Shown: positions 1-64,000 of the stretch, one piece after another
Numbering within the stretch: position 1 is the first letter of the stretch
Layout of the letters: the number at the start of each line of letters is the position of its first letter
NCBI GenBank assembly: GCA_038064515.1
Contig: JBBTSY010000004.1
Location: 96,585-160,584, forward strand
Origin: Patescibacteria group bacterium
GTDB lineage: Bacteria; Patescibacteriota; Minisyncoccia; 2-02-FULL-40-12; GWA2-44-9
Reading direction: 5' to 3'
Length of the DNA stretch: 64,000 nt
Notes under the pieces: model-generated
What the model was told of the DNA's origin: nothing
Database searches by the model: none
What the model saw: only the letters and a program-made list of their open reading frames with translations
Translations under genes and position numbers: made by a program

Positions 1-1018
1 TATGCGTAAAGGTCCACTTAGTCTCCCCACCAGAGGCGGATCCTTGCCCGCCGGATTTGGCAGGCGCGGCGCCTTCGGCGGAGAAGAATGGAAAATCGAT
101 TATCCAGCAGAATGCCAACAGGTTAGGATTATTTTTATCCTTACGAAGATCCGGTCGTTCGGTCTGATATTGTCCCATTGCTTCTTTATAGGAGAACTTC
201 GGAAATGGAATCTCTTGGATTTCCTTTTCGGGATAAAGCTCTTTCACAAGAGCGATGAGAAGAGTCTCATTAAGGGCCATTACATCCTCTCGTTCAACAA
301 AGCTCATTTCTATATCGAGCTGGGTAAATTCTGGTTGACGGTCGCCGCGCGTATCTTCATCACGAAAACAGCGGGCAAATTGGAAATACCGTTCAATCCC
401 CGCCGACATGAGAAGCTGTTTGTACTGTTGCGGCGATTGTGGCAATGCATAAAACTTCCCAGAATAGAGCCGTGATGGCACTACATAATCGCGCGCGCCC
501 TCCGGTGTAGATTTTGTTAAAATAGGAGTTTCGACTTCAATAAATTTATTTTCTGATAACCAATTGCGGATAAAAAGCTGAGTTTTGTGCCGCATCGTCA
601 TATTATGCGCTAAGCGGCTACGGCGCAAATCAATATAGCGATATTGCATCCGCTTTTCTTCTCCAACCTCATAACCATCGGTATCAAGCGAAAATGGGGG
701 CGTCAGCGCTTCATTGAGCACTTCCAGCTCCAAAGGCTCAAGCTCTACTGATCCAGTAGGGATGTCGGCATTCACCATTTTCTCCGGCCGTAGCTTAATT
801 GTTCCCTTGATGCGAACTACCCATTCGGAACGGAGCTCAGCGGCGGTTTCGTACTCTTCTTGAGAAGGAGTAAAAACAACCTGAATCACGCCAGTACGGT
901 CGCGAAGATCGATAAAAATAATCTTGCCATGGTCGCGCCGGTTTGCCACCCAGCCGTACAGATCAACTTCCTGACCCACTCGATCCGGAGTATTAATAAT
1001 AGATAGTTCTTTCGCCAT
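1..1018 (-). CDS. aspS: Aspartyl-tRNA synthetase, N-terminal ~339 codons. The gene starts at the ATG at 1018 and runs off the left edge of the window, so the 3' end is missing.
   Basis: My own minus-strand translation from the ATG at 1018-1016 gives MAKELSIINTPDRVGQEVDLYGWV... and later ...ARCFRDEDTRGDRQPEFTQLDIEMSF, the class II aaRS (AspRS) motif-2 region. It is absent from the ORF track because there is no stop codon inside the window. Confidence 0.8.
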   Translation of the reverse strand, partial: MAKELSIINTPDRVGQEVDLYGWVANRRDHGKIIFIDLRDRTGVIQVVFTPSQEEYETAAELRSEWVVRIKGTIKLRPEKMVNADIPTGSVELEPLELEVLNEALTPPFSLDTDGYEVGEEKRMQYRYIDLRRSRLAHNMTMRHKTQLFIRNWLSENKFIEVETPILTKSTPEGARDYVVPSRLYSGKFYALPQSPQQYKQLLMSAGIERYFQFARCFRDEDTRGDRQPEFTQLDIEMSFVEREDVMALNETLLIALVKELYPEKEIQEIPFPKFSYKEAMGQYQTERPDLRKDKNNPNLLAFCWIIDFPFFSAEGAAPAKSGGQGSASGGETKWTFTH

Positions 1019-1049
1019 AATCAGGGGTATATTAGCACAAAATTTCCGA

Positions 1050-1081
1050 AAGAGAAACCGGAGATAATCTCCGGTTTCTCT
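1050..1081 (-). terminator. Perfect 13-bp hairpin (agagaaaccggag-ataat-ctccggtttctct) between the aspS start and the tRNA 3' end. It has a T-rich run following it on the minus strand. Likely an intrinsic terminator for the tRNA/GIY-YIG transcript.
   Basis: Seen directly in the sequence. Position is 7-38 nt downstream of the tRNA 3' end on the minus strand. Confidence 0.4.
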
Positions 1082-1087
1082 CGTATG

Positions 1088-1160
1088 TGCGCCCACCAGG
1101 ACTCGAACCTGGGACCTTCTCCTTAAAAGGGAGCAGCTCTACCAACTGAGCTATGGGCGC
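1088..1160 (-). tRNA. tRNA-Lys: tRNA-Lys, anticodon TTT (UUU), 73 nt, no encoded CCA.
   Basis: The reverse complement folds as a cloverleaf: acceptor GCGCCCA/TGGGCGC, D-arm GCTC-AGTTGGTA-GAGC, anticodon loop CTTTTAA (anticodon TTT), T-arm CCAGG-TTCGAGT-CCTGG, discriminator A. Confidence 0.8.
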
Positions 1161-1411
1161 ATTCTTATAAATCCTTCATCAACCATCTTCTCAATGTAAT
1201 CCTTCCTCTTTAGTTTTTTCAATTTTCTTTCCACGCTTCTCGCCTCAACCAACGTATCATACTCCTGACTTAAGACTAGACGCAGTCTACCTAACCTCTT
1301 TGTTGATGGAGTATATCCTCCTAAGTGGTGTTTTAGCCTTTCATCCAAATTTTCCGTACTACCAATGTAATACCTATTATATTCACTTTTAAGTATGTAG
1401 ACGTAATACAT
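1151..1411 (-). CDS. GIY-YIG (URI-domain) nuclease-family small protein, 86 aa. Its last three codons and stop (ATG CGC CCA TAG = MRP*) are supplied by the 5' end of the tRNA-Lys gene.
   Basis: Translation MYYVYILKSEYNRYYIGSTENLDERLKHH shows the GIY-(x10)-YIG motif with the conserved R/H/E/N. Confidence 0.7.
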   Translation of the reverse strand: MYYVYILKSEYNRYYIGSTENLDERLKHHLGGYTPSTKRLGRLRLVLSQEYDTLVEARSVERKLKKLKRKDYIEKMVDEGFIRMRP

Positions 1412-1537
1412 CGAACTGAGTCCCGACGCTCGAAGAGGTCGGGACCCCGACTTATCGTCGGGGCTATGGGCGCGTAATCCGGAGCTATATTAGCAGGAAA
1501 AACCTATTTCTTCAACACACGAAAACAATTTAAATCC

Positions 1538-3106
1538 TTATTTATTATGAAGTGCTTCATCTAGAAGCCGTTTGAGTTCGGCCGAATCAACTTCTTTCCT
1601 GGGACGCTCTTCTTTTTTATCCTCTCTTGCGGGAAGTTTCTTGCCTTTGAAATCCACCGGTTCGGCAGCCAGCATATTGCCCAGTGTCGCGTGTTCAGAT
1701 TGAGGAGGCTTTGATACCTGACGTTCTTGGCGCGGTCGTTGATCATACGATCTTTCAGGGCGAGGCCTTCTCGGCGGCATATCACGAGTATTGCGTTCAC
1801 GAGGCGATGAAGACACCATTAATGGTTCCCGCCATTTCGCGATAACTCCCTCCACTTCGGCTCGGGGTTTTCCATACGCCTTTTGGGAAGCTTGGATAAC
1901 CTGTGTTCGAGGACTTACTGGCAGTGGCGCGATAGTATCCATCGTTCTTGCGGAAAATGCATGTGATGCTATGCCGTCAATCATCAGTTTTAAATAAATC
2001 TCCCGCTTGCCGAGATCCACAATATTCTGGACAACAAATTCAGGAGCAAATTCTTTTTCCAGCAACTCGGCATCTTCCGCTCCGACGCGGAATGAAATAA
2101 TACTGCCCACGTTGCCAAATACCGCGTCGGAGACGGCTTCATCCATCTGCGCTATGTATTGATGCGCAACCACCAGGCTCAAGTTGAATTTTCGAGCTTC
2201 AGACAGGATGTTTGCGAATGAAGCAGTGGCAAAATTCTGAAATTCATCTACGACAAGTATAAAGTCTTTTCGTTCATTCCGCGGAATATCAACGCGAGAC
2301 ATAGCGGCAAGCTGGATTTTAGTAATAAGCAGGCCGCCGAGTAATCGAGAAGCATCTTCTCCCATTCTCCCTTTCGAAAGGTTTAAGAGGATAATCTTCT
2401 GCTGATCCATCGCTTCGCGCATATCGAAAGAGGATTTAGACTGACCGACAATATTGCGCACGAGCGTATTAGAAACAAATTGTCCGATTTTATTTTGGAT
2501 GGCAGCTGTTGCTTCGGTGGCGAATTTTTCAGTATACTGGGCAAATTCTTGTTCCCAGAATGCTTTTACTTCGGGGTCTTTCACTTGATCTACGACCCAC
2601 TTGCGATAGCTTTTCTCCGCAAACATACGGTTAATACCGAGTAATGTGGATTCGGGTACTTCCAACAACGCCAAGATCGTATAATTCAGAATATACTCCA
2701 TGCGAGCTGACCACAAATCAATCCAAAGCTTTTTGAATACAGCCATAATTCCATCCGTAACTAAGTGTCTTTTATCGGGATCAACCGATTCCATAACATT
2801 GAAAGCAATCGGATATTCCATGTCCGCCGGATTAATGTAAATAACGTCCTTGATGCGGTGCTCGGGAATATAGTCCAGCAGATCTTCCACCGGATCGCCG
2901 TGCGGATCAATAAATGCCAACCCCCGTCCATCTTGGATATCCTGAATTGCGATGTTTTTCAGCAGTTCCGACTTCCCCATGCCTGTTTTACCGATGATGT
3001 ACATGTGCCGGCGACGATCATCCATTTTAATGCCGAAGGTCACGTCCTTATTGCGGAAGTTTGTTTTACCGAACAGAATGATTGGATTGTCGATTTCTTG
3101 TGCCAT
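1538..3106 (-). CDS. TraD/VirD4/HerA-like (DUF87-type) P-loop NTPase with a basic, Pro/Arg-rich C-terminal tail. Looks like a type IV coupling-protein-like ATPase.
   Basis: Walker A IIGKTGMGKSE followed by FIDPHGD, and Walker B ILVVDEFQNF. Total length 522 aa with a disordered RPRPERSYDQRPRQERQ tail. Confidence 0.55.
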   Translation of the reverse strand: MAQEIDNPIILFGKTNFRNKDVTFGIKMDDRRRHMYIIGKTGMGKSELLKNIAIQDIQDGRGLAFIDPHGDPVEDLLDYIPEHRIKDVIYINPADMEYPIAFNVMESVDPDKRHLVTDGIMAVFKKLWIDLWSARMEYILNYTILALLEVPESTLLGINRMFAEKSYRKWVVDQVKDPEVKAFWEQEFAQYTEKFATEATAAIQNKIGQFVSNTLVRNIVGQSKSSFDMREAMDQQKIILLNLSKGRMGEDASRLLGGLLITKIQLAAMSRVDIPRNERKDFILVVDEFQNFATASFANILSEARKFNLSLVVAHQYIAQMDEAVSDAVFGNVGSIISFRVGAEDAELLEKEFAPEFVVQNIVDLGKREIYLKLMIDGIASHAFSARTMDTIAPLPVSPRTQVIQASQKAYGKPRAEVEGVIAKWREPLMVSSSPRERNTRDMPPRRPRPERSYDQRPRQERQVSKPPQSEHATLGNMLAAEPVDFKGKKLPAREDKKEERPRKEVDSAELKRLLDEALHNK

Positions 3107-3112
3107 GGCGTG

Positions 3113-4393
3113 TTATAGAATTGGAAGGCCTGCGGGCGGCTGGGATTTCTTTGCTTCGACGCGCGGGAAGAGCGGCGCTTTTACGTTAATCCCTGGCAGA
3201 TGAAATAACGTCGCTATTTCTTCGGTACTTAAAATCACCAGCTCTTTAAACTCCCGGGCACGAGCACGCTTGTACATATCGATCTTGCGCTTATACTCCT
3301 CTTGCGATTTCATAAACCCGTTATTTGAAGGGAATAGCCAGGCAAAGTATCCATCGGGGCTGGTGCTGGTAGCTTTGTTCGGTTTAAAAGTGTTTAAGTT
3401 ATTCGAATAGAGCTGTTTAAACATCCCAATCACATTGGAAACGCGGGAACGATTAAAGATATCTTTTTTGGCGATATAGATTAATCGCGGGGTCACTTTG
3501 AACGCAAGCTTAAAGGCTTTGTTTTCGACTTGATCAAGGGTAAACTTTTGACCCGTTGTCAACTTTTGGATGGAAAATTCTTTTTCTTCTTTTTTTACAG
3601 GCTCGCCGGATGCGAATCCAACGAGGCTAAAAACACCGTCTAAGATTTTTTCCAGGAAATTAAGTTTTGCCGGTGGCGGAGTCTTCCCGGCCAACTTAGC
3701 AACCTCCGCCTCAAAGTCCTTTGTCCAATCTCCGCCGGTAGGACGCGCGACATATTGCATCCACATATATTCTCCGGAACCCAGGGAACTTAGCACTTCC
3801 GCTAACGGCGCCAGGGGATCCGTTCGTTTGAATTCGTCTTTCCCTGATTCTTCTTCGAAAAATGGATAGGTTTTAATCGGAAAGGCATCTGATTTTGTAA
3901 ATACCAGTTCAGCGCCGAACATATCATACTCATCGTTGGGAATCTTGGCGGGAAGCTGTTGCATATAGTCTTCCGCAACGGATATTTCCGCATCAGGATA
4001 CTGCGCAAAGATCTGAGTTTCCACGATATTTCGGTTGTCCTCAAGCGTACGGATATAAAATCTGACGTCACCCTGATTGCCGGCGATTTCAAAGCTGTAC
4101 CAATCCGGTACTTTGCCTTCAAAGAACTGCTTTTTTTCGGTAAGAGGCTTGGCATATACGCCATGCAAGCCCGAAAAGAAATTTTCTGCTATTTTAGGAC
4201 TCTTCTCAACATCCGGCGGCGGTTTCACTTCAAGCACGACCCATTTCAACGAGGTAAGATACGCCGTCCGAATATAATTTTTCCAAATATGAACCACGCC
4301 GACCGCAAGAAGGACAGGCCAGTAAAGCCACCAATACGATATGGCAATGAAAAATGCATTGCGAATGCCATCGAACAAAGGGTAGAAATCCAT
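3113..4393 (-). CDS. Membrane-anchored hypothetical protein (N-terminal TM hairpin plus a large soluble domain). It lies 6 nt downstream of the ATPase and is its likely operon partner.
   Basis: N-terminus MDFYPLFDGIRNAFFIAISYWWLYWPVLLAVGVVHIW is hydrophobic. Gene packing is tight. No family recognised. Confidence 0.45.
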   Translation of the reverse strand: MDFYPLFDGIRNAFFIAISYWWLYWPVLLAVGVVHIWKNYIRTAYLTSLKWVVLEVKPPPDVEKSPKIAENFFSGLHGVYAKPLTEKKQFFEGKVPDWYSFEIAGNQGDVRFYIRTLEDNRNIVETQIFAQYPDAEISVAEDYMQQLPAKIPNDEYDMFGAELVFTKSDAFPIKTYPFFEEESGKDEFKRTDPLAPLAEVLSSLGSGEYMWMQYVARPTGGDWTKDFEAEVAKLAGKTPPPAKLNFLEKILDGVFSLVGFASGEPVKKEEKEFSIQKLTTGQKFTLDQVENKAFKLAFKVTPRLIYIAKKDIFNRSRVSNVIGMFKQLYSNNLNTFKPNKATSTSPDGYFAWLFPSNNGFMKSQEEYKRKIDMYKRARAREFKELVILSTEEIATLFHLPGINVKAPLFPRVEAKKSQPPAGLPIL

Positions 4394-4449
4394 TATTCCC
4401 AGTATACCGAAAAAATCCGTAAAAAACTAGAACCTATTTCAATGGGTTC

Positions 4450-5514
4450 TTACGCTTTTCGGAGTGCGTACGTTCCGTCTTCGTTTTTTACGAAGTGAGT
4501 ATTGTCTTGGAGATTCAAAAGAATGGTGTTCTCTTTAACCATGCGTGCGTCCATGACGCGCGCCACGAGATCACTCTTTGCCAAAGGATGGGCAGAGTTG
4601 CGGAGAATATCTACAAGCACCTCTTTAACGGTTCCTGACTTATAACCCCATTCGGCAAGAGCATACATGCCGCGGCCCACGAGCACGAAGCGATTATCCT
4701 TAATCAGTTCGTTATGGACGGTCTGGATATTTACCGATTTCTGATCATTGAAATTGGCAGTATTGATGAGTTTAGCGATATCGGCAAAATGACGGGCTTC
4801 GCCTTCTTTTTTCATAATAAGATAGGCTTTATCGCGAACGCCCTTTGGCCTCACTTCGGGCCACGTAGCCAAACCAACTTCTTTAAAGATGTTCCTGGAA
4901 AGATCCTTGGAGATTGCCATGCACGCAGTAAGTTGTTTTTCTGAAAAGTCTGGGCCATTTGAGGCTACGACGCCTTGTTCAAGGGCAAAGTTGTAAACCT
5001 GCTGTTCCGATACAACCGCGCCTTTCTTTCCGAAAGCGGCGGTAAGAGAGTTAATGACCCGGTGGAGCTGATCAGATTTTTTCTGATCGATCGCCCAAAA
5101 AACATGATAATGATCATTCTCGTCGAATTTTACGAGTTCCTTATTGAAGGTAAGGATAAACGACAAAGAAGCATTTATTGCATCGTACTTCTCGGTGCCG
5201 CTGAACGCGTTGAAAAGATCTCGCTCCTTCATGATGCCACCCTCCTTGGATAATATAGCCTTGATAGCGCTTATATATTTCAGGACATCTTTGTGGTCGC
5301 CCGTTGATTTTGCGAGTTGAGTAAGCGTCGATTCTTCAATCTGCCGGACGCGCTCTCGAGTGATGCTGTAGCTCTGGCCGATAGACTCAAGCGTTTCACG
5401 CTTGCCATTTTGAAGACCAAAACGCCGAGTAACAATATCTCGGTTTCGTTCGGAGAGAGGTTTGATAATACTGGCTATCGTGGCTCTTAATGTTTTGAGG
5501 TCTTGTTTGTTCAT
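4450..5514 (-). CDS. Putative transcription regulator: a sigma-70 region-4-like HTH (N-terminal) fused to a C-terminal HARE-HTH domain. The start is taken as the ATG at 5514; the ORF track alternative is a GTG at 5526.
   Basis: LSERNRDIVTRRFGLQNGKRETLESIGQSYSITRERVRQIEESTLTQL resembles sigma70 region 4. C-terminus ...EARHFADIAKLINTANFNDQKSVNIQTVHNELIKDNRFVLVGRGMYALAEW resembles HARE-HTH. Confidence 0.5.
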   Translation of the reverse strand: MNKQDLKTLRATIASIIKPLSERNRDIVTRRFGLQNGKRETLESIGQSYSITRERVRQIEESTLTQLAKSTGDHKDVLKYISAIKAILSKEGGIMKERDLFNAFSGTEKYDAINASLSFILTFNKELVKFDENDHYHVFWAIDQKKSDQLHRVINSLTAAFGKKGAVVSEQQVYNFALEQGVVASNGPDFSEKQLTACMAISKDLSRNIFKEVGLATWPEVRPKGVRDKAYLIMKKEGEARHFADIAKLINTANFNDQKSVNIQTVHNELIKDNRFVLVGRGMYALAEWGYKSGTVKEVLVDILRNSAHPLAKSDLVARVMDARMVKENTILLNLQDNTHFVKNEDGTYALRKA

Positions 5515-5653
5515 CCTTACACTCACTTAGCATTTGTGGCTTGCCCGTTCGTCTAGCTAGGGGTACCACGCCTGATAGTGAAAACTTAGTTACTTTTTTA
5601 TATAGTATTGACCGCCACACTCCAGAACGCGATGCTAAGTGAGTGTGAGGATT
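5512..5653 (-). promoter_or_regulatory. Conserved ~140-nt leader element (copy 1). A 19-bp long-range inverted repeat (1 mismatch) encloses ~98 nt. The proximal arm GTGAGTGTAAGG abuts the ATG of the regulator gene.
   Basis: Arms are 5515-5533 ccttacactcacttagcat and 5632-5650 atgctaagtgagtgtgagg. A second copy with compensatory arm changes is at 59228-59373. Confidence 0.5.
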
Positions 5654-5710
5654 CATCTCGTTAAATTACCCGTAAGAAAACAATATCATTAATACCGAAT
5701 TAAGTCAAAT

Positions 5711-6607
5711 CTACCCCGCTCGACGGCGTGACCACCAGACTAATATCGGCGACGCAACCGCAATGGAGGAAAAGGCGCCGAGCGAGATCCCCAAGATCAA
5801 TGCCAGTGCAAAATATTTCACACTCTCACCGCCAAAAAAGTAGATTGTTACCAACGATAATAGGGTCGTAAGGGTGGTGTTTAATGAGCGCACCAGCGTC
5901 TGCATAATGCTTTGGTGCACTACTTCGCTGAATTGCTCCTTCGAGCCCCCGCGCAGTATATTCTCACGAACACGGTCAAAAATTACCACAGTATCGGAAA
6001 TTGAATAGCCCAAAATCGTAAGTACTGCCGCTACGAAGACGGCACTAATTTCTACGCCTTTATATGCGCCCAGCCAGGCGAAAATTCCCATGGGAATAAC
6101 GAGATCATGGATCAACGCAATGATCGCCGCCGCACCCATCACCCACGCTGGTAAAACTCTGCCTAATTTTTTAAACACGAAGGTAATATAGAGACTGATA
6201 GCGACAAGCACGACAATAATTGCCGTAATACTCTTGTTCTTGAGCTCATTACCAATCAATGGACCGACAGAATCAAACCGCTTTTCCGTTGTGTCCGTAT
6301 TCAGAAACGCTTTTTTTAGAATTGCTAGGATATCTTGATGATCTTTTTCGGAAAGTTCTCCGCTTTTGATGATTATTTCCGAATCACCCACGGGTGATAC
6401 ACCCGCATCTTTCACGTTCGCGATATTGGACTCGTTAAGAATTTTTGCAACTTCCGCAGTAGCCGGACGCTGGGTGAAGTCTAATTCCAAGACGCTACCG
6501 CCCTTAAAATCAACCCCGAAATTAAACCCATATGCGGCCAACGAAATAATTGAAGCCACCACCATGACTACGGAAAGGCTGAAAAGAATTTTATAGATAG
6601 GTCTCAT
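5711..6607 (-). CDS. secF: Protein translocase subunit SecF.
   Basis: 298 aa, multi-TM. Begins MRPIYKILFSLSVVMVVASIISLAAYGFNFGVDFKGGSV and lies immediately downstream of secD. Confidence 0.85.
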   Translation of the reverse strand: MRPIYKILFSLSVVMVVASIISLAAYGFNFGVDFKGGSVLELDFTQRPATAEVAKILNESNIANVKDAGVSPVGDSEIIIKSGELSEKDHQDILAILKKAFLNTDTTEKRFDSVGPLIGNELKNKSITAIIVVLVAISLYITFVFKKLGRVLPAWVMGAAAIIALIHDLVIPMGIFAWLGAYKGVEISAVFVAAVLTILGYSISDTVVIFDRVRENILRGGSKEQFSEVVHQSIMQTLVRSLNTTLTTLLSLVTIYFFGGESVKYFALALILGISLGAFSSIAVASPILVWWSRRRAG

Positions 6608-6616
6608 GATAATCGT

Positions 6617-7942
6617 TTAGCCAAACAGCCATTTAAACCGCTCAAATCTCGGCCCGGAAAACAACTGCAAAAACGATCGAGTCACGATTGTAGCAGTCAG
6701 TAAACTCGTCACAACGCCAATACCGAGTGTTAGGGCAAATCCTTTCACGATCGAACTCGTGAATAAATATAGTCCGGCGGCGCCTATGAGCGTGGTCACA
6801 TGACTATCACGAATAGCAAGCCAGGCGCGATGAAATCCTTCCCGAATCGACTGCTGAAGTGACCGGCCGGCAGCTAATTCTTCCCTCATGCGCGCAAAAA
6901 TCAAGACATTGGCATCCACGGCAATACCCAGCGACAAAATAAATCCAGCAATGCCAGCCAGCGTCAATGTTACCGGAATTAATTTATAAAACATGAGCAC
7001 GATTAACACGTATACCATTAATGCGACGACGGACAAGATACCTGGCAAACGATAGAAAAGGATCATGAATAACGCTACGAGAATAAATCCGTACATTCCG
7101 GCTTTCAAGCTTTTCTCCAACGACTCGGCTCCCAATGAAGCGCCGATCGTCTGCTGTGAAACAAGCTTAATGGGCACCGGTAAGGCGCCAGAATTCAAGC
7201 GGGTCGCCAAAAGCTTAGCTTCATTCGGATTGAAATTGCCGCTGATGACCGCATTGCCGTTAGTGATGGCGGATTGCACCACCGGTATGCTGATGGGGAA
7301 TCCATCCAGATAAATTGCAACCAGCTTTCCAATATTGCGTTGCGTAATTTCTCCAAACAGCTTCGTTCCCTCTTCATTGAGCTCTAAACTCACTTGGGGC
7401 TGATAGGTTTGAGGGTCAAATACTACTTGGGCACGCTTTATGTGGCGCCCGTTAAGACCGGTGGTTTGAAATGGATCCTCGTTGAGTCGCTGGCCCTGAC
7501 CTTGCGCCTCTAAAATTGCCCGTGTATCTGTTTTCTCTTCCCGAAACTCCAAAAACGGAGTTTCGCCGATAAGTTGAATGGCCCGATTTACATCCTGAAT
7601 ACCGGCAAGCTCTACGATAAGACGATCATTGCCGCTTACTTGCACGATTGGTTCGGCAACACCGAATATATTCACGCGTCGCTCAATAACATCGCGGATG
7701 CCGGCCATAGCTTGGTCGGGAGCTTCGCTTACTGCGGAAAGATCAGCCTGGTACACCAAGTGCGTCCCGCCGAGAAGGTCCAACCCTAGCCGAAACGGCA
7801 CATTTTTCACGTGCGGGAGATCAAGAGAGAATTTATTATTGGCCGCATCAACGCCTTTATTGACATATTGGGGGGCGATAAATGTAAAGAGTGCGAGAGA
7901 GACGAGAATAATCGCTGTTAGAATAAATCCGTTGTTTCTCAT
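6617..7942 (-). CDS. secD: Protein translocase subunit SecD.
   Basis: 441 aa with a periplasmic domain and a C-terminal 6-TM region (…LDLLGGTHLVYQ…, …GIAVDANVLIFARMREE…). Confidence 0.85.
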   Translation of the reverse strand: MRNNGFILTAIILVSLALFTFIAPQYVNKGVDAANNKFSLDLPHVKNVPFRLGLDLLGGTHLVYQADLSAVSEAPDQAMAGIRDVIERRVNIFGVAEPIVQVSGNDRLIVELAGIQDVNRAIQLIGETPFLEFREEKTDTRAILEAQGQGQRLNEDPFQTTGLNGRHIKRAQVVFDPQTYQPQVSLELNEEGTKLFGEITQRNIGKLVAIYLDGFPISIPVVQSAITNGNAVISGNFNPNEAKLLATRLNSGALPVPIKLVSQQTIGASLGAESLEKSLKAGMYGFILVALFMILFYRLPGILSVVALMVYVLIVLMFYKLIPVTLTLAGIAGFILSLGIAVDANVLIFARMREELAAGRSLQQSIREGFHRAWLAIRDSHVTTLIGAAGLYLFTSSIVKGFALTLGIGVVTSLLTATIVTRSFLQLFSGPRFERFKWLFG

Positions 7943-8076
7943 GATGAAATTGACTTCTAGATTAAATCATAATACTTTAACCCATGCAAGAAACGTTCGC
8001 TCCCCGCACGAACTCGTGACGTCTTCGCTGAACTACTTCGAATGAGGCTGGGAAAAGAAAGCGCAAAGTCTGACTA

Positions 8077-9546
8077 TTATTCATCTAACGATTCTTTTTC
8101 TTTGCTCTTGGATGGCTTCTGGTTCTCTAGCCATTCTTTGACCAAGAGCGTTGCGCGGACATCGTCTTCATTATAGCGGAGAAGCCGCTTGAGGATAGAT
8201 TCGTCGCCTTTATCGAGCCACTCGTTATACCAAACTACCGACTCTGCCCCGCCAGCGTTGGGGTTATCCCAGCGATAGCCGAGATGATAAGCAATATCTT
8301 TAAGCGTGTAGAAATAGACCGGCAGGACCACGGAATCTACAAACCGTGTATGGAGGTCAATCGTATTTTCTCGAAACTTGTGAATCAGTTCCGTGGGCGC
8401 GCCATACTGAACTACCATGCGATCAAACACCTGGTTTTCATAGTAAGCATAGTGATAGATGACAAAATCATCGAGTGTGACCAGGAAATCCAAAAAATCC
8501 CGCCACATTTTTTGTTCTTCGCTCTTTTCTTTGGCCAAGAAGTATCGGTATTGTGTTTCTTCCGTTTCCGTATTCTTAATCAGCACGCCCAAAAGATAAT
8601 CAATATCGCGCGTCGGATCGCTTTCGATATCAAAGTATACCTCATGCTTTACCTTCGGAAATTCCGGTTTGCGAAGGATCATCGGCTCACCCGATATGAG
8701 AACTTTTGCCTGGTTATTGAGGCGGACTAATTTATCAAATGGCCACTCTTCCAGCTTACTGCGCAGATCATCAAGATTGGCATCAGCCATATCCTGTACG
8801 GTTTTAATGCCGATGTTGTAGAGCTGGCGCTGATCAGATTGACTAAGGCGATGAATGAGCGAAACGTCGTTACAGCCTTGCGCATCAGAGAGGCATACCG
8901 AGTACCAGGGCGTTCGCTTACATCCGCCCTTAAGAAACGGTGCCGGTTTTTCGCCGTTGAGAACTTTTTCAATTTGCTCGCGGGTCAGATGAAACTGATC
9001 AACAAAATCATTTACTAAAAAAGAGCGTTCGTTATTGTTCGCATCAATTACATAGGCTTCTTTGGGCCGCACGCCTTGGAGTTTTTCCAAGATCAAGCTG
9101 TAAAACACGAGCGGAAACTTGAATTCATCCCGAAGATCGAGTGATTGCTGGGCATCATAAGCAACGTAATACCAATCGCCAAATTCTGACTTCTCCGGCT
9201 CGCCTTGAATCTGGTGAAGGGGACGCGCTTCCAGAAGATCGGGCATACCTACCCACTTGCTGCTCATCAATACGCCATGATAGATATTCTTACCCTGCTT
9301 CATGAGTTCCAGCGTTGCTAGAAATGCTTCGTCGAGGTCGCGGAAAAGTTCGGGTTTAATTTCTTCAAATTTCTTGTGCTCCCGAAGCATCGAGCCGGCA
9401 TCGCGCATTTTTCCTTTGAAAATCGTTTCCAAGAGAGGCGCCATCTGTCGCTTTCGCGTAGAGTCGCCATAAATGTCATACCAAATCCAGTGCGGACATT
9501 GGAAAAATTTATAAAAATGATCGGATGTCAGTTTTGGTGTATCCAT
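8077..9546 (-). CDS. RecB-family PD-(D/E)XK nuclease with a Cas4-like Cys cluster and an RNase-H-like C-terminal domain (TM0106-like architecture).
   Basis: N-terminal FQCPHWIWYD, …GMPDLLEAR…, central CKRTPWYSVCLSDAQGC cysteines, and a C-terminal acidic exonuclease-like region (YFDIESDP…, …YNEDDVRAT…). Confidence 0.45.
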   Translation of the reverse strand: MDTPKLTSDHFYKFFQCPHWIWYDIYGDSTRKRQMAPLLETIFKGKMRDAGSMLREHKKFEEIKPELFRDLDEAFLATLELMKQGKNIYHGVLMSSKWVGMPDLLEARPLHQIQGEPEKSEFGDWYYVAYDAQQSLDLRDEFKFPLVFYSLILEKLQGVRPKEAYVIDANNNERSFLVNDFVDQFHLTREQIEKVLNGEKPAPFLKGGCKRTPWYSVCLSDAQGCNDVSLIHRLSQSDQRQLYNIGIKTVQDMADANLDDLRSKLEEWPFDKLVRLNNQAKVLISGEPMILRKPEFPKVKHEVYFDIESDPTRDIDYLLGVLIKNTETEETQYRYFLAKEKSEEQKMWRDFLDFLVTLDDFVIYHYAYYENQVFDRMVVQYGAPTELIHKFRENTIDLHTRFVDSVVLPVYFYTLKDIAYHLGYRWDNPNAGGAESVVWYNEWLDKGDESILKRLLRYNEDDVRATLLVKEWLENQKPSKSKEKESLDE

Positions 9547-9550
9547 ATAT

Positions 9551-9571
9551 TACGCCCCATGACACTTTTTA
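9551..9571. repeat. 21-bp direct repeat tacgccccatgacacttttta, copy 1. The identical copy 2 at 10099-10119 encodes the C-terminus and stop of SecA.
   Basis: Perfect 21/21 identity seen directly. The two copies flank the 9576-10088 peptidase gene. Confidence 0.8.
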
Positions 9572-9575
9572 ATCT

Positions 9576-10088
9576 TCAATTCCTGTCCACAGGAATCGTT
9601 ATCAAGACAGGGCTGTACTTAAGGTGATTCCGCAAGCTATCAATTCCTTTCTTTATAATATCCTTAGGAATTTTCTTCAATCTTCCATCAGCTGGATCGG
9701 CAATTTTTATAGAATCCTTGTCTTGATTTAATGCTACTACGAAGTGTGGGGCGTGAAGAATTTTTTGAAGATAATAACAATCCAGATAAACAATTACTTT
9801 GCCACTCTCCAAAAGTTTACTAAGCAATTTGGCATCAATTTTTTCATTCACCAATTTAACACCATCACCTTTTTGCTTTTGAAGTTGGCTGAAGTAATAT
9901 CTATTTTCAACATGCGCTATAATTTCTTTTTTATACTTATTGGCAACATAATTAAGCTGTCCAATAAGATAATTAAACTTCCATCCGTGTTTCCAGATTT
10001 CTATCTCATCCTTTCTTGTTTTGCCAGTTACAATAAGAAGGCAGCATGGCAAACAAGTTTCGTATGTTGATTGCTTTATTATCTTCAT
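9576..10088 (-). CDS. Papain-like (C39-like) cysteine peptidase-domain protein, 170 aa, markedly AT-rich.
   Basis: QSTYETCLPCC (Gln-x5-Cys spacing) and downstream HAPHFVVALNQD (His/Asp). GC content is visibly lower than the flanking genes. Confidence 0.45.
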   Translation of the reverse strand: MKIIKQSTYETCLPCCLLIVTGKTRKDEIEIWKHGWKFNYLIGQLNYVANKYKKEIIAHVENRYYFSQLQKQKGDGVKLVNEKIDAKLLSKLLESGKVIVYLDCYYLQKILHAPHFVVALNQDKDSIKIADPADGRLKKIPKDIIKKGIDSLRNHLKYSPVLITIPVDRN

Positions 10089-10097
10089 ATTATCTTC

Positions 10098-12728
10098 CTA
10101 CGCCCCATGACACTTTTTATACTTTTTCCCGCTACCGCAAGGGCAGGGGTCATTCCTGCCCACCTTATCTTTTTCGCCGGCATTGATTGTTTCTTGGTGA
10201 GTTGATTCCGGAGCGCTGATATTGAGCGGGCCGCTCTCATGCATCTGCGGTTTTTCGGGAGCCGTTATAAGTTCAACTTTATAGATTACGTTCGCAACCT
10301 GGGCTTTCACGGATTGCAATAGCTGGTCAAAGAGACGCTGGGCCTCAAGCTTATACTCGACAAGCGGATCGCGCTGGCCATAGGCGCGTAGACGCACAGA
10401 ATCGCGTAGATGCTCCATTTGGTCGATATGATCCATCCATAATTGATCAATCGTGCGCAAGAGCACCATCCGCTCTAGCATTCGCATCTGTTCCATGCCG
10501 GTTTTCTCTTCTCTATCCTTATAGAGTCGCTCCAGCTCGTCGCGGACAAAGGTAATCAAATCTTCGCTATGCCCGCCTTTTACTTTTTCGTCCAGCGCGG
10601 ACGTAAATGGCGCGAGCGACTTCAAGCCCTCGGTAAGCTCGGATGAATTCCACTCACCCGTTTCGGTAGTCGCATGGACGCGGATGATATTCTCAACAAA
10701 CTCGTGAACATATCCCATGATTAAATTTCGCAGATTCTCGGCACCAAGGGCTTTTTTGCGCAGATTATAGATGCTCACGCGATGTTTGTTCATCACATCA
10801 TCGTACTCAAGAACATACTTGCGGGCGTCAAAATTGTGACCCTCAATGCGAGTTTGGGCTTGCTGGATAGCGCTTGAAATAAATGAGTTCTCGATAACAT
10901 CGTCATCACCCACACCCATCGTTTCCATAATTTTCTTGAGGCGATCCCCGCCGAAAATGCGGACAAGCTCGTCTTCCGTGGAAACAAAGAATTGAGAAGA
11001 TCCCGGATCGCCTTGACGTCCCGCGCGGCCACGTAGCTGGTTATCGATGCGGCGCGCTTCGTGACGCTCGGTACCGATCACATGGAGGCCGCCGGCATTG
11101 CAGACTTTCTCCGCCTCTCCCTGGTCGGGCGGATTACCGCCTAAGATAATATCAACACCGCGGCCGGCCATATTGGTTGCAATCGTTACGCCGCCATAGC
11201 GGCCTGCCTGCGCGATGATTTCTCCTTCTCGCTCGTGATTCTTGGCGTTTAATACATTGTGGATAATCCCTTCTTTTTCGAGAATTGTTGAAAGTATTTC
11301 ATTTTTTTCAATAGAAACCGTGCCAACGAGTACCGGCTGGCCATTGGCATTGCGTTCTTTGATCTCCCGAGCGATTGCTCGAAATTTCCCCGTTTCATTT
11401 TTATAGATACGGTCTGGAAAATCTTTACGAATCGCCATTTTGTTCGTGGGAACAGAGATGACATCCAGATTGTAGACTTTATGAAATTCTTCAGCGGAAG
11501 TTTTGGCCGTACCGGTCATGCCGGAAAGCTTTTTATAGAGACGAAAATAGTTTTGGAAGGTAATTGTCGCCAAAGTGCGCGATTCATTTTCAACTTTCAC
11601 GCCTTCTTTTGCTTCGATGGCTTGGTGAAGGCCTTCTGACCAGCGCCGGCCGGGCATCAATCGCCCCGTAAATTCATCAACAATGATAACTTCGCCGTCC
11701 TTGACGACATAATCGCGATCAAGTTTAAAGAGCGCCTGCGCCCGCAGCGCTTGTTCCATGTGGTGGACGTATTTAATGCCGCCTTCATCGTAGATATTTC
11801 CCATCCCCAACTGCTGTTCGACTTTTCCGATGCCGCTTTCTGTAATTGAAACCGCTTTTAGCTTTTCATCAACGACATAATCAGTCTCTCCATTGAGATG
11901 CGGGATGATTTTTGAAAAAGTCTCGTAGAGTTTCGGCGATTCGGCATCGGGAGCAGAAATGATCAGCGGCGTACGCGCTTCATCAATAAGAATAGAATCT
12001 ACTTCGTCGACAATAGCATAGGTATGCGGACGTTGAACCATTTCTTGCGCCGTGGGAACGAGATTATCGCGGAGATAGTCAAAGCCAAATTCATTGTTTG
12101 TGCCGTAGGTGATATCGGCGGTATATGCTTCTCGGCGAGCCACCGGCTTAAGAAATTCGTGAATAACTTTAAAGCTCCCCTCAATATCCCGCTCCTTATC
12201 CAGGGCTTCGCCCTCTGCGGCTTTAGCGAACGAGGGATCATAGCGATAGGCGGAATCATGATTTATACACGCAACCGTCAATCCAAGGACATGATAAATC
12301 TGACCCATCCAGACAGTATCGCGGCGGGAGAGATAGTCGTTGACGGTTACGATATGAACGCCTTCGCCGGCAAGAGCATTGAGGTAAGCCGGAAGCGTGG
12401 CCACCAATGTCTTACCTTCACCGGTTCGCATTTCGACGATCTTTCCTTGATGCAAGGCAATGCCACCCATGAGCTGAACATCAAAATGACGTTTTTGAGA
12501 AACGCGGCGAGATGCTTCGCGCACTGCCGCGAATGCTTCCGGCAAGATGCCGTTAAGCAATTCGCCGTCTAAAATCCGTTTTTTAAATTCTAACGTCTTA
12601 TCGCGCAACTGATCGTCCGAAAGCACTTGGAAATCCTTTTCCAGAGCATTAATAGCGTCTACGATGGGCTGAAGTGATTGAATATACCTGGCGTTGGCAT
12701 CACCAAATACGCGAGAAAGGAAAGACAT
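10098..12728 (-). CDS. secA: Preprotein translocase ATPase SecA.
   Basis: 876 aa. Begins [23 protein letters not shown]. Has DEAD motor motifs (…[20 protein letters not shown]…, …[20 protein letters not shown]…) and the C-terminal zinc-finger tail [15 protein letters not shown]. Confidence 0.95.
10099..10119. repeat. 21-bp direct repeat, copy 2 (see 9551-9571). It overlaps the last 7 codons and stop of secA.
   Basis: Perfect identity with copy 1. Confidence 0.8.
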
Positions 12729-12910
12729 TTGAATGCCCTATGGTAGCAGAAAAGTTAGTATTCTTCAATCAGGTGAAAAATACGTTACTGTCTTCAAAAC
12801 CATTATGGAGTATTTGCCGAAATGAACCAAAACTCACCGAGCATCGGAATAAGGAATGCCTAGAGCGACTGCCAGCAATTCGCAGAGAATGACGAAATTT
12901 GAGAGAAACG

Positions 12911-12955
12911 AAAAACTGGTCCGAACCCGATGAGGGGAACCAGTTTTTTGTCTTT
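12911..12955. terminator. Hairpin (aaaactggt…accagtttt) with flanking A/T tracts, usable as a terminator in both orientations. It lies between the 3' end of gene 13070-14851 and the long secA leader.
   Basis: Seen directly; TTTTTTGTCTTT follows the stem. Confidence 0.4.
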
Positions 12956-13069
12956 CACAATGAGGAGTGAGTAAAGAATTGCCCAAGGCGCGAACTGCAT
13001 TCTGAATCCGATGCTCGGGAAGTGGCTCAACGGAGACGTCGGGAATATGAAGCAGAGAAGCGAGCTAAG

Positions 13070-14851
13070 TTACCTGGCGATATCAACCCCTGTTCGGTAA
13101 GCATTCAATTCAGCTTCATTGATCGTGAAAATAGCGTTCCAGTCGCGGCCCGATGCCGTAAACTGCTCCCCGGGGATATTGAGCCAATGCTTAGTTCCAT
13201 CGGGCCAGATAGCATAGACTTTCTTGTCATTAATAACCCGGACATAGTTGGAAATTGCGTACTGATTGAATGTCGCGGGATTCACGGGAATTGTCTTGGA
13301 GGGGTCGAGGTGGCCATAAAGGGTGATGATCTCCGGGCGCAGGTAGCGTTTATAACTCCCCCACGTCACATAAGCTTCCGGTTCGGCGTTATCGTGTTTA
13401 ATAAGCGAACCTTCGGGAATCATCTGCCCATTCTCACTCCAGGCAGTTTCACTGGCTCGCGCCTGCTCATATGCGGCGGCATCCACGAGCGATGCCTTCA
13501 CGGAAAAATCAAACGCGGGCATGACACTCACCGATCCCACAGCATCATGTCCGTAGGTGACGGCAAGCATAATTTTTTGGACTTTTTTGCCGGATAATTC
13601 TTCTAAGGGAATGTAAATGATTCTTTTTCCCTGCACAAAATTTATCTTTTGAACTTCATACGTGCCGTCCGTATAGATGGCAAGCGCGGCCACCAGTGTA
13701 GTTTCCGCGGCTTGACCCGTCATATCGATTTTCGCAGTTGCCGCGGAATTGCCGCCGATAAAAAATTCCATCCAAGTTGGTTGCCAATACTTGATGGAGG
13801 CCATCGTGAAAATTTCCGCCTCTGAGAAGAGTATTTTTTGGCTAGTGGGCCCTACGCGGATACCCTGCAATTCAGGACGAGTATATCCATATCGAGAACT
13901 TAATCGATCATTAAAATATGAAGCCACCATCCAATCTATAAATATATCAGAGAATCTCTCCGGCTCATTATTTTGCGATAGAAAATTATTGAGAGAGGCG
14001 ATACCGGCGAAAGAACTCTTTGCCGACTCGCTTAAAATACGCGATCCGTAACGCCCCGTAAGATACTCGGCAAATACCGCGGCAATGCCGTAATCGCCCG
14101 GCAGATTGGCCCATTCAATCAGGCTATCGGATGGCGCGCGCAAGAATGTCTGCATCCGGCGCGAGAGACTCGAAGATTCAAAAGGTGAATTTTGGCCCAG
14201 AAGCGTCGCCGTATACTCCGAGCGCAATTCATTCAACCACACCTCTTCATTCACCCTGCGCAGGTCTCCTTTTTGATATGAAGAGATCAAGTGCTGAAAT
14301 TCGTGGCCTAAAAAAACTGGCATGAGATTCGTTGGCAGAGCATCCATGTTCAGCGAAATCATCTCCCGTTCATTAGAGTCTCTTCCCGGTTCTCGAGCAT
14401 ACGTATGTATGCTGTCAAAATAACCCCCGTTGCTCGTCGTAAGCGCTTCAAGAAGGATGGTTATCCTAGGGTCACCATCGATGCCCGGCTGCGGATCGGA
14501 ACCCCAGAATGCCGTTTCTTGCGGATATATATGCGTATCAAAATCTGATCCCAGTATCTGCATGCTTTGAATTAACGATGCCTGTAGTGACGGCGTTAAT
14601 TGATTCCAATACTTGTCATCGGTATAGAAATACAGGCGATCACTGATGTGACGCAATGTGGCGTCTAGTTGAGTTCGCGCATATTGATCGTACGTTTTAT
14701 TTACAAAGAAAGTCTCCCGCTGACCCAGCACATCTGCTTGGGCTAATGCCGGAACAAACGAAAAAATCGCACCGGCGAAAATGCCTGCCATAAATGTTTT
14801 CGTGATAACGAAGCGAATATTCATGCGAAGGTATGATATTAAGTGTAACAA
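13070..14851 (-). CDS. Secreted putative zinc-metallopeptidase-like protein (HExxH) with a C-terminal NDKKVY…W module shared with the surface proteins at 48-55 kb.
   Basis: Signal-peptide-like N-terminus (…AGIFAGAIFSFVPALAQA). FLGHEFQHLISSYQ contains HEFQH. C-terminal INDKKVYAIWPDGTKHWLNIPGEQF…. Confidence 0.45.
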   Translation of the reverse strand: MLHLISYLRMNIRFVITKTFMAGIFAGAIFSFVPALAQADVLGQRETFFVNKTYDQYARTQLDATLRHISDRLYFYTDDKYWNQLTPSLQASLIQSMQILGSDFDTHIYPQETAFWGSDPQPGIDGDPRITILLEALTTSNGGYFDSIHTYAREPGRDSNEREMISLNMDALPTNLMPVFLGHEFQHLISSYQKGDLRRVNEEVWLNELRSEYTATLLGQNSPFESSSLSRRMQTFLRAPSDSLIEWANLPGDYGIAAVFAEYLTGRYGSRILSESAKSSFAGIASLNNFLSQNNEPERFSDIFIDWMVASYFNDRLSSRYGYTRPELQGIRVGPTSQKILFSEAEIFTMASIKYWQPTWMEFFIGGNSAATAKIDMTGQAAETTLVAALAIYTDGTYEVQKINFVQGKRIIYIPLEELSGKKVQKIMLAVTYGHDAVGSVSVMPAFDFSVKASLVDAAAYEQARASETAWSENGQMIPEGSLIKHDNAEPEAYVTWGSYKRYLRPEIITLYGHLDPSKTIPVNPATFNQYAISNYVRVINDKKVYAIWPDGTKHWLNIPGEQFTASGRDWNAIFTINEAELNAYRTGVDIAR

Positions 14852-14915
14852 TAAACCGGCTGGTTGACAAAAAAGATTATTTTATTTACCGTAATGAGCA
14901 ATAGGCATCAAAACA

Positions 14916-16295
14916 ATGAAAAAAACTGCTCTCTTTGCCGCTGATATTATTATTCTTTACGGGGCCCTGATTGTCATGCTCTTAATTCGCTACCCCGCCG
15001 AGTTCAGGGAACAGCTTTCTCTTCATATCTTTCCTTTTAGTTTTTTATTTGTTATTTGGCTGGTTATTTTCTACATCAACGGATTATTTGACACTCGGAA
15101 CCTTAGAAATAATTCGTGGTTCTATTCCAGCCTTTTACGTTCAATCGGCATTGGCGCCGCCCTCGCCATTGCCTTTCTTTACCTTAGCCCGATTTTTGGC
15201 ATTACGCCCAAAACTAACTTATTTCTTTTCCTTATTTTATTTTCTTTCTTTGCTCTTGGGAGCCGATATTTCTTTAATCGACTCATTGAGAAACGCTTCC
15301 ACAAGCGGACGGTCATCGTTGGCATCAATCCGATTGCCCGTGAGCTCGCCCAGTTCATGAAAAACAATCCCCAGCTTGGTTATGAACTGAAATACATCGT
15401 TGATATCAATCCTGCAACCTTCCAGGATCAGAACAACGAATTCGCCGAATTTGGCATCATCCAAGGATTAGACAACATCGAACAGACAATTAGAAAAGAA
15501 AAGATTTCGGTGGTGATTTTAAGCCCTGAAGCGTATCAAGTGAAAGAAATCATCGATATCTTCTATAAGTCTCTTGAATACGGCGTCAATTTTTATAACT
15601 TGACGGGCATCTACGAGAAAATGACCGGGCGGGTTCCGTTGGATGCCATCAACCAAATTTGGTTCTTGGAAAATATAACAGAAGGAACTCGCCGCACATA
15701 TGAAGCAATGAAGCGGGTTTTTGATATCATCGGCGTATTCTTATTGGGCATTCCCACCTTACTTATGACCCCGATAATTGCTTTGGTAGTACGCTTTGAT
15801 TCACCGGGGCCTATTTTTTACAAACAGCAACGCGTGGGACAGCGCGGCAAAGTTTTCGAAATGTTTAAATTTCGAACGATGATTGCCAATGATGCCCGCG
15901 GCGGAGCAGAAGCGAATACTGGTCCGGTATGGGCACAAGAAAATGATCCGCGCATCACACGGCTTGGAAACTTTTTCAGAAAAACTCGCATGAATGAACT
16001 TCCCCAGATTTGGAATATCTTAAAAGGCGAGATGTCATTTATCGGACCTCGAGCAGAGCGACCGGAATTTCATAATAAGCTGATGCAAGAAATCCCTTTT
16101 TACGAAGAACGCTATCTCGTGAAACCCGGAGCAACCGGATGGGCACAGCTCCAAAAAAGCTACTATGCTTCCGTTATCGAAACAAAAGAGAAACTTCAAT
16201 ACGATCTCTACTATATTAAGAATCGTTCATTGATCCTCGATATAGGGATCATTCTTAAAACTCTCAACCTCGTACTTCGAGGTGGCGGCCGTTAG
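14916..16295 (+). CDS. Polyprenyl-phosphate glycosyl-1-phosphate transferase (bacterial sugar transferase family, WbaP/CpsE-like). Initiating enzyme of glycan assembly.
   Basis: Four to five N-terminal TMs. C-terminal catalytic domain …PIFYKQQRVGQRGKVFEMFKFRTM…DLYYIKNRSLILDIGIILKTL. Confidence 0.8.
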   Translation: MKKTALFAADIIILYGALIVMLLIRYPAEFREQLSLHIFPFSFLFVIWLVIFYINGLFDTRNLRNNSWFYSSLLRSIGIGAALAIAFLYLSPIFGITPKTNLFLFLILFSFFALGSRYFFNRLIEKRFHKRTVIVGINPIARELAQFMKNNPQLGYELKYIVDINPATFQDQNNEFAEFGIIQGLDNIEQTIRKEKISVVILSPEAYQVKEIIDIFYKSLEYGVNFYNLTGIYEKMTGRVPLDAINQIWFLENITEGTRRTYEAMKRVFDIIGVFLLGIPTLLMTPIIALVVRFDSPGPIFYKQQRVGQRGKVFEMFKFRTMIANDARGGAEANTGPVWAQENDPRITRLGNFFRKTRMNELPQIWNILKGEMSFIGPRAERPEFHNKLMQEIPFYEERYLVKPGATGWAQLQKSYYASVIETKEKLQYDLYYIKNRSLILDIGIILKTLNLVLRGGGR

Positions 16296-16311
16296 GCGTC
16301 AAGTTATTCTC

Positions 16312-18561
16312 TTAGAGTTCCCGGCCAAGTTCGCGGGCAAATTCCTGGGCGCTGGGCAAGAGCGACGGATCAATCGTTACTGCCTTGCGCGCCATCGCCA
16401 GCGCGTCATCAACTCTCCCCAGATTTGCGTACGCTACGGCGAGTGACGTGTAGTATTCAGAGTTTTTTGGATTAAGTTTAACAAGCCGCTCGTAAATATC
16501 GGCAAGCGCTTGATAATCCTTCCGAGCGACGTACTGCTGGGCTAAGTTCAGGTAGTCGCTTTCACTCGGCGCATATCCCCGGTCTAAAGCCATATTAATC
16601 ACCCGTAATCCTTCATCGGGATTGCCCCGAGTGATTTCCACAATTCCCCAATACCAATACGACAGTCCGACTTCAGGATTAAGCTCGGCCGCCTGCTTGA
16701 AATACTTAATGGCTGATTCATAATCTTTCTTATTTAGATATCCCTGACCGATTTCATAAAAAGTTCGAATGAATGTAGGAGAAATCTCCAGGGCGCGCAG
16801 AGAATGCTGTAAAGCTATGTCATTGTAAGGTGATTTTGCGTCGCCCCGACCCAAATTGATATTGAGGCGCGATAAATATAGCAGTGGAAGGTAATCGGCA
16901 GGATTTTCATCACGATTTTTCGTGATTTCGTCAATAGCAAGCTTCACCGCGGATTCAACCTCCGGAGTTTGCTGTTTGGCGCCGCTATATTCCAACAAGT
17001 ACTGCCCGAAACGATGGCGAATTTCATACCTGCCCGGAACATTATAGTTCATGGCTTCAGTGAATTTTACTACTGCTCCTGAAAAATCATTAGCCCAGCC
17101 GGCGATAATGCCTCGCGTTGAAGCATAATTTGCCTTAGACGGTATTATGTTCGTCCTGTATATCAAGACCAGAGCAGTAATAGCCAGTAGCGACCCCACT
17201 ATAAAGCGCAAGGCGGGATTAATCCGAACTGGTTGAGGAGAAGCTGTTATATCCCGATCCTTGCCACGCATCAAGAGGAAGGCAATAAATCCTAGTATTG
17301 TAAAAAATACGAGAAGATTAGCCGAGGTATCAAAAATAAACGCATTGTGAATCGCATACGCAACAATGAGCGAAGAAAGACCGATAGTATAGATATAGTT
17401 ATCAGTCTGCGCATGTCGAATGGTGCGCAATGCTCGAAAAGAAAAAAAGAAAATTCCTACATACGTAATGAAGCCAATTAATCCCATAGTCACCAACACT
17501 TCCACAAACATGTTGTGGGCGCGATCAAAAAGCGTTTCTGCGCCGTAACCGGTGAAAAATTTCGGATTGAAGTACTTTGAGAATGGGATATTAAAATTTT
17601 CCGGTCCCCACCCAAGAAGTATTCGCCGAGGGCTTTCGCTCCATCCTTTCAAACCAGCCTGCCATGCCCAAAATCGTGTTTTCGCCGTAAAGGATTCAAA
17701 CGAGGTATCCGTTACGCGGCGCAAAAATTTAGAATTTCCAATAAAACTCGCGTCTTTTAGGGGAGTGATGAGTATTACCACGAAGAGAGATGCTACCGTT
17801 GCAAGGCTTAGCAAAACCAGCTTTGCTTTCCGGGAATTTGTTTTCAAAAAATACCAAAGAGAAAACATTAGTAAGCCGGCCCCTAACCCTAACAACGAGC
17901 CGCGAACCACAGTCATGGTAACCGCCAAGGAGCCCAGAACTACCCCTGTTCCATATACAATCTTTTTAAACTGCGAGTTATTGGGGCGAAGCAGTAATGT
18001 TAGCGCTAAGAAAATATTAACAATCTCATAGCCGGCAAACAACGCCGCATTACCAATCGTACCAAAAATCCTTTCTCTCCCCCCTGAACCGATAAAGAAA
18101 CTGATATTCGTTTTCTGTCCAAAACCGTAGAGAGCAGAAAGAATGGCAGTCGCGATCGTACAGGTAAGGAACGTTTCCCAATGCTCCTGCTTACGCAAGA
18201 CGGCAGTCGCAATAATAAAGAACAAAAAATAATGGAAGAAAGTCCACAGTCCTCCCATACGTTCCAGCGTTCCCCAAAAACTGGCATAGGGCTGAATACT
18301 CGCAAGAGTGGTTACGCTGAAGGCCGCAACAAAAGCCAGGAGCGCCCAAAAAATAATATTCGTTTTTGGACGATATGATCGATCCTGCCAAAGGAGCAAA
18401 AGATAGCCCACAACCATCAGTTCAACAATACTTCTAAACACAACTACTTTGCCGAAATGGAACGGTGAAATAAACTGAGAAAAGATAATCAGCGGCATGA
18501 AAGCCGAAACGTAAATCGTATAGCGCAGAATTCGGGCGAGTAGCGGTTCTGATATCTGCAT
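16312..18561 (-). CDS. O-antigen ligase/polymerase (Wzy_C-like) polytopic membrane protein with C-terminal TPR repeats.
   Basis: About 12 TMs including …GSLLGLGAGLLMFSLWYF…, then a TPR-rich tail (…YYTSLAVAYANLGRVDDALAMARKAVTIDP…). Confidence 0.55.
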   Translation of the reverse strand: MQISEPLLARILRYTIYVSAFMPLIIFSQFISPFHFGKVVVFRSIVELMVVGYLLLLWQDRSYRPKTNIIFWALLAFVAAFSVTTLASIQPYASFWGTLERMGGLWTFFHYFLFFIIATAVLRKQEHWETFLTCTIATAILSALYGFGQKTNISFFIGSGGRERIFGTIGNAALFAGYEIVNIFLALTLLLRPNNSQFKKIVYGTGVVLGSLAVTMTVVRGSLLGLGAGLLMFSLWYFLKTNSRKAKLVLLSLATVASLFVVILITPLKDASFIGNSKFLRRVTDTSFESFTAKTRFWAWQAGLKGWSESPRRILLGWGPENFNIPFSKYFNPKFFTGYGAETLFDRAHNMFVEVLVTMGLIGFITYVGIFFFSFRALRTIRHAQTDNYIYTIGLSSLIVAYAIHNAFIFDTSANLLVFFTILGFIAFLLMRGKDRDITASPQPVRINPALRFIVGSLLAITALVLIYRTNIIPSKANYASTRGIIAGWANDFSGAVVKFTEAMNYNVPGRYEIRHRFGQYLLEYSGAKQQTPEVESAVKLAIDEITKNRDENPADYLPLLYLSRLNINLGRGDAKSPYNDIALQHSLRALEISPTFIRTFYEIGQGYLNKKDYESAIKYFKQAAELNPEVGLSYWYWGIVEITRGNPDEGLRVINMALDRGYAPSESDYLNLAQQYVARKDYQALADIYERLVKLNPKNSEYYTSLAVAYANLGRVDDALAMARKAVTIDPSLLPSAQEFARELGREL

Positions 18562-18651
18562 AGATACTATATATTACACGGATAAGACAGAACGTTCAAC
18601 TTTCCGCACCTTCTTAAATAAATATAATGCATATATTTAGAAGGTGTGGGG

Positions 18652-19971
18652 TCAAAGTTTTCGAAGCTTTGTGGCGAGATATATGAAAGAAGCGAGGTGC
18701 GAAACGGTATACCAAAGCGTAACCATCGCTACCGCTCCCCAGACATGAAATTCTCGGATGAGGATGATGCCCAGCGGTATTCCCGCTCCCAATGTGCAAA
18801 GATTAATAAGAATTGATGTTTTTACCCGATCAATCGCTCGCCACATCGGACCAAGCCCAACGCCAATGCCGAACAATGCTCCATATAGAAATAAGCCAAA
18901 TACATAGGGCACGCTGGGCATAAAAGCCTCGCCGTAGAGAATCTTAAACATAACGGGAGAGGCGATAATTGCTCCGGTTGTTATGAGAACTGATAAGCCC
19001 GTGGCATAGAGGGAAACACGGATAAAATGCGAGATTAATTTTTTCGAATTTTCGACCTGGATTTTCGGAAATTCGACATTTAGTAAAACAGAAATTGGCC
19101 CCAATAAACTCATGGCAAGACTAATATACCCGAATGAAAGTTTAAAATAAGTAACCTCCGTCGTTGTGATAAATAATCCCGCTAGAGCCACCGGTAATGA
19201 CATGTACAGCATGGCAATGTTTCGATCCAGAGAGACCCAAAGGCTTGGTTTTAATAATCGCCTCAAATTTGCTCTGCGCGCCGAATCCACGAGTATACTC
19301 AATGAAGGGATGAGCGCGTATCGCCGATGGAGATACATCCAAATTATTCCCGCGACGCATACGACAATCATAGCGCCAAACAAATGGCCGGCTACGGCGC
19401 CGAGAACCCCAAACCCTCCGATGACAAGCGCTAGCGAAAATCCATAGCGAACTGACTGGTCCGAAAGCGTTAGGAGCATCATGCCTCGAATATGTCCGGA
19501 GATTTGGAGCGCAAGCAACGTAAAAGAAAAAATCAGCGTCGAAATAACCGAAGCCGCCACAATAACCATCGCATAGAAACCAATATCAGTATTTCTATAA
19601 AACCGCCCTCCCGCCCACGGTAAAACCGTTGATACTACGAGCGTAAGAATAGCAGTCATTAAAATTAACTTCACCCAGAATGCCAAAATATGACCCACCT
19701 CTTCTTTATCACCCTGGAACCAGGCCCGACTGATAGCGGGAGTAATGGCATCCTGAATTCCGGTGCCGAGCAAAATGCTTGTCAGGCTGGCCAAGCTGAA
19801 TACCAATGCGTAGACACCAAATTGTTCAGGCTGAAGAAACCGAGCCAATAGAATACCGACAACAGCTTGGATCGCAGTCCCGAAAAAATTTCCTGCTTGG
19901 AGCGTAGCTACATTCCGGACAAATGAATGCTGGTAAAAATAAGTGATTTTTTCTTTTAAGGAAGGGGCCAT
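18652..19971 (-). CDS. Wzx-like oligosaccharide flippase (polysaccharide biosynthesis protein, MOP superfamily).
   Basis: 439 aa, about 12-14 TMs. N-terminus …NVATLQAGNFFGTAIQAVVGILLARFL. Confidence 0.55.
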   Translation of the reverse strand: MAPSLKEKITYFYQHSFVRNVATLQAGNFFGTAIQAVVGILLARFLQPEQFGVYALVFSLASLTSILLGTGIQDAITPAISRAWFQGDKEEVGHILAFWVKLILMTAILTLVVSTVLPWAGGRFYRNTDIGFYAMVIVAASVISTLIFSFTLLALQISGHIRGMMLLTLSDQSVRYGFSLALVIGGFGVLGAVAGHLFGAMIVVCVAGIIWMYLHRRYALIPSLSILVDSARRANLRRLLKPSLWVSLDRNIAMLYMSLPVALAGLFITTTEVTYFKLSFGYISLAMSLLGPISVLLNVEFPKIQVENSKKLISHFIRVSLYATGLSVLITTGAIIASPVMFKILYGEAFMPSVPYVFGLFLYGALFGIGVGLGPMWRAIDRVKTSILINLCTLGAGIPLGIILIREFHVWGAVAMVTLWYTVSHLASFIYLATKLRKL

Positions 19972-20035
19972 GTACCTATAGAGTAGCTGAAATTCTTTGA
20001 TTGTAAAAGCGGTTGTTTTGCGATAGAGTAGCCCA

Positions 20036-21325
20036 ATGATGGATCGGTATAAGGAAGCTCTGCGTCAGCTTCTGCTCCGCCTACAGCAGTATACGAAGAC
20101 GGATATGATCTACCTCGCTCGAGGCGGTTTTTGGTCAACAGCTCCTTTTATCTTTAGTTCCGTCCTATCGATAGCCCTCGTCTGGGCTTTCGCGAATCTC
20201 CTTCCGAAAGATATTTATGGAACTTATAAATTCGTCATGTCTCTTTCTGGATCACTTAGCTTTCTCACTCTTACAGGAATTAATATCGCAGTTACTCAAG
20301 CTGCGGCGCGAGGCTACGAAGGAGTACTCCCTTATGCCCTTAAAATCCAATTGCGCTGGAATGTCCTTTTTACGATAGCAATGTTCGGAGTAGCTGGCTA
20401 CTATTTTATCCATAATAATGCGCTCATCGGCACTGCCGTATGCATTCTAGCGGTAACATTCCCTTTGACCACTTCTTTTAATACCTACGGCGCTTATCTT
20501 TTCGGAAAAAAACAATTCCGACAGATTGCAGGATATCAAATTTTTACCAGTTTTTTTTATATAGCCGCTATGGTGAGTATTCTCGCTGTTACCGACAATC
20601 TTTTATTCATTATCACCGTCTATGCTCTTGGTAGCCTTACCCCTCTCCTCTTTTTCTATTACCGCACTCTGCAATTAAGTGGTGAGCAGAGTCAGTTTTT
20701 AGCCGAACAAAAAGCTCAATTTCTAAACTATCTCAAGCACCTTAGTGTGATGAATATTTTCTCCACGCTTTCGCAATATGTAGATAAAATTGTTGTATTC
20801 CATTATTTAGGAGCTGTAGAACTGGCCGTATACGGAATTGCTTTAGCGATACCCGAGCGTATCCGCGGATATTTTAAAACCCTCACCGCATTAGTGATGC
20901 CGAAAGTTTCCGGAAAAGAGATTATAGACCTCCGAAAAACCTTCTATATGCGCTTATCCCAAGCTTTTCTCCTTGGGCTCTTAATAAGCATTTCTTATAT
21001 TATAGCTACTCCGCACATATTTAAACTCCTGTTACCTGCATACCCCGAGTCAGTTCGGTATTCGCAAGTAATTGCTCTTGTTTTTATTTTTTTGCTCCCG
21101 GGGACCTACATCGCAGAAATATTCCGTGCCCATGCTATGATTCGCGCCCTATACCTCAGTAGCGTCATCGCGCATATATCGAGGATTATTCTTTTCATCG
21201 CATTTGGAATTATGTGGGGAGTGTGGGGGGTCATTATTGCCTCCCTTACTGTTACCTTCGTGGGACTCTTCTGGAATATTCTCCTATGGGAGATCGAATC
21301 TCGTCGTCGGATCGCTACCTTTTAG
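20036..21325 (+). CDS. Second Wzx-like flippase / polysaccharide biosynthesis membrane protein.
   Basis: 429 aa multi-TM with a MOP-flippase-like layout, divergent from the previous gene. Confidence 0.5.
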   Translation: MMDRYKEALRQLLLRLQQYTKTDMIYLARGGFWSTAPFIFSSVLSIALVWAFANLLPKDIYGTYKFVMSLSGSLSFLTLTGINIAVTQAAARGYEGVLPYALKIQLRWNVLFTIAMFGVAGYYFIHNNALIGTAVCILAVTFPLTTSFNTYGAYLFGKKQFRQIAGYQIFTSFFYIAAMVSILAVTDNLLFIITVYALGSLTPLLFFYYRTLQLSGEQSQFLAEQKAQFLNYLKHLSVMNIFSTLSQYVDKIVVFHYLGAVELAVYGIALAIPERIRGYFKTLTALVMPKVSGKEIIDLRKTFYMRLSQAFLLGLLISISYIIATPHIFKLLLPAYPESVRYSQVIALVFIFLLPGTYIAEIFRAHAMIRALYLSSVIAHISRIILFIAFGIMWGVWGVIIASLTVTFVGLFWNILLWEIESRRRIATF

Positions 21326-22058
21326 GAATGAAAACAAAGAGTCCTTGAGCCGCAAGAGATGGCTGTATTCTCTTTAAGAATGGGATACCTTGGTATGCAA
21401 TAAGTTGATAGTTTTGATAATTTAATTGCGAGAGCCACCATCGCATATCCCTTAAAGTCCAAAAACGGACATGTTCAGAAGGATGAGCGCGCCATTGAAG
21501 CGGAAACTTTCCAAAGAGTAACCGCAACCGATGGGAAATAAAACCGGTGTTGGGCACCGAAAAAAAGACGCCTTTGCGGGCATTGCTGAAAGCCCAATTC
21601 AAGAGATCTTCTGAAGATGGGGTATGTTCGATTACTTCGAACAGAAAGATATAATCTACTGGGGGTAACAATTGCCGCTCGGCAAGCATAGAGATATCCG
21701 CATGGATTCCATTAATTCCATTCTCGCGGATCATGCGAAGGGCATCGTCAGAAATATCGACACCGATTAGATAACGCATCGGCTTCCGTTTATTAATGTC
21801 CAGTAGCACGGCGCCATTACCAGCACCGATATCCATTATTGAACTGCCTGCTTCCAAGTAACGCAAGGCGAGATTCGCTCGATCTTGTTGAAACTCATTT
21901 AAGCTTTTAGCCGATAACTTTCGTTCATGCCAATAGCGATTATATTTGGTATCATGCTCCCGAAGGGTCGGGTAGATGAACAGCGAAACCCAGAGCTGTT
22001 TGACCCAGTATAGTTTATCTTTAATTTTTTTGATGATTGACATGACTATTTTGAGCAA
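21315..22058 (-). CDS. Class I SAM-dependent methyltransferase.
   Basis: Motif I IMDIGAGNGAVLLDI. Confidence 0.6.
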   Translation of the reverse strand: MLKIVMSIIKKIKDKLYWVKQLWVSLFIYPTLREHDTKYNRYWHERKLSAKSLNEFQQDRANLALRYLEAGSSIMDIGAGNGAVLLDINKRKPMRYLIGVDISDDALRMIRENGINGIHADISMLAERQLLPPVDYIFLFEVIEHTPSSEDLLNWAFSNARKGVFFSVPNTGFISHRLRLLFGKFPLQWRAHPSEHVRFWTLRDMRWWLSQLNYQNYQLIAYQGIPFLKRIQPSLAAQGLFVFIPKR

Positions 22059-22941
22059 TTATGAATATATGATCCTGGCGCCCAAGGAGTGTAATGCCGG
22101 CAATAAGAATCCCTTTCAGGAGCTTCCGCAGAATACTCTCTGGAGTTGTCTTATCCGTGCTCAAAGTATGTGATTTCATGACGAGCCGCTTGCGTTTCAA
22201 ACTGGGACCCCAAAAATAGTGTAAAAGCTTCCGAATATTTAAATCATTGAGTTCGTAGTTTCGCTTACGTATACATATAATTGAAAATCCGAGTTGCGTA
22301 AGCATTGAAGATATCCCTTGGTCAGAGAAGTAAAAAAGATGTTCCAGGGCAATAAACTTCCAGGCTGGCCCGTCTTTGCGGGCAAGGTAGCTATTGAAGT
22401 TCGGCACTTCAATGCATAATAACCCGTTGGTGTTGAGACGGTGACGAATCTCGTGAAGCAATGCTATGGGATTAGAAATATGCTCAAGAACATGGAAGAT
22501 CGTAATCACATCAAAAGTTTTCCCTTCCGACAGGTTCTGAAGAGTGCCTTGGACAACCGAGATTCCCCGCTCCTGTGCCCAAGCAACAGCAGATGTGTTC
22601 AGCTCAATCCCAAGGGCATCGAAGCCGGATAACTGCGCCTCTCGGACAAAGAACCCCGTATGGGCGCCTATATCCAAAAGTGTTTTGTGCCAGGGTTGCA
22701 CATGATGCCGGATAATCTTTAGAATTTCTCGGGCATTATCGCGGATATTTTTCAGACGATAGGGCTGCAAAAGCACGCCGGCATAATTTTCCGCTCTCTG
22801 ATAATATGATTCCGGCTGATACGGAATAATTTCCGGAGTCAAAAACCCCGTCAAACACTTTCGACACTGGAGGATTTCAGGCATTTCCGAAAAAGCTGGT
22901 TTTATCACATTGCTTCCGCAGATTTTACAGATCGTACTCAT
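22021..22941 (-). CDS. SAM-dependent methyltransferase with an N-terminal Cys4 zinc-ribbon.
   Basis: CKICGSN…CRKC, then LLDIGAHTGFFV motif I. Confidence 0.6.
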   Translation of the reverse strand: MSTICKICGSNVIKPAFSEMPEILQCRKCLTGFLTPEIIPYQPESYYQRAENYAGVLLQPYRLKNIRDNAREILKIIRHHVQPWHKTLLDIGAHTGFFVREAQLSGFDALGIELNTSAVAWAQERGISVVQGTLQNLSEGKTFDVITIFHVLEHISNPIALLHEIRHRLNTNGLLCIEVPNFNSYLARKDGPAWKFIALEHLFYFSDQGISSMLTQLGFSIICIRKRNYELNDLNIRKLLHYFWGPSLKRKRLVMKSHTLSTDKTTPESILRKLLKGILIAGITLLGRQDHIFIIAQNSHVNHQKN

Positions 22942-23882
22942 CGATAAGCAATCATGAGAGACATTTCTTTTCGGAACGCAACGACCGGATGAGCAAAGAT
23001 GCGGTTTGTCGGCTCAAGAATAAACTTGTGATTAAAGCGTGGTCCAGGAAGTATTGGATTTATGATTCGCTGTAGAGTAATCGGTAGAACCGCAAGAACA
23101 TTCTTTACCAGATGCGCCACACCGGATCCAACTGGCCGATCAAGGTATGCGTAGTAAAACTGGGAGAAGCCGGCACGCTCAAACGCTGCTCTCCAATCCT
23201 TGAGCCGATACTCGCGCTCGCCGTTCATGCGCCGCGTCAGCGGTTGATCAGGAGGTAAACCGAACTGCCGTTTGTAGTCCGCCGGATACTCGATATCAAG
23301 AAGTTCATTCAGGCCCTCCTGGGTATATCGATCTGGTCGTGCTTTATCAAGACAGAGCACAAAACCTCCTGGCTTGAGAACACGACCTAACTCTTTGAGC
23401 GTCACGTCAATATTTGATGAATGGTGTAACGAAAAAAAATCAAAAACAAAATCAACTGAGGCATCCGCCAATTGGATATCATCGAAACTACCGATTGCAC
23501 CGATAACTTTATCAGTATGATCGCCAAGAACATGACTGATAATTTTTGGCGCTAAATACTCGACAATCGGTTGGCAAATCTCAACACCATATATTTTCTC
23601 TACCGCTGGTCGGCGAGCAAGAATCGAACTGAACGTCAGAGAACCGGCTCCAACCTCGAGACCAATACCCTCAAGCAATTTCTTTAAGAAGTGCCGCTCT
23701 ATGTACGTAAAAAGTTCCTCGATGTCTTTAACCGTAATGTTGGGCACAACTCCATCAAACGTCAGCTCCCGGATGATGCTCATAGGCTCACTGTTTTTTA
23801 GATTTAAAGCAAACTTTGTCCGGTAGTTCTGTTCCGCTTCGCGCTTTAATTCAGGATCAATTGGCCAGTGTTCAATCTGCAT
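22938..23882 (-). CDS. SAM-dependent methyltransferase.
   Basis: GLEVGAGSLTFSSIL motif I and a …VLKPGGFVL motif. Confidence 0.55.
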   Translation of the reverse strand: MQIEHWPIDPELKREAEQNYRTKFALNLKNSEPMSIIRELTFDGVVPNITVKDIEELFTYIERHFLKKLLEGIGLEVGAGSLTFSSILARRPAVEKIYGVEICQPIVEYLAPKIISHVLGDHTDKVIGAIGSFDDIQLADASVDFVFDFFSLHHSSNIDVTLKELGRVLKPGGFVLCLDKARPDRYTQEGLNELLDIEYPADYKRQFGLPPDQPLTRRMNGEREYRLKDWRAAFERAGFSQFYYAYLDRPVGSGVAHLVKNVLAVLPITLQRIINPILPGPRFNHKFILEPTNRIFAHPVVAFRKEMSLMIAYR

Positions 23883-23993
23883 AGCTCAATACTACACATT
23901 TTAAATAATTATTCAAAAGAAAACGGCTTGATGTCATCGCACCGTTTTCGTATATCTCCAAATCGCTACTGGAAGGTAGGTTTAATAAGAAAG

Positions 23994-25007
23994 CTATACT
24001 TTTCGCAATTTTTCCCGAATGGGAATTTCTGAAGGCAATACCCGTTTTATGCCGTCCCCGTGAGCTTTTTCCATAATTCGTACGTCACGAATGAGTTGAG
24101 CAAATTCTTGTGGCTCAAGACTCGCCGATTGATCGGTGCCAAACATCTTTTTATCGAGCGTGATATGTCGCTCGATCATGTGTGCACCGACATTTGCGGC
24201 AGCCAGCGTCGGAATTAATCCCTTTTCGTGGCCGCTATACCCGATAGGAACCGTTGGAAATTCCTGTCGCATTTTTGTAATAACTCGAATGTTTAATTCG
24301 CTGTCTTCGGAGGGATAAGTTGAAACTGTGTGTAAGAGGATGAGGTTTTGAGTCCCTAAGACTTCTACGGCCTTTGAAACTTCTCCGCTAGTGCTCATGC
24401 CGGTTGACAAGATAACAGGTTTACCCGTTGCACGTGCTTTGCGAAGAAGATCATGATCGGTAAGATTCGCGGACGCAATTTTGCAGCAAGGCACGTTGAG
24501 CCGTTCAAGAACATCAACACTCTCCAAATCCCACGGAGAAGCAAATGCAAGCAATCCTTTCGATTTTGCATAATCAAACAAACCGCGATACTCAGCCTCC
24601 GTAAACTCAAGTGCCCATTTTAAGTCGCCGTTGGTACTGTCTTTAAAATCAGATTTCTGAAGACGTACTACGGCCTCCGGCGACAATACGCCACGATTTA
24701 TAGCATTCTCGAGTACTGTTCGATCTACAGCACGCGGCTTGGCGAGTTCTTCTGGCAAATATACGACTGGCACCGTGCGCTTTTGAAATTTTACCGCTTG
24801 AGCTCCGGCTTCAGATGCGGCATCAATGAGTCTCTTCGCAATCTCAATGCTCCCATTGTGATTGATCCCGATTTCTGCGACAAAAAAACAAGGGCGACTT
24901 CTCCCAATCGGAATGCTGGCGATAAAGACATCTTGAGTTGTTGGGGCGGGCCTCCCCAGGATAAACCGTACAAGTCGAGCCCCAAAATTTCTTGGTATCT
25001 TGATCAT
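23994..25007 (-). CDS. NeuB-family nonulosonic-acid (sialic / legionaminic / pseudaminic / Kdn-type) synthase, TIM-barrel part only. There is no obvious C-terminal antifreeze-like (SAF) domain.
   Basis: CFFVAEIGINHNGSIEIAKRLIDAASEAGAQAVKFQKR, …ASPWDLESVDVLERLNVPCCKIAS…, …PIGYSGHEKG…. Confidence 0.75.
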   Translation of the reverse strand: MIKIPRNFGARLVRFILGRPAPTTQDVFIASIPIGRSRPCFFVAEIGINHNGSIEIAKRLIDAASEAGAQAVKFQKRTVPVVYLPEELAKPRAVDRTVLENAINRGVLSPEAVVRLQKSDFKDSTNGDLKWALEFTEAEYRGLFDYAKSKGLLAFASPWDLESVDVLERLNVPCCKIASANLTDHDLLRKARATGKPVILSTGMSTSGEVSKAVEVLGTQNLILLHTVSTYPSEDSELNIRVITKMRQEFPTVPIGYSGHEKGLIPTLAAANVGAHMIERHITLDKKMFGTDQSASLEPQEFAQLIRDVRIMEKAHGDGIKRVLPSEIPIREKLRKV

Positions 25008-25028
25008 TTTTCAATTATAATATACCAA

Positions 25029-25907
25029 CTATATGACTGTCCAGCCACCATCCACCAGTAGATTGTGCCCCGTTACATAACTAGAAGCATCGGAAGCTAA
25101 GAAGATCAGGGGCCCAACAAGTTCATGTACTTTCCCACAGCGACTAAGCACCATCTTTTTTGCGAGACTGGGTAAGAACCCATCATCATATTCCTTCCCC
25201 GCCTTATGATGTCCTTCTTTCAGATTCGGAATAGCACCAGGTGAGAGCGCGTTAACTCGAACCGGAGCCAAAAAAGAGGCGCTGTAGCGAGTCCAGTGTA
25301 GGAGTCCCGCTTTTACGACACTGTACGCAGGTGGATTTATAGAGTGTTTGAATCCTTCATAGGTGGTAGGGCTTGGAGCTATCACACCTAATGAAGAGGT
25401 GATATTGATAATTGATCCTCCGCCTCGCTCTTTCATGGCAAGGCCAAATTTCTTTGTCGATTGAACTGCCCACCAGATTCCAGCCTCAAATGCATTCCTG
25501 AATTCGTCATGAGTAGCACTTTTGATTGTCTCGCGTCTCCTAAGATAAAAACCTGTTTGAGAACCAAACACAAACGCATTATTGATAAGAATATCAACCT
25601 GGTGTTCCTTGAGAATTTTAGTGTAGACCTTATCTGTCGCTTTCTCATCAAAGAGATTAACTTCATGCCAAAAAGTTCTGCCCGGGTATTCTCCCTTAAA
25701 CGAATCCCGTACCTCATAACCAACCTCTGGTTTTTCGATAACAATTACTCTTGCTCCAGAGTCCAAAAGCCCGCGCACAAACTCTTTGCCAAAGTATCCC
25801 GCTCCACCCGTAATGAGAGCAGTTTTCCCAGCCAAAGAGAAAAGGGACGGCCCTGCATTTTGCACCTTATGAGTACGTGTTTTATTTTTTCTCATCTTTC
25901 TCTTCAT
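25029..25907 (-). CDS. Short-chain dehydrogenase/reductase (SDR) family oxidoreductase.
   Basis: TALITGGAGYFGKEF Rossmann motif. Confidence 0.65.
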   Translation of the reverse strand: MKRKMRKNKTRTHKVQNAGPSLFSLAGKTALITGGAGYFGKEFVRGLLDSGARVIVIEKPEVGYEVRDSFKGEYPGRTFWHEVNLFDEKATDKVYTKILKEHQVDILINNAFVFGSQTGFYLRRRETIKSATHDEFRNAFEAGIWWAVQSTKKFGLAMKERGGGSIINITSSLGVIAPSPTTYEGFKHSINPPAYSVVKAGLLHWTRYSASFLAPVRVNALSPGAIPNLKEGHHKAGKEYDDGFLPSLAKKMVLSRCGKVHELVGPLIFLASDASSYVTGHNLLVDGGWTVI

Positions 25908-25919
25908 AATATCCGTTTA

Positions 25920-26507
25920 TTATCGAATCTTATTCTGACTAGCTTTGGCTCGAACAATCAAGTCACAGACTTCCCGAACCGCTCCATCCCCACCTTTCTG
26001 TCTGGTAACATAGTCGGCTACTTTTTTTGCTTCTGTAGCACCGTCAGCCACACAAGCCGAGACACCGACAATTTTCATAATATCAACATCATTCGTACTG
26101 TCACCGACAAAACATATATCTTTTAAATTCGTTTTAGGGCAATTCTCTTTCAGCCATTCTTTTAGTCCAGCAACTTTATCTTTGTTTTGGACCAAAGGTA
26201 CACCTAATTTCCAAGCCCGAGCCTGAACATAACCACTTCGTTGCGTAGTTAAAATAAGAACTGAAATTCCCTCTTTTCGCACCAGGTCTATACCTTGCCC
26301 GTCTTGATGGGAAAATCTTGCGGACTCAAAAACATAAACAAAATCACGGCCGGTGTGTTGGCTAGCTACTTCCTTGGTCATAATCACGCCCGTATCAAGA
26401 TATAGGGGAGTTAAAACTCCATCACAATCAAGGGCAAGAACCCTAATTTGCTTGAATTTTTGAAGTAATTTTGCAGAAATATTCATATACTCCTGTACCC
26501 CTGTCAC
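25920..26507 (-). CDS. KdsC/YrbI-family HAD phosphatase; candidate nonulosonate-9-phosphate (or Kdo-8-P-like) phosphatase.
   Basis: VLALDCDGVLTP (HAD motif I). Length and layout are KdsC-like. Confidence 0.65.
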   Translation of the reverse strand: MTGVQEYMNISAKLLQKFKQIRVLALDCDGVLTPLYLDTGVIMTKEVASQHTGRDFVYVFESARFSHQDGQGIDLVRKEGISVLILTTQRSGYVQARAWKLGVPLVQNKDKVAGLKEWLKENCPKTNLKDICFVGDSTNDVDIMKIVGVSACVADGATEAKKVADYVTRQKGGDGAVREVCDLIVRAKASQNKIR

Positions 26508-26553
26508 TGTATCAAGATTCCCAAAGAATGTGAATACTTAGTATAGTCACGAA

Positions 26554-26582
26554 TTGACAAAAGTCAAGTTTTCCGGTACATT
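26554..26582 (+). promoter_or_regulatory. Candidate sigma70-type promoter, TTGACA-17 nt-TACATT, upstream of the radical-SAM gene. An AAGGAG Shine-Dalgarno lies 6 nt before its ATG.
   Basis: Hexamers and spacing read directly from the sequence. Confidence 0.35.
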
Positions 26583-26660
26583 ATCCGGTGTGAACATTGA
26601 CAACAGAGATCCACAAACTTCATACGGCGTACTGCGCAATCTAACAGAAAAGGAGACCAC

Positions 26661-28403
26661 ATGGGTATCGCACTGCCCGTTCGTGACACTGCAACGGGTG
26701 CCCATGTGCACCCTGCAGACGTGATCAAGGGCATCACCTATCGCGACCTGAAAGGCGCTCGGGTGGTGTTCATCAATATGCCCCTGCGAGAGACAGCTCG
26801 ACCAAACACCACGCCAGAAGGCCCGTTGCTCATGGCAACCAACCTCCGACGAAACTGCGGCGTTGATGCCACCATCGTAGATCTTAACGCGTACCGCATC
26901 TGCGACGAGGTTGCCACGACGCGTGGCCTGAAGTGGGGTCGCCACCTGACACACGCGGAAACGTTTGGGCTCATCCAGCGCCACATTCGCCACCACGGCG
27001 AGCCTGATGTAGTCGCTCTGTCTGGCAAGATTACCACTCTAAAGTGGCAGGAAGAGATCGTGAGAATTATCCGGCGACTCTTGCCCAACGTGTTTCTGGT
27101 ATCCGGCGGCGGGCTGGCAACCGAACTGAAGACAGGGTTGTTCAGCTACATCCCAGGGTTAGACGGCGTTGCGCATTCCGAAGGCGACGATGTGATCATC
27201 AAGATCGTCTATGACGGTTTAACCATCAAGCGATACGGCATCGAATCGGCGCTGAACAGCGGGAAGCTCCAGCCGTATTACATCAGTAAGATCAACGGCC
27301 GGCACCGTTTCCTGTATGCGGGCGATCGGCCGCATAACCTGAATGCGTTACCTCACGCTGATCTGGAACTTCTGCGCGAGGACGTAGACGGCAACCCCAT
27401 CCTGGATTGGTATTTGAATGTACCGGCCTGGAGCGCCACAGCCAACAATTCGTCGGCCGCTCCATGGAGAGATGAGGATGTCGTGCCTAAGACGACATCA
27501 GTCTCCAGCCGCGGATGTCCATACCATTGCTTCTACTGCTTCCGCAAGACGCAGGGCGAACAACTGTGGGGAGTGCGTTCGGCAGAGCACATCATGCGAG
27601 AGCTTCATGAGCACATTGAGCGCTATGGCATCAAGTTTCATGGTTTCCCCGATGACAACTTTGCGGTAACTCTGGGCAGGATCAAGGATTTGAACAGCTT
27701 GGTTGCCTGGGGAACCCACACCCGTCTGGATGAAGTCGCGGGCCTGAACAAGATCACCAAAGGCACCGCCGAGGTCATGGCCAAGGCCGGCTGCAAGTAT
27801 ATTGGCTTCGGCCCCGAGAGCGCAAGCGCAAAAGTCCTGGAGGCAATCGGTAAGGGCGGCCACACGTTGAGCAACGGCTTCACTGCCGTTACCGTGGATG
27901 GTCAACCGCACGAGTTCCCGCGCTCCATGATCTTGGGCATCCAGAATGCTGCCCGCGTGGGTATCCACGGCAACTGCACCTGGATCGTCGGCTCACCTAC
28001 CGAAACGCTCCAAGACGTCAAGGAGAGCGTGCTGTTCATGCTCTGGCAGACGGAGTTCTACGCCCGGTTCGGCGCCAGCTCGAAATCGGTCAATACTCGG
28101 ATGTTCACCATGACCTGGTACCCAGGCGTCACCCTGATCAACCATCCCAAGGTCCGTTCGGAGCTCGCGCGCATCTTCGGCCTGACGTTCCAAGAGCTTC
28201 TGGTTAAAATTCCGGGTAAGGAACACTGGGAGCCGATCATAGATGAGAACTTCTACCGATATCTGCGCGAGCTGGACGATGCCACCAAGGTACTGGAGAA
28301 GAACGGTGAACCCCTCAACTTCGGCAACATGCCAACTGACACGTTCCTCAAAGTCCGCGAGCTGATCGACTCCGACCGCACACTGGACATCCTTTCGCTG
28401 TAA
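26661..28403 (+). CDS. B12-binding radical-SAM enzyme (class B radical SAM, probable C-methyltransferase type). It lies in a GC-rich island.
   Basis: N-terminal cobalamin-binding-like domain. SRGCPYHCFYCF has the CxxxCxxC motif. GC content is strikingly higher than the surrounding genes. Confidence 0.7.
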   Translation: MGIALPVRDTATGAHVHPADVIKGITYRDLKGARVVFINMPLRETARPNTTPEGPLLMATNLRRNCGVDATIVDLNAYRICDEVATTRGLKWGRHLTHAETFGLIQRHIRHHGEPDVVALSGKITTLKWQEEIVRIIRRLLPNVFLVSGGGLATELKTGLFSYIPGLDGVAHSEGDDVIIKIVYDGLTIKRYGIESALNSGKLQPYYISKINGRHRFLYAGDRPHNLNALPHADLELLREDVDGNPILDWYLNVPAWSATANNSSAAPWRDEDVVPKTTSVSSRGCPYHCFYCFRKTQGEQLWGVRSAEHIMRELHEHIERYGIKFHGFPDDNFAVTLGRIKDLNSLVAWGTHTRLDEVAGLNKITKGTAEVMAKAGCKYIGFGPESASAKVLEAIGKGGHTLSNGFTAVTVDGQPHEFPRSMILGIQNAARVGIHGNCTWIVGSPTETLQDVKESVLFMLWQTEFYARFGASSKSVNTRMFTMTWYPGVTLINHPKVRSELARIFGLTFQELLVKIPGKEHWEPIIDENFYRYLRELDDATKVLEKNGEPLNFGNMPTDTFLKVRELIDSDRTLDILSL

Positions 28404-28427
28404 CCAGTCCCCCTCGTTCCCACCCCC

Positions 28428-28458
28428 GCCCGCCGGCACACCACCGGCGGGCTTTTTT
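28428..28458 (+). terminator. Rho-independent terminator, gcccgccgg-cacacca-ccggcgggc followed by TTTTTT. Can act bidirectionally for the convergent gene pair.
   Basis: 9-bp GC stem plus T-tract, 25 nt after the stop codon. Confidence 0.7.
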
Positions 28459-29083
28459 ATTCAAAAGTAAGCTTGAGCGGATCGATGCCCTTGGCTTCAA
28501 GGATAAAGTTGGCGAGGTCGCGAAATGCTCCAGAACCACCTTCGCGCTCAGAAACAAAGTGAGCAATATTGCGAATAACCTTTTCTGCCTGCGCGGGTGC
28601 CGCACGGAGCGCAACTTTTTGGAGTAACGGCACATCCAAAATGTCATCAGCCATGTACGCACACACATCAAACGATTTACCAATGGTCTTGAGCCACTCT
28701 TCAGCCGTATGAACTTTTTTCACACCCCCCACACCCATGTAAAGCGTCACTGGCCTCCAGCCGGGGCCCATCTTCTTACTCCGGGAAGAGGGGGATGAGT
28801 TCCATTTTTTCACCATATCAATGATCGAACGAGCTCGAGGGCCATGCTCATTCGTAATCAAGCAAATAGGAATACCGATACTGCGAAGTAAATGAAGTCC
28901 TTGTCCATCATAGTAACTACGGAATTTGGGCTTGTACGGCGTGCCCTCAAGGACACGATTGTCGTTGAAAACTCCATCAACATTAGAAATTACCACCTCA
29001 ATACGCCCGGCCAAGGCGTAGAGTTCTTTATTACTAATACTTTTTATCTTCATATTCTTTTTCATAGTACCTAATGTAGACAA
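28457..29083 (-). CDS. Second KdsC-like HAD phosphatase.
   Basis: VVISNVDGVFND motif I, …CLITNEHGP…. Confidence 0.55.
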   Translation of the reverse strand: MSTLGTMKKNMKIKSISNKELYALAGRIEVVISNVDGVFNDNRVLEGTPYKPKFRSYYDGQGLHLLRSIGIPICLITNEHGPRARSIIDMVKKWNSSPSSRSKKMGPGWRPVTLYMGVGGVKKVHTAEEWLKTIGKSFDVCAYMADDILDVPLLQKVALRAAPAQAEKVIRNIAHFVSEREGGSGAFRDLANFILEAKGIDPLKLTFE

Positions 29084-29132
29084 TTATTGAAACGGCCGGG
29101 TCATACGGACCCGGCCAGACCCTTGAGTTGGG

Positions 29133-29804
29133 TCAAGTACAACTGTGCCAAATCGTGCCGTAAGAACTGGTTTGCCGGCAGGTGCCCGTCCCGAGATGTA
29201 TCGTTGGATCTCCAGCAGGTTGGTCGCTGTGCCCTTCCCAGACTCGTCCGAGGTGTCCACGTACAACGACTGCCCCGGACCAGGAAGCTCGAAACTGAAG
29301 GTCGAAGATGTTGGTGCCAGTCACATTTCCTTTCGCCCGGACTTCCGCCATTCGCTTCTTGATACGCCGCTCCAAGGTTGTGGCGTTACAGAAGAACGTA
29401 ACGACTCTGAGCGAAGTCAGAAAGTCGGGACACTCTTGACCCTTGCCGCGCAACTCCTGAGCCATGCTCATCAGGTGCAGGTGAGCGTCAGTGACCGCAC
29501 CCGTTAGTGGTCGCCAGTGGTCCAGGACGGTTTTGATGACCATCTCCAGCATCACTGGCTTGCGTTCGACAACCAGAATCCGTTTGATCTCCAACCACAC
29601 CGCCTCCTGGAACAGACGGATTACCGGCTGAGTCACCGGCCCGTCCCCCAACATCTTGCCTCGGAAAGAATCCGCGGAGACGGGAGCGAAGTCGGCCAGG
29701 GCGTGCTGGGCCTGGAGCAGGGAAATGTAGTGCGATTTCCCTGCGTAGGAAAGTCCGGACATCACGGCAACCGGCAGGTTCTGCACTACGGACATAGACA
29801 CCAC
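29133..29804 (-). CDS. GC-rich ORF encoding a P-loop (Walker A) NTPase / kinase-like protein. Its boundaries are uncertain.
   Basis: AVMSGLSYAGKSHY fits the GxxxxGKS pattern. High-GC codon usage matches the radical-SAM gene. It is followed by a GC hairpin (ggccgggtc-atac-ggacccggcc) at 29093-29116. Confidence 0.35.
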   Translation of the reverse strand: MVSMSVVQNLPVAVMSGLSYAGKSHYISLLQAQHALADFAPVSADSFRGKMLGDGPVTQPVIRLFQEAVWLEIKRILVVERKPVMLEMVIKTVLDHWRPLTGAVTDAHLHLMSMAQELRGKGQECPDFLTSLRVVTFFCNATTLERRIKKRMAEVRAKGNVTGTNIFDLQFRASWSGAVVVRGHLGRVWEGHSDQPAGDPTIHLGTGTCRQTSSYGTIWHSCT

Positions 29805-29874
29805 CTCTCACAAGATACAGGTTAAAGGAACAAAATACTATACCACACTGTTATTTTATTGCAACCTCGCGCAG

Positions 29875-30192
29875 TTGCTAAAAGTCTGGTTTTTTGGTCT
29901 AATAACTTCAATCATGCATGTTACTACTGTTTTCAATTGGCTATCTATCGCCGCACTGGGATTTATGAGCTGGGGCATCATAGGTCAGTGGCTCAAGATA
30001 CGCCACCGTACAAGCATTGAGGAGATAAGCCTCCGAGAAGTCACCATTCGCTGGACGGTTACCGTAGTGCTCTTGGTCAAGATCATCCTGGTGAAGGACC
30101 CCTACCTTATTGCAGGGCAGCTTTTACTCCTGGCCGGCATTTCACTCTACTTTGGTACGCTCGTCATTATCAAAAATCGCCATCATGAGTAA
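29875..30192 (+). CDS. Small hypothetical membrane protein (3 TM).
   Basis: The hydrophobic ORF overlaps the start of the next gene by 8 nt. Confidence 0.3.
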   Translation: MLKVWFFGLITSIMHVTTVFNWLSIAALGFMSWGIIGQWLKIRHRTSIEEISLREVTIRWTVTVVLLVKIILVKDPYLIAGQLLLLAGISLYFGTLVIIKNRHHE

Positions 30193-30919
30193 ACAAAAAA
30201 TAATCGCTGTTATCCCTGCCCGGGGCGGGTCAAAGAGTATTCCCCTGAAAAACATCAAAAAGTTCTGTGGCAAGCCGCTTATCGCCTGGTCTATTTTGGG
30301 TGCTAAGAAAAGCAAATATCTCGACCGGGTTATTGTCTCAACCGACAGTACTAAAATTGCCAAAGTCGCTAAAAAGTTTGGTGCTGAAGTGATTATCCGT
30401 CCTCCGGAACTCGCCATCGACACCATCGGCATTGAACCGACCCTGAAGCACGCCTACGAAACACTTTTAAAAGACGAGAAATATAAAGCCGATGGGCTTG
30501 TCTTACTTATGCCCACGTCGCCTACCCGCCAGACATTCCATATTGATGACGCAATTAAAATTTTCAAAGATAAAAAAGCAGACTCGGTTATTGCCGTTAA
30601 TGAAACTCCGGCGAATCATACTCCCTACTGGACGCTCGTACGCTCCAAAAGAGGCAAAGTAACATTGTGGGGAAATATACCTTTGAAAAAGATCCCTACC
30701 CGGCGACAAGATTTTCCTCAGCAGTGTTATGCCCGCAATGATCTTATTTATGTATTGAAGCCGAAAAACCTCTACGACAAAGAGATCCCGAATCTCTACG
30801 GAGATAAGGTAGAACTTATGATTATCCCTGACCCCGAAAAATACGAAGCCGATATCAATACGCCCGGCGAGTGGCACGAAGCCGAAATGAAATTAAGAAA
30901 ATTACTCAAGGAGCACTAG
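30185..30919 (+). CDS. CMP-nonulosonic-acid synthetase (acylneuraminate cytidylyltransferase, NeuA-type). Start taken as the ATG at 30185 (MSKQKIIAV…).
   Basis: IIAVIPARGGSKSIPLKNIKKFCGKPLIAWSI…DRVIVSTDS…FGAEVIIRPPELAIDT…LLMPTSPTR… closely matches CMP-NeuAc synthetase motifs rather than KdsB. Confidence 0.75.
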   Translation: MSKQKIIAVIPARGGSKSIPLKNIKKFCGKPLIAWSILGAKKSKYLDRVIVSTDSTKIAKVAKKFGAEVIIRPPELAIDTIGIEPTLKHAYETLLKDEKYKADGLVLLMPTSPTRQTFHIDDAIKIFKDKKADSVIAVNETPANHTPYWTLVRSKRGKVTLWGNIPLKKIPTRRQDFPQQCYARNDLIYVLKPKNLYDKEIPNLYGDKVELMIIPDPEKYEADINTPGEWHEAEMKLRKLLKEH

Positions 30920-30933
30920 AACCGCAGTACCTT

Positions 30934-32334
30934 TTAAAAAAACTTACCAATTCTTGGAAAAGGTAAATGCAAGCGATTTAAAATTATTTGAGCAATTCTC
31001 TTGCCCGCTTTCCCGTCGAGTTTATACATATGCCGCCCGATGGTCCTATGCCGCCCATCTTGATTGAGTTTCGGATTTTTTAAATATGCGTTTATCGCGG
31101 CAATCCATTCATCGGCGCTATACACCACTTTCGTACCTCCAAGCGCTACTAAACTGGCCAGACAATCCTCTTGATTGTAGCGTTTCACACTCTGAACGTA
31201 GGGTTTCTTTTCCCACCCGTCAAAGCTTATCAAAATTTGCGGTTTGTCGAATACGGTCGCATCCAAACCAAGCGACGTTGCTACATACATTACTATTTCG
31301 GAATAATATACGGAATTTCGAAGATGGTCATGCTCATCAGGACGAATCTCCGCACCTTTATAATCATCAGAACGAAGCTGGACGCCGGGAGTTTCAAAAA
31401 TAAACCTTGGATCATTATCGAATTTTGAGAAATCAGCAGGGTGATGAGGATGATTTCGAACAAGTATCTGCACATCCGGAAGATTTCCTGCATCCATTGC
31501 ATCTCTTAAAATCTGCGCGAGTTGCCAATCAGTATCCGAAAGGATGGAACCCGCTGGAGCAAATAAGAGCAACTTCTTTGAAGGGTCCGCACCAATATAA
31601 GCAAAAAACTCCTCACGCGAGAGGGTGGGACCCTCAAGCCACGTATCAAATTGAGGCAACCCTACAACCTGGATTTGTTCAGCATTGCAATCGTGCAGTT
31701 CAATGAGTTCTTCCTTTACCTTTGGACTTGGGCTTAGTATACTCGCGGGAATGACTCGAAGAACACCTTTTGTGGTTGTATTGTCCCAAGAACGAACCAT
31801 CCCAATAAGCGGAATGTTATTCTTGTGGGCTTCTCTATTAAAAAGAACATCTTGTTCACCAAAGATATCCGTAGAAAAGAAAACATACGGATTATATTTC
31901 TTGATAAATGGTTCAAAGATATTTCCAGGCGCAAAGACACTATTGAACCATCGATACAGCGTGCGTGAATAGGGCAAAGAACTTAGAATGGAGGCTGATA
32001 TCTTTAGTCTTTGATAGTTTAAGAACCCAAAAATCGTTTTATTGTTATAAAAATATTCCGCTCGCTGATCTCGAACATATTGAGTATTTTCAAGGAGAAA
32101 TGCGAGGCGATACCAGAATTTACTTTTTGAAGTACGGATAATCGGATCTAGGTCAAATCCCTCAATAATAACATTGGGGCCACCATAATATTTCTCGAAT
32201 AGTTCTTTTTTACTAGGAGGGGCAAAAATAATAATTCTCAAATCAGAATTTGCCCTCAAAATCTTCAATACATCGGTATTGAGAATATTTCGCGCAATAA
32301 AACCATGATAGGCGGTAATAAATAATGTTTTCAT
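30934..32334 (-). CDS. Putative GT-B-fold transferase (TagF/KpsS-like glycosyl- or glycerophospho-transferase). Specific function unknown.
   Basis: 466 aa with …KKLLLFAPAGSI… and …ILVRNHPHHP… motifs. Family assignment is tentative. Confidence 0.3.
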   Translation of the reverse strand: MKTLFITAYHGFIARNILNTDVLKILRANSDLRIIIFAPPSKKELFEKYYGGPNVIIEGFDLDPIIRTSKSKFWYRLAFLLENTQYVRDQRAEYFYNNKTIFGFLNYQRLKISASILSSLPYSRTLYRWFNSVFAPGNIFEPFIKKYNPYVFFSTDIFGEQDVLFNREAHKNNIPLIGMVRSWDNTTTKGVLRVIPASILSPSPKVKEELIELHDCNAEQIQVVGLPQFDTWLEGPTLSREEFFAYIGADPSKKLLLFAPAGSILSDTDWQLAQILRDAMDAGNLPDVQILVRNHPHHPADFSKFDNDPRFIFETPGVQLRSDDYKGAEIRPDEHDHLRNSVYYSEIVMYVATSLGLDATVFDKPQILISFDGWEKKPYVQSVKRYNQEDCLASLVALGGTKVVYSADEWIAAINAYLKNPKLNQDGRHRTIGRHMYKLDGKAGKRIAQIILNRLHLPFPRIGKFF

Positions 32335-33383
32335 TTTAATTTTGCATAGACCTCCAGGTAAGATTGTATCGCCTTACTCATAGTATGTTTTTTTGCCCAT
32401 TCATAGCTTGCATTGCTATATCTTTTCCATAGATCCATGTCCCCAACTAGCTTAAGCAATGCATCGGTGGTGGCTGATATATCGTTTTGTGGAACCAAAA
32501 GACCATTATACCCATCTTTTACAGCGTCCTCAATCCCATTTCCAAGTGTACCTATCACCGGCAATCCGGCCGCGGCTACTTCAAGAAAAACTAAACCAAA
32601 TCCCTCAAAATGATAGCCCTCGTTAATGGATGTCAGAAGAAATATAACAGCTTTTCGATAAAGCTCCTTTAGTTCTTCGTCCGAAATATTTTCCTTAAAG
32701 ATAACTCTTCCCTCGCCATCGTTTGTCTTGATAATATTTTTCAGTCGATGCATATATGCTTGATCCCTCTGGCTACCCACAATGACATATTGAAGATGCG
32801 GCAACTGCTTATACGCCTCTAAAAATGCCGGGATCGAGATATGATATCCTTTTCGAGCTTTTATAGCTCCCACGCTTAGTACGAGAGATCCTGACTGTGC
32901 TTCATGTGTTTGCCTAAACTTCTCCAGATTGATTCCGGGGTTAATAACTTTTGTTCGCAAAGTAGGAATAACTTTCAAAAGTTCTTGCTGCGTGAACTTA
33001 CTTATAGCAACGACGAAATCTGCCTTGTTTAAAGCCCATCGACTTATCCATTTCGTCTTCCAATGGTAAAGAGGCGCTATAGAATAGGTGCCTAGTGCTG
33101 TCAGAACAAATTTCTTATGTTCTGAATTTGCCAACGCAACGATCATCCCTGATTGGTTAAGATCTAGGGCGTGAATAATGTCGTATTTGGCCAGAAGAGG
33201 CCTCAAGCGCCATGCAGATTGAAATAATCGCCATCCTCGACTAAGTATACGAATTCCACTTTCATCTTCAGTATAGACGACTGTTTCATGTCCCGCCGCC
33301 TGAACCCCAGAAATTAAATCAGAGGCATATCTGCCCCACCCAGATTTTGGATTTATCGTGGATGTTAAATAGGCTATCTTCAT
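32331..33383 (-). CDS. GT4 (GT-B) glycosyltransferase.
   Basis: EGFGLVFLEVAAAGLPVIGT (E-x7-E motif region). Confidence 0.7.
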   Translation of the reverse strand: MKIAYLTSTINPKSGWGRYASDLISGVQAAGHETVVYTEDESGIRILSRGWRLFQSAWRLRPLLAKYDIIHALDLNQSGMIVALANSEHKKFVLTALGTYSIAPLYHWKTKWISRWALNKADFVVAISKFTQQELLKVIPTLRTKVINPGINLEKFRQTHEAQSGSLVLSVGAIKARKGYHISIPAFLEAYKQLPHLQYVIVGSQRDQAYMHRLKNIIKTNDGEGRVIFKENISDEELKELYRKAVIFLLTSINEGYHFEGFGLVFLEVAAAGLPVIGTLGNGIEDAVKDGYNGLLVPQNDISATTDALLKLVGDMDLWKRYSNASYEWAKKHTMSKAIQSYLEVYAKLK

Positions 33384-34534
33384 TGCATTAAAAATTCTTT
33401 AATATTCTGAGCTCGTACACGCCAACTATAGCGCTCCGCGTCAGTACGCGCCTGCTCGGCTCTCTGTTGAGCTAATTCAGGGTTGGAAAAAATCTCTTCT
33501 ATCGCTTGCGTAATGGCTTTCGAATCGCTGGGTTTGACTAGAAATGCACTGGCTTCGCTAAGTACCTCCCGAATCGAGGGTAAATCCGAAGCAATAATAG
33601 GTCTGCGCGATGCCATATACTCAAAAAGCTTTAGTGGCGACATAAAGTGCGCGAAGTGAGGCTGATTTGGATATGCCATAACCAAAACATCAAGAGCTTT
33701 CAAATATTTCGGAATACTACCATGCGGCTGACGGCCCGCAAAAATTACTGCATCGGATGGGATGCCTAACTCTTTGGCAAGCCGCTGGGATTCCTCGACA
33801 TCCTCTTGAACTCCTCCGACGATCACCAGCTTGCTTTCTTTATGATTTTGGTGGAATGCGGAAAATCCATCCATTAAAAAATCCACTCCCTTAGACATGC
33901 CAAGCGTCTTTAATTGACCGACATAGCCTACTATCCATGCTTTTGGGGGCAGGCCGAGTTCCTTTCGCGCCTGCTCTTGAGTTATATCGATATCGAACTG
34001 CTCGATATCGACTCCGTCATGGGCCACCAGTATTCGATCCGGCGAAAATCCAAATTTAACAAATTCATCTTTAATACCTTGCGATATAACAACAATCTTT
34101 ATATCGATACTTAGAAATCTTCTATAGAAAAATTCTCGGCGATGAGCGAATCGATGTGCCTCAAAGAAAAGACCAGCTCGAAAAAAGCTAAGCAGATAAA
34201 GCGGTAGCTCCTCTCGCGAGTAGACAATTTCGGGATTACGTCTGAATGTATAAACTGCAAGGATGACAGCGGAAATCAAATTCTTGATGCCTACCGCCAA
34301 CTGGTCAAACTTTCCCGGTAAATGAAAATCGGGAGACCATAATCGTTTAAAAGTAAAAGAATGCTGAACTTGATAATACTCAAAGAAATCTTGATCAGTA
34401 TTTCTTCGATGAGGTGCTAGAAGAGTTACTTGTGATCCTGCATTGGCAAATGCTTCGCACATTTTCGCAATCTGAACACCGTAGGCCTTTTCGGTCGGCA
34501 ATCTAAGATTAACAATATAGAGCAAATTAGCCAT
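33380..34534 (-). CDS. GT4 glycosyltransferase.
   Basis: …MSPLKLFEYMASRRPIIASD…. Confidence 0.65.
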   Translation of the reverse strand: MANLLYIVNLRLPTEKAYGVQIAKMCEAFANAGSQVTLLAPHRRNTDQDFFEYYQVQHSFTFKRLWSPDFHLPGKFDQLAVGIKNLISAVILAVYTFRRNPEIVYSREELPLYLLSFFRAGLFFEAHRFAHRREFFYRRFLSIDIKIVVISQGIKDEFVKFGFSPDRILVAHDGVDIEQFDIDITQEQARKELGLPPKAWIVGYVGQLKTLGMSKGVDFLMDGFSAFHQNHKESKLVIVGGVQEDVEESQRLAKELGIPSDAVIFAGRQPHGSIPKYLKALDVLVMAYPNQPHFAHFMSPLKLFEYMASRRPIIASDLPSIREVLSEASAFLVKPSDSKAITQAIEEIFSNPELAQQRAEQARTDAERYSWRVRAQNIKEFLMQ

Positions 34535-35489
34535 TCACATTATTTGTGGGATCAAAAAGATTGAGCCAAGTTAATGCGGCCTTCCTATATTTCGCCCAGA
34601 AATCTGATTCGAGCATTACGTTTTCAAATAATTCCCGGGCCATCGGAATAATATCTTTTTTTGTTAATACCACCGCTTGTACGGCTTGCCAAACAGATTC
34701 ATTTTCTTCAATTCCCGGGGCCTCTTTCCTTAAATTTACAAGAAGGTTTGAAAGCTTAGTGTGTTGGATTGCCGGTTGACCCGAAAAGACAGCTAATCCA
34801 AGATGGTCAATAATTTTTTTTGCGAAAACTCCGCACCAAATATCATCAAAACGATCAAAAGGATAGCCTAATCCCTGAAGGCCAAAATACATCAGTGGAG
34901 CAATTTTTATGTTAAAAGCCACATTCATCCCGCACATTGGAAAAAAGTTCCACCTTGGTATCACCTGATCTTGACCATTAAATGGCAAGCCGGGTCTCGC
35001 AAGAGACATCACGGCATCATAATCCGGGTATAAATCCCAGAGACCATGACTCAAAATGACTTCCGACTTTCCCCTGATAAAATAAGGATAACCCCTAGTA
35101 TATTGATCACCGGTCGCAACCCAATTTAGATCAACCTGGCGATTCAAATTTTGAAAGTGATGAGAAACAAAAGATTCCTTATCTGCAGTTGGGTAGCAGT
35201 CATCATCGAGAACAATTACCCAATCAACATTTTGCCGATAAGCGACATATACTCCAAATGATTTAATAGCCGATGTTTTCCGGGGAATTATCCAGGAGTT
35301 ATCTCCGAGTTCAGCATCAATCTCCGAATGTGAAAAATGATTGGGAAAATATGCTCCAAGATCGCTCTTTCGAGGAAGATCCTCAACTATTATTAATTTA
35401 TCTCTATCCCAGCCCCAAGCTGAAATCCATTTTAAAAGATCAGCGGGCCTGATTGATGCCACAATTACTCGATATTCATCTCTTTTCAT
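34527..35489 (-). CDS. Reversibly-glycosylated-polypeptide (RGP) / UDP-L-arabinopyranose mutase homologue (GT75).
   Basis: Blocks match plant RGP/UAM: VIVLDDDCYP, RGYPYFIRG, SHGLWDLYPDYDA, FFPMCGMNVAF, YFGLQGLGYPFDRFDDIWCGV, IIDHLGL, HTKLSNLLVNLRKE. Confidence 0.65.
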   Translation of the reverse strand: MKRDEYRVIVASIRPADLLKWISAWGWDRDKLIIVEDLPRKSDLGAYFPNHFSHSEIDAELGDNSWIIPRKTSAIKSFGVYVAYRQNVDWVIVLDDDCYPTADKESFVSHHFQNLNRQVDLNWVATGDQYTRGYPYFIRGKSEVILSHGLWDLYPDYDAVMSLARPGLPFNGQDQVIPRWNFFPMCGMNVAFNIKIAPLMYFGLQGLGYPFDRFDDIWCGVFAKKIIDHLGLAVFSGQPAIQHTKLSNLLVNLRKEAPGIEENESVWQAVQAVVLTKKDIIPMARELFENVMLESDFWAKYRKAALTWLNLFDPTNNVNG

Positions 35490-35542
35490 ATAGATATCTC
35501 CTAAATTATTACCTCGGATAGTATGTTAATTTTAAGCAAACG

Positions 35543-36562
35543 TCAATTAAAAGAATTTTTTAAAATTTCCTTAGCTCTATCTCTTATTGTGTGTTCGGAT
35601 AAAACTTTATTATAGCCATTTCTGGTTATTCTTTCCCTTTCCTCGCGATTGTGTAAGTAATGCTCCACTAAGCTAGATAGCTCCGTTGCATTATGGAAAT
35701 AGACTATATCCTCTCTATCTAAAAATAACTCGGCTAATCCTTCTTTGTAGTCGCTTACGACCATGGCTCCGGAAATCATCGCCTCAAAACTTCTTAGATT
35801 TGGTCCTTGAGTTAGATCGTCTTTAACATGAATATTTACAACAATTTTACTTTTTTTATATATATCAAGCATCGCCTGGCCACGAATCTGTCCCTGGTAA
35901 AATTCCTTCAAAGAACTATCAGCCCATTCGGGAGTACCCCAAATTTTCAAATTGAAATTCTTAATCTCGGCAAGTACTTCCTCTCTTTCATGGTGACTAG
36001 CCAAGGTTCCTATAAAGGCTATATCGTGCTCCTTGTTTTCTAGAATATCTCGAATTGACTGACTATCCGACTTAAAGGCAGCCATCGGAAGGTAACAAAT
36101 ATTTTTAAACCCTTCCGATTCTAAGGCCTTCTTTGAATTATGGTCCATGACAAAGAATTGGTCATAATGCGAAGCAAATCTTTTTAATGTTCCAATATTC
36201 CACATTCCGTCAGGAAACCAGTTCACTGCTTTTACTCCATTGCGCCTAATTTCATCAACAGTTCGTACGGAAAGATGTTTACCTTTGATCACTACAAATA
36301 AATCTGGCTTGGAATTTTTTATGATTTTTAAGACTTTTGACTGCAATTTGGCTCTAGCTAATTTTATTAAACTTCCCAACAAAAAGGAGGCTAGATAATT
36401 ATTTACAAATTTTTGCGGTATTTGGTAAGGAATTTTAATATTAAATAAAGAATAGTATGTAAATAGAACTTCCGCATGATGACCTAAACTTTTAAAAGCA
36501 TCGGCGAGCGGCTTAGAAATTGCTTGCTCTTTAGTATCGTGAGTGGCAATTATAATTTTCAT
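35543..36562 (-). CDS. CgeB-family (DUF3880 / Glyco_trans_1_2-like) protein.
   Basis: C-terminus …VYFHNATELSSLVEHYLHNREERERITRNGYNKVLSEHTIRDRAKEIL is typical of CgeB-like proteins. Confidence 0.5.
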   Translation of the reverse strand: MKIIIATHDTKEQAISKPLADAFKSLGHHAEVLFTYYSLFNIKIPYQIPQKFVNNYLASFLLGSLIKLARAKLQSKVLKIIKNSKPDLFVVIKGKHLSVRTVDEIRRNGVKAVNWFPDGMWNIGTLKRFASHYDQFFVMDHNSKKALESEGFKNICYLPMAAFKSDSQSIRDILENKEHDIAFIGTLASHHEREEVLAEIKNFNLKIWGTPEWADSSLKEFYQGQIRGQAMLDIYKKSKIVVNIHVKDDLTQGPNLRSFEAMISGAMVVSDYKEGLAELFLDREDIVYFHNATELSSLVEHYLHNREERERITRNGYNKVLSEHTIRDRAKEILKNSFN

Positions 36563-37470
36563 TTAATAATTTTGCTTAATACTTGCCTCGCCTCTGTTTC
36601 CCAAGATGGCATTTCATATCCTAAGGCTATGGCTTTTTGTACGTTAAGCCACATCTGCTTAGGCCGCCGAGCTATGTGGCCCGCAGAAGTTTCATCAACT
36701 GATATCTCGGTCACTTCGCCAGAAAAATGCGGGAAATGATTCCGTATCACACCCCATACTTCCGCCTTATTAACTACATTAAAACTTCCCAAGTGGATAA
36801 TACCGGGCCTGAAATTTCTTAGAAAATCAATAACAAGGTAACTGAAAGTCTTAGCGCTGATCGGATTAATAACTACATCGTTAAAAAGCGTAAAAGACCT
36901 ATTTTCGGCGGCAGCCCTCACAAACCACTGCACAAAACTGGGATGAGCTCCCTTGGGCCGAATACCAATAGGGTTTGCCCGAATAATAAGACCTTTTTTA
37001 TAGTTCAGCACCTCCTGTTCGGCTAGAATTTTGGTTTCACCATAGTAGTTTAGCGCTTGAGGTATATCTTCCTCTCGATAGTCACCGGTATCTCCAGAGA
37101 ACACCATGGGTGTAGATACATAGAGCAGAGGAGTATCGTATCGCTGGGCAAGCATTACTATATTCTTCGTTCCATCAACATTAATCCGATAGCATTCATC
37201 TCTGTTGAGCTCGCAGTAATTCACATCAGTAACGGCAGCACAGTGAATGATAGCGCTTATATTTTTATATTTATTTCTTACTTGCTCGACAGATTTAGAT
37301 GAAGAAATATCCAATTTCAGCCTTTCTATTCCTGGATTTAAAAGTTCTGGGTTAGAATTATAGGTCCCAATAATATTAAACTCCTCGCCTTTCAAGACTT
37401 TGCATAATTCAAATCCAAGCATCCCCGATGCTCCTGTAACCAAAATGGTTTTAGTGCGATTTTCGATCAT
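36559..37470 (-). CDS. NAD(P)-dependent sugar epimerase/reductase, RmlD-like (dTDP-4-dehydrorhamnose reductase family).
   Basis: ILVTGASGMLGFEL Rossmann motif; length and layout are RmlD-like. Confidence 0.6.
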   Translation of the reverse strand: MIENRTKTILVTGASGMLGFELCKVLKGEEFNIIGTYNSNPELLNPGIERLKLDISSSKSVEQVRNKYKNISAIIHCAAVTDVNYCELNRDECYRINVDGTKNIVMLAQRYDTPLLYVSTPMVFSGDTGDYREEDIPQALNYYGETKILAEQEVLNYKKGLIIRANPIGIRPKGAHPSFVQWFVRAAAENRSFTLFNDVVINPISAKTFSYLVIDFLRNFRPGIIHLGSFNVVNKAEVWGVIRNHFPHFSGEVTEISVDETSAGHIARRPKQMWLNVQKAIALGYEMPSWETEARQVLSKIIK

Positions 37471-37523
37471 GACTTGCGTTGCTATTCAATCCAATACAGC
37501 ACATCATAAGCGAATAACGAAGG

Positions 37524-38195
37524 CTAGATTTTATAGAGAATAGGAAATCCTGCGCATCCTCTAATTTCTTTAATCCTAAATCCTATTTGCTTCGCCCAAA
37601 TTCTAAAATCCGTAATAGTCCAAAATCTCACATGTTCGCGGGGATGAAGCTTCGGAAGATAGGGAAAGCGACCGAATAAAAGTTTAAACCGAAACCATAG
37701 ATACCCTAAATTTGGCGTCGTGATGATAATTCCCTGTTTATAATGCGTTCTCATTTTTAAAAGCACTTCTTCGCAATCTCTGACATGCTCTATAAACTCC
37801 GCCATGATTATAAAATCATAATTTCCCGGTAAACTAAACTGTTCACTCGTAACGTCGTCCTGAAGCGCTTTTAATCCGATCTTTTTTATACTAGCAACAG
37901 ATACGGCTGAAGAATCTACGCCTACACTATCGTGATTTATCAGATTAAGACTCAATAAGAAACTTAATAATTCCCCTCCACCTGCCCCGATATCAGCTAC
38001 ATGAAAGCTATCGGATCTTGTTTTCTTTAATTGCTTCTTCAATAAGGCAACGATTATGTTAAACCGGTTTCTAAATTGGTCCTTATCTCGGCTCCAAAAT
38101 TTATCCCAATCCTTCTCAAGATAGAAATTTTTACGGGTAAATGTATAAGCAATCTCTTGTTTAAGATAACGAAGGAATCCTTTTATTTTTTTCAT
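37524..38195 (-). CDS. SAM-dependent methyltransferase.
   Basis: VADIGAGGGELLSFL. Confidence 0.6.
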   Translation of the reverse strand: MKKIKGFLRYLKQEIAYTFTRKNFYLEKDWDKFWSRDKDQFRNRFNIIVALLKKQLKKTRSDSFHVADIGAGGGELLSFLLSLNLINHDSVGVDSSAVSVASIKKIGLKALQDDVTSEQFSLPGNYDFIIMAEFIEHVRDCEEVLLKMRTHYKQGIIITTPNLGYLWFRFKLLFGRFPYLPKLHPREHVRFWTITDFRIWAKQIGFRIKEIRGCAGFPILYKI

Positions 38196-38199
38196 GAAA

Positions 38200-39378
38200 T
38201 TATAAGCTTTGAAAGAAGTCTTCTAATCGTTCGCCGACTGATTGATTGCTGAAGTGATCCAAAATATATTGCCGGGCTTCTAAACCCATCTGCTTTCTCT
38301 CTTCAGTATTAACGGCCAATCGCTCCATCGCTCGTGCCAATGCATTATCATCCCCCGGAGGAACGAGGATGCCCGTTTTATTGTTTATCACAGTCTCACT
38401 TAAAGAACCACTCGCCGTAGTAATGACAGGGGTACCACATGCTTGAGCCTGTAACATAAGCAACCCAAATTGTTCTTCCCAACCTTCGTATGGCTGTGAT
38501 GGGTGGATCATGACATCTGCTTGGGCATACAATGGCGCAAGCTCATTTACTGGCTGCCACGGAAGAACAGTGACACTATTTTGAATCCCTAAGTCTTTAA
38601 TTGTTTGATCAACCTGATTTTTGAGTTCTCCCATACCAATAAACAGAAGGTGGGTCGCGGGAACTTTTTTATGCGTCTCCGCAAACGCTCTTAGAGTAGG
38701 GAGGGGGCCCTTGCGTTCAGTAAACGTGGCGGAATAAACAAAAATAACCTTATCGCCTAAAGAGTACCTGTCACGCAAATTTGTAGAACTTATTGGCTTA
38801 AATACATCGGTATCAATCCCAGTTTGAGGGATAACGGCTGTCTTCAATTTTGGATTCTCCTTAAAGTATGGCTTATGAATCTCAAATGCTCTTTCCATAC
38901 CACAGAGACTGCCAGCACTCAATCGAATGTTTTGATGAAGCAGCCACTCGGTTATTCGCAACTTCATCCCCGACATCCTCTCCTTGTATGAGACATTTTG
39001 CCAGGTAAAAAAAACGTGCTTCATCCCTAATTTTTTTGCCAGTCTGCTATATAAATACGTAACGAGAAGATTCGGCTCGTATGAACTATAGAGAATGTCT
39101 CCAGGTCTTGCATGAGATCGTAGAATTGCGCCTAATCCCGGCATCCACCCCTTAAGATGTCCCCGAATGAGTGGGTAGGTTGAATGATAAAAAGGAGCTG
39201 GAGTAGTAAATGTTGCGAAACCTTCGCGTATTTTCGGATATACAATCACCTTCTTACCCTTAGTAGATTTCCATTCTTTGGGCAAAACAAAGACGAGTTG
39301 CTCTTTATTTTTAAAGTAATCAAAGACTGGATAGTTATGTTCGTATATGTATGTATAGGCAACAACGAAAATCTTCAT
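38200..39378 (-). CDS. GT4 glycosyltransferase. Start trimmed to MKIFVVAY… to remove the overlap with the next gene.
   Basis: …EGWEEQFGLLMLQAQACGTPVITT…. Confidence 0.65.
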   Translation of the reverse strand: MKIFVVAYTYIYEHNYPVFDYFKNKEQLVFVLPKEWKSTKGKKVIVYPKIREGFATFTTPAPFYHSTYPLIRGHLKGWMPGLGAILRSHARPGDILYSSYEPNLLVTYLYSRLAKKLGMKHVFFTWQNVSYKERMSGMKLRITEWLLHQNIRLSAGSLCGMERAFEIHKPYFKENPKLKTAVIPQTGIDTDVFKPISSTNLRDRYSLGDKVIFVYSATFTERKGPLPTLRAFAETHKKVPATHLLFIGMGELKNQVDQTIKDLGIQNSVTVLPWQPVNELAPLYAQADVMIHPSQPYEGWEEQFGLLMLQAQACGTPVITTASGSLSETVINNKTGILVPPGDDNALARAMERLAVNTEERKQMGLEARQYILDHFSNQSVGERLEDFFQSL

Positions 39379-39379
39379 C

Positions 39380-39994
39380 TTATTCAGTAACGTAGAAGCA
39401 AATCTGGAGGCCAAACAGATTGGGCCACCAATCTCGCAAAGGCTTTCTTCCGTTGGATGATTTAATTCTTTTGACCTTAAACCCCAGCATATTAATTGTC
39501 CTTTCAAAATCCTTTACCGACCAATACCGCAAATGCTCTTTGGGAGCTATCGCCCACTGCTTAGGAAATTTCCCCAAAAGCAATTCTAATCGGAATTTCC
39601 AATATGCCGTATTGGGGATAGAAACCATAACTCCTTTTTTGGCAATTCTCATCGCATCGGCCAATACCTCTTCGGAGTTTACGATATGCTCCAAAAATTC
39701 GGACATAATAATATAATCAAAGCTCTTATCGGGAAAATCAATTGTTTCATCTATGGCTAAGTAGCGAGTTTTGAGTCCTCTTTTTTCGGCTATCTCTAGT
39801 GCCGCTTTCGAAATATCGCATCCGGTATAATCCACTCCATTTTTCTGCACCAAAAACTCCCCAAAAGACCCGTCACCACAGCCAATATCCAAGACACTGG
39901 AACCATTCTCTATCCACTCTGAAAAAATGTTATACCGCGGACGCGATCCGGACTTACCTCTTATCTGCCAATATTCTTCGTAAAAATTTTTCAC
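39380..39994 (-). CDS. SAM-dependent methyltransferase.
   Basis: VLDIGCGDGSFGEFL. Confidence 0.6.
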   Translation of the reverse strand: MKNFYEEYWQIRGKSGSRPRYNIFSEWIENGSSVLDIGCGDGSFGEFLVQKNGVDYTGCDISKAALEIAEKRGLKTRYLAIDETIDFPDKSFDYIIMSEFLEHIVNSEEVLADAMRIAKKGVMVSIPNTAYWKFRLELLLGKFPKQWAIAPKEHLRYWSVKDFERTINMLGFKVKRIKSSNGRKPLRDWWPNLFGLQICFYVTE

Positions 39995-39997
39995 GGT

Positions 39998-41038
39998 TCA
40001 CAATAATTTTTCACCTATCTGCTTGAGCTCTCTGCCCAATATTTCAGGGGTGGCAAATCTTTTGAATTTATTATATGCGTTATCGGCCAAGCTTTCTCTT
40101 AATCCCGGGTTGTTTTTTAATTTTAGTATTGCCGAAGCAAGATTTTCTGGATTTGATTGAATAAGAATCATATCACCTTCATTAAACAATTCCCTTATTG
40201 CCGGCGTGTCGGCCGTAATAATAGGCTTCCTCATTGCCGCGTATTCATATACTTTATTGGGTATTACTCTATTAGTCTTGGCTGTTTGACCGAAAACGCC
40301 CAGGCAAATATTCCCTTGATTTATATACTCGGGCAATTTACCATATTCTACCCGATTTATAAAATTAACATTCTTTATTTCCAAGTCGCCAGCTAATTTT
40401 TTTATTTCTGGATAGGTTTGCCCATCGCCAAGAATATTGAATTTGATTTCATCGTTCTCAAGAAGTTTAGCGGCTTTTATTATACAATCTATGCCCTGGA
40501 GAGGTATAAACGAGCCGTGAAAGTGAACGGCGAATGCGGAATTATTGCGCCCCTCTCTTGGATGAAAAACTTTTTCATCGGTTCCGACAAAAACTCTCCT
40601 GAACTTATCATTTTTGATTCTAAATTCTTTTGCGGCATAGCTAATATGCTCGTTGGTATCGAATAATACACTATCGGCCAAACGCATTGATAGCCAGTCC
40701 AAAAACCAGTAGTAGTGCGCCAAAAAGCTGCCGGGAATAATAATCTTGCGATCATATACATTTGAATCATATAGCGATATAAATGCGTCAAATATAATGG
40801 GTTTTGAAGTAATAAGCCATGCAAACGGTACGATGATCTGCCCCAGAAATCCCACTACCATGACATCATAATCACCCCGAACCTGCCAATGCTTGCGGAA
40901 CAACCGGATGAACTTCAAAATGCCAGGCGAATTATCCTGACACTCGATAATTTCTACACCGTTCTGGCGAAGACCGCTCATAAGGACACGGTTACGTGCA
41001 TATAACGGATCGTACATGCCAAAATAAAGAACTCTCAT
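39998..41038 (-). CDS. GT4 glycosyltransferase.
   Basis: GT-B layout; …VYEYAAMRKPIITAD…. Confidence 0.6.
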   Translation of the reverse strand: MRVLYFGMYDPLYARNRVLMSGLRQNGVEIIECQDNSPGILKFIRLFRKHWQVRGDYDVMVVGFLGQIIVPFAWLITSKPIIFDAFISLYDSNVYDRKIIIPGSFLAHYYWFLDWLSMRLADSVLFDTNEHISYAAKEFRIKNDKFRRVFVGTDEKVFHPREGRNNSAFAVHFHGSFIPLQGIDCIIKAAKLLENDEIKFNILGDGQTYPEIKKLAGDLEIKNVNFINRVEYGKLPEYINQGNICLGVFGQTAKTNRVIPNKVYEYAAMRKPIITADTPAIRELFNEGDMILIQSNPENLASAILKLKNNPGLRESLADNAYNKFKRFATPEILGRELKQIGEKLL

Positions 41039-42081
41039 GGGAATAGATTAAGGATGCGTTTTATGACTTGAGGAATGTTATGCCTTTTGGCATTTTGCCG
41101 AAGAGCTTCACTTATAGCCTCCTTGGCGTTATTATCCAGCGCAACAAGATGTTGTATCTTTGAAACAAGATCGGCTACATCGCCATGAGAGAATAATAAT
41201 TGATCAGCGTATTGCCCGAAATCAGATTTAAATGCGGGATTTGATGTTAAAGTCAAGCAACCTGCCGCCATGGACTCTAGCACCACTTTATCTAGCCCTC
41301 CACGCGGCGTAAGGTTTACCGTAATATGCGCCTGGCGATATATATCAGGCAGTTTATTGTACGGCATAACGCCGGTGAATTCTATAAGATCTTCAATGTT
41401 TAATGTACGCACAAGATTTTTTAAAGACATTAGATAGCTCTCCTCCTCCTTTCTGCCGATCTGACCAATGATTCGAATATGCAAAGGCATTATCTCTCGC
41501 AATTGTGTAGCGGCACGAATTAATGTTTCTAAATTTTTAATAGGCGAGATGCGCCCTACGCTGATAATCTCCCAGCGTTCTGGAGTATTCCAGCTTCTCT
41601 GGCTCGAGAATGCTTCGATATCAATACCATGCCCGGTCTCTATAATTTTTTTACTTGCGATCGACAAGCTTTCCTTCAACGCCGTGACAATTCGATAACA
41701 AAGCTTCTCTGCGATTCGCAATCGCAACGTTACTGCCCGATGCAGATACCAGAAAATAATTCTTTTCCTAAAAAGCATTGCAACCGGCCAAGTAGCAATA
41801 ACAAATACAGGTGCCATGTGCGCAAAAATTCCATTACTCGCAGGTATCACTTTGAAAAGATAATAATAAAATCGAAAAAATTGGGTAAGCTTTGAAGTCC
41901 CGTATTCTCTTCCAAGAGAATACACGGTTACATTACTAGGTAAATCGTAATTGCCTGCCTTGAGGGTTATAACAGAAACCCTCTCAACTTGATGTGCCAT
42001 CTCTCGCAACCACGATACGAAAAATCCCAACAGATCTTCGTTGGAATCCACTTTCTGGGTTATGACAATGAGATGCTTCAT
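41035..42081 (-). CDS. GT4 glycosyltransferase.
   Basis: …GGLDKVVLESMAAGCLTLTS…. Confidence 0.6.
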   Translation of the reverse strand: MKHLIVITQKVDSNEDLLGFFVSWLREMAHQVERVSVITLKAGNYDLPSNVTVYSLGREYGTSKLTQFFRFYYYLFKVIPASNGIFAHMAPVFVIATWPVAMLFRKRIIFWYLHRAVTLRLRIAEKLCYRIVTALKESLSIASKKIIETGHGIDIEAFSSQRSWNTPERWEIISVGRISPIKNLETLIRAATQLREIMPLHIRIIGQIGRKEEESYLMSLKNLVRTLNIEDLIEFTGVMPYNKLPDIYRQAHITVNLTPRGGLDKVVLESMAAGCLTLTSNPAFKSDFGQYADQLLFSHGDVADLVSKIQHLVALDNNAKEAISEALRQNAKRHNIPQVIKRILNLFP

Positions 42082-43175
42082 AGAAGAGATCGAATGCCTT
42101 CGGCATATGCTTGAATACTTTTTACTCGCTCAAACTGTGAGGCAATCACTAAACCCTGATCGCGGAGGCGTTGGTAATATTCTGGATTGCTGAGCAGTTT
42201 ATCTATGCCTTCTTTAATATCATGTGCATTCCACCCCACAACATACCCCGATTCGCCATGAACGATAACGTCGTGCACGATCCCTACGGGCGTTGCAATG
42301 ACGGGAACGCCACATGCCATCGCTTCCAGCACGACACGCGGGCCACCTTCATTGTATGATGGCATAATTAAAATCCTTGAACGATTCATAACATGGGCAA
42401 TTTCTTGAGAGTTAGCGGCCCAGCCGTGAAGTTGAATACGGTTTTGGAGCTGATATTTTTCAATATACTTTTCGATGCGCGCCCGAGCTGGACCCTCTCC
42501 CACAATGTACGCTCTGCCGGAGAGCTGACGTACGGCATCAAGAAATAGGAAAACGCCCTTATTATCGACAAGCCGAGCCACAAAAAGGTAGTCGATATCT
42601 TTGGTGATATCTCGAAGAGTGAATACTTCAAGATCAATGTAGAAAGCCGGGATGTACACAATCTTGTTCTCGGGAACTCCGCCAGAAATCAGAAATCGGG
42701 GAGTCTGGGTACGGTTGATCACCCTAATTTTTGTGGCGGGCTTAGCATCGAACCGGATAAGAGCTTTCGTAAGAAATCGGTATATCAGCTCTTTAACATT
42801 GCCTGCTTTAGGGTATCCCGCGATGTGCATTATTTCAAGCAGGTATGGTATCCCAATTTTTCGGTGGAGTAGCCACGCACCTATGCCATTATAGAACGGC
42901 GGATACTCGTGAACGGTCATTACGTCAAATGTCTGCTTTCGGTGAAGCTGTAGCCCTTTTTTGAGAATGTACAGAGGTTGTAGGATAAGCGGCCAGGGCG
43001 ACGAATGGATGTAGACATTGCCAAAGAGTACCTGGGACACGCTCATGCCGATAGACGGAGTAATCACATCAATCCGCTCCCAATGTTTATGGAATTCTTC
43101 CAGAGTATTGCAAAATGGTCCGCGGCGGCCCCGAGCAATGGCGCGATCTCCGCTAATCATGAGAAGTCTAGACAT
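42078..43175 (-). CDS. GT4 glycosyltransferase.
   Basis: …NEGGPRVVLEAMACGVPVIATPVG…. Confidence 0.65.
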   Translation of the reverse strand: MSRLLMISGDRAIARGRRGPFCNTLEEFHKHWERIDVITPSIGMSVSQVLFGNVYIHSSPWPLILQPLYILKKGLQLHRKQTFDVMTVHEYPPFYNGIGAWLLHRKIGIPYLLEIMHIAGYPKAGNVKELIYRFLTKALIRFDAKPATKIRVINRTQTPRFLISGGVPENKIVYIPAFYIDLEVFTLRDITKDIDYLFVARLVDNKGVFLFLDAVRQLSGRAYIVGEGPARARIEKYIEKYQLQNRIQLHGWAANSQEIAHVMNRSRILIMPSYNEGGPRVVLEAMACGVPVIATPVGIVHDVIVHGESGYVVGWNAHDIKEGIDKLLSNPEYYQRLRDQGLVIASQFERVKSIQAYAEGIRSLL

Positions 43176-43226
43176 AGTATTAATTTTGAATGATGAATTT
43201 AGAATTTCGAATCAATGACTGAATTT

Positions 43227-43616
43227 TCAATTTTCAAACTTTTTTGATCTTGATGAGCTAATGATTCTACCAAAAATTAAAACTAGCTCTCCACACTCCT
43301 GCTTCAAAGCTTGCATCGATGCAAGCTGGTTATCGTAGAAGTCCAGCATCCTAAGCCAATGCTTTGTTTCTTGACATTCTTTCTTACAGATAGATATCTT
43401 GTTAATAAAATCTTTCTTTGAAGATGCGGCATTTGCTTCCATATAGTTGGCTCCGATACTAGTACCAGACCTGATAATTTGGTTGATGAGTGGCCCAGAA
43501 ATATTATTTACCTTCATGCTCTTACATAAACTAATAATATTCTGCCCAAATATAGCCGTCCTCTCTTCTAGGTCATAAATTCGTTTTTTGTCTTCATTCA
43601 TTCTAATTTTATTCAA
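43227..43616 (-). CDS. Four-helix-bundle protein (the family known from 23S rRNA intervening sequences).
   Basis: …IRSGTSIGANYMEANAASSKKDFINKISICKKECQETKHWLRM… matches the diagnostic motif of that family. Confidence 0.65.
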   Translation of the reverse strand: MNKIRMNEDKKRIYDLEERTAIFGQNIISLCKSMKVNNISGPLINQIIRSGTSIGANYMEANAASSKKDFINKISICKKECQETKHWLRMLDFYDNQLASMQALKQECGELVLIFGRIISSSRSKKFEN

Positions 43617-43625
43617 AATTTATAA

Positions 43626-44786
43626 TTATAAATTCGAAATTAATAAGGCAGTTGTCTCATTTTCCATTTTAGTTACATTTAATTTCCGGAGCGTATTGCT
43701 TCCTTCTTCAACAAATTTTTCTCGGATGTCCGGCATCGCCCATAGCGTTTTAATGGCTTCGATGAGATTGAATTCGTCGTTGTATTTTACCAAGAAACCA
43801 TTTTCGCCCTGCTGAATAATTTCTCGATTCCCGCCTACTGCTGTGGTGATAATAGGAACTCGAGCGGCCATAACTTCTAATAGCTGGTGCGAGAAACCTT
43901 CATAACCGGTATTAAGGACGAATAAATCGGCGGCCGCGAGGTACGTGGCAAGCTCTTCGCTTCGCTTCTTCCCCACTAGATAAACTTTCCGATCAAGGCC
44001 CAGGTTTTTTACCATCGCCTGGAGAATCTGAAATTCAGGGCCATCACCGATAATAACCAGCCTAAAGAATTGATTTACCCGCAGTAGTTGAGGCATTATC
44101 TTGATGAGCATGCGGAATCCTTTCCAGGGAACCATGCGACCCGCTGATACGATTATGTTACCTGAAATGCCGATCTGCTTGCGCGCTTCCTCTTTCGATA
44201 GTGGAGAGGGTTCAAATTCAACTCCGTTATAAATCACGGTGATGGCATCCTTGCTAACGCCCCAGCCTCGCACAATTTCCGAAAGATATATCGAAGGAAC
44301 TATGATACGAGCGGCATGTCCGCACACCCATATCTGAATCCGGTGAATAATGCCAATCCATCCTCGGCGCGGTTCTTTCTGGAAATCATTGATTAGAAGA
44401 TTAGTTTTTCCTGACTGAATTGCCGTCTCCCAGGCACGATCGCCTACGATTTTCACGATATATTTCTTTTTGAAAAATCGAGATGCCACGAGTGCCGTTG
44501 GCCCCGCGTTAATGGCATTTAATGCGAAAATTAGATCATGATTTTTCGCCGCAAAGAAAACTTTTATCGCGTAGATTGCGTGCCGCACCGGCCATGGCCA
44601 CTTCTTCCAAATTCTGACTACGGCAAATGGCAGGGATTTGTCTCCCTGATCGCTCCACACCGATGAATAGGTGATAACCGTCACACCGTGTGCCTGGGCA
44701 AGTTTCTTACCAATTATTTGAGCATACGATGCCGGCCCGCCAATCTCGGGACTAAAAATCCCTGTTATAATAAGAAGCTTCTTCAT
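43626..44786 (-). CDS. GT4 glycosyltransferase.
   Basis: …GYEGFSHQLLEVMAARVPIITT…. Confidence 0.65.
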   Translation of the reverse strand: MKKLLIITGIFSPEIGGPASYAQIIGKKLAQAHGVTVITYSSVWSDQGDKSLPFAVVRIWKKWPWPVRHAIYAIKVFFAAKNHDLIFALNAINAGPTALVASRFFKKKYIVKIVGDRAWETAIQSGKTNLLINDFQKEPRRGWIGIIHRIQIWVCGHAARIIVPSIYLSEIVRGWGVSKDAITVIYNGVEFEPSPLSKEEARKQIGISGNIIVSAGRMVPWKGFRMLIKIMPQLLRVNQFFRLVIIGDGPEFQILQAMVKNLGLDRKVYLVGKKRSEELATYLAAADLFVLNTGYEGFSHQLLEVMAARVPIITTAVGGNREIIQQGENGFLVKYNDEFNLIEAIKTLWAMPDIREKFVEEGSNTLRKLNVTKMENETTALLISNL

Positions 44787-45067
44787 CCTGTAGTAGAATT
44801 TTGATTAATTTTTCGATTATATAAATAATCTTTAATTCTAGATTTAATTAAACGTCCGCCTTGGGTAGTCTTTAGATATTTCTCTCTTCGCTTAGCGTCA
44901 CTTTCTTCTAGGCAAGCTTCGTAATAAATTAGTTTCCACGGCATATACCTTTTGGTCGAAAAATTCAATCCTCGATTATGTTCTAATAGGCGTTGCTTTA
45001 AGTCGGAGGTGAAACCAGTATATAGTTCGCCATTCATTTCACTTTGGATAATGTAGGTATAGAACAT
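44783..45067 (-). CDS. GIY-YIG nuclease-family small protein; second copy in the window.
   Basis: MFYTYIIQSEMNGELYTGFTSDLKQRLLEHN. Confidence 0.65.
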   Translation of the reverse strand: MFYTYIIQSEMNGELYTGFTSDLKQRLLEHNRGLNFSTKRYMPWKLIYYEACLEESDAKRREKYLKTTQGGRLIKSRIKDYLYNRKINQNSTTG

Positions 45068-45094
45068 AATCAGATCAAAATTTCACTACGGGAT

Positions 45095-46231
45095 TCATGA
45101 TACATGATCATAGACTGACCGCATTGCCGTGGCAACCTGGTTCCAATGGTAGCGCTGTGAAACAAGTATTCGAGCTGTCGAGATAATGTGACTCCTAAGC
45201 GGCTCGTCTTCAAATACTATTTTTATGGCTCGGACGATATCGCTAGGACTGTGAGGATCGCATACCATTCCGGTTTCCCGATCTTTTAGGAAATCGGGGA
45301 TGCCGCCCACATCCGAACCAACCACTGGAACGCCGGCCGCCATTGCTTCCAAAAAAGCATTGCCAAGCCCTTCCGAGTAGGAAGGGCGGACAAATGCGTC
45401 GGCAACAGCTAAGTATCGAGGAAGATGATCATAAACTATTTCTCCGACCCAGCGGATATCGTTTTTAACCCCAAGGTTCTCTGCTAATCGTATAAGATCT
45501 TCTCTAAGCGGCCCCGCTCCTGCGAGAATAAGCACTGCTGGTCTGGATTGTTTCAGCTCGGCAAACGCGCGGATAAGATTATCGATGCCGTTTTTTTGAA
45601 TAAGGCGAGATACGGAAATAAGAACCGATATTCCAAAGGGAATTCCAAGCTGTTGTTTTAGTTTTAATTGTTCTTCATCAGAAACTTTCTCGGTAAAAAG
45701 CTCGATATCGACACCGTTAGGAATGACGTTTACTAAAAGCGATGGGCGCACGGAATGTATGAATCGCTCTAGATAAGTACTGATAGCCGTAGCATAATCA
45801 GCCCGAGCAATTATAAGCCTGCGAAAAAATCGAACTGCCAGAGATTGGGCATTCAGGTCCTTGCCTTCCTGCAGGGTAAGGATAAAAGGAATGGGCTTGA
45901 ACCACCGAAGAAGCCAAGCGGCGCTTGCGCCGTACGAGGCCTGATAAGCATGACTAGCATGATAGCGGCCTGCGGCTGTTAACTGGTATCCCCGAAAAAA
46001 ACCTAAAATCGGAAACAAGTATTTATCCAAAAAGGAACCGAAACCGACCCGATGGATCGTGTTGTTGGTTTGACGTTCGTCGTGTAGATCGTTTCGATAC
46101 CGAGGAGTGATAATATCAAAAAACATATCGGGTAATCGACTTGCAATTTGCTCAATAGCGATTTCGGAACCTCCCACAAACGGCCGGTAGGCAGTTGAAA
46201 AAATAAGGATTTTCTTTGATTTTTCGGGCAT
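45095..46231 (-). CDS. GT4 glycosyltransferase.
   Basis: …SEGLGNAFLEAMAAGVPVVGSDVGG…. Confidence 0.65.
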   Translation of the reverse strand: MPEKSKKILIFSTAYRPFVGGSEIAIEQIASRLPDMFFDIITPRYRNDLHDERQTNNTIHRVGFGSFLDKYLFPILGFFRGYQLTAAGRYHASHAYQASYGASAAWLLRWFKPIPFILTLQEGKDLNAQSLAVRFFRRLIIARADYATAISTYLERFIHSVRPSLLVNVIPNGVDIELFTEKVSDEEQLKLKQQLGIPFGISVLISVSRLIQKNGIDNLIRAFAELKQSRPAVLILAGAGPLREDLIRLAENLGVKNDIRWVGEIVYDHLPRYLAVADAFVRPSYSEGLGNAFLEAMAAGVPVVGSDVGGIPDFLKDRETGMVCDPHSPSDIVRAIKIVFEDEPLRSHIISTARILVSQRYHWNQVATAMRSVYDHVS

Positions 46232-46254
46232 TGGATGTTAGTATATTGCCACAA

Positions 46255-47478
46255 ATGAAGCCTCAAAGCAACCAGTCAGAAACATTCAAACTACCGCGTA
46301 AAAAGCGGGTATTATTCGTTATCACCCAGTCGGAGATGGGCGGCGCTCAACAGTTCCTTGCTCAACTCATTAACCGCCTCAATCCCCAGGAATTCGATTG
46401 TTCGGTCGTGGTCGGGGTGGATGGGGACCATAGCCTCAAATCTATCTTACCCGATATTGTGCCGTATCGAATCGCCCGGCACCTTCGCCGCGATCCAGAT
46501 ATTATTAGTGACATCAGATCCTTGTTTGAACTGCGGGCCATTTTCAAAGAAGAAAGGCCGGATATTATCTTTCTCAACAGCTCGAAAGCGGGATTTAATG
46601 GAAGCTGGGCCGCCAGCGCTCTGCCATTTCGTCTAACGGGAGTACGCGTTATTTATCGCATCGGCGGCTGGCAGTTCAACGATCCGCTTCCTCGCTGGAA
46701 ACAATTATTCTATATCTTTCTTGAAAAGGTAAGCGCCCGCTGGAAAGATGTAATCATCGTAAACAACCAAAGAGATTTAGCCGATGCTCAACGACTCAAC
46801 ATCAAGCCGCGCTACAGTCTTAAACTCATACATAACGGCATCACTCCGTATTTGGAGATCCCCGATAAGGAAACGGCCCGAGTCCAGTTGATCAGCGATG
46901 CCGCAAAATCAGCGCTCAATGGCCAAGCCGCACTTTTCCAAACACCCTATATCGTAGGGACAATCGCGAATTTCTATGCCACAAAAGGATTGTCGGTTCT
47001 CGTCGATGCCGCCGCCAAGGTACGCAGTGATGCGGTGTTTATAATAATCGGTGACGGCGAATTACGCCCCGCCCTGGAACAGCAAATCACCAATTTAGGA
47101 TTGACCAAAAAAGTATTCCTTTTAGGCAAGAAGCCTCGAGCAACTGATTATATCTCCGGCTTTGATCTATTTGTCCTGCCTTCATTGAAAGAAGGATTTC
47201 CTTGGACACTCCTTGAAGCCATAGCCGCCAAAATCCCCGTTATCGCCGCGCGGACAGGAGCCGTGCCGGAGATTATCGAGTCGGGAAGGAACGGCATTAT
47301 CGTGCCTCCTGGCGATGCCGAAAAACTAGCTCAAGCGATTGATGAACTTATAGAGAATCCCCGCCTCGGCCAAGAAATGGCGATCCAAGCCCACCAGAAT
47401 CTGATCAGAAATTTCAGCCTTCATGGCATGATTCAGCGTTATGAACACCTTCTTAGAAGCCAGAGCCCATCTCGATAA
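46255..47478 (+). CDS. GT4 glycosyltransferase. The internal Met at 46255 is taken as the start; the ORF track start at 46216 would overlap the divergent upstream gene.
   Basis: …KEGFPWTLLEAIAAKIPVIAARTGAVPEII…. Confidence 0.65.
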   Translation: MKPQSNQSETFKLPRKKRVLFVITQSEMGGAQQFLAQLINRLNPQEFDCSVVVGVDGDHSLKSILPDIVPYRIARHLRRDPDIISDIRSLFELRAIFKEERPDIIFLNSSKAGFNGSWAASALPFRLTGVRVIYRIGGWQFNDPLPRWKQLFYIFLEKVSARWKDVIIVNNQRDLADAQRLNIKPRYSLKLIHNGITPYLEIPDKETARVQLISDAAKSALNGQAALFQTPYIVGTIANFYATKGLSVLVDAAAKVRSDAVFIIIGDGELRPALEQQITNLGLTKKVFLLGKKPRATDYISGFDLFVLPSLKEGFPWTLLEAIAAKIPVIAARTGAVPEIIESGRNGIIVPPGDAEKLAQAIDELIENPRLGQEMAIQAHQNLIRNFSLHGMIQRYEHLLRSQSPSR

Positions 47479-47502
47479 TGCTTTTCATGCCTACAGTATT
47501 TT

Positions 47503-47525
47503 GCCTGCCTGCCAGCCAGGCAGGT
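47503..47525. repeat. REP-like palindrome gcctgcctg-ccagc-caggcaggt. It belongs to the CCTGCCTG…CAGGCAGG family.
   Basis: Seen directly. Relatives are at 56556-56573, 56618-56635, 57609-57646 and 59918-59946. Confidence 0.4.
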
Positions 47526-47544
47526 CACCTTCGTTCGCGATCGT

Positions 47545-47913
47545 TCATTGAGTCAATTCCTTTAAAAGTCGAGAAAACCGATCCTTGAAATCTTGATTTA
47601 TCGCATAGGGCAATCCTGTCTGGAGATTCGCTACCGCCGCATTATTATCGCCAAGCGCCACATGAAGTACAGCCGCGTTATAGTAAATTGCCGGATCGTC
47701 AGGGTGTTCTTTTTGCATGACATCTATAAGAGTAAGCGCTTTTTTAAATTCTCCCCGCTGGGTATAAATACTCACCAGATGACCATCGGCTAAATATGAC
47801 GCGGAGGCATACTGAAGTGTTTCTCGGCTGGCCTGAAAATAAAAAAATCCGCCTAAGGCTGCGAACACAGCGACAATAAGGAGCGGCAATTTCCATCGGC
47901 GGAGCATAGGCAT
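47545..47913 (-). CDS. Small membrane-anchored TPR-like protein.
   Basis: N-terminal TM (LPLLIVAVFAALGGFFYF), then TPR-like helices (…AIYYNAAVLHVALGDNNAAVANL…). Confidence 0.45.
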   Translation of the reverse strand: MPMLRRWKLPLLIVAVFAALGGFFYFQASRETLQYASASYLADGHLVSIYTQRGEFKKALTLIDVMQKEHPDDPAIYYNAAVLHVALGDNNAAVANLQTGLPYAINQDFKDRFSRLLKELTQ

Positions 47914-48034
47914 AACCCTTACTATACACGAAAAGCGGAATTACTCCTGTGTACAAATAAAACCCGCCCCTGGCCGGGCAGACCCGAAGGACAGGCTTCA
48001 CTCTTTACGAGGTTCAATCTCGTAAATTAACGTT

Positions 48035-48069
48035 TTACAAGGTCGTTTTTACAAGGTCGAACCTTGTAA
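48035..48069. promoter_or_regulatory. Operator-like site. The half-site TTACAAGGTCG is repeated directly and then forms the perfect palindrome TACAAGGTCGAACCTTGTA, about 100 nt upstream of the TPR gene.
   Basis: Seen directly in the sequence. Confidence 0.35.
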
Positions 48070-48074
48070 ATTAA

Positions 48075-49688
48075 TTATTTATCTACCGTATAGGCCGAAT
48101 GGATCCAGCCGTCTTGGCCCTTGAAATTGATTTTGAACCAGACACCGATTTGACCAGTTTTTTCATAAACATCGGTCGGTACCATCTTCCCGATAATCAC
48201 ACCGTCGAGAGAAGGAGTTTTCCTGATATTTAGCCAGTTCACGCCTTTCTTAACCCCGAGCGAGCTTTTGACACCAAGCCTAGCAAATTCAGAACCGGAG
48301 ATAACCTGCACATCCGCCCAATTATAGCCGGCGGCGCTAAATTCTTCAATGGTTTTTACCCACGTTAATGCGCCATTTGCTCCTTGCACATATACCTTAG
48401 GGTCATTTGCTTTTCGGAAAAGTGTTGCGCTTGTCGCGGACAAGGGAGAAATTTTTAATTCTGCAAATTCTGGACCTGATATCACCTGTACATCTGCCCA
48501 ATTGTAACCGGCAACATTGAATTCCTCCAAAGTCCTGACCCACGTTAATGCGCCGTCGCTTCCTTGAACGTATACTTTTGGATCGTTTACTTTTCTGAAA
48601 AGCTTAACCGTCTCGGGTGTTGGAGTCGGTGATGGAGTCGGACTCGGTGTTGGTGATGGCGAAAGAGTAACTATCGGTGTCGGAGTAGGCACTGGAGCAT
48701 CTCCGCCGGAAACATTACTTATCGGATTTATAACAGCAAGTGTTTGACTGTCGCTTCCCGTGGTCCTATCAGCGTACGTTCCAGTTGTTACCCGTAATGT
48801 TGATACGCCTGTATATTGAGCGAGAACCCCGGTATTTGCTAATGGTACGGGGCAATACCAATAACCTTCATTCGCGCTTGTTCCTATAGTACAAGTAGTT
48901 CCATAACTATCCCCGGCCAAAACAGTTCCTGATGTTAATTTGGAAGTTTCAAAAGTGCCGCCAGTTTGCCATACCTGTATTTTATGGCCAAATAGGAGGC
49001 CGCTTTCATTCAGAGTGCTATTGTCGGCAGTTCCGAAATCAACTGATTGGGATGCCGTAGCAGAAACAGTCAGGGCCGAAGATGTTCTATTTACATAACC
49101 ATTAGCGCCTCCGGTAACGGTCCCGCCACTGGTTGAGGCGCCGATATATCTCTTGCCGCCACTATACGACTGTGAAGCAACTGTCCCGCTGTATGCAGCC
49201 GAAGCCGTAGTGCCGTTTAATGTTAAAGCTGTGTTTAATTCATCAGTAACCCCGTTCACTAAAATCGTATAATCCATGCTCGCTCTGGTGGTAAAGGTAA
49301 TATTACTGCCCGCACCCGATACCGTGTCTGTTACCAATCTTGAGACCCAGCCGTTAAAAGATGCGGTGGCCGTTATGGCTTCACCGGCATCGCAGCCCGC
49401 CCGATTAGAAGCATTTTCTGCTGAGCTTGAGGCAATTTTTATGATGCCGTCCAGGAGATTTGTGCTTTCTGAAGCTGTACCATCTGTAACGACGCCCTCA
49501 CCCGAACCATTACATTTATAGGTAATGGTTGCCCCGCTTGAGCCATAATAAGCGGGAACATCAAGTTCGGTATCGATCCGGAAAAAATAGAAATCTTCGG
49601 CAAAAGCAGATCCCGGGACAGAGACGAAAAAAAACACAACCAGAAGCAAAACTGACAACAGTTTGTTCAATTTCATTACTCTTATCAT
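48075..49688 (-). CDS. Secreted surface protein. Signal peptide, Gly/Thr/Ser-rich β-region, Pro-Thr-Ser linker, two tandem NDPKVY…GYNWADVQVISG modules and a C-terminal SH3b-like domain.
   Basis: Linker PTPIVTLSPSPTPSPTPSPTPTPE. Modules FRKVNDPKVYVQGSDGALTWVRT… and FRKANDPKVYVQGANGALTWVKT…. C-terminus …VNWLNIRKTPSLDGVIIGKMVPTDVYEKTGQIGVWFKI…. Confidence 0.55.
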   Translation of the reverse strand: MIRVMKLNKLLSVLLLVVFFFVSVPGSAFAEDFYFFRIDTELDVPAYYGSSGATITYKCNGSGEGVVTDGTASESTNLLDGIIKIASSSAENASNRAGCDAGEAITATASFNGWVSRLVTDTVSGAGSNITFTTRASMDYTILVNGVTDELNTALTLNGTTASAAYSGTVASQSYSGGKRYIGASTSGGTVTGGANGYVNRTSSALTVSATASQSVDFGTADNSTLNESGLLFGHKIQVWQTGGTFETSKLTSGTVLAGDSYGTTCTIGTSANEGYWYCPVPLANTGVLAQYTGVSTLRVTTGTYADRTTGSDSQTLAVINPISNVSGGDAPVPTPTPIVTLSPSPTPSPTPSPTPTPETVKLFRKVNDPKVYVQGSDGALTWVRTLEEFNVAGYNWADVQVISGPEFAELKISPLSATSATLFRKANDPKVYVQGANGALTWVKTIEEFSAAGYNWADVQVISGSEFARLGVKSSLGVKKGVNWLNIRKTPSLDGVIIGKMVPTDVYEKTGQIGVWFKINFKGQDGWIHSAYTVDK

Positions 49689-49720
49689 ATCATTTTTTTT
49701 AAAAAGGGGCTTGTTGATAA

Positions 49721-50227
49721 CTATTCCAGATCAAGTTGACCCAGCTCCATAGATCCACAAAACATGGTAAGTTGGGCAGGAAGTTTCGTACTGCTAAGAG
49801 TAACCAGCAACCAGCCATAGGCATCAAGAGAATATCCTTTACTGGCGATTTTTAAAATTCTCGGCTCGGCTGACAAAGTATTATCGAGCATAATCTGCGT
49901 ATTGTTTGGATAAGCAACCTGCGATGGCGCTATGGATGTACAGTTTTCATCAAGAACTAAGCGTCTATTTATCGGTTTTAAAATCTCTGACCAATATTTA
50001 TAACTATTAATCTCTTTGATTATCAAAGTCGGTATTGGTTTAACGCTGTTTTTGGGCAAGTTGGGTGTTTTGCTTGGGGTTGGTGTCGGAGCAGATGTTG
50101 GGCTTGTTGAAGTCGCCGTATCAATAACGTTTATGTCTTTGTCGTCACGACTCACCCAAAAAATTGCTGAACCAACAATAGCGACAACGACCACTGAATA
50201 AGTGTAGATGTTTTTATCTATTTTCAT
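49721..50227 (-). CDS. Small secreted or membrane-anchored hypothetical protein (N-terminal TM, Pro/Thr linker, globular C-terminus).
   Basis: MKIDKNIYTYSVVVVAIVGSAIFWV…TSAPTPTPSKTP…. Confidence 0.4.
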   Translation of the reverse strand: MKIDKNIYTYSVVVVAIVGSAIFWVSRDDKDINVIDTATSTSPTSAPTPTPSKTPNLPKNSVKPIPTLIIKEINSYKYWSEILKPINRRLVLDENCTSIAPSQVAYPNNTQIMLDNTLSAEPRILKIASKGYSLDAYGWLLVTLSSTKLPAQLTMFCGSMELGQLDLE

Positions 50228-50244
50228 AATAAATTAATAATGGT

Positions 50245-51303
50245 TTAGCGGGTATATATGGGCACCTGATTAATCGAGGTATAATCTGAACCCTTAGCAT
50301 ACCAGTTAAACTCGTTAGAGTTTATACAGAATACTTTTTTGAAGAAATCGGGGTCATCGGCTACGGCTTGAGCTCCCGAAACGTTGACCCAATGAAGTAT
50401 GCCTGCATCCTCGCCTGTTGTTTCAATGCCATAAACCTTAGGGTCATTGGTTTCACAATTCCTGAAAAGACCAGAGGTTACAAGGATGATCCCGGTTGAT
50501 GACACAACATTTTTAACTTGAGCAAATCCGCCTAAATGGCCATAGAAACTAAATATGACTGGATTCAGAAATAATCTCTTATAACCCCAATCATTAACAA
50601 TATAGATGTCGGGGTTGCCCGAACCAACAGCGCTAATTGTGTTTCCATCACTTAAACCTAAAGCATTCAGACCGGTAAATCCGAGCGAAATTGGGTTCGG
50701 CAGGATCGTTGGAGCAGGAGTTTCCGTCGGAGACGGATCGGCCGACGGCTGGGGTGTCGGGGCGGGCGTAGGAGTCGCTACGACTCCAGGCAAAGTCAAA
50801 GTATTGCCATATATCGGAACGCCTATTAAGGTCGGCGCAACCAGAGTTGGAAAAGTGAATCCACTGAAACCAAGACGGACATTACCGGCCGCGGAAGACG
50901 AAAGACTCGCTTTGACTAGATATGTCTTGGGTGTGCCGCCATTTCCTATAATAACATCCCCAAATCGGATTAAGTTGGGATTTGCGCTCTGGTTGGGATA
51001 CGTACCTTTCAGAGTTGAGGTAGAAGTAACGTCATATATATAAATGTTGGTAAAATTACTCAAACCACCCGATACATCCGTATTCAAATAAATACCGTTC
51101 AAATACACATCGCCAACTGACGCGGTTAAAGTAATTCGCGCCACATCAACATATTGGGCGCCAGCCGATAAACTTTGAGCCAGAGGCGTTTCGTTATGCA
51201 ATGTCGCAGTCAGCGCCGGCACTTCCTGGGCAGATGCGTATGGCGATAAGCTCGAAAAGGAGCTGACCAATAACAGGGTCAATATCAAATATTTTATATT
51301 CAT
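50245..51303 (-). CDS. Secreted protein with a ~150-aa C-terminal module that is paralogous to the N-terminal module of the giant protein at 51410-54790.
   Basis: Signal peptide. C-terminal …DIYIVNDWGYKRLFLNPVIFSFYGHLGG…FRNCETNDPKVYGIETTGEDAGILHWVN…NEFNWYAKGSDYTS… versus the giant protein's …DIYIVNAPGYKRLFLNPVIFNFYGHLGG…FRNCETNDPKVYGVETTGEDTGILHWVN…. Confidence 0.55.
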   Translation of the reverse strand: MNIKYLILTLLLVSSFSSLSPYASAQEVPALTATLHNETPLAQSLSAGAQYVDVARITLTASVGDVYLNGIYLNTDVSGGLSNFTNIYIYDVTSTSTLKGTYPNQSANPNLIRFGDVIIGNGGTPKTYLVKASLSSSAAGNVRLGFSGFTFPTLVAPTLIGVPIYGNTLTLPGVVATPTPAPTPQPSADPSPTETPAPTILPNPISLGFTGLNALGLSDGNTISAVGSGNPDIYIVNDWGYKRLFLNPVIFSFYGHLGGFAQVKNVVSSTGIILVTSGLFRNCETNDPKVYGIETTGEDAGILHWVNVSGAQAVADDPDFFKKVFCINSNEFNWYAKGSDYTSINQVPIYTR

Positions 51304-51334
51304 ACTTCATATTATACCAGATACAAGCCAAACC

Positions 51335-51358
51335 AAAAACCCCCGAAAGGGGGTTTTT
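51335..51358. terminator. Intrinsic terminator AAAAACCCCC-GAAA-GGGGGTTTTT (bidirectional), immediately downstream of the giant surface-protein gene.
   Basis: 5-bp G/C stem with a GAAA tetraloop between A5 and T5 tracts. Confidence 0.6.
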
Positions 51359-51409
51359 GGTTTCGAGAAACGCCATCGCGCGAATCCCGAGATTGACTAG
51401 GTAACTATG

Positions 51410-54400
51410 TTACTTCGTCAAAGTTTGACTCTCTGCCAATGTCTTTAGCATACCATCAGTAAACCAGTCATCCGTTGTAGTGGCATGGCTAGCTGCTGAT
51501 GAATCGGTCCAGACAAAGGAGGCGCCAGAATTTCGCTGAACTGTTGAATCATCCGTAGTCACCGTTGTTCCCTTTGGATTGGTGATGCTTGTGGTTACGC
51601 TTTCATTAGTCGCAAGCGTACCACCTACGGTTGTCTTCAATTCAAGGATGATAGGGGTTCCCGCAGAAATCACACGCTCGACAGCAAAGGTGAACTCTAC
51701 GCGAGTAGTAGTACCAATATCGCTGACGCTGGCGGTGCTAGAACCAGAGAAAGAGGTGATATCAATGCCATTCTCATACAACTTCCAGCCTGCCGCTGCA
51801 GGACCGAATGTCCCGGCTAGTGAAGTTGAAGATACGGTGAAAGTGATATTATTCCATCCCACCTGACTACCGGTTGCGCTGACTTCTGTCTTGAATAATG
51901 TCTGGGTGCCAGCGCTTAAGGCCGTAGTAGACAAAGCTTTGTTAGCAAAGGTCGGATAACCTTTGACAACATAGTTGGCGTTACCGGTAAAGCTTGCCGG
52001 AGCATAACCGTTTTCAGTGGTTATGGCACCCGCGCTATCTCGGAACTTCAAGCCGTCCAATTGGACAGTTACATTGCCGGCAGTATCGTTTGCTCCGACA
52101 CCGACAGCAGATGTTACCACATCCACAGTGAAGGTCTTAGTACCCTCTGATTGAGGCATAAGTAAGTCAAGACCGGTGAATGAAGCAGAAGACGTTGACG
52201 AACTAACCACAGCTGAACCAATAACCGTTCCGACACTGTTCTTCAATTGAAGATTAGCAACCGCACCCGAAGACGATGCCAACGTGCTTGAAAGATCAAC
52301 ATAGACCTCATCAAGATAGTAGTCATCATACGTCGGCGTAAGGGTGAACTGATAACCAGTTACCGTTGAACCACCATTTACGAATCGGGCCGATGGAAGC
52401 GAACCATTGGCTTTCGTCAATGCACCGGTCTGGGAAGTTATCGTTTGACCGGCAACCACACTGGATGTGGTTGAAGTGCTGGAACCCGCAGTGGTGCCAG
52501 TTGCGCTAAACGCAAGTCGGACTGCATCCAGAGCGGTAATACCGGCCTCAACATTTGCCCAAACCTCAATCTGATAGGTCTTGTTGGCAGGCAATGAGAA
52601 GTTTACCGCGAAGCTTGTGCTCGCGCTTTCGGACATAATGGCCTTGACCGGCGAAGTGTACACAAGAGAACCCGCGTCGTTCCAAACTTTGATGTATGAA
52701 TCATCTAATTCACCACCATCAAAGGTAACACCGGTTACCAACTGCGGCATTATGTCAATTGAACTGACATTAACACTTTCCGATGAAGCGGCGGTTAAGG
52801 TGAAGTGACCAACTTTAACATTGTTCTTCGGATCAACAACCGACTGGTTGGCATAACCGGTATATTTACCGGCCGTGAGTGAACCAATTTTAATGGTTAA
52901 GGATGTTCCAGTCTTTGCGGCGCTTGAAACATAATCCAATGTCGTCAAACGCTGGACATTTGATGAGCCGACAGCAAAGTTTGCGGTAAAGGTCTGGTCA
53001 GCCGCGACATCATTTGTACCGCTGGCATCAAAGATGTCAGCTCGGATTTCCACAATTCTCGGTGTTCCCGGAGTAACAATCAATGAGGAACCCAAGGAGA
53101 CTTGTGCGTAGGCAGTACTGTTTGATGCGGCTGGCGAACTATCTTCCCAAAGGGTTGTTGTAGAACCAACCTGTACGCCATCAGCGAAGATAGCGGCATT
53201 GCGAAGAGCTAACAACGCGGTCTGACCGCTACTGTTATCAATACGAAGATTTTCAACTTTCATCTTCTCACCGGCGGCCTTGAACTCAAATCGAGACAAG
53301 ACAACGCCAGAAGCGCCTTTTACAACATTGCCGGAAGGTGAATCAGTCGTTTTGGTGATAGTTAACGTGCCTGAAGCAATATTTTGGGCAGTAGAGCTTA
53401 CCGGGAATGTGCCGGTTGCCAATACTGAAGCGCCGGCATACTGGGAATCAACGGTCCAGATATCGGATTTCTGCCTCAAAGAAAGGTAGAAATTCTTGCC
53501 CGAACCACCAATTATATCAACCAATACTTTGAATGTTCGGCTTCCGGTTTCAAGCTTGACCGGGCTAGCCGTCATATCAAACACGATATAGCCGTTAGCA
53601 TCGGCTTGAGCTACGGTGGAACCCTGCTGAACTCCATCAATCAAAAGACGGAAATTCTGGAGGTCCCCTGCCGCTACTGAACCGATAACTCTATACTGAA
53701 CTGATTTCAGCCAAACATATCTGGTGCCGATAGTTACAGCATCATTCCAAGCGACAAAATCACTTGCGGGAACCGGAGCTCCATCTGAAGACGGGGTTAC
53801 ACTCGCAGATAACGCTGTCGTGGCTTGGGTGGCAGTGGCAAGGGTATGCATATTGCCAGAAATGCTATAAGCAACACCGTTCACACTAGTGAGCTGAACA
53901 CCAATGGTCTCGCCAGCCGTTCCGTCAACATCGGCCAAAACCGAGATGACCTTGGAGCCGGATACTGTGAATAAGCCAACGGCATCGTTGAACGAAACAA
54001 CACCGCTTGAAACGGTAGCCGCATCGGTCAAACGCTTTACACCGTCATACAGATAGACATTTGTTAATGTCGCATCCGCTGATACGCCAATTCTGTTTAA
54101 TTTCACATTAGTAACGGCTCCATTACCGCCAAACATGAATTCAGCTAAGTTGTATCTGGCCTGTCCGTCCACAATTGTTCCGGAAGCTGGGTTTGAAGAA
54201 GCCAAGCTTACCGATAACGGGCCAGTTGGAGGAGGCGTGCCTCGTACATAGTTTGGTACTTGGCTTACTGACGTGTAGTCAGCGCCCTTGGCGTACCAGT
54301 TGAATTCGTTGTTGTTGATGCAGAACACCTTATTAAAGAAGTTTGCATCATCAGCAACTGCTTGCGCTCCAGAGGTGTTTACCCAGTGGAGGATACCGGT

Positions 54401-54790
54401 GTCTTCACCGGTGGTTTCTACACCATAGACTTTAGGATCGTTGGTTTCACAATTTCGGAACAAACCCGAAGTTGGGAACGCATCGCGGGTCGTAGCGGCT
54501 ACGTTTTTCACAGCGGGGAAACCGCCGAGATGGCCGTAGAAGTTGAAAATGACTGGGTTCAAGAATAATCTCTTGTAGCCCGGAGCATTTACAATGTAGA
54601 TATCTGGATCGGACGATCCAGCTGCTGAAATCGTGTTTCCTTCTTGGAGACCGAAGTCAGCTGGGAATGCGGCAGATGCTTTAGGAGCATAAGCGGCGAA
54701 TCCGGCTAGCGACAACATGGTCGTTAGCGCTGTGAGAACAGCAAAGGTCTTTTTCAAAACCTGGAGCCGTCCCTTGGATACATTACTCAT
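51410..54790 (-). CDS. Giant (1126 aa) secreted cell-surface protein (S-layer / adhesin-like). Signal peptide, N-terminal shared module, then long Ser/Thr/Gly/Ala/Val-rich β-repeats.
   Basis: MSNVSKGRLQVLKKTFAVLTALTTMLSLAGFAAYAPKASA. Composition bias is strong and no catalytic motifs are evident. Confidence 0.55.
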   Translation of the reverse strand: MSNVSKGRLQVLKKTFAVLTALTTMLSLAGFAAYAPKASAAFPADFGLQEGNTISAAGSSDPDIYIVNAPGYKRLFLNPVIFNFYGHLGGFPAVKNVAATTRDAFPTSGLFRNCETNDPKVYGVETTGEDTGILHWVNTSGAQAVADDANFFNKVFCINNNEFNWYAKGADYTSVSQVPNYVRGTPPPTGPLSVSLASSNPASGTIVDGQARYNLAEFMFGGNGAVTNVKLNRIGVSADATLTNVYLYDGVKRLTDAATVSSGVVSFNDAVGLFTVSGSKVISVLADVDGTAGETIGVQLTSVNGVAYSISGNMHTLATATQATTALSASVTPSSDGAPVPASDFVAWNDAVTIGTRYVWLKSVQYRVIGSVAAGDLQNFRLLIDGVQQGSTVAQADANGYIVFDMTASPVKLETGSRTFKVLVDIIGGSGKNFYLSLRQKSDIWTVDSQYAGASVLATGTFPVSSTAQNIASGTLTITKTTDSPSGNVVKGASGVVLSRFEFKAAGEKMKVENLRIDNSSGQTALLALRNAAIFADGVQVGSTTTLWEDSSPAASNSTAYAQVSLGSSLIVTPGTPRIVEIRADIFDASGTNDVAADQTFTANFAVGSSNVQRLTTLDYVSSAAKTGTSLTIKIGSLTAGKYTGYANQSVVDPKNNVKVGHFTLTAASSESVNVSSIDIMPQLVTGVTFDGGELDDSYIKVWNDAGSLVYTSPVKAIMSESASTSFAVNFSLPANKTYQIEVWANVEAGITALDAVRLAFSATGTTAGSSTSTTSSVVAGQTITSQTGALTKANGSLPSARFVNGGSTVTGYQFTLTPTYDDYYLDEVYVDLSSTLASSSGAVANLQLKNSVGTVIGSAVVSSSTSSASFTGLDLLMPQSEGTKTFTVDVVTSAVGVGANDTAGNVTVQLDGLKFRDSAGAITTENGYAPASFTGNANYVVKGYPTFANKALSTTALSAGTQTLFKTEVSATGSQVGWNNITFTVSSTSLAGTFGPAAAGWKLYENGIDITSFSGSSTASVSDIGTTTRVEFTFAVERVISAGTPIILELKTTVGGTLATNESVTTSITNPKGTTVTTDDSTVQRNSGASFVWTDSSAASHATTTDDWFTDGMLKTLAESQTLTK

Positions 54791-55146
54791 TTTAATTTAG
54801 TTTATTTCTTTCCTGAACTGTATTACCACCAACCTTGCGGTAGGGATAAATCGACCAGCTATAGAAAAGAAGTTTTATTCTTTCTTTATTATTACTTCCT
54901 TATAACAACTTTCTTTCGCCCAGCCCTTACGTAAGGCTGGGGGTAGAACCTTGGTAAAGCTACCGCTAGGATTCGCTTAAAGCGAACTAGACCCATCATG
55001 TATTTGTTTCGACCAATACATTTGAGATGGTAGCTCTATCGACTTAAGATTCCAGCTATTAACAATTGGGAGAGACATCCTGTTATACAATCTTGTTTTC
55101 GTTTCAACCGTTATGGGAACATAAATTGTCAACGTTCTTTCCTGAA

Positions 55147-55210
55147 CCCCACACTCAGTTAGCGACAGCTATGCGACGGCTTGTTGAAAATATCACCAAC
55201 TGAGTGTGGG
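55147..55210. repeat. 14-bp perfect inverted repeat ccccacactcagtt…aactgagtgtgggg with a 36-nt loop. The arms resemble the arms of the conserved leader element at 5.5 kb and 59.3 kb.
   Basis: Seen directly. Lies in the 540-nt intergenic region upstream of the giant surface-protein gene. Confidence 0.4.
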
Positions 55211-55569
55211 GTGAACAACCTACCTCTTTGCAATTCGCTTCGATCACAGAGGGATAGATGGTCCATATCCTCTTAACTAGCAAAAAACAACCAATTATAC
55301 CTGGCTATCTACAAGGCTTTTATAGCTCCATTATTGTCATATTATTTCCTTTTGCCAACAACTTTATGGCGATACCTTTGGTTTATGACTTATGCCATGA
55401 ATCCTATCAAACCTGAACCCAAAGGTCAACTAACATGGCCTAAGTTTCATAACAGCTTCAGTGAGTACCAAAGCCTCATCCGTAACCTCACTACTGATTA
55501 TATTCCACGTCTTGCTAAGCAACAATAGCAAAATGTGGATAAAACCCGATAGGCGTTAATCAGAAAGAA

Positions 55570-56505
55570 CTACGGGGTAACCGAGTTTTTGAATTTGGGA
55601 GTACCGCGCAGAGGCTGGGGTGGATTACCAGCATCCATACCCGTCGTAATAAGACCAGTATTGGTGGCCCAGTTGGATGAGTCGGCACCAGGTAAAATAG
55701 CACTAATGCGCTCCATGGAGGCATACGACGGGTTACCTGTGGAGTCAGTCCCTGCAAACCAGCCTCCGAAGCAGGGGACAGAATCTATTATAACTCCCCC
55801 GGTATCGCGTAACATGAGGTTTTCGCCATCAGGCAGATTCTTGAGGCCAGATCCCCCAAATGAGCCATGTATATTGGCCGGAATGTTGGAGATTGTTGTA
55901 TCGTCGGTTCGTTCAATTAAATAATATGCTCCTGCGGCAATGCTACCAGTTAGGGTGATAATTCTAGTCTCGTTTTCAAACAACGCCCATCCATCAAGAT
56001 TAATCGCTACACTTCCAGTATTGTAGAGTTCAATCCATTCGTCGCCGCTGTAGTTCGCAGTCCCCGCCCAAGCAATTTCATTGATGACGACATGTGCTAA
56101 ACCAATGGCTGGTGTTGGAGTTGGTGACACCGGAGGCGGACCAGCCTCCGGCTGGGGGGTTAGGATCGAAGATGGGATGGGGGTACGGGAAGGGGTTGGC
56201 GTAATAAGTGTTGAGATACGCGGTATTACCGCAGGGCTTGGTGACATTGTTGGTGACACGATGGTGACACTTGGTGACATTGTTGGTGACAATAAATTTG
56301 TCACCAAGGAACTTGGTGACAAAATCGGTGTCACTAAGGTTGTCACCAAGGAATTTTCTTTCAGTGGAGTAGAAGTACCTACCGCCTCCGGCAATGAACC
56401 AGCTAAAAACGAAGGTCTATCTTCAAAAAGAAAGAGCGTTACGAGAGAAAGCGTAATAATGGCAATTCCCCAGCTGATGACATGGTTATGGGTGAATTGG
56501 AGCAT
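55570..56505 (-). CDS. Secreted or membrane-anchored lamin-tail-domain (LTD) protein with a Pro/Ser/Thr-rich linker.
   Basis: …VVINEIAWAGTANYSGDEWIELYNTGSVAINLDGWALFEN… shows the LTD signature. N-terminal TM and PSPxxP linker. Confidence 0.55.
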   Translation of the reverse strand: MLQFTHNHVISWGIAIITLSLVTLFLFEDRPSFLAGSLPEAVGTSTPLKENSLVTTLVTPILSPSSLVTNLLSPTMSPSVTIVSPTMSPSPAVIPRISTLITPTPSRTPIPSSILTPQPEAGPPPVSPTPTPAIGLAHVVINEIAWAGTANYSGDEWIELYNTGSVAINLDGWALFENETRIITLTGSIAAGAYYLIERTDDTTISNIPANIHGSFGGSGLKNLPDGENLMLRDTGGVIIDSVPCFGGWFAGTDSTGNPSYASMERISAILPGADSSNWATNTGLITTGMDAGNPPQPLRGTPKFKNSVTP

Positions 56506-56555
56506 GTGGTTGAGTTATCCACAGGCAGAAAATCCTTAGACCCACCACGAATTTC

Positions 56556-56635
56556 CCTGCCTGCGCAGGCAGGCTTTTCAGGAGCATTGCATTAAGGAGG
56601 GATAATAATTCAATACACCTGCCTGCGCAGGCAGG
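56556..56635. repeat. Two perfect 18-bp palindromes CCTGCCTGCGCAGGCAGG (56556-56573 and 56618-56635), 62 nt apart, in the leader region of the LTD gene.
   Basis: Seen directly. Confidence 0.6.
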
Positions 56636-56722
56636 TTCGTGGCGGGTCAAAAAATTCTCTTCTCTTCGTAATATCAAAATTTCACGTCGGAATCAAGCGC
56701 TTCGAGAGCCTCGGCGCGAGCA

Positions 56723-57373
56723 TTACCCAGCGATCAAATACACCGCGCCGCGATCCTTAGTTTTCTTTTTTACCAAACCGGCCGTCATGAGTTCTTTAAG
56801 GCTCCTTATTACAGTCCGCGATGACATTAGTCGAAACTCATCCACAATTTCTTTAGTCCGCGCCGGAGATTGCCGAATAAAGGTGAGAATTTTTTTCTTA
56901 TTCTCGCTAATTTCAATCTTCTTCTTTTTTATTTCCGCTTCTTTCGCGGCGAAAGCCGGTTTGATTTGAGAAGTTGCTTGAATTTTCATACGTTGAATAA
57001 AAAGTCGGAAGCGCAGAAGAGCTCTTTGAGCATACGCTAAAACAACTACATCAGAACGTTTCAGATGCTCTTCGTACTCAACAAGATCAATTAAGGCATC
57101 AGCACATGAGAGAAGATGTTGTTGTTGGAGCACGGCTGGTCCGCCTAGACTGGGCGAGGCTGGCCCGGTTATAAATTCATGATATGCCTTCACGAGGTTG
57201 TATATCTTCTGGTGAAACTTTCGGACAATAAACGGATCGCGAACAGAACTCGTAACCCGCGAGCTGGCCACTAACGCCGCGACATAAGTTGTAAGTTGAT
57301 TTTCCGCCATACGAACTGTACCACCTAGAGTATGCGATTGAATCGCTTTTGCCAAGACGGTACGTGCCAGCAT
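56723..57373 (-). CDS. Hypothetical protein with a C-terminal winged-HTH-like segment; a putative DNA-binding regulator.
   Basis: C-terminus …KKILTFIRQSPARTKEIVDEFRLMSSRTVIRSLKELMTAGLVKKK…. Confidence 0.3.
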   Translation of the reverse strand: MLARTVLAKAIQSHTLGGTVRMAENQLTTYVAALVASSRVTSSVRDPFIVRKFHQKIYNLVKAYHEFITGPASPSLGGPAVLQQQHLLSCADALIDLVEYEEHLKRSDVVVLAYAQRALLRFRLFIQRMKIQATSQIKPAFAAKEAEIKKKKIEISENKKKILTFIRQSPARTKEIVDEFRLMSSRTVIRSLKELMTAGLVKKKTKDRGAVYLIAG

Positions 57374-57441
57374 CCCGGTTCAAGAAAATTGTAATCCTCG
57401 AATATAAAACTGACAAGAAAGGGGAGAGATAAACGACGCTG

Positions 57442-57510
57442 GCCAGGTTGTGCGATGTTTACGTTGCACAACCTGGCACAGAAAAGCAACTACTCGCGTA
57501 GTTGCTTTTC
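57442..57510. promoter_or_regulatory. Two adjacent perfect hairpins or palindromes (11-bp arms ccaggttgtgc/gcacaacctgg and 14-bp arms agaaaagcaactac/gtagttgcttttct), 70-140 nt upstream of the HTH gene.
   Basis: Seen directly. They could be operators, an RNA leader structure or REP-like elements. Confidence 0.3.
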
Positions 57511-57661
57511 TGATATTGTGCGACGTAATAGATAATAGGCCCCCGCCAGGGGAATGGGATTTTGCGAAACACTCGTCACAAATTCTTTCTCCTATAAATT
57601 GTCGTCAGGTCTGCCTGTCCCTGGCCGACCAGGCGGTCAGGCAGGGAAATTATCGCAAAAC

Positions 57662-57700
57662 AAAAAAAGAGGGGTCTCTCCCCTCTTCTTTCTTAAAAAA
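57662..57700. terminator. Bidirectional intrinsic terminator AAAAAAAGAGGGG-TCTCT-CCCCTCTTCTTTCTT, about 70 nt downstream of the FKBP gene.
   Basis: 8-bp stem with A- and T-tracts on both sides. Confidence 0.6.
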
Positions 57701-57770
57701 GTTATCCACAGCCTATCCACTTTCGTTTCAGGTTGCAGGCACCTATTAAGGTTTATATAGTCACGACCTT

Positions 57771-58289
57771 TTATTGCTGCGGCGCAATTTTTATATTGAG
57801 AAGTTCCACTTCAAAAACAAGAATACTATTGGCCGGAATTGGTCCGTTCGCTCGCTCGCCATATCCTAACGCTGCTGGAATCACCAGCTTTCGCTTGCCC
57901 CCGACTTTCATTCCCGCTACCCCCAGATCCCAGCCTTGGATTACCATGCCCGTGCCCAAAATAAATTGAAAAGGTTGGTTACGATCATACGAACTGTCGA
58001 ATTTCTGGCCGTTGGTCAAAGTACCTACGTAATTCACCGTTACTAGCTCCCCTTTCTTTGCTTCCGCGCCAGTGCCCATAACTAAATCCTGCGTCTGTAA
58101 TCCGTTTTCCATGGTGATAATTTTACCGGCAGGGCTTAACGGAGGCGAAGAATTTGTCGTTGAAGAGGGGCTGGGACTTGTAAAAAGCCCCGCTCCACTA
58201 TCCACGCTTTCTCCCTTCTTCATAAGCAACCATGCCGCCGCCGCAACAAAAATTATTAATACAATAAATATGAAGATGTTTTTTGTCAT
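57771..58289 (-). CDS. FKBP-type peptidyl-prolyl cis-trans isomerase, membrane-anchored or secreted.
   Basis: …GELVTVNYVGTLTNGQKFDSSYDRNQPFQFILGTGMVIQGWDLGVAGMKVGGKRKLVIPAALGYG… is the FKBP domain signature. Confidence 0.8.
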   Translation of the reverse strand: MTKNIFIFIVLIIFVAAAAWLLMKKGESVDSGAGLFTSPSPSSTTNSSPPLSPAGKIITMENGLQTQDLVMGTGAEAKKGELVTVNYVGTLTNGQKFDSSYDRNQPFQFILGTGMVIQGWDLGVAGMKVGGKRKLVIPAALGYGERANGPIPANSILVFEVELLNIKIAPQQ

Positions 58290-58291
58290 AA

Positions 58292-59230
58292 TTATCGAGA
58301 AATTTTAGGAAATTTATCTGGATCAATAGTGCGATCGAAGCATACCCGCCCCGCATCATGGGCCCAGTTTGATTCGACGCCACCATAGGAAGCTTCTGAC
58401 ATCGGCTTCGGTTGATTCAACGACGCATCATGATTGTCCTTTTTAAATGTCGCGCAAATCTGGAATGATTTGTCGCCGAGGATGCGATATTCATAGGCCG
58501 CCTGTGTTTCTGGGTCAAGCGGAGCCTTAAACCCGCTCAATGAATCAGTGAGAGCATCAAGATTTGGGGGTAATTGCTGTTTAGCCTGCCAATATGAGAC
58601 GATCTGCCATTGAATTGATGTAAGGTCCTGAACGCGGCGTTCATCAAATCGATTCAAGCGCTGGGCCTGGGGCGATCCCGCCACAATAAACCCGCCGACA
58701 ATACCTGCCACGATCAAAGCGATAATAACCTTGGAAAAAACTTTTGTTGATCGCTGTTCTTCGCGCAGTTCATTAAGATAATAAAAGAAAACTGAACTGG
58801 CGATGAAGAAAATGCTTAATATCTTTAAAACAAATCGCAGTGTCAGCTCACCTTGCATAAAGCTATAAACCAGGGCAATCAGATCGCCGATCACCACGAT
58901 ACCCGCCACAAAAAGCGTAAGATACAGAAGCCATTTTCTGATCTTCAGCTCTCTCTTTTCGGGATTTGCCTGGATGTCTTTTTTCAAAAAGCGAGATATC
59001 CATAGAAAGACCGGAAAGACGATCACGAGTGCAGAAACGGCCCAGCGGATGACTTGGTAGTATTGGCTGGAAGAATAGTAATTATACTGATCGGTAATCG
59101 CGTCAGGAAATGCGACATTAATGAGCTGAAACAATAGCGTCCCGAAATTCACTGCCAGCATGCCCAGCGCCACAATCGAAAGAAGATACAAAAATACGTC
59201 GCGGGGTAAGTTTTTATTGAGATTTTCCAT
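58292..59230 (-). CDS. Hypothetical polytopic membrane protein with a soluble C-terminal domain. Start taken as the ATG at 59230; the ORF-track GTG at 59242 is the alternative.
   Basis: MENLNKNLPRDVFLYLLSIVALGMLAVNFG… and 4-5 TM segments. Confidence 0.45.
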   Translation of the reverse strand: MENLNKNLPRDVFLYLLSIVALGMLAVNFGTLLFQLINVAFPDAITDQYNYYSSSQYYQVIRWAVSALVIVFPVFLWISRFLKKDIQANPEKRELKIRKWLLYLTLFVAGIVVIGDLIALVYSFMQGELTLRFVLKILSIFFIASSVFFYYLNELREEQRSTKVFSKVIIALIVAGIVGGFIVAGSPQAQRLNRFDERRVQDLTSIQWQIVSYWQAKQQLPPNLDALTDSLSGFKAPLDPETQAAYEYRILGDKSFQICATFKKDNHDASLNQPKPMSEASYGGVESNWAHDAGRVCFDRTIDPDKFPKISR

Positions 59231-59373
59231 CCTTACACTCACTGACGAGATATGGCTCGCGTTCCGTAAAGCATAGTGCTGCGGAGAAGCTAGACATTAC
59301 AGATCAGTTTTAATTAGTATATACACAAATCATCGCCATCTCTAGGAATCACTCGTCTGTGAGTGTGAGGATC
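59228..59373 (-). promoter_or_regulatory. Conserved ~140-nt leader element (copy 2). Arms are 59231-59249 ccttacactcactgacgag and 59352-59370 ctcgtctgtgagtgtgagg. The proximal arm abuts the ATG.
   Basis: The outer 13 nt are identical to copy 1. The inner 6 nt differ on both arms in a compensatory way. Interior blocks (CTAGCT, ACGGAACG, GCGAGCCA) are also shared. Confidence 0.5.
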
Positions 59374-59453
59374 CATAGAAAAAGTGTATCAGATTGGGCA
59401 AAAAATTCAATTAGTTAGTTCGATAAACTTACTACAAGAATGTCCAGTTTTTA

Positions 59454-59999
59454 TCATGCCGAGCCCAGCGTCTCCTGGCCGGGTATCCATTCTACCGGGC
59501 AGAGTTCGCCCGTTTTTAGAGCCTGGACCGCGCGATATACTTCTTTTACCGATCGCCCCACGGAGTTGTCTGATACCATTGCCCAGCGTACAATCCCTTC
59601 CGGATCAATGATGAACGTGCCGCGTTGGCTGGCCCCATTCGATCCAAGAATATTATAATCGCGGGAAATCTGTTGGGTGGTGTCGGCTAAAATCGGATAT
59701 TTCACTTCGGCAAGGTCACGTTCAAACCAAGCTTTATGTGAGTGCTCGCTGTCAGTCGATCCGCCGATGATAAACGCGTCCAGTTTCTTAAAGTCTTCCT
59801 CCATTTTGGCGAATTCTCTAATTTCCGTAGGACAGATGAAGGTAAAATCGCGCGGATAGAAAAAGAGCACTACCCATTTACCTCGGTAGTCTTTCAGGCT
59901 GACATTAGTGAACTCTCCTGCCTGACCGGTAGCAGGCAGGCCTGCCTTATAGGCAAGCGTATCGATAAATTCCGGCGCTTTTTCTCCAACTTTAATCAT
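59454..59999 (-). CDS. Peroxiredoxin (AhpC/TSA family).
   Basis: KWVVLFFYPRDFTFICPTEI, the peroxidatic Cys motif. Confidence 0.8.
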   Translation of the reverse strand: MIKVGEKAPEFIDTLAYKAGLPATGQAGEFTNVSLKDYRGKWVVLFFYPRDFTFICPTEIREFAKMEEDFKKLDAFIIGGSTDSEHSHKAWFERDLAEVKYPILADTTQQISRDYNILGSNGASQRGTFIIDPEGIVRWAMVSDNSVGRSVKEVYRAVQALKTGELCPVEWIPGQETLGSA

Positions 60000-60082
60000 A
60001 ATAATAAACGTTAAGTTTACGAAATAATTCTAACACACTCGCGATGAAAAAGAGAAGAAGCTGTGCGGAGGGGGGCCTTTTC

Positions 60083-61096
60083 TTATTTGAGGTATGCTTG
60101 GGAATCTAATGAGATGCCGATGGGAATTTTTTCTACTTTAGAGATTTTCTTCTCATCAACGATAACTTTCAATGCTATCCCTTCCGTTGTTTCCACGGAA
60201 AAAGATTGATCAAAAATAAAATTGCCAAGACTGTATGCAATCCATCCATTTTTATACTTCAACACTTCCTGAATGACATGCGGATGGTGGCCAATAACAA
60301 GATCAGCTCCCGCATTGATGACGGCAGTATAGATCTGCTCCTGTGCCGCGTTATGGTGCGTCTCATATTCCGTGCCGGTGTGAAACGAAACGACTACGAT
60401 ATCGCTTTTTGCGCGTGCGACTTGAACATCCCGCACCATCGACACCTCGTCGTAAATCGCAACGCCGGGCGTGATTGCAGTAGCATTAAGCTGTCGCGAA
60501 AGAAGATCCGTATATCCTAAGAACGTGATTGAAGTGCCTTTGACCGTCATGGTAACCCCCGCATGCGCTTCCGTCGCATCGCGCCCTGCTCCTATGTAGA
60601 AAATGCCGCGGTCAGTGAGATGCATCATCGTATCCAAAAATGCCTCCCGGCCATAATCCCAAATGTGATTATTGGCGAGTGAAACAATATCAATGCCCGC
60701 ATACTTTAATCCGGCCAGCGTGCGCGGATCGGCTCGAAATGAATAAACGCTCCCGACACGAATGCCGCGGTTTGAAACCGGGTTCTCAAGATTTGCCACG
60801 GCTAGATCGGCTGACTCCAAAAAATCTTTAATGCGTAAAAATGGGTATCGCCAATCGCCCGATGCCGCGATCTTCTCTCCCACTTGCCGCGAGAGCATAA
60901 TATCGCCGACAAGTATCATGGAAATCTGATTTGATTCAGGACTTGGAGTTGGGGTCGGCATCGGCGTTGCCGCAACGTAATCAATCTTATTCGATTGGTT
61001 CCACATGATATACCCCATTCCCATGATAACAACGCCAAGCACAACTCCCGCTAAGAAGTTCTTCGGCTGAAAAACCGGATAATCCCAGGGACGCAT
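60083..61096 (-). CDS. CapA/PgsA-family metallophosphoesterase (poly-gamma-glutamate-synthesis-like), membrane-anchored.
   Basis: …MILVGDIMLSR…, …NLENP…, …GADLVIGHHPHVIQE…. Confidence 0.65.
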   Translation of the reverse strand: MRPWDYPVFQPKNFLAGVVLGVVIMGMGYIMWNQSNKIDYVAATPMPTPTPSPESNQISMILVGDIMLSRQVGEKIAASGDWRYPFLRIKDFLESADLAVANLENPVSNRGIRVGSVYSFRADPRTLAGLKYAGIDIVSLANNHIWDYGREAFLDTMMHLTDRGIFYIGAGRDATEAHAGVTMTVKGTSITFLGYTDLLSRQLNATAITPGVAIYDEVSMVRDVQVARAKSDIVVVSFHTGTEYETHHNAAQEQIYTAVINAGADLVIGHHPHVIQEVLKYKNGWIAYSLGNFIFDQSFSVETTEGIALKVIVDEKKISKVEKIPIGISLDSQAYLK

Positions 61097-61164
61097 ATTT
61101 GGGTTAGGTTATAGCCCCTTCTTTCTGGAGAAGCAGGCGCTTTTGTTCTAAAAATTAAGCTTCG

Positions 61165-61497
61165 CTAGCGTATCCCGCTACCGGGTAATACTTCTTTGTC
61201 CGGCGTTAGAAGCACCGGCCCTTCAGCGGCCAGGAGCATACCTTGGCTTTCCAAGCCCATTAACATTCGCGGTTCCAGATTTGCCACGATAACAATCTCA
61301 AGACCTACTATATCTTCGGGTTCATAGTGCGTGCCAATGCCCGCAATAACCTGCCTACTAATAAACTGGTCTGCCGCATCTTTATCTCCTGCATCAACTT
61401 GAAGTTTCAAAAGTTTCTTCGAACCCTCCACTCGCTCCGCCGTCAAGATTTTAGCCACTCGCAATTCTATTTTTTGGAAATCATTATAGGTAATCAT
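61165..61497 (-). CDS. CsaA/Trbp111-like tRNA-binding domain protein.
   Basis: FQKIELRVAKILTAERVEGSKKLLKLQVDAGD…RQVIAGIGTHYEPEDIVG…. Confidence 0.65.
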   Translation of the reverse strand: MITYNDFQKIELRVAKILTAERVEGSKKLLKLQVDAGDKDAADQFISRQVIAGIGTHYEPEDIVGLEIVIVANLEPRMLMGLESQGMLLAAEGPVLLTPDKEVLPGSGIR

Positions 61498-62038
61498 ATT
61501 TCATTGGTATTAAAACTTAGCGTCTCGGCAAACATCTTAATATGTGACGGATCACCCACTACAAGGAAAAAATTATATGAGTTGGATTTTATCCTGACCG
61601 GCTTGGGGTATCGCACAATCAACACAACTTCTTTTTTGACGCTAGTCTGATCTTTCGATGGAATAATAACACGCGCCTCCTGTTTACCGACGGTCAATGT
61701 CAGAATTTGAGGATGGATACCGTAAGGCTTCAGCTTGTGATTGGCAAGATTTTCCGTAACGGCATCAATATTGTCATTCGCAGAAATCGCATCGACGCCG
61801 AAGAATCCATTATTGCCCTCGTAGCGCCCCGCAATATTGCCGATTACACCATAGCGCGCATCCGGTTGCCATGCCGTAGGATATCGAAACGACACACCCA
61901 GCATCGGATTGGCATAAGTTGTCAGTGATTCAAAATTCAGGGCAATCCTACCGGTATACCAAAGAAACCCCGCTACCACCATGAGGGCAACCAGCAATAA
62001 TGGCAGTACGCTGAAAAATGTATTCTTATACCCTGACA
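61494..62038 (-). CDS. Hypothetical secreted or membrane-anchored protein. Start trimmed to MSGYKNTFFSVLPLLLVALMVV….
   Basis: N-terminal TM helix; no recognised domain. Confidence 0.35.
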
Positions 62039-62353
62039 TTATGGGAAGTATACCACCGAAAGTAAAAAAACGAACGGCTCCAGGGTTACTGAAGCCGGAG
62101 TGGGCCACCTAAGACGCTGACCACTGCCTGTGGCGGAGACTCGCCAGGTGATGGCCTGCCTTAAGGACTGGGATTCTGCGCCGAGATGATCGCCACGACG
62201 ATTAAGACCAATAAACCACCAGGTAATAACAGGAGTACCAGCGTTATTTTGACTGGATGCTTTTTGAACGCCTCAATAAGATTCACTTTCCTTCCTCCAG
62301 GCCCTTATTTAGGCTCTTAGTGCATCACGAGTACGATTATACCATGTCCAAGC

Positions 62354-62575
62354 TTAAAATCTCTTTAATATTCCCACCCGTTGCTCCTCGGGCCGAGGTG
62401 CCTGGGTAGGTTCCCCAAGCACTAGGCTGACTGGCCGTATAAACTGCCAGAGAATAAGGAATTCTAGGAAAATAACCACTCCGGCGGCGCCTAACATGAT
62501 TCGAACAGACAGACGATCAAGAGCCGAAACTTGTTTGGAAGAAATAAATTCAAGCTTATTGGCCAGAAAATTCAT
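62354..62575 (-). CDS. Small hypothetical membrane protein (73 aa).
   Basis: Single hydrophobic segment GAAGVVIFLEFLILWQFI. Confidence 0.3.
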   Translation of the reverse strand: MNFLANKLEFISSKQVSALDRLSVRIMLGAAGVVIFLEFLILWQFIRPVSLVLGEPTQAPRPEEQRVGILKRF

Positions 62576-62630
62576 GCCGCAGATTTTACATCAGATCATG
62601 TAATTTGTCAATAGCCATTCCTCTCCAACC

Positions 62631-62657
62631 AAAAAAGCCCCCGCCCGGGGCTTTTTG
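62631..62657. terminator. Bidirectional terminator AAAAAAGCCCC-cgccc-GGGGCTTTTTG.
   Basis: GC stem flanked by an A6 tract and a T5 tract. Confidence 0.55.
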
Positions 62658-62666
62658 CGCTTTAGT

Positions 62667-62948
62667 CTATTCCGTCACTGTCGCCTCTAATATTTTTAGC
62701 TCAAGCTCTCCTTCCTGCTCGGCCGCCTTAATCTCTTCTTCAAAAGAGTCCACATCCTGGAATCCTCGCACGGTCATACCTTTTACTAAGGCCGCCGAAT
62801 TCTCGATGTCGTCGCCAATCTGCCTGCTTTCCCACCAGAGCATGTCGCCCGCCAACAATAATACAAATATCGCAATCAGAAAAAAGATATTTTCCTGTTT
62901 TGCCATACGCTTCACTACCTTATGTTTTATTACCTCCTTATGTTTCAT
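62667..62948 (-). CDS. Small hypothetical membrane protein.
   Basis: …NIFFLIAIFVLLLAGDMLWW…. Confidence 0.3.
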   Translation of the reverse strand: MKHKEVIKHKVVKRMAKQENIFFLIAIFVLLLAGDMLWWESRQIGDDIENSAALVKGMTVRGFQDVDSFEEEIKAAEQEGELELKILEATVTE

Positions 62949-62963
62949 TACTTATAGTATACT

Positions 62964-63182
62964 TCATTCGCCCTCGACATCCAAATCTTTCTTTATCTCT
63001 TCGAACTCATTTTCAACTTTCTTGAGTTTCGCTTTCAAAGTTTTAATTAGCTCGGCGCCTTCTTTTACTCGCTTTAAGCCTTCTTCCACATCTACATCTT
63101 CCCGCGATTGAAACCAATCGACGGTTTTTTCCAACTTTCCCATAAGATTGTGAATTGTTTGTTGCTCTTTTTCTTTAGCCAT
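62964..63182 (-). CDS. xseB: Exodeoxyribonuclease VII small subunit. Start taken at MAKEKEQQ.
   Basis: 72 aa coiled-coil protein (…LEKTVDWFQSREDVDVEEGLKRVKEGAELIKTLKAKL…) immediately downstream of the xseA fragment. Confidence 0.55.
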   Translation of the reverse strand: MAKEKEQQTIHNLMGKLEKTVDWFQSREDVDVEEGLKRVKEGAELIKTLKAKLKKVENEFEEIKKDLDVEGE

Positions 63183-63183
63183 A

Positions 63184-64000
63184 TTATTCGATGTTATCAA
63201 CGGTAGCGGTAAATGCGCCGTCGGATAGCTTTGCGCGTACCCGCCCTCCCACCTTCATACTTTTGGTCCGCTTAATTACTTTCCCGGCAGTATCGGTAAG
63301 AATGCTGTAGCCAAGTTTTAAATTTCGTTCCGGACTCACGCTTTCCAAATACATCTGATGACTCTCAATTCTCTGAAATTGTTCGCTCAATAATCGCTCG
63401 TAGGCATGGGCAATCATACCTACGTCCATACACCTCTTCATTTCATCGACCACTGATTCAAAATTATCAAAAAGATCACGCTGATAATTGGGAACATTAT
63501 TTTTGAGGCGCTCCCAAGTCGCGTTAATAAGCATCGCCGCGGCAGTAGGTGTGGAAGTTGTCGCGTCGCCCACCAGACATACAATGGGCACATCACGGTC
63601 GTGACCGATACCGCAGATAGTGGGAATCTTGGAAGCAAAAACTTCTCGAACAACCAGCTCATTATTAAATGCTTGGAGATCTTCAAGAGAACCGCCGCCG
63701 CGAATAATAATCAATACATCCAAATCAGGCATATTGCGATTGAACCATTTTACCGCTGAAAGAATATTACCCACCGCCTTCGCGCCCTCAACGCGAACAT
63801 CATAGAGGTAGACCCGGTGGCCGCGTTGTTCCAAATTTTTCCGAAAATCATCGATGACTGCACCGGTGCGAGAAGTAATTACGCCGATGCGATGAATGAA
63901 CTCGGGCAACGCGCGCTTTCTCGCGAACAGTCCTTCCGACTCAAGTTTTTTCTTTAATATCTCGTAGGCTTTCTTAAGCGATCCTTCACCGACAACTTCC
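63184..64000 (-). CDS. xseA: Exodeoxyribonuclease VII large subunit, C-terminal part. The reading frame continues beyond the right edge of the window.
   Basis: …FIHRIGVITSRTGAVIDDF…LDVLIIIRGGGSLEDLQAFNNE… are XseA catalytic-domain motifs. The frame stays open upstream past 64000 (…EGSLKKAYEILKKKLESEGLFARKRALPE…). Confidence 0.7.
   Translation of the reverse strand, partial: EVVGEGSLKKAYEILKKKLESEGLFARKRALPEFIHRIGVITSRTGAVIDDFRKNLEQRGHRVYLYDVRVEGAKAVGNILSAVKWFNRNMPDLDVLIIIRGGGSLEDLQAFNNELVVREVFASKIPTICGIGHDRDVPIVCLVGDATTSTPTAAAMLINATWERLKNNVPNYQRDLFDNFESVVDEMKRCMDVGMIAHAYERLLSEQFQRIESHQMYLESVSPERNLKLGYSILTDTAGKVIKRTKSMKVGGRVRAKLSDGAFTATVDNIE

What the first reader, a model, noticed from the sequence alone, without database searches (positions are those of the whole stretch)
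1088..1474. tRNA-Lys with attached GIY-YIG gene and a duplicated 5' tRNA fragment interrupted by twin GC hairpins
The GIY-YIG ORF runs into tRNA-Lys, and its last codons plus stop (ATG-CGC-CCA-TAG) are the tRNA's first 10 nt. Immediately upstream of the ORF start (1412-1474, minus strand) the tRNA 5' end is repeated: GCGCCCATAG…CTCAGTT. Between positions 10 and 11 of that repeat sit two perfect GC-rich hairpins, CCCCGAC-GATAA-GTCGGGG and TCCCGAC-CTCTTCGAGC-GTCGGGA.
This pattern suggests either a GIY-YIG homing-type element inserted into or next to a tRNA gene and carrying a replacement tRNA, or a decayed tandem tRNA copy. It fits the frequent association of GIY-YIG mini-genes with tRNAs in small genomes.
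Basis: seen in the sequence. Interest (0 to 1): 0.55.

Follow-up and report, generated by a model that had tools for sequence, protein, structure and literature searches.

The report
Nuclease-hairpin cassette lodged in tRNA-Lys gene
A tiny selfish-looking cassette (a twin DNA hairpin plus an 86-residue GIY-YIG nuclease gene) sits between the promoter and the body of a tRNA-Lys gene. It rebuilds the tRNA at its own end, and the same design recurs at many tRNA genes across Patescibacteria, which no paper I could search describes.

Summary
tRNA-Lys(UUU) lies at 1088-1160 (-). An 86-aa GIY-YIG ORF (1151-1411) takes its last codons and its TAG stop from tRNA nt 1-10. Upstream lies a second copy of tRNA nt 1-17, split at 10/11 by two perfect hairpins.

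It is not a local oddity. In 80 species-level Patescibacteria genomes, homologues of this ORF abut the 5' end of a same-strand tRNA in 75. In 34 of these the stop codon is tRNA U8-A9-G10. A twin hairpin with the same CCGAC/GTCGG core lies upstream of the ORF in 63 of 74, usually inside a copy of that tRNA's own 5' part.

Relatives that share the gene order have an identical tRNA-Lys with no cassette, so the cassette is an insertion.

The twin hairpin is also a dispersed repeat. It occurs without the ORF in front of other tRNAs and in-frame inside housekeeping genes.

The closest known system is Ssn/SRM (Chenal 2025): single-domain GIY-YIG nucleases flanked by hairpin repeats that they cut as single-stranded DNA. 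The tRNA-embedded layout is not described there.

Verdict: a real feature and a new variant of a known kind. The mechanism is inferred, not shown.

The parts
1486..1497 (-). Promoter-like extended -10 (TGCTAATAT), 13 nt upstream of the displaced tRNA nt 1. Presumed to be the resident tRNA promoter, now driving fragment, hairpins, ORF and tRNA as one transcript.
   Evidence: The same motif, TTTTGTGCTAATATA, lies in front of the AspRS gene (D1: 1028-1042 and 1486-1500). The simple sigma-70 scan did not call it. Across loci a -10-like hexamer is enriched upstream of the fragment, 26% against 6% in controls. Its role is inferred.
1464..1473 (-). Displaced copy of tRNA-Lys nt 1-10 (GCGCCCATAG).
   Evidence: Exact repeat of 1151-1160 (D3; sequence).
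1445..1463 (.). Hairpin 1 of the twin hairpin (TH): CCCCGAC-GATAA-GTCGGGG.
   Evidence: I18; DNA folds. Family rule: NN-CCGAC-G...GTCGG-N'N'. The loop starts with G in 86 of 90 copies.
1421..1444 (.). Hairpin 2 of the TH: TCCCGAC-CTC TTCG GAG-C-GTCGGGA. It directly abuts hairpin 1 and is the reverse-complement form of a hairpin-1-type unit.
   Evidence: I12. The spacer between the two hairpins is 0 in 90 of 90 copies, and the loop ends in C in 81 of 90.
1414..1420 (-). Continuation of the displaced fragment: tRNA nt 11-17 (CTCAGTT), followed by CG and the ATG.
   Evidence: Exact repeat of 1144-1150 (D12). After removing the hairpins in silico, the fragment reads as a contiguous nt 1-17.
1151..1411 (-). 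86-aa single-domain GIY-YIG nuclease gene. The stop codon lies inside the tRNA.
   Evidence: Invariant Y5, Y15, G17, R25, H29 and E61 in 37 homologues. Structure model pLDDT 87; closest folds are UPF0213 BH0048 and Slx1. dN/dS is 0.05-0.23.
1088..1160 (-). Intact tRNA-Lys(UUU), identical in sequence to the tRNA-Lys of cassette-free relatives.
   Evidence: Identity to L087 and L090 is from my reading of the sequences.
1051..1081 (-). Terminator-like perfect 15-bp inverted repeat just after the tRNA 3' end. It closes the transcription unit. There is no displaced 3' tRNA fragment here.
   Evidence: I1.

Best explanation
The region is a compact, selfish-type cassette of the 'small GIY-YIG nuclease plus cognate hairpin repeat' kind. 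It has inserted into the 5' part of the tRNA-Lys gene.

Anatomy, reading the minus strand:
1. the resident promoter
2. the original tRNA nt 1-10
3. a 43-bp two-fold-symmetric twin hairpin (TH)
4. tRNA nt 11-17
5. an 86-aa nuclease ORF
6. a complete tRNA-Lys, whose first 10 nt also supply the ORF's last codons and its stop

Equivalently, about 313 bp (TH, D-arm remnant, ORF, and a fresh copy of nt 1-10) sit between G10 and C11 of the gene.

Shown here: the anatomy; its recurrence at many tRNAs; the empty site in relatives; the conservation, covariation and fixed orientation of the TH; and purifying selection on the ORF.

Inferred:
(a) The ORF and the tRNA are co-transcribed from the tRNA promoter. 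RNase P releases the tRNA and in doing so removes the mRNA's stop codon.
(b) By analogy with SsnA and Slx1, the nuclease binds the hairpins when the DNA is single-stranded or extruded, and cuts beside them. One hairpin-1-type unit lies on each strand, so cuts would fall at both TH borders, which here is the tRNA 10/11 junction.
(c) The resulting breaks are repaired by recombination that copies the TH, with or without the ORF and tRNA sequence, into other tRNA genes. Only events that leave one intact tRNA survive, which would explain the partial duplications.
For: Recurrence:
- In 75 of 80 species-level loci the homologous ORF lies directly 5' of a same-strand tRNA. There are 34 cases with a 10-nt overlap and 29 with gaps of 0-19 nt.
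- Three more loci have a tRNA-Asn that ARAGORN missed. In two of them Rfam finds a group I intron.

Fragments and hairpins:
- After removing the hairpins, the upstream region is a contiguous 5' fragment of the cognate tRNA.
- Of 62 upstream THs, 47 have recognisable tRNA flanks. The TH sits at 10/11 in 30, at 15/16 in 16 and at 22/23 in 1. The fragment is identical to the tRNA in 32 of the 47.
- The link between TH and ORF: 63/74 against 4/48 for other tRNAs in the same loci, Fisher p = 5e-18.
- TH structure: zero spacer in 90 of 90; the outer base pairs are Watson-Crick in 76 and 79 of 90, with at least 5 pair types. Orientation relative to the ORF is fixed.

Insertion and replacement:
- Empty site in L087 and L090.
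- Split resident tRNA with a replacement tRNA in L036 and L038. Arrays of successive displaced fragments in L079 and L005.

The TH is a dispersed insertion element: about 75 genuine-looking copies in metagenome contigs, 9 with a GIY-YIG-like ORF nearby, 15 located 9-77 nt upstream of a tRNA 5' end, and many in-frame inside genes.

The protein is a single-domain GIY-YIG with the catalytic residues intact. It is closest to UPF0213 and Slx1 and has dN/dS of 0.05-0.23.

Precedent: SsnA cuts single-stranded DNA next to the hairpin repeats that flank its own gene (PMC11893778).
Against: - No nuclease activity, target or mobility event was observed. All of (a) to (c) is inference.
- Only 9 of about 75 solo THs have such an ORF within 700 nt. 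This 64-kb window holds a single TH.
- All same-strain contigs carry the cassette, so no within-population polymorphism was seen.
- ORF pairs are near synonymous saturation, and L026/L035 are syntenic. In some lineages the cassette is therefore old and vertically inherited, which also fits a domesticated gene.
- No target-site duplication flanks the THs inside genes, by my reading of the flanks. The tRNA duplication is therefore not an automatic product of TH insertion.
- No clear Shine-Dalgarno sequence precedes the ATG.
- Membership of the Ssn clade (cd10448) could not be tested. The nearest solved relatives are UPF0213 proteins.
Confidence: 0.6

Rival explanations
1. A classical free-standing homing endonuclease gene of the T4 SegB type. 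The protein itself recognises and cuts cassette-free tRNA genes, and double-strand-break repair copies the ORF together with flanking tRNA sequence. The hairpins are unrelated repeats that later landed in the redundant tRNA fragment.
For: There is a GIY-YIG domain. Relatives have an empty site. The element sits in tRNA genes, as SegB sits in the T4 tRNA cluster (the details of SegB are from my own knowledge). Tandem and nested arrays of fragments occur. THs do insert elsewhere on their own.
Against: The protein is only 86 aa and has no DNA-binding domain. Known GIY-YIG homing endonucleases are two-domain proteins (PMC11893778). The TH is present in 63 of 74 cassettes, in a fixed orientation, although it is rare elsewhere: one copy in this 64 kb, and 4 of 48 other tRNAs. 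A secondary, neutral hit would not do that. The intact tRNA copy still contains any tRNA-internal target.
Confidence: 0.15
2. Not mobile today. It is an old partial tandem duplication of the tRNA 5' end. The duplicated piece was hit by a palindromic repeat, and a domesticated small GIY-YIG gene uses the strong tRNA promoter. The arrangement is then inherited vertically.
For: Synonymous sites are near saturation between the closest ORF pairs, and L026/L035 are syntenic. All same-strain contigs carry it. The ORF's nearest neighbour sits at the same tRNA type in 44 of 76 cases.
Against: It is absent from syntenic relatives with an identical tRNA. It occurs at about 16 anticodon classes, and 32 of 76 nearest neighbours sit at a different tRNA type. 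The fragment is identical to the cognate tRNA in 32 of 47 loci, although neutral sites are saturated. Resident tRNAs are split and replaced by another allele in L036 and L038, and there are successive displaced fragments in L079 and L005.
Confidence: 0.12
3. An RNA-level leader. The tRNA-like 5' fragment with its two stem-loops is a regulatory or processing structure for the ORF and tRNA transcript, for example a decoy for RNase P, a stabiliser, or an alternative pairing partner for the tRNA 3' acceptor strand.
For: It lies in the 5' untranslated part of the presumed transcript. The stems covary. The fragment often matches the tRNA exactly.
Against: The TH is two-fold symmetric as duplex DNA. 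The conserved unpaired G is on the 5' side of hairpin 1, and the conserved C is on the 3' side of hairpin 2. The two hairpins are therefore equivalent in DNA but not in RNA, and both strands fold equally well. The same TH occurs on either strand inside coding genes and in unrelated intergenic sites. In 9 of 47 loci the fragment has 2 or more mismatches in the acceptor part and cannot pair with the tRNA 3' end. It is absent at orthologous loci. Rfam has no match.
Confidence: 0.06
4. An intron-like or split tRNA. The upstream nt 1-10 act as a 5' exon that is spliced to nt 11-76, and the hairpins plus ORF form an intron in the D-arm.
For: The insertion point 10/11 is exact, and the fragment is in the correct orientation behind a promoter-like site.
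Against: A complete, canonical tRNA follows, so no splicing is needed. No ribozyme is detected. Genuine group I introns in related loci are found readily and sit in the anticodon loop.
Confidence: 0.02

Closest known systems
Ssn nucleases with SRM/NTS hairpin repeats (Chenal et al. 2025, Nat Commun, PMC11893778)
   Same: A single-domain GIY-YIG protein of about 90 aa with no DNA-binding domain. The gene is flanked by short hairpin-forming inverted repeats (20-50 nt) that are also dispersed through the genome. The layout is IS-like (repeat - gene - repeat, seen here in about a dozen loci). In Ssn, cutting beside the hairpin in single-stranded DNA is shown; here it is inferred.
   Different: The hairpin sequence is different (core CCGAC/GTCGG). 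The repeat is a back-to-back doublet with two-fold symmetry. The gene is embedded in a tRNA transcription unit, fused to the tRNA 5' end, and the repeat sits inside a duplicated tRNA fragment. The repeats also lie in-frame inside genes, whereas NTS is rarely intragenic (2%). The host is Patescibacteria. That paper does not mention tRNA or Patescibacteria. Membership of the cd10448 clade was not tested.
REP/REPIN repeats and RAYT transposases (PMC3116915, PMC3337134; listed, not read)
   Same: One protein gene is flanked by its palindromic repeats, and many repeat copies without a gene lie elsewhere. The repeats come as inverted doublets. (From my own knowledge of the system.)
   Different: RAYTs are HUH/Y1 enzymes, not GIY-YIG. 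REPs are extragenic. There is no tRNA association.
Rickettsia palindromic elements (RPEs; from my own knowledge, Ogata et al. 2000)
   Same: Short palindromic selfish elements tolerated as in-frame insertions in conserved protein genes and also found in RNA genes. The TH is in-frame in gatA, recG, uvrA, gyrA, purL and others.
   Different: RPEs are about 100-150 bp and unrelated in sequence. Chenal et al. note that Rickettsia is rich in SRMs, which may link the two systems.
Free-standing GIY-YIG homing endonuclease SegB in the phage T4 tRNA gene cluster (from my own knowledge; see also PMC13096335, listed)
   Same: A GIY-YIG gene lodged among tRNA genes that promotes inheritance of its own locus.
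   Different: SegB is a two-domain protein of about 220 aa in a phage. It has no hairpin repeats, no fusion to a tRNA and no duplicated tRNA fragment. No relatives of our ORF were found in the viral contigs.
tRNA-targeting integrative elements (att duplication of part of a tRNA; from my own knowledge)
   Same: The insertion is within a tRNA gene. The element supplies the missing part, so an intact tRNA is rebuilt and a displaced fragment remains. Repeated events leave arrays of fragments.
   Different: Those elements use tyrosine or serine integrases, target the 3' end and are kilobases long. Here the 5' end is duplicated, the whole unit is about 0.3-0.5 kb, and no integrase is present.

Membership tests
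[quoted passage not shown] | Single-domain GIY-YIG protein of about 90 aa with intact catalytic residues. | tested here: met
   86 aa; PF01541 covers residues 1-70. Y5, Y15, G17, R25, H29 and E61 are invariant. The model is a GIY-YIG core plus one C-terminal helix.
[quoted passage not shown] | Falls in the cd10448 clade (CDD assignment, or BLAST hit to N. meningitidis SsnA at E<1e-10). | not testable with these tools
   Neither CDD nor the SsnA sequence was available. The nearest solved relatives are UPF0213 proteins 1zg2 and 1ywl (E = 4e-9 and 2e-7), followed by Slx1.
[quoted passage not shown] | Gene flanked by hairpin-forming repeats that also occur elsewhere in genomes. | tested here: met
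   A TH lies upstream of the ORF in 63 of 74 loci, and on both sides in about 12. Solo THs occur in metagenome contigs. In this window there is only one copy, on the 5' side.
[quoted passage not shown] | Matches the published SRM/NTS motif. | tested here: not met
   The NTS is CGTCATTCCCGCGMAVGCGGGAATCYRG. The TH core is NNCCGACG..GTCGGNN. The two share no sequence by eye, so this would be a different specificity class.
[quoted passage not shown] | Site-specific cleavage of single-stranded DNA next to the hairpin, with no activity on double-stranded DNA or RNA. | not testable with these tools
   This needs biochemistry.
GIY-YIG homing endonucleases (I-TevI, Seg and Mob type) | An N-terminal GIY-YIG domain plus a C-terminal DNA-binding domain that gives long-target specificity. 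| tested here: not met
   86 aa with no second domain. The match to TIGR01453 is only 17.7 bits against a cut-off of 56.
GIY-YIG homing endonucleases (I-TevI, Seg and Mob type) | Presence/absence polymorphism at a conserved target, with an intact target in the empty allele. | tested here: met
   L087 and L090 have an identical tRNA-Lys without the cassette. This holds between species only; same-strain contigs are all occupied.
Group I intron in a tRNA gene | A catalytic RNA core interrupting the tRNA. | tested here: not met
   Rfam finds only the tRNA in 900-1700, and the tRNA is uninterrupted. As a positive control, Intron_gpI is detected in L049 and L058.
Integrase-mediated tRNA-targeting integrative element | A tyrosine or serine recombinase gene next to the duplicated tRNA segment. 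| tested here: not met
   The only ORF between the repeats is the GIY-YIG gene. The neighbours are a VirD4-like ATPase and AspRS.
UPF0213 / Slx1-like structure-specific nucleases | Sequence and fold similarity of the GIY-YIG core. | tested here: met
   1zg2 at E = 4e-9 by profile search. Foldseek: 1zg2 at E = 2e-4; Slx1 6seh with TM 0.61, rmsd 2.4 over 71 columns and 34% identity. No function is known for the bacterial UPF0213 proteins.

The most novel reading that the evidence does not exclude
The cassette is a previously unrecognised class of mobile element: a roughly 0.3-0.5 kb 'tRNA-gene replacement drive'. An Ssn-type nuclease, positioned by its twin hairpin and perhaps by the flanking tRNA-derived single strands, breaks tRNA genes. 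The essential gene is then rebuilt only from a template that also carries the nuclease gene and the hairpin. Loss of the element would be lethal, and the same hairpins are seeded throughout the genome, including inside housekeeping genes.
Probability: 0.2. Interest if true: 0.85.

Novelty: new variant of a known kind. Interest (0 to 1): 0.62.

Why it matters
- If the inference holds, it extends the newly described Ssn nuclease/hairpin-repeat systems to the Patescibacteria (CPR), and it shows them in a form that is plainly an insertion.
- It would explain why so many tiny GIY-YIG genes sit next to tRNAs in these reduced genomes.
- It identifies a phylum-wide palindromic repeat that invades tRNA leaders and, in-frame, core genes such as gatA, recG, uvrA and gyrA.
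- It points to a new nuclease/motif pair (NNCCGACG...GTCGGNN) that could be tested directly as a single-stranded-DNA-specific cutting tool.
- It flags a systematic annotation hazard. The ORFs end inside tRNAs, and the pseudo-tRNA fragments carrying hairpins produce false tRNA calls (for example the second 'tRNA' calls in L010 and L036).

Tried and rejected
- Rfam on the region: only the tRNA, plus one sub-threshold plastid match on the opposite strand of the tRNA.
- NCBIfam, PADLOC and PHROGs: nothing meaningful for either GIY-YIG protein.
- Viral contigs: no relatives of the ORF, so there is no evidence for a phage origin.
- Second GIY-YIG gene (44783-45067): 38% identical, wedged between two glycosyltransferase genes, with no tRNA and no CCGAC hairpins. 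It is not the same kind of cassette.
- Target-site-duplication model (staggered cut around CTCAG): rejected, because the CTCAG copies lie inside the hairpins, not outside them (L038), and THs inside genes show no duplication.
- Hairpins as transposon ends with the ORF between them: rejected for this window, because the ORF lies outside the doublet.
- The idea that the TH is specific to this cassette: rejected by the metagenome scan.
- The sigma-70 consensus scan does not call the presumed promoter. The cross-locus -10 enrichment is only modest.
- Search for an empty site within the same strain, using exact-protein look-ups of the ORF and of the neighbouring ATPase: all contigs are occupied.
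- Literature searches for GIY-YIG with tRNA and Patescibacteria or CPR found no description of this arrangement.
- A formal covariance model of the TH was not built. Too few equal-length copies were available for a gap-free alignment, so direct pair counts were used instead.
Full report
**1. The observation**

The window carries a single tRNA gene, tRNA-Lys(UUU), at 1088-1160 on the minus strand (ARAGORN; Rfam 70.7 bits). An 86-codon ORF at 1151-1411 (-) is a GIY-YIG catalytic domain and nothing else (PF01541, E = 2.7e-13).

Its end reads ATG CGC CCA TAG:
- The G of ATG is tRNA G1.
- CGC and CCA are tRNA nt 2-7.
- The stop is the near-universal U8-A9-G10.

Reading the minus strand upstream of the ATG, the order is:

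| Element | Coordinates |
|---|---|
| Extended -10-like TGCTAATAT | 1486-1497 |
| GCGCCCATAG, a second copy of tRNA nt 1-10 | 1473-1464 |
| Hairpin CCCCGAC-GATAA-GTCGGGG | 1463-1445 |
| Hairpin TCCCGAC-CTCTTCGAGC-GTCGGGA | 1444-1421 |
| CTCAGTT, tRNA nt 11-17 | 1420-1414 |
| CG, then ATG | 1413-1409 |

The hairpin core motif occurs nowhere else in the 64 kb, with 0.02 expected by chance. Both DNA strands fold into the doublet with equal stability.

**2. It is one member of a large, conserved family of cassettes**

A protein search found 189 relatives. Nearly all are 86-88 aa, and those with a source name come from Patescibacteria. I fetched 80 loci from distinct species-level genomes and analysed them with ARAGORN and scripts.

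Position relative to a tRNA:
- In 75 loci the ORF lies immediately 5' of a tRNA on the same strand.
- In 34 of these the stop codon is tRNA nt 8-10, exactly as here.
- In 29 the gap is 0-19 nt.
- In 10 a second unit without an ORF lies in between.
- Three further loci have a tRNA-Asn that ARAGORN missed. In two of them Rfam finds a group I intron.
- In L054 and L077 the order is mirrored: tRNA, ORF, hairpins, tRNA 3' end.

The tRNAs are Thr, Phe, Arg, Val, Asn, Lys, Ile and Met, plus one Gly, in about 16 anticodon classes. The last two residues of each protein are therefore dictated by the acceptor stem of whichever tRNA follows: PP for GCCGCCU, PR for GCCGAGG, RP for GCGCCCA, and so on.

**3. 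The duplicated 5' fragment and the twin hairpin (TH) are also general**

- Strict TH matches number 90 in 70 of the 80 loci.
- A TH lies within 160 nt upstream of the ORF in 63 of 74 cases. For the other tRNAs in the same loci the figure is 4 of 48 (Fisher p = 5e-18).
- When the hairpins are removed in silico, the upstream region becomes a contiguous 5' fragment of the cognate tRNA, from nt 1 to nt 15-40.
- Of 62 upstream THs, 47 have recognisable tRNA flanks. The TH sits after nt 10 in 30, after nt 15 in 16 and after nt 22 in 1.
- The fragment is identical to the downstream tRNA in 32 of those 47. It has 2 or more mismatches in 9, where it looks like another allele of the same isoacceptor.

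**4. Anatomy of the TH**

- Hairpin 1 is NN-CCGAC-G-(variable upper stem and loop)-GTCGG-N'N'.
- Hairpin 2 is NN-CCGAC-(upper stem, often Y-GAA-R)-C-GTCGG-N'N'.
- The two abut with zero spacer in 90 of 90 copies.
- The outer two base pairs are Watson-Crick in 76 and 79 of 90 copies. They use at least five different pair types, which is covariation.
- The hairpin 1 loop starts with G in 86 of 90. The hairpin 2 loop ends with C in 81 of 90.

Hairpin 2 is thus the reverse-complement form of hairpin 1, and the doublet reads the same on both strands. That argues for a DNA-level site, not an RNA-level one. Each strand, when single, presents one hairpin of the same type. The orientation relative to the ORF is nevertheless fixed. 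Hairpins also nest inside hairpin loops (L018, L019, L028, L045 and others).

**5. It is an insertion**

The downstream neighbour is AspRS. Relatives with 77-84% identical AspRS keep the gene order DUF8128, VirD4-like ATPase, tRNA-Lys, AspRS, peptidase S11.
- In L087 and L090 the tRNA-Lys is identical in sequence to the window's. It follows a promoter-like TTGACA/TTGAAA site directly, with no ORF, no TH and no fragment.
- In L088 the tRNA is inverted. It has a solo copy of nt 1-11 and an unrelated hairpin about 60 nt upstream, which is possibly a scar.
- Within the window's own strain every contig carries the cassette.

**6. Evidence that the family moves and can replace tRNAs**

- In L036 and L038 the upstream 5' fragment and a downstream 3' fragment (nt 11 or 16 to 76) have complementary acceptor strands. 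They are the two halves of one resident tRNA. Between them lie TH, ORF, a different intact tRNA of the same anticodon, and another TH.
- L079 has two successive displaced 3' fragments.
- L005 shows three generations of fragments.
- L004, L013, L030, L033 and L039 carry a 'fragment - TH' unit without an ORF between the ORF and the tRNA. In L039 that unit still begins with the ORF's ATGCCA.
- The ORF's nearest neighbour sits at the same tRNA type in 44 of 76 cases, against 15 expected by chance. It sits at a different type in 32.

Against frequent movement, ORF pairs have dN/dS of 0.05-0.23 with synonymous sites near saturation, and L026/L035 are syntenic. The cassette is therefore old in some lineages.

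Yet the TH and the fragment are conserved there, and in L035 the fragment is identical to that tRNA. Neutral relics would not behave this way. It implies selection, gene conversion or repeated re-creation.

**7. The TH is a dispersed insertion element**

It gave about 75 genuine-looking THs, defined by paired outer bases and contig GC below 0.6.
- Only 9 have a GIY-YIG-like ORF within 700 nt.
- Fifteen lie 9-77 nt upstream of the 5' end of an intact tRNA, never downstream, as 'fragment | TH | D-arm continuation - spacer - tRNA' without an ORF.
- About 30 lie inside open reading frames, many of them long.
- Pfam shows that these frames include purL, a uvrD/addA-like helicase-nuclease, recG, uvrA, gyrA, gatA and a pilB-type ATPase.
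- In gatA the TH-encoded segment aligns to a gap of about 14 residues in solved GatA.

The TH therefore behaves like the Rickettsia palindromic elements. I did not verify the taxonomy of these contigs.

**8. The protein**

The AlphaFold model (pLDDT 87) is a GIY-YIG core plus one basic C-terminal helix. The closest solved relatives are the function-unknown UPF0213 proteins BH0048 and EF2693, followed by the structure-specific nuclease Slx1. Y5, Y15, G17, R25, H29 and E61 are invariant in 37 homologues.

**9. Comparison with what is known**

Chenal et al. 2025 (PMC11893778) showed the following for Ssn proteins:
- They are single-domain GIY-YIG proteins of about 94 aa (cd10448).
- Their genes are flanked by hairpin repeats (SRM/NTS) that are also dispersed in the genome.
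- They cut single-stranded DNA a few nt upstream of the hairpin, in a directional manner.
- They do not act on double-stranded DNA or RNA.
- The repeat - gene - repeat layout resembles an insertion sequence.

The present cassette works like that on every count I could test. The differences are these:
- The motif sequence is different.
- The doublet is symmetric.
- The gene is embedded in a tRNA transcription unit.
- The TH occurs inside genes.
- The host phylum is different.

That paper mentions neither tRNA nor Patescibacteria, and my literature searches found no description of this arrangement. Membership of the cd10448 clade is untested.

**10. Most likely mechanism**

The steps below are inferred unless stated.
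1. The resident tRNA promoter drives one transcript: fragment, TH, ORF, tRNA. There is no room for a promoter between the ORF and the tRNA.
2. RNase P releases the tRNA and thereby removes the ORF's stop codon. Full-length protein with normal termination can then come only from unprocessed RNA.
3. The nuclease recognises hairpin-1-type folds, one on each strand, when the DNA is single-stranded or extruded. It cuts at the TH borders.
4. Break repair copies the TH, with or without the ORF and tRNA sequence, into tRNA genes. The D-arm offers the preferred contexts: TAG^CTCAG^TTGGTAG^AGC.
5. Because each tRNA is essential, only products that retain one intact copy survive. Those are the observed 5' or 3' partial duplications.
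6. A single crossover between a circular or tandem intermediate carrying '(nt ..x) TH (x+1..)' and a tRNA gene reproduces all three observed forms: left fragment only, right fragment only, or both. Which form results depends on where the exchange falls.

The main rivals are a classical homing endonuclease with the hairpins as bystanders, a fixed and domesticated arrangement, an RNA leader, and an intron. They are weighed in the structured fields.

**11. Verdict**

The feature is real, recurrent and structured. It is a new variant of the Ssn nuclease/hairpin-repeat kind, placed in a tRNA gene. The architecture is secure. The mechanism is a reasoned inference that needs biochemistry and population data.

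Noticed in passing
L165:1693-3219 (gatA); L153:434-2764 (recG); L103:1090-3882 (uvrA); L156:4051-5679 (gyrA); L135:4218-7322 (purL); L181:7397-10120 (uvrD/addA-like); L108:10400-12127 (pilB-type ATPase): The same twin hairpin lies in-frame inside conserved housekeeping genes. It adds 13-20 residues, often PRR...G.PTEASG. In gatA the segment aligns to a gap in solved GatA. This is behaviour like the Rickettsia palindromic elements, in low-GC metagenome contigs.
   Followed up: partly
L097, L098, L109, L113, L114, L128, L132, L147, L149, L162, L169, L179, L188, L203, L210: Units without an ORF: a tRNA 5' fragment split by a twin hairpin lies 9-77 nt upstream of an intact tRNA (Arg, His, Thr, Val, Gly, Ile, Asp). 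It is always on the 5' side, never the 3' side.
   Followed up: partly
L021 about 2830-3010; L001 about 2900-3050; L025 about 2860-3110: Pseudo-tRNAs downstream of the intact tRNA are riddled with single CCGAC..GTCGG hairpins in the D-loop, the anticodon stem or loop, and the T-loop.
   Followed up: no
L049:440-796; L058:3156-3403; probably also L041: The tRNA-Asn that follows the GIY-YIG ORF carries a group I intron after the anticodon (Rfam 85 and 80 bits), so ARAGORN misses the tRNA.
   Followed up: yes
L087:2420-2625: In a cassette-free relative, the last 16 nt of tRNA-Lys (AGTCCTGGTGGGCGCA) are repeated about 180 nt downstream of the tRNA. This looks like the att-type scar of another element at the 3' end.
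   Followed up: no
L088:3771-3915: In a relative, tRNA-Lys is inverted relative to AspRS. It has a solo copy of nt 1-11 (GCGCCCATAGC) plus an unrelated hairpin (GTTGGAGG..CCTCCAAC) about 60 nt upstream, with no ORF and no CCGAC hairpin. It may be the scar of a lost cassette.
   Followed up: no
window 44783-45067 (-): A second single-domain GIY-YIG gene of 94 aa, 38% identical to the first, is wedged between two glycosyltransferase genes with a 4-nt overlap. It has no tRNA and no hairpin flanks. A third (104 aa) lies just outside the window, after the peptidase S11 gene (L081:5603-5917).
   Followed up: partly
window 1028-1042 and 1486-1500: The same 15-nt motif (TTTTGTGCTAATATA and TTTCCTGCTAATATA on the minus strand) precedes both the AspRS gene and the displaced tRNA fragment. 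It is probably an extended -10 promoter type of this organism. The simple consensus scan does not call it.
   Followed up: partly
L082/L213, L083, L086 (same strain as the window): Several independent assemblies break within about 30-120 nt after the GIY-YIG ORF, inside or just past the tRNA. This may reflect repeat-induced or polymorphism-induced assembly ambiguity at this spot.
   Followed up: no
L010:2870-2948; L036:2863-2937: ARAGORN calls a second 'tRNA' that is really a displaced 3' tRNA fragment, using part of hairpin 2 as a false acceptor strand. This is an annotation artefact to expect in these genomes.
   Followed up: partly
window 1-64000: Only one tRNA gene is detected in the whole 64-kb window.
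   Followed up: no

Follow-up and report, generated by a model that had tools for sequence, protein, structure and literature searches.

The 138-bp element at the start of a regulator gene in the window (the whole 64,000-nucleotide stretch of DNA analyzed here) is a mobile insertion that rebuilt its host's start codon, a conclusion of which we are close to certain, and the evidence favors a bacterial transposon of a little-known kind over a riboswitch. This hairpin-ended, non-autonomous element, copy 1, occupies positions 5514-5651 on the minus strand (TCCTCACACTCAC...GTGAGTGTAAGGA), and its host gene (4450-5514, minus strand) encodes a sigma-70 region 4/HARE-HTH protein that is intact as judged from Pfam and from its orthologues. 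Copy 2, of 142 bp, lies at 59230-59371 on the minus strand, in the start codon of a DUF5671 gene (58292-59230, minus strand). A first-pass annotation had described two ~140-bp elements with terminal inverted repeats at the ATG of these genes; both are confirmed, with the genes on the minus strand and arms of 21 nt. On balance, we favor the reading that copy 1 belongs, as a non-autonomous (MITE-type) member, to a family of hairpin-ended GIY-YIG elements, in which the ends must pair for the nuclease and the bias towards start codons comes from a target preference.

Copies 1 and 2 are flanked by target duplications and are missing from relatives

Every long copy has 4-bp direct repeats (TGAA or TGGA) on its two sides, which the first-pass annotation overlooked. 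Around copy 1 the TGAA repeats lie at 5652-5655 (distal) and 5510-5513 (proximal), both on the minus strand, base 5656 being the A of the original ATG; around copy 2, TGGA is found at 59226-59229 and 59372-59375. Base-level alignment to four related loci (L013, L014, L015 and L016) showed that copy 1 is missing at the orthologous site, and it is missing from the same leader in relatives whose proteins are 95%, 83% and 73% identical. The spacer between SecF and the regulator gene is 197 nt here vs. 55, 53 and 97 nt in relatives. Where the relatives read ...TTTAACGA(T)AATGAATAAAC, the window reads ...GAGA[TGAA]TCCTCAC...TAAGGA[TGAA]CAAAC. Copy 2 is likewise missing at the orthologous site in L019, L020 and L021, from relatives at 95% and 71% protein identity. 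Precise empty sites, giving clean filled/empty pairs, are available for copy 1, copy 2 and two further elements, at L016 and L024.

The empty sites already contain an ATG. Every member of the family ends in ...GGA and the duplicated target starts with TG, so that insertion restores the ATG on the side facing the gene (...GGA followed by the duplicated TGRA) and leaves the ORF intact. Thus, the regulator's start codon, at 5514-5512, consists of the final A of copy 1 and the TG of the TGAA duplication. The protein start MSVRM, which had been reported for both genes, is an ORF-calling artefact of an in-frame GTG inside the arm; the orthologues start MNK.... Exact-protein look-ups with the DUF5671 protein returned no match with either start.

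The long copies (138-143 bp) have terminal inverted repeats, a small size and no coding capacity, the old ATG opening only short or out-of-frame ORFs, and so have the features of MITEs. A MITE-like nature was among three readings proposed earlier, and its mobile part is borne out by the empty sites, the duplications and the other copies. The element does not, however, deliver a start codon or ribosome binding site as that reading supposed, and a sense promoter inside it could not be demonstrated. The suggestion that the arms are a pair of binding sites for a regulator gained no support.

A segment of ~100 bp that is AT-rich and lies between inverted repeats beside a gene start could also be an invertible promoter (inverton). 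We give this the slimmest of chances. All independent assemblies recovered (3-4 per copy) carry the element in a single orientation, with no inverted variants, and the flanks are direct repeats with empty counterparts in relatives. Furthermore, no convincing promoter was seen in either orientation in most copies, and no recombinase or DDE transposase domain was detected among the window ORFs scanned, the 8-16 kb stretch being covered through the precomputed Pfam hits of relatives.

The arms covary, and only the terminal stem is conserved

An inverted-repeat search gave arms of 21 nt for both copies. Those of copy 1, at 5632-5652 (distal) and 5513-5533 (proximal, including the A and T of the start codon), are 95% complementary and 98 nt apart; those of copy 2, at 59229-59249 and 59352-59372, are 90% complementary and 102 nt apart. 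With ≤2 mismatches allowed, the arm motif GTGAGTGTRAGGAT was found five times (0.41 expected). Earlier, the outer parts of the arms had been called identical between the two loci, and this holds for the outer 13-14 nt (ATCCTYACACTCAC over 14 nt). The inner 7 nt read TTAGCAT in copy 1 and (A/T)GACGAG in copy 2; the proposed compensatory changes are real, in that 7 nt differ yet pair, the exception being a single inner mismatch in copy 2. One C.A mismatch also occurs in the outer arm of each copy (distal CCTCAC vs. proximal GTAAGG).

Across copies, six of the seven inner pairs show double-sided changes, and 98.8% of cells are paired, a value reached in 0 of 500 shuffles, while slid controls gave 31-48%. 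A consensus fold across copies contained the terminal helix only, with no conserved internal helices or loop structure, and the copies had no match in Rfam at gathering or permissive thresholds, even at E ≤ 1. The interior blocks said to be shared by copies 1 and 2 do exist in these and in two further copies, though the resemblance is weak. Selection on base pairing, as argued earlier from the arms, is correct as an observation. Since the same covarying ends flank GIY-YIG genes (below), it is more economically read as a DNA-level need for the arms to pair with each other.

These results bear on the proposal that the element is a native cis-regulatory RNA, a riboswitch or thermosensor common to unrelated genes. 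A strong terminal stem with compensatory changes, placed at the AUG, is what such an RNA would show. Nevertheless, we regard it as highly improbable that the element originated in this way: empty sites contradict it, as relatives whose proteins are 95%, 83% and 73% identical lack the element in the corresponding leaders, target duplications lie on both sides, and neither internal helices nor an Rfam match were found.

Elements with the same ends carry a GIY-YIG nuclease gene

The window also contains a complete element of 308 bp (44786-45093, minus strand) with 20-nt inverted ends (TCCCGTAGTGAAATTTTGAT / ATCAAAATTCTACTACAGGA) of a sister, TCCCGT-type, end type. Its only ORF (44783-45067) encodes a 94-aa GIY-YIG protein (Pfam PF01541, 6e-18). 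The element is flanked by a TGAA duplication (44782-44785 and 45094-45097) and is placed in the ATGA stop/start overlap of two glycosyltransferase genes. A second such element, L024, was found in the same species (NCBI MAG GCA_964360865.1) and reads attA[TGGA]TCCTTACACTCACCGAGCC-tt-ATG...GIY-YIG...GGCTCGGTGAGTTGTGAGGA[TGGA]. It encodes an 87-aa protein. The proximal arms of copies 1 and 2 match its left end, TCCTTACACTCAC, exactly, the TGGA junction is the same, and its site is empty in three relatives. The MITEs thus share their ends with a longer coding element of the same genome. Extension of the genome past the window yielded ~1.7 kb of new sequence, which contains the L024 element. A third element, L026, encodes a 55%-identical GIY-YIG protein between related ends (CCCCTCACCCAG...).

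These GIY-YIG elements are ~300 bp long, share the A|TGRA|TCC... junction, and have as their sole ORF an 84-94-aa nuclease with no Pfam domain other than PF01541. In three independent elements the ORF begins 2-26 nt past the left end and terminates within the right end or shortly after it, a sole-ORF, end-to-end layout typical of an enzyme belonging to the element and not of cargo. Two of nine over-called GIY-YIG homologues begin with MDP or MNP, which corresponds to ATG-RAT-CCn. The closest solved chain is UPF0213 BH0048 (1ZG2, E = 1.3e-7), with SLX1 as a weak match; a characterized Ssn is not the nearest structure.

We also considered whether the MITE interiors could be deletion derivatives of the GIY-YIG gene and rejected this, local alignments being no better than shuffles (z < 2). 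As the interiors lack significant similarity, the link between the MITEs and the GIY-YIG elements rests on the ends, the junction and their co-occurrence. We consider it quite probable that the 138-bp element belongs with the GIY-YIG elements.

We infer that the GIY-YIG protein is the mobilizing enzyme and that it recognizes a single-stranded DNA hairpin; for mobilization of the element by this nuclease through hairpin recognition we put the chances at even or slightly lower. The element entered the regulator gene within its first codons, at A|TGAA, and duplicated TGAA. In the proposed mechanism, its two ends would pair as a single-stranded fold-back, which the nuclease would recognize and cut at the base of the stem, so the 21-bp stem with its seven covarying inner pairs would most likely be a DNA-level requirement. 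The model for stem recognition is drawn by analogy from the Ssn nucleases, which bind a single-stranded DNA stem, whatever its loop, and cleave directly outside it. The ~300-bp relatives would be the autonomous-looking members, the nuclease ORF filling the space between the inverted ends.

A 4-bp target duplication is the classical mark of a DDE transposase. Together with the terminal inverted repeats, it raises the alternative that a conventional DDE transposase, encoded at another place in the genome, moves the element as it would any MITE, with the GIY-YIG genes as cargo or as homing endonucleases nested in the family. GIY-YIG proteins are known as homing endonucleases, and a second GIY-YIG gene of the window (1151-1411) sits on a differently organized insertion of ~300 bp (1151-1473, minus strand) with another end type, at the 5' end of a tRNA gene (1088-1160), where it has an 11-bp duplication (GCGCCCATAGC) and is missing in L013. 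Still, we think this alternative unlikely, at perhaps one chance in five. The window ORFs scanned have no transposase domain, the called genes of the related loci (precomputed Pfam hits) include no transposase with matching ends, and the covariation of the ends suggests recognition of structure. Moreover, the GIY-YIG gene is the only ORF, spanning end to end, in three independent elements. These ends do not accompany a Y1 transposase either; a weak Y1_Tnp match adjoins the L026 element but lies outside it. Against the preferred reading, GIY-YIG proteins are not known to carry out transposition, and strand joining is not a known activity of an 85-aa nuclease.

Further copies and the preference for start codons

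Copies with the same junction were found in groundwater Parcubacteria at the start codon of L31 (L003/L005) and at that of PilB (L004). Another, at L019, lies at the start codon of a TPR gene and has an interior like that of copy 2, at a different locus. A related short repeat noted earlier at 55147 is also confirmed: it is 65 bp long (55147-55211, plus strand; CCCCACACTCAG...CTGAGTGTGGGG), intergenic and kept in relatives, with TGAA on both sides (55143-55146 and 55212-55215). Between relatives, the tetranucleotides on the two sides of this orthologous element have altered together, a joint change that a simple one-off duplication does not predict. For an intergenic element at L021 no empty site was obtained, as the region could not be aligned with relatives.

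A census of 205 kb identified 13 hairpin-ended elements with identical 4-mer flanks vs. 0 in shuffles, a small sample of 13 independent events, two of which had been spotted through their adjacency to start codons. Seven of the eight ATGRA-flanked events are at start codons, a modest excess (P = 0.035) over a null of ~50%, since start codons make up half of the ATGRA sites where an insertion would be tolerated; with the GIY-YIG element of the window added, the count becomes eight of nine (P ~0.02 by our own arithmetic under the same null). We read the association with start codons as largely due to the (A)TGRA target preference and to selection against insertions within genes.

Scans for pairs of inverted repeats gave a single match in the genome collection, L001, which was rejected as coincidental: it is a long perfect palindrome that extends into the flanks, in an unrelated BioB/BioA context. 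The same type of scan gave five matches in metagenomes, one of which (L007) is a fold-back assembly artefact. The viral collection contained no copies of the element, and a protein-based scan of it returned one distant GIY-YIG gene with unconvincing ends.

The insertions separate host genes from their promoters

The genome hardly uses Shine-Dalgarno (SD) motifs and has leaderless-type promoters, and the host appears to use leaderless mRNAs. Upstream of copy 1 lies a native promoter-like site, TTGACT-17-TATTGT (5680-5708, minus strand), which is kept in the orthologues, with a second -10-like sequence, TAATTT (5663-5668), 6 nt before the old regulator ATG. The native leaderless-type promoter of the DUF5671 gene, TTGAAT-16-TACACT (59383-59410, minus strand), is conserved in L019 and L021 and stops 6 nt before the old ATG; copy 2 now separates it from the ORF. 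No sense promoter inside the element was consistent among the four copies searched, and the only recurrent match was an inward antisense TACACT arising from the T-variant proximal arm of copies 1 and 2. The regulator gene is nevertheless under purifying selection (the window branch has 15 synonymous and 2 nonsynonymous changes), and such selection continues on that branch for the host genes of both elements.

These observations bear on a further alternative, that the element is mobile by origin but was co-opted as a translational or transcriptional gate, in which the AUG is masked by a transcribed 21-bp stem whose pairing is kept by selection on the RNA, and expression proceeds through melting, through ribosomes starting at the old 5'-terminal AUG or through RNase III-type processing. 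With native promoters upstream of the insertions, the element is probably transcribed; its RNA is predicted to fold at -45 to -48 kcal/mol, which places the AUG at the base of the stem; and because the host genes are under purifying selection, expression must get past that stem. In addition, the four copies with alignable interiors (copy 1, copy 2, L003 and the second L019 copy) are oriented alike relative to the gene. The earlier statement that the stem abuts the AUG and hides an SD-like sequence is thus upheld by the predicted fold as regards the AUG; AAGG, however, is not an SD sequence in a genome that hardly uses them. We consider the gate improbable, though not negligible. These covarying stems also enclose GIY-YIG genes and intergenic copies, in which an AUG plays no part, the copies are recent gains of particular lineages, and the loop structure is not conserved. 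The C.A mismatch of copies 1 and 2 is in the sense RNA, whereas the antisense strand would have G.U at that position, and the upstream short ORFs that begin at the old AUG (6, 8, 20, 21 and >80 codons) have no common design.

Implications

The elements may represent an undescribed minimal class of bacterial transposon, a proposal we hold tentatively, at somewhat below even chances. Its members would be ~300 bp long and encode, as their sole protein, an ~85-aa Ssn-like GIY-YIG nuclease that recognizes the folded-back ends of its element. They would target (A)TGRA, so that start codons are preferred and regenerated; coding members would couple their ORF to the host gene through an ATGA overlap, and 138-bp MITEs would lie in the leaders of otherwise leaderless CPR genes. 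If the GIY-YIG protein is the mobilizing enzyme, this nuclease family would join the few enzymes that drive prokaryotic transposition, and the elements would be among the smallest autonomous ones known.

The genome is 91.5% coding, its commonest gene starts being ATG-AAN and ATG-GAN, and a selfish element is tolerated in it by landing on, and rebuilding, a start codon. This raises the question of how a gene is translated with 142 nt and a 21-bp stem between its promoter and its AUG. In practice, such elements also burden metagenome assemblies of CPR bacteria with contig breaks and with false N-terminal extensions (MSVRM...).

Comparison with known systems

Small non-coding elements with inverted-repeat ends, a target duplication and a position next to genes are familiar from the Correia elements of Neisseria, which are 100-150-bp MITEs with terminal inverted repeats and a TA duplication, attributed to DDE-type mobilization; they are inserted beside genes, co-transcribed, and able to form long hairpins in mRNA. 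The elements described here share the size, the inverted repeats, the place beside genes, probable co-transcription and the predicted long hairpin in the mRNA, and differ in their TGRA duplication, GIY-YIG partner elements, covarying inner ends and rebuilt start codon. In IS200/IS605 elements and REP/RAYT systems, which rely on HUH Y1 transposases, each end has a subterminal hairpin and insertion leaves no target duplication. These systems resemble our elements in their very small size, insertion at a specific tetra- or pentanucleotide and gene-less palindromic derivatives, and in the recognition of single-stranded DNA hairpins proposed here; end-to-end pairing, duplicated flanking 4-mers and the absence of a Y1 transposase with these ends set ours apart. 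The palindromic elements of Rickettsia and the "byp" elements of Magnusiomyces mitochondria lie inside ORFs and are translated or bypassed. These too are short hairpin-forming mobile inserts tolerated in, or at the edge of, a coding sequence, with flanking repeats that preserve the reading frame or matching codons, but in our case the insert precedes the ORF, the start codon is regenerated, and there is no evidence for bypassing.

A literature search covering MITEs of CPR bacteria, MITEs aimed at start codons, and GIY-YIG elements that combine inverted ends with duplications returned one relevant paper, on the Ssn nucleases (PMC11893778). SsnA of Neisseria meningitidis, with its NTS/SRM repeats, is a single-domain GIY-YIG nuclease that recognizes hairpins in single-stranded DNA and is found in a repeat-gene-repeat layout (Chenal et al. 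2025, PMC11893778). This nuclease requires the stem but not the loop, and it cleaves one strand directly outside the stem (PMC11893778). The published SRM motif, HGTCWYN(0-2)YYVSBRHN(0-5)WNVSBRGN(0-2)RNCYNB (PMC11893778), had 0 matches in the window and seven loci. Our elements share with Ssn the single-domain GIY-YIG protein of about 85-95 aa, a gene bracketed by hairpin-forming repeats in an IS-like layout, and many gene-less repeat copies outside genes. In contrast to the compact 28-nt palindrome on each side of the Ssn gene, the two ends of our elements pair across a loop of 30-300 nt, and the hosts are Parcubacteria rather than Neisseria, with insertions in start codons. Movement of the Ssn repeat-gene-repeat unit was put forward as a hypothesis only (PMC11893778), whereas target duplications and filled/empty sites show actual movement here; if the GIY-YIG protein is the mobilizing enzyme, they would provide direct genomic evidence for that hypothesis.

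Inserted elements at two start codons

A repeat finder placed the arms of the two long inverted-repeat pairs, each 21 nt in length, at 5513-5533 and 5632-5652 (copy 1, at the start of a sigma-70 region 4/HARE-HTH regulator gene; 95% complementary, 98 nt apart) and at 59229-59249 and 59352-59372 (copy 2, at the start of a DUF5671 gene; 90% complementary, 102 nt apart). The arms at both loci, and the motif read in gene orientation, were as the first-pass annotation had described them. The 20-nt arms of a shorter element lie at 55146-55165 and 55193-55212, and the 14-mer GTGAGTGTRAGGAT occurs five times at ≤2 mismatches against an expected 0.41. Both host genes are on the minus strand; in gene orientation the long copies read ATCCTCACACTCAC, seven variable nucleotides, the interior, seven complementary nucleotides and GTGAGTGTAAGGAT-G. 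Absent from the earlier description are 4-bp direct repeats around the copies, which look like target-site duplications: copy 1 reads gagA[TGAA]TCCTCAC...TAAGGA[TGAA]caaac and copy 2 tctA[TGGA]TCCTCAC...TAAGGA[TGGA]aaatc on the gene strand, and the short element ttcc[TGAA]CCCCACACTCAG...CTGAGTGTGGGG[TGAA]caac on the plus strand.

From the names of its homologues and the Hainich samples it follows that the host is a Parcubacteria/Yanofskybacteria-type CPR bacterium from groundwater. Regulator orthologues at 95%, 83% and 73% identity share the SecD-SecF-regulator-DUF8128-TrwB synteny, with SecF-regulator spacers of 55, 53 and 97 nt, respectively, compared to 197 nt in the window. The alignment at copy 1 shows a clean 142-nt gap, corresponding to the 138-bp element plus 4 bp, where the 95% relative reads ...GGTAATTTAACGATAATGAATAAAC and the window ...GGTAATTTAACGAGA[TGAA]-element-[TGAA]CAAAC. 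At copy 2 the same relative reads ...TTGAATTTCTTGCCCAATCTGATACACTTTTTCTATGGAAAATCTC, and the window has 146 extra nt. These empty sites mean that the start codon existed before each insertion; in the rebuilt ATG, the element supplies the A as its last base and the duplicated target the TG. The shared MSVRM N-termini, rightly attributed to the element, stem from an in-frame GTG within the proximal arm, and the regulator orthologues begin MNK.... We regard it as nearly certain that the element arrived as a mobile insertion and restored the start codon. The earlier suggestion of a MITE-like element is thus supported by the empty sites and duplications, and can be made much more specific.

Covariation of the terminal stem

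The compensatory changes reported for the inner arms were borne out when four distinct long copies were compared: their outer 13 stem pairs are invariant, and six of the seven inner pairs have changed on both sides, with only one broken cell. Paired cells amount to 98.8%, compared to 31-48% in slid controls, and neither the observed pairing nor the covariation score was reached in any of 500 shuffles. A consensus fold of the long copies had no helix in common besides the terminal one, which dominates RNA and DNA folds alike. The alternative reading as a riboswitch was not supported.

Further copies

A pattern scan of metagenomes, with the repeat pair as query and the ATG left out, recovered two further independent copies, both with the junction A[TGAA]...[TGAA]: one within the start codon of ribosomal protein L31 (L003, identical to L005) and one within that of a PilB/GspE ATPase (L004). 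Neither copy 1 nor copy 2 is present in the 95% relative, which carries a copy of its own at a different locus: this one occupies the start codon of a TPR gene, is flanked by TGGA, resembles copy 2 in its interior and shares its inner stem. Transposition predicts such a pattern.

In 205 kb, a generic census of YCC...GGR hairpin ends with identical 4-mer flanks, also run in a stricter version, returned 13 elements; five shuffles returned no such element. Among the 13 are a second end type (TCCCGT...), a 26-bp element consisting of ends only, and a second flank class, CAAG. Two hairpin-ended elements, at 1137-1247 of L004 (end CCCCGTTAGTAGTC...) and 12546-12583 of L021, a relative at the copy 2 site (end CCCGCCCAAG...), have CAAG/CAAG rather than TGRA flanks, suggesting a second target class of the same superfamily. 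The 73% relative L016 has a 68-bp element at a site where a stop and a start codon overlap as ATGA; three relatives lack this element. L016 also carries, at 5848-7405 between an RNase_H_2-domain gene and secD, a diversity-generating retroelement (RVT_1 reverse transcriptase and bAvd) that is absent in the window and closer relatives.

Independent assemblies break inside or right after elements: L002 starts within the copy 1 loop, L009 stops within the copy 2 proximal arm, and L024, a locus of the same species, stops 5 nt past a GIY-YIG element. Three others (L010-L012) end within the regulator gene, at different points.

Why start codons

The window is 91.5% coding and contains ATGRA at 16 start codons, 16 intergenic positions and 320 positions within genes, so that an (A)TGRA target combined with purging of intragenic insertions would leave half of the survivors at start codons. 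We found 7 of 8 ATGRA-flanked events there (P = 0.035, rising to 0.11 when the two copies first annotated are left out), in a test that predates the finding of a GIY-YIG element in the window; by our own arithmetic under the same null, including that element raises the count to 8 of 9 (P about 0.02). Target sequence and selection therefore explain most of the fusion to start codons, and any additional preference is modest and unproven.

Expression of the host genes

Shine-Dalgarno motifs are nearly absent from upstream regions in the window, and a TAnnnT hexamer lies 4-9 nt before the ATG of 13 of 39 genes (background 10%), a pattern that suggests leaderless transcripts for many operon-leading genes and frequent use of leaderless mRNAs in this Parcubacteria genome. 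Both host genes are intact and, with window-branch ratios of synonymous to nonsynonymous changes of 15 to 2 and 8 to 2, evidently functional. Their native promoters, conserved in relatives (TTGACT-17-TATTGT plus TAATTT 6 nt before the old ATG for copy 1; TTGAAT-16-TACACT, 6 nt before the old ATG, for copy 2), are now upstream of the insertions, so the element is probably transcribed; a search inside it established no sense promoter. The modelled transcript would hold the AUG inside a 21-bp stem (-45 to -48 kcal/mol). In elements that encode a nuclease, translation of its ORF, as read from the sequence, ends at the host ATG or 12 nt before it, plausibly a coupling device. Short ORFs running from the old ATG in gene-less copies have no common design.

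GIY-YIG elements with related ends

Using a MAG of the same species (NCBI GCA_964360865.1), we extended the window by 1.7 kb. This locus, L024, contains the element attA[TGGA]TCCTTACACTCACCGAGCC-tt-ATG...87-aa ORF...GGCTCGGTGAGTTGTGAGGA[TGGA]t, whose ORF is a GIY-YIG catalytic domain (PF01541, 4e-18). Its left end matches the proximal arm of copies 1 and 2 at every base, T variant included, and its inner 6 nt form a further, different complementary pair. The insertion point is precisely the ATGGA start codon of a glycosyltransferase-4 gene, and the site is empty in three relatives. Within the window, the element at 44786-45093 has 20-nt TCCCGT-type ends, a 94-aa GIY-YIG ORF (PF01541, 6e-18) and a TGAA duplication, and is inserted in the ATGA overlap of two glycosyltransferase genes; the nuclease ORF stops at the TGA of the duplicated TGAA, re-creating the ATGA overlap with the host gene. 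In the unrelated CPR genome L026, a 55% identical GIY-YIG protein has related 19-20-nt ends (CCCCTCACCCAGAAAGCTT...), and its ORF starts 2 nt past the left end, as in L024. Among database homologues, which lie mostly on 0.5-1.5 kb contigs, as repeats do, two of nine upstream-running ORF calls begin MDP or MNP (ATG-RAT-CCn), and one of these back-translates to a TCCCGTT end. The interiors of the gene-less copies show no detectable derivation from GIY-YIG genes, so the link is carried by ends, junction and co-occurrence; we consider it likely that the element belongs with the GIY-YIG elements.

A further GIY-YIG insertion of ~300 bp, with an 86-aa GIY-YIG gene, occupies 1151-1473 at the 5' end of a tRNA gene (1088-1160). 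Eleven bp of the tRNA start, GCGCCCATAGC, are duplicated there, and two 5' hairpins are present; the insertion is absent in L013, a relative at the copy 1 site, and L026 has a similar GIY-YIG insertion at a tRNA 5' end, with the repeat CCCGTAG. The element at 44786-45093 is hosted by an island of low GC content (about 0.40; 32000-44000) with genes for glycosyltransferases, methyltransferases and sugar modification. In this island a small ORF (43227-43616) lies between glycosyltransferase genes and encodes a "23S rRNA-intervening sequence protein" domain (PF05635).

Other features near the elements

The short element lies in a 780-nt non-coding stretch (54790-55570) between an LTD gene and a 1126-aa gene. 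The stretch also has a GC-rich hairpin (CCCCCAGCCTTACGTAAGGGCTGGG), is near-identical in the 95% relative and is kept in part in alignments with 71% relatives; an Rfam search of it gave no match, and it could contain an undescribed RNA or regulatory region. Inside the LTD-domain gene, imperfect repeats, both inverted and direct, cluster at 56237-56350; they are based on CTTGGTGACA... and probably reflect repeated peptide units. A perfect 18-bp palindrome, CCTGCCTGCGCAGGCAGG, occurs twice upstream of the gene (56556-56573 and 56618-56635). The 95% relative is missing one copy and has a near-identical one at a different position 20 nt away, so this tiny palindromic unit also varies by presence or absence.

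Possible mechanism of mobility

Single-domain GIY-YIG proteins bracketed by hairpin repeats have been described as site-specific ssDNA nucleases, Ssn, which require the stem, cut one strand a few nt outside it and tolerate any loop, even a split stem (PMC11893778). By analogy, the paired ends of our elements may be the recognition structure of their own GIY-YIG nuclease. This would explain why the 13 outer pairs, read out by sequence, are fixed while the seven inner ones merely need to pair, and why loops of 4 nt, of 100 nt and of an entire gene are all acceptable. Mobilization of the element by the nuclease through hairpin recognition is a tentative proposal, to which we give slightly less than even weight, and it leaves integration with a 4-bp duplication by the nuclease alone unexplained. 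A serious rival is mobilization by a conventional transposase whose gene lies elsewhere. The window ORFs scanned contained no recombinase or DDE transposase domain, with 8-16 kb covered via relatives' precomputed Pfam hits only. The short element is orthologous in the window, the 95% relative and the 71% relatives. TTCA/TTCA flanks it in the window and the 95% relative, TCCA/TCCA in the 71% relatives, both "duplication" copies having changed jointly; TGGA flanks are common to copy 2 and its relative at another locus. The 3' tetranucleotide may therefore travel with the element and have to match the target.

The Ssn repeat-gene-repeat unit was described as IS-looking, without evidence of movement (PMC11893778). 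Two results speak against placing our elements in that system: the published SRM motif has no match in the window and seven loci, and the nearest solved relative is UPF0213 BH0048.

Follow-up and report, generated by a model that had tools for sequence, protein, structure and literature searches.

Patescibacteria (CPR) have tiny genomes, and to our knowledge only a small number of mobile elements has been characterised from them and the gain of accessory genes is poorly understood. The secA locus in the 64-kb window (the whole stretch of DNA analysed here) raises the question how a single low-GC gene came to lie between two identical copies of the end of an essential gene. Exact copies of the 21-mer TACGCCCCATGACACTTTTTA are present at only two positions of the window, 9551-9571 and 10099-10119 (21/21 identical positions, z 13.6), and no further copy was detected in the 64 kb even when 3 mismatches were allowed (0 expected from 100 shuffles). 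On the minus strand, the upstream copy reads TA-AAA-AAG-TGT-CAT-GGG-GCG-TA; the secA stop codon (TAG, 10098-10100) lies within or adjoining it, and an SD-like purine-rich stretch covers this stop and the spacer behind it. The peptidase ORF fills nearly all of the 527 bp that separate the copies (9572-10098), its ATG being preceded by only 9 nt and its stop followed by 4 nt (Table 1). The downstream 21-mer is followed by TAA, then TAT and then the ATG of the nuclease gene (9546-9544), i.e., the nuclease gene starts 3 nt past the stop of the remnant. Thus, secA would directly abut the nuclease gene if the insert were absent, and the remnant probably also acts as the translation-initiation region of the nuclease gene.

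Table 1. Features at the secA 3' end, in window coordinates.
Feature	Position	Strand	Details
secA, target gene	10098..12728	-	876 aa; last codons ...YKKCHGA; Pfam SecA_DEAD, SecA_PP_bind, P-loop_SecA, SecA_SW, SEC-C
Upstream repeat copy, functional, attL-like	10099..10119	-	encodes end of SEC-C zinc-finger codons, SecA C-terminus ...KKCHGA
Spacer, secA stop to peptidase ATG	10089..10097	-	9 nt, GAAGATAAT on minus strand
Peptidase gene, cargo	9576..10088	-	170 aa, 34% GC, sole ORF between repeat copies
Hairpin, perfect 8+8	9579..9596	-	ATTCCTGT / ACAGGAAT; last peptidase codons, just inside right cassette boundary
Junction, peptidase stop to downstream copy	9572..9575	-	4 nt, AGAT on minus strand
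Downstream repeat copy, displaced, attR-like	9550..9571	-	non-coding remnant '(Y)KKCHGA-TAA', 22 nt incl. stop
TM0106-family RecB-like nuclease, host gene	8077..9546	-	489 aa, RNase_H_2 domain; far side of variable slot

The initial annotation had described perfect 21-bp repeats around a lower-GC segment with one papain-like peptidase gene and no integrase, and all of these features were recovered. The GC content inside the insert is ~33% (0.32-0.35) vs ~47% in its context (flanks 0.41-0.53), and that of the peptidase gene 0.34 vs 0.46-0.49 for the neighbouring genes. The encoded protein matches Pfam peptidase profiles, and an integrase was found neither among 20 ORFs of the window scanned with Pfam nor in a tblastn search of the window with a phage integrase. 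In L001 and L002, which are independent assemblies of other samples, the structure with both 21-mers is the same, and an assembly artefact is thereby excluded. That the 21-mer might be a dispersed or terminator-like repeat, a possibility named in the initial annotation, was likewise rejected: there are only two copies, no gene-strand terminator from secA to the nuclease gene, no matching Rfam family and no tRNA nearby. Promoter or terminator signals above chance were not found between the secA, peptidase and nuclease genes. A transposon or MITE was discarded as well, as the two cassette ends lack terminal inverted repeats and the duplication is variable (10-38 nt) rather than fixed. A scan of the window for direct repeats within 4 kb gave the secA-end pair as the only meaningful one. 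We set aside an 11/12 match between 9579-9590 and the VGRN codons at 10152-10163, for which ~0.5 matches are expected by chance and which is absent in the sister genome L030.

The same arrangement recurs in relatives, with the same peptidase at the same place but an own version of the repeat in each of many genomes whose SecA proteins are only 50-65% identical. The peptidase gene directly follows secA in 16 of 28 related loci, 1-13 nt past the stop (further in three), and in the secA-linked loci a perfect or decayed remnant '(Y)KKCHGx-stop' is usually found 1-4 nt past the peptidase gene. The distance from secA stop to peptidase ATG is exactly 9 nt in six of ten secA-linked loci, with a similar spacer sequence in three, and the 4-nt junction is kept as agat/aaat/aat in the closest cassettes. 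The repeat of L004 (17/17, TTTAAGCAGTGCCATGG, z 8.0) is host-specific and differs from that of the window, having an unusual FKQ version; L017 (~25/29, z 8.2) and L030 (19/22, z 6.8) have repeats of their own, and decayed secA-end copies were recognised in L012, L013, L018, L007, L011 and L006. Across the loci, repeat lengths are 10, 17, 21, ~29 and 38 nt. The left edge of the remnant is constant at a Y/F codon for three unrelated cargos, and the recombination junction in other loci has the same position as the upstream copy in the window. Within 270 kb of loci, AARTGYCAYGG (<=1 mismatch) was found 57 times on the gene strand vs 10 times on the other. Relatives with the peptidase gene behind an unrepeated secA end, which would speak against integration, had been considered beforehand; instead, the relatives do repeat the secA end.

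The two copies also differ in type in some of these loci. The functional copy in L012, L004 and L007 ends in ...GG(G/C)GCGTAG/TGA (HGA-stop), as in the window, and the displaced copy ends in HGK(K)-stop. Given this hybrid att structure, the new gene end seems to come from the incoming element.

Several observations point to horizontal movement of the peptidase gene. The identity matrices of SecA and peptidase are uncorrelated (Spearman 0.015); between the window and its sister genome L030, SecA is 94% and the peptidase 84% identical, and between the window and L012 the values are 65% and 85%. Judged by these comparisons, the phylogeny of the peptidase does not follow that of SecA. In the sister genome, peptidase dS is 0.69 vs 0.20-0.33 for the flanking genes, i.e., twice their synonymous divergence, and in 20/20 loci examined the GC content of the gene is 3-17 points below that of its host. 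The divergent tract in the identity profile of the window vs L030 begins ~120 nt before the secA stop; this ~120-nt stretch is a naturally variable SecA linker and does not allow the left end of any replacement to be placed. Further sites of the peptidase gene are between duplicated pheT starts (34/38 in L016, also L005 and L008) and, with no repeats, beside dnaK (L009, L027, L029). The pheT remnant in L008 is closer to the WLKSYV type found in pheT of another lineage than to the WLKEYV of its host.

These data bear on the view that the peptidase is an old functional neighbour of secA, inherited vertically, and that the repeat is a local duplication kept for the ribosome-binding region of the next gene. 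The widespread secA-peptidase adjacency with its tight 9-nt spacing, the lack of a terminator between the genes and the position of the remnant immediately upstream of the nuclease ATG would all fit. However, the uncorrelated identities, the doubled synonymous divergence in the sister genome, the consistently lower GC content, the lineage-specific repeat versions with element-type vs host-type tails and the presence of the gene at pheT and dnaK contradict it, as do the unrelated genes that fill the slot with the same repeats. We already disfavour this explanation and regard it as highly improbable.

Such unrelated occupants were found between secA and the nuclease gene, which in relatives is part of the conserved order secA ... 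nuclease-secD-secF-sigma70-DUF8128. In L032, a MazG-like gene takes this position, flanked by AAGAAATGCCATGGGAAATAG and AAAAAGTGTCATGGAAAATAG; in L057, it is a DUF952 gene followed by a decayed remnant. Three loci (L012, L013, L028) contain arrays of 3-4 remnants. Larger multi-gene islands occupy the same slot in relatives, and no remnant was detected in those of L034, L036, L037 and L038. For the MazG-like cargo, a search for defence systems yielded no more than a PADLOC match that was weak and irrelevant. An empty site with secA directly before the nuclease gene was found in none of the seven contigs with close nuclease homologs, where the slots hold other genes; among them is L032 with its different cassette between the same flanking copies, and the others carry larger islands.

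Which enzyme could act at the secA end? The phage contigs L039 and L054 each contain an orphan, stop-containing mimic of the SEC-C end 680-770 nt after an Xer-like integrase gene, and the two integrases are 60% identical to each other. Taken together with a prophage, three members of this one Xer-like family are followed, at a distance of 450-770 nt, by an orphan SecA-end mimic. In the prophage L053, the order is integrase, decayed remnant, NUDIX, secD and secF; in L059 and L061, the secA end or an orphan mimic is followed by Gam/RecT phage genes, and at the provirus edge of L047, an integrase precedes an ORF that corresponds to a SEC-C end. Named homologs of the L039 integrase come exclusively from Patescibacteria. 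Such orphan mimics beside integrase genes of one Xer-like family suggest that the secA 3' end serves as a phage attB. A tblastn search with the phage integrase against all peptidase loci gave no hit, and the open-access literature contains no mention of integration at the secA end.

Based on the recurrence at secA, the incongruent trees, the other cargos and the phage mimics, the 527-bp segment is best read as an integrase-less, att-flanked, single-gene integrative cassette at the end of secA, a reading in which we place moderate confidence. As part of it, the repeats are best explained by an att site that comprises the SEC-C zinc-finger codons in the final ~20-25 nt of secA. The footprint of integration at a gene 3' end with a core restoring that end, proposed in the initial annotation for an element lacking an integrase, withstood the tests made here and is backed by independent evidence.

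In the mobile form, circular or other, the peptidase stop would be followed after 1-4 nt by the secA-end mimic (Y)KKCHG(A)stop and, ~9 nt further on, by the peptidase ATG; this mimic would recombine with the chromosomal secA end. The upstream copy would then keep secA intact and the promoterless peptidase gene would come to lie 9 nt behind the secA stop, where it could be expressed by read-through or coupling. The old secA end would be displaced downstream as a non-coding remnant that would still give the downstream gene its ribosome-binding region. The recombinase is most likely provided in trans, and the best candidate is the Xer-like tyrosine integrase family of phages and patescibacterial genomes, members of which appear to use the secA end as attB with the same mimic as attP. 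Excision, the circular intermediate, mobilisation in trans and the position of the crossover are steps that we infer from the arrangement of the loci.

Alternatively, a prophage or island once inserted at the secA end could have lost all but one cargo gene between attL and attR, leaving a remnant that is immobile as a unit. Full prophages occupy or appear to occupy the secA end (L053, L059), multi-gene islands are found in the slot of relatives, and the cassette has no mobility gene, all of which is compatible with decay. Yet many distant hosts share the minimal form (~9 nt + ORF + 1-4 nt), and independent decay would not converge on such identical boundaries. The contradiction between peptidase and host trees, the lack of peptidase homologs on viral contigs and the purifying selection on the gene (see below) also argue against decay, which we consider distinctly improbable.

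An objection to the cassette as a substrate of site-specific recombination comes from the repeats themselves: in the window as well as in L004, both copies are identical throughout. If a classical tyrosine recombinase had acted over a short fixed overlap, the arms should have stayed element- or host-specific; full identity of both copies fits target duplication, or recombination anywhere in the homologous stretch, at least as well. Moreover, a secA-specific integrase would not explain the peptidase genes at pheT and dnaK. The cassette might instead spread independently of a recombinase, being taken up as naked DNA together with short secA-end copies and inserted by short-homology recombination (RecA-type or illegitimate), either by a single crossover of a circle or by a double crossover with SEC-C codons as the left arm and the carried remnant as the right arm. 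Such a route would accommodate the variable repeat lengths, the identity of the copies over host-specific sequence in the window and L004, the same cassette between duplicated pheT 5' ends with a remnant of another lineage's type in L008, the absence of an integrase nearby and the fact that the targets are among the most conserved coding termini. A precedent exists in restriction-modification (RM) units with target duplications and no mobility genes (PMC2853133). However, 15-25 nt is a very short homology for an exchange of the RecA type, the breakpoints fall with striking constancy at the Y/F codon, and the phage mimics beside integrase genes indicate that a dedicated enzyme for the secA end probably exists. 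We therefore rate spread without a recombinase as rather unlikely, and keep to the integrase-less cassette as our preferred reading.

Among known systems, this cassette resembles the CIMEs of Streptococcus, att-flanked elements without recombination genes that are mobilised by the integrase of a related ICE. In both cases, attL/attR-like direct repeats lie at the 3' end of a protein gene, an own integrase is missing and integrase-bearing elements appear to share the site. However, the cassette in the window is far smaller (0.53 kb, one ORF and essentially no non-coding DNA), the presumed helper would be a phage Xer-like integrase in Patescibacteria acting in trans, and several unrelated single-gene cassettes and arrays share the secA site.

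Integron cassettes offer a second parallel: a promoterless single ORF with a short recombination site is placed in one orientation behind an expressed locus, copies of this site separate the members of an array, and the gene of the tyrosine recombinase lies outside the cassette. In contrast, the secA locus lacks an IntI/attI/Pc platform, its arrays are short (<=4 remnants), and the repeated site is coding sequence (the SEC-C end) and not an attC hairpin with extrahelical bases. In line with this, no significant fold was predicted for the 71-nt stretch 9530-9600 with the hairpin and the downstream copy (z = -1.7), and neither an integrase nearby nor an Rfam match was found.

Temperate phages and ICEs that insert at the end of a protein or RNA gene, with a substitute for that end in their attP, are a third point of reference; SXT, for example, integrates in the 5' end of prfC. 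The temperate phage phiEf11 is reported to integrate in ffs (PMC12540744). Common to these elements and the secA locus are the duplicated and restored target end, the att core in highly conserved sequence and, in the phage contigs L039 and L054, the adjacency of integrase and attP; the element in the window differs by having no integrase, regulatory, replication or packaging genes.

Finally, Furuta et al. 2010 (PMC2853133) reported RM units of low GC content that had inserted, mostly in competent species, with 30-400 bp target duplications and without mobility genes, including one example of a 46-bp repeat overlapping a gene 3' end. The lower-GC insert, the missing mobility genes and the direct duplication of a unique target that may overlap a gene 3' end are shared with the secA locus. 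However, the 21-nt repeat of the window is below the 30-bp criterion of that study (in L016 it is 38 bp), no genome with the target in a single copy was found, the cargo is a peptidase, and the same target is used repeatedly across the phylum. The functional copy with element-type sequence points to att-type exchange rather than plain duplication.

The secA end thus appears as a recurrent docking site in Patescibacteria for phages and for several tiny integrase-less cassettes, and judging from the data, genes are gained there by a compact route that is used repeatedly, single promoterless genes being docked on the last codons of an essential gene. Going further, we tentatively suggest, as a possibility that we rate clearly below the cassette itself, that the secA 3' end is an integron-like platform with a simple ~25-nt site inside the SEC-C zinc-finger codons, into which an Xer-like tyrosine recombinase, phage-borne and possibly also chromosomal, would insert, stack and exchange promoterless single-gene cassettes. 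Their cargos would include the C39-like peptidase, MazG-like, DUF952 and small SEC-C proteins, which would rely for their expression on read-through and translational coupling from the essential, constitutively transcribed secA. If a simple-site Xer-like integrase does mobilise these cassettes, they would constitute a minimal natural gene-capture system of ~0.5 kb, a marker by which horizontal transfer could be followed in uncultivated lineages and a candidate integration tool for organisms currently without genetics. An analogous capture system may exist at the pheT 5' end; a search of viral contigs for a mimic of the pheT start gave no match.

With regard to the cargo, the protein scored above the Pfam gathering cut-offs for both DUF3335 ('Peptidase_C39 like', PF11814; 35.7 bits, cut-off 25) and Peptidase_C39 (PF03412; 24.7 bits, cut-off 22). 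With these DUF3335 proteins and with the C39 domains of PCAT/ComA-type ABC transporters it shares the papain-like fold, the Q-x5-C motif (Q6/C12), His and Asp. In contrast to the transporter domains, it is a stand-alone, cytoplasmic protein of 170 aa, and neither a transporter nor a GG-leader substrate was found. The initial annotation had suggested that it processes a GG-leader peptide, which gained no support: an ABC/PCAT transporter is neither fused nor adjacent, the neighbours being secA and the nuclease gene, and a strict regular expression applied to every small ORF of the window returned no GG-leader peptide, in itself a weak negative. No defence-system or NCBIfam assignment was obtained for the peptidase, a search for a close viral structural relative gave generic papain-like matches only, and no homologs were detected on IMG/VR viral contigs. 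DUF3335 is mentioned in the open-access literature in a classification paper only.

We collected 89 homologs of ~170 aa. In an alignment of 28 sequences (48-88% identity), Q6, C12, H112, H115 and D131 are invariant, and a dN/dS of 0.14 indicates purifying selection on the gene. The data flag a conserved, horizontally traded family of cytoplasmic cysteine peptidases with an intact active site. The AF2 model is of high confidence (pLDDT 95.1, pTM 0.92), and Foldseek matched it with probability 1.0 to papain-like enzymes, including the C39 domains of ComA and PCAT1 (TM 0.57-0.61), at an identity of only ~14% to any solved structure. Non-peptidase papain-like enzymes (CtaG, phytochelatin-synthase-like) and a toxin are also among the best structural matches. 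The cargo is a predicted cytoplasmic papain-like cysteine peptidase or acyl-transferase whose active site is intact.

The window contains exactly two copies of the 21-mer TACGCCCCATGACACTTTTTA, and a search of the 64 kb allowing up to 3 mismatches found no extra sites, with none expected by chance. Between the copies lies an insert of 527 bp with a single ORF and a GC content of 0.32-0.35 vs ~0.47 in the surroundings. The genes concerned (secA, the peptidase gene and the nuclease gene) are all located on the minus strand, and secA would adjoin the nuclease gene once the 527 bp and one repeat copy are taken out. Every detail of the perfect 21-bp direct repeats around a low-GC single-gene insert at the secA 3′ end, as described in the initial annotation, was confirmed (exact copies, GC, ORF map). 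The identical arrangement exists in two independent assemblies from other samples. The last peptidase codons form a perfect 8+8 hairpin, and this stretch matches the VGRN codons of secA at 11 of 12 positions; chance alone would give ~0.5 matches of this kind.

Coordinates of features in the window and in comparison loci
Location	Feature	Position	Strand	Details
window	secA	10098-12728	minus	876 aa; C-terminus falls within right 21-mer copy
window	right 21-mer copy	10099-10119		
window	peptidase ORF	10088-9576	minus	170 aa; starts 9 nt past secA stop
window	left 21-mer copy	9551-9571	minus	4 nt past peptidase stop; reads (Y)KKCHGA-TAA, then TAT
window	TM0106/RecB-like nuclease gene	9546-8077	minus	489 aa; ATG right after TAT
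window	hairpin	9579-9596		
window	secA VGRN codons	10152-10163		
window	block adjoining secF-secD	1538-5526		
window	tandem-like repeat	48283-48602		
window	direct repeat	50254-50479; 54248-54473		
window	GGTGACA/TGTCACC-rich repeats and 18-nt palindrome	56236-56352; 56556-56635		
L013	tandem duplication	2940-3160		
L028	small ORF	736-1161		
L028	second small ORF	1151-1507		118 aa
L031	in-frame duplication	4001-4036		
L032	DGR-like retroelement	6471-8028		
L034	alternative SecA C-terminus	~1960-2045		
L057	alternative SecA C-terminus	1-105		

In Pfam, both DUF3335 ('Peptidase_C39 like') and Peptidase_C39 matched the peptidase ORF with scores above their gathering thresholds. Of its 89 homologs, almost all measure 150-190 aa, and those with a name come from Patescibacteria MAGs. 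Residues Q6, C12, H112, H115 and D131 were invariant in an alignment of 28 members that are 48-88% identical to the query. The confident AlphaFold model (pLDDT 95) resembles papain-like enzymes, among them the C39 domains of ComA and PCAT1 (TM ~0.6, ~14% identity), and also CtaG, phytochelatin-synthase-like proteins and one papain-like toxin. Because of the Pfam matches, the invariant residues, the confident fold model and the absence of a signal peptide or transporter with the peptidase, the cargo is predicted to be a cytoplasmic cysteine enzyme of the papain-like kind with an intact catalytic site. The defence-system and NCBIfam libraries contained no match for it. Its suggested role in processing a GG-leader peptide found no support, as a strict scan of the window revealed no such peptide and no transporter is fused to the peptidase or encoded next to it.

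Scans of genome and metagenome collections yielded 28 loci for comparison, in 16 of which the peptidase gene follows secA, although the SecA proteins of these hosts are only 50-65% identical. The spacer between the two genes is exactly 9 nt in 6 of the 10 loci with full secA, and most loci with a recognisable downstream copy carry their own genome's secA end 1-4 nt past the peptidase stop. This copy matches the local secA end at 21/21 positions in the window, 19/22 in its sister genome L030, 17/17 in L004, where the sequence is a different one (TTTAAGCAGTGCCATGG), ~25/29 in L017, 15/18 in L013 and 12/14 in L012; it is decayed in L018, L007, L011, L006 and L003. The motif AARTGYCAYGG showed a strong strand bias in the fetched loci (57 vs 10 occurrences). 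The functional copy, the one that completes secA, has HGA-stop (...GGGGCGTAG/TGA) at its end in L012, L004 and L007, like that of the window, and the displaced copy has HGK(K)-stop. Judged from these sequences, this is the pattern expected if incoming DNA brings a new gene end and the old end is shifted downstream.

Pairwise SecA and peptidase identities were uncorrelated (Spearman 0.015). Between the window and L030, SecA is 94% and both the nuclease and SecD 97.5% identical, vs only 84% for the peptidase, which makes the L030 peptidase no closer to that of the window than those of L012 (SecA 65%) or L024 (SecA 56%). Synonymous divergence in this pair reaches 0.69 in the peptidase gene vs 0.20-0.33 in four flanking genes, with a peptidase dN/dS of 0.14, and the tract of low identity extends from ~120 nt before the secA stop through the peptidase stop. 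In each of the 20 loci examined, the GC content of the peptidase gene lies 3-17 points under that of its host. That the peptidase is a vertically inherited operon partner of secA fits the data poorly and is highly improbable.

In relatives retrieved via homologs of the downstream nuclease, the DNA separating secA from the nuclease-secD-secF-sigma70 block proved hypervariable. In L032, this slot holds a MazG-like gene with ...AAGAAATGCCATGGGAAATAG (the secA end) on one side and ...AAAAAGTGTCATGGAAAATAG on the other, the latter 8 nt past the stop of the MazG-like gene; in L057, it holds DUF952 followed by a decayed remnant and the same 'GGGAT' spacer. In L012, L013 and L028, three or four secA-end copies form arrays, with short segments or small ORFs between them; one of these ORFs has a SEC-C motif of its own at its end. 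The multi-gene islands in the slot of other relatives were without a remnant, and no empty site was found among seven related contigs. The most economical reading is that the peptidase cassette, like at least two further cassettes with a single gene, moved between lineages as a miniature, integrase-less element between attL- and attR-like secA-end copies.

Several further features were seen around this slot. Between secA and the peptidase gene, L028 carries a small ORF that closes with a complete SEC-C motif of its own (CYCGSGKKFNNCHGK-stop) and a second, zinc-ribbon-like one, and L013 a tandem duplication (~145 nt) made of RCHGA-stop and a decayed SEC-C motif, with which its secA-end copies number four or five in 750 nt. 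L034 and L057 encode an alternative SecA C-terminus, KKCG-L(I/L)NS(P/E)EHQ...stop, in which the SEC-C zinc finger lacks its final His; the codon of the break is also that of the cassette joints. The nuclease homolog of L031 has an 18-nt in-frame tandem duplication (ATGACTGATACTCCAAAT twice) at its start, which may be a recombination scar at the slot's other edge. L032 also contains a bAvd gene and an RVT_1 reverse transcriptase between nuclease and secD.

The peptidase gene has a second type of site directly upstream of pheT, flanked by a duplicated pheT start (L016, 34/38; L005; L008), and the remnant in L008 resembles pheT of another lineage. A further location is upstream of dnaK, where repeats are absent. 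These pheT sites, the varying repeat length and the identity of both copies over host-specific sequence in the window and L004 speak for the main rival explanation, short-homology recombination after DNA uptake, corresponding to 'insertion with long target duplication' (PMC2853133), which we consider rather unlikely.

Viral contigs were scanned for SecA-end codons with a degenerate pattern. The 37-kb phage contig L039 encodes an Xer-like tyrosine integrase and an HNH gene, with an orphan, stop-containing mimic of the secA end, ccctgtggacgggtgaagtagTATAAGAAGTGCCACGGAGCCTGA, ~770 nt on. Homologs of this integrase at 55-65% identity number more than 400, and every named one is patescibacterial. 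A second phage-like contig, L054, encodes an integrase 60% identical to it, with a similar mimic ~680 nt past the integrase gene. In the Parcubacteria chromosome L053, prophage genes, integrase, decayed remnant, NUDIX, secD and secF follow in this order, so a prophage occupies the same slot. Phage genes also follow the secA end in L059 (Gam/RecT) and an orphan mimic in L061 (including RecT), and an ORF with a SEC-C end follows an integrase at a provirus edge in L047. From these sequences, the secA 3′ end appears to be the attB of a family of patescibacterial temperate phages. The isolate-genome proviruses L041-L046, L048-L050 and L052 encode a non-SecA protein ending in a SEC-C motif, 934 aa long where the ORF is complete.

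The cassette indeed lacks an integrase, as initially annotated: it contains the peptidase ORF alone, and no homolog of the L039 type was found in the window or the peptidase loci. Site-specific integration at the secA 3′ end is supported by the recurrent loci, the SecA-peptidase incongruence, the other cargos and the phage mimics; a non-mobile prophage remnant fits the data poorly and is improbable. Our preferred answer is that cassette movement is probably driven by a trans-acting Xer-like integrase, a catalyst that we infer. The incoming element would supply a new secA end and push the original one downstream. The predicted empty-site junction, running from the secA body straight into the downstream tail, is ...GGTAGCGGGAAAAAGTATAAAAAGTGTCATGGGGCGTAATATATGGATACACC, and the predicted circle junction is ...GTGGACAGGAATTGAAGAT-TAAAAAGTGTCATGGGGCGTAG-GAAGATAATATGAAGATAATAAAG. 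Source metagenomes are ERZ1292633 and ERZ1292628, from Hainich groundwater, and the sample of Ga0210377. As no promoter or terminator signal was detected between the secA, peptidase and nuclease genes, the cassettes would be expressed from secA transcription.

Closest in concept are cis-mobilisable att-flanked elements and integron cassettes, and elements integrating into gene ends share the target logic. The cassette differs from these in its extreme compactness (one ORF plus about 35 nt), the use of SEC-C codons as the site, the several unrelated cargos and short arrays there, and its patescibacterial host. The searchable literature yielded no account of integration at the secA end.

Elsewhere in the window, a TrwB/VirD4-like plus DUF87 ATPase, a Pfam-less 426-aa ORF and a sigma-70/HARE-HTH protein adjoin secF-secD; relatives encode a DUF8128 protein at the position of the 426-aa ORF, and the sigma-70/DUF8128 part is conserved in all relatives examined. 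A 537-aa SH3-domain ORF contains a 140-nt tandem-like repeat, and a 226-nt direct repeat of 70% identity links a 352-aa and a 1126-aa ORF; SH3_3 was the only Pfam domain in these three ORFs. Finally, three ~40-nt repeats are rich in GGTGACA/TGTCACC, and the 18-nt palindrome CCTGCCTGCGCAGGCAGG occurs twice in their region, 62 nt apart.
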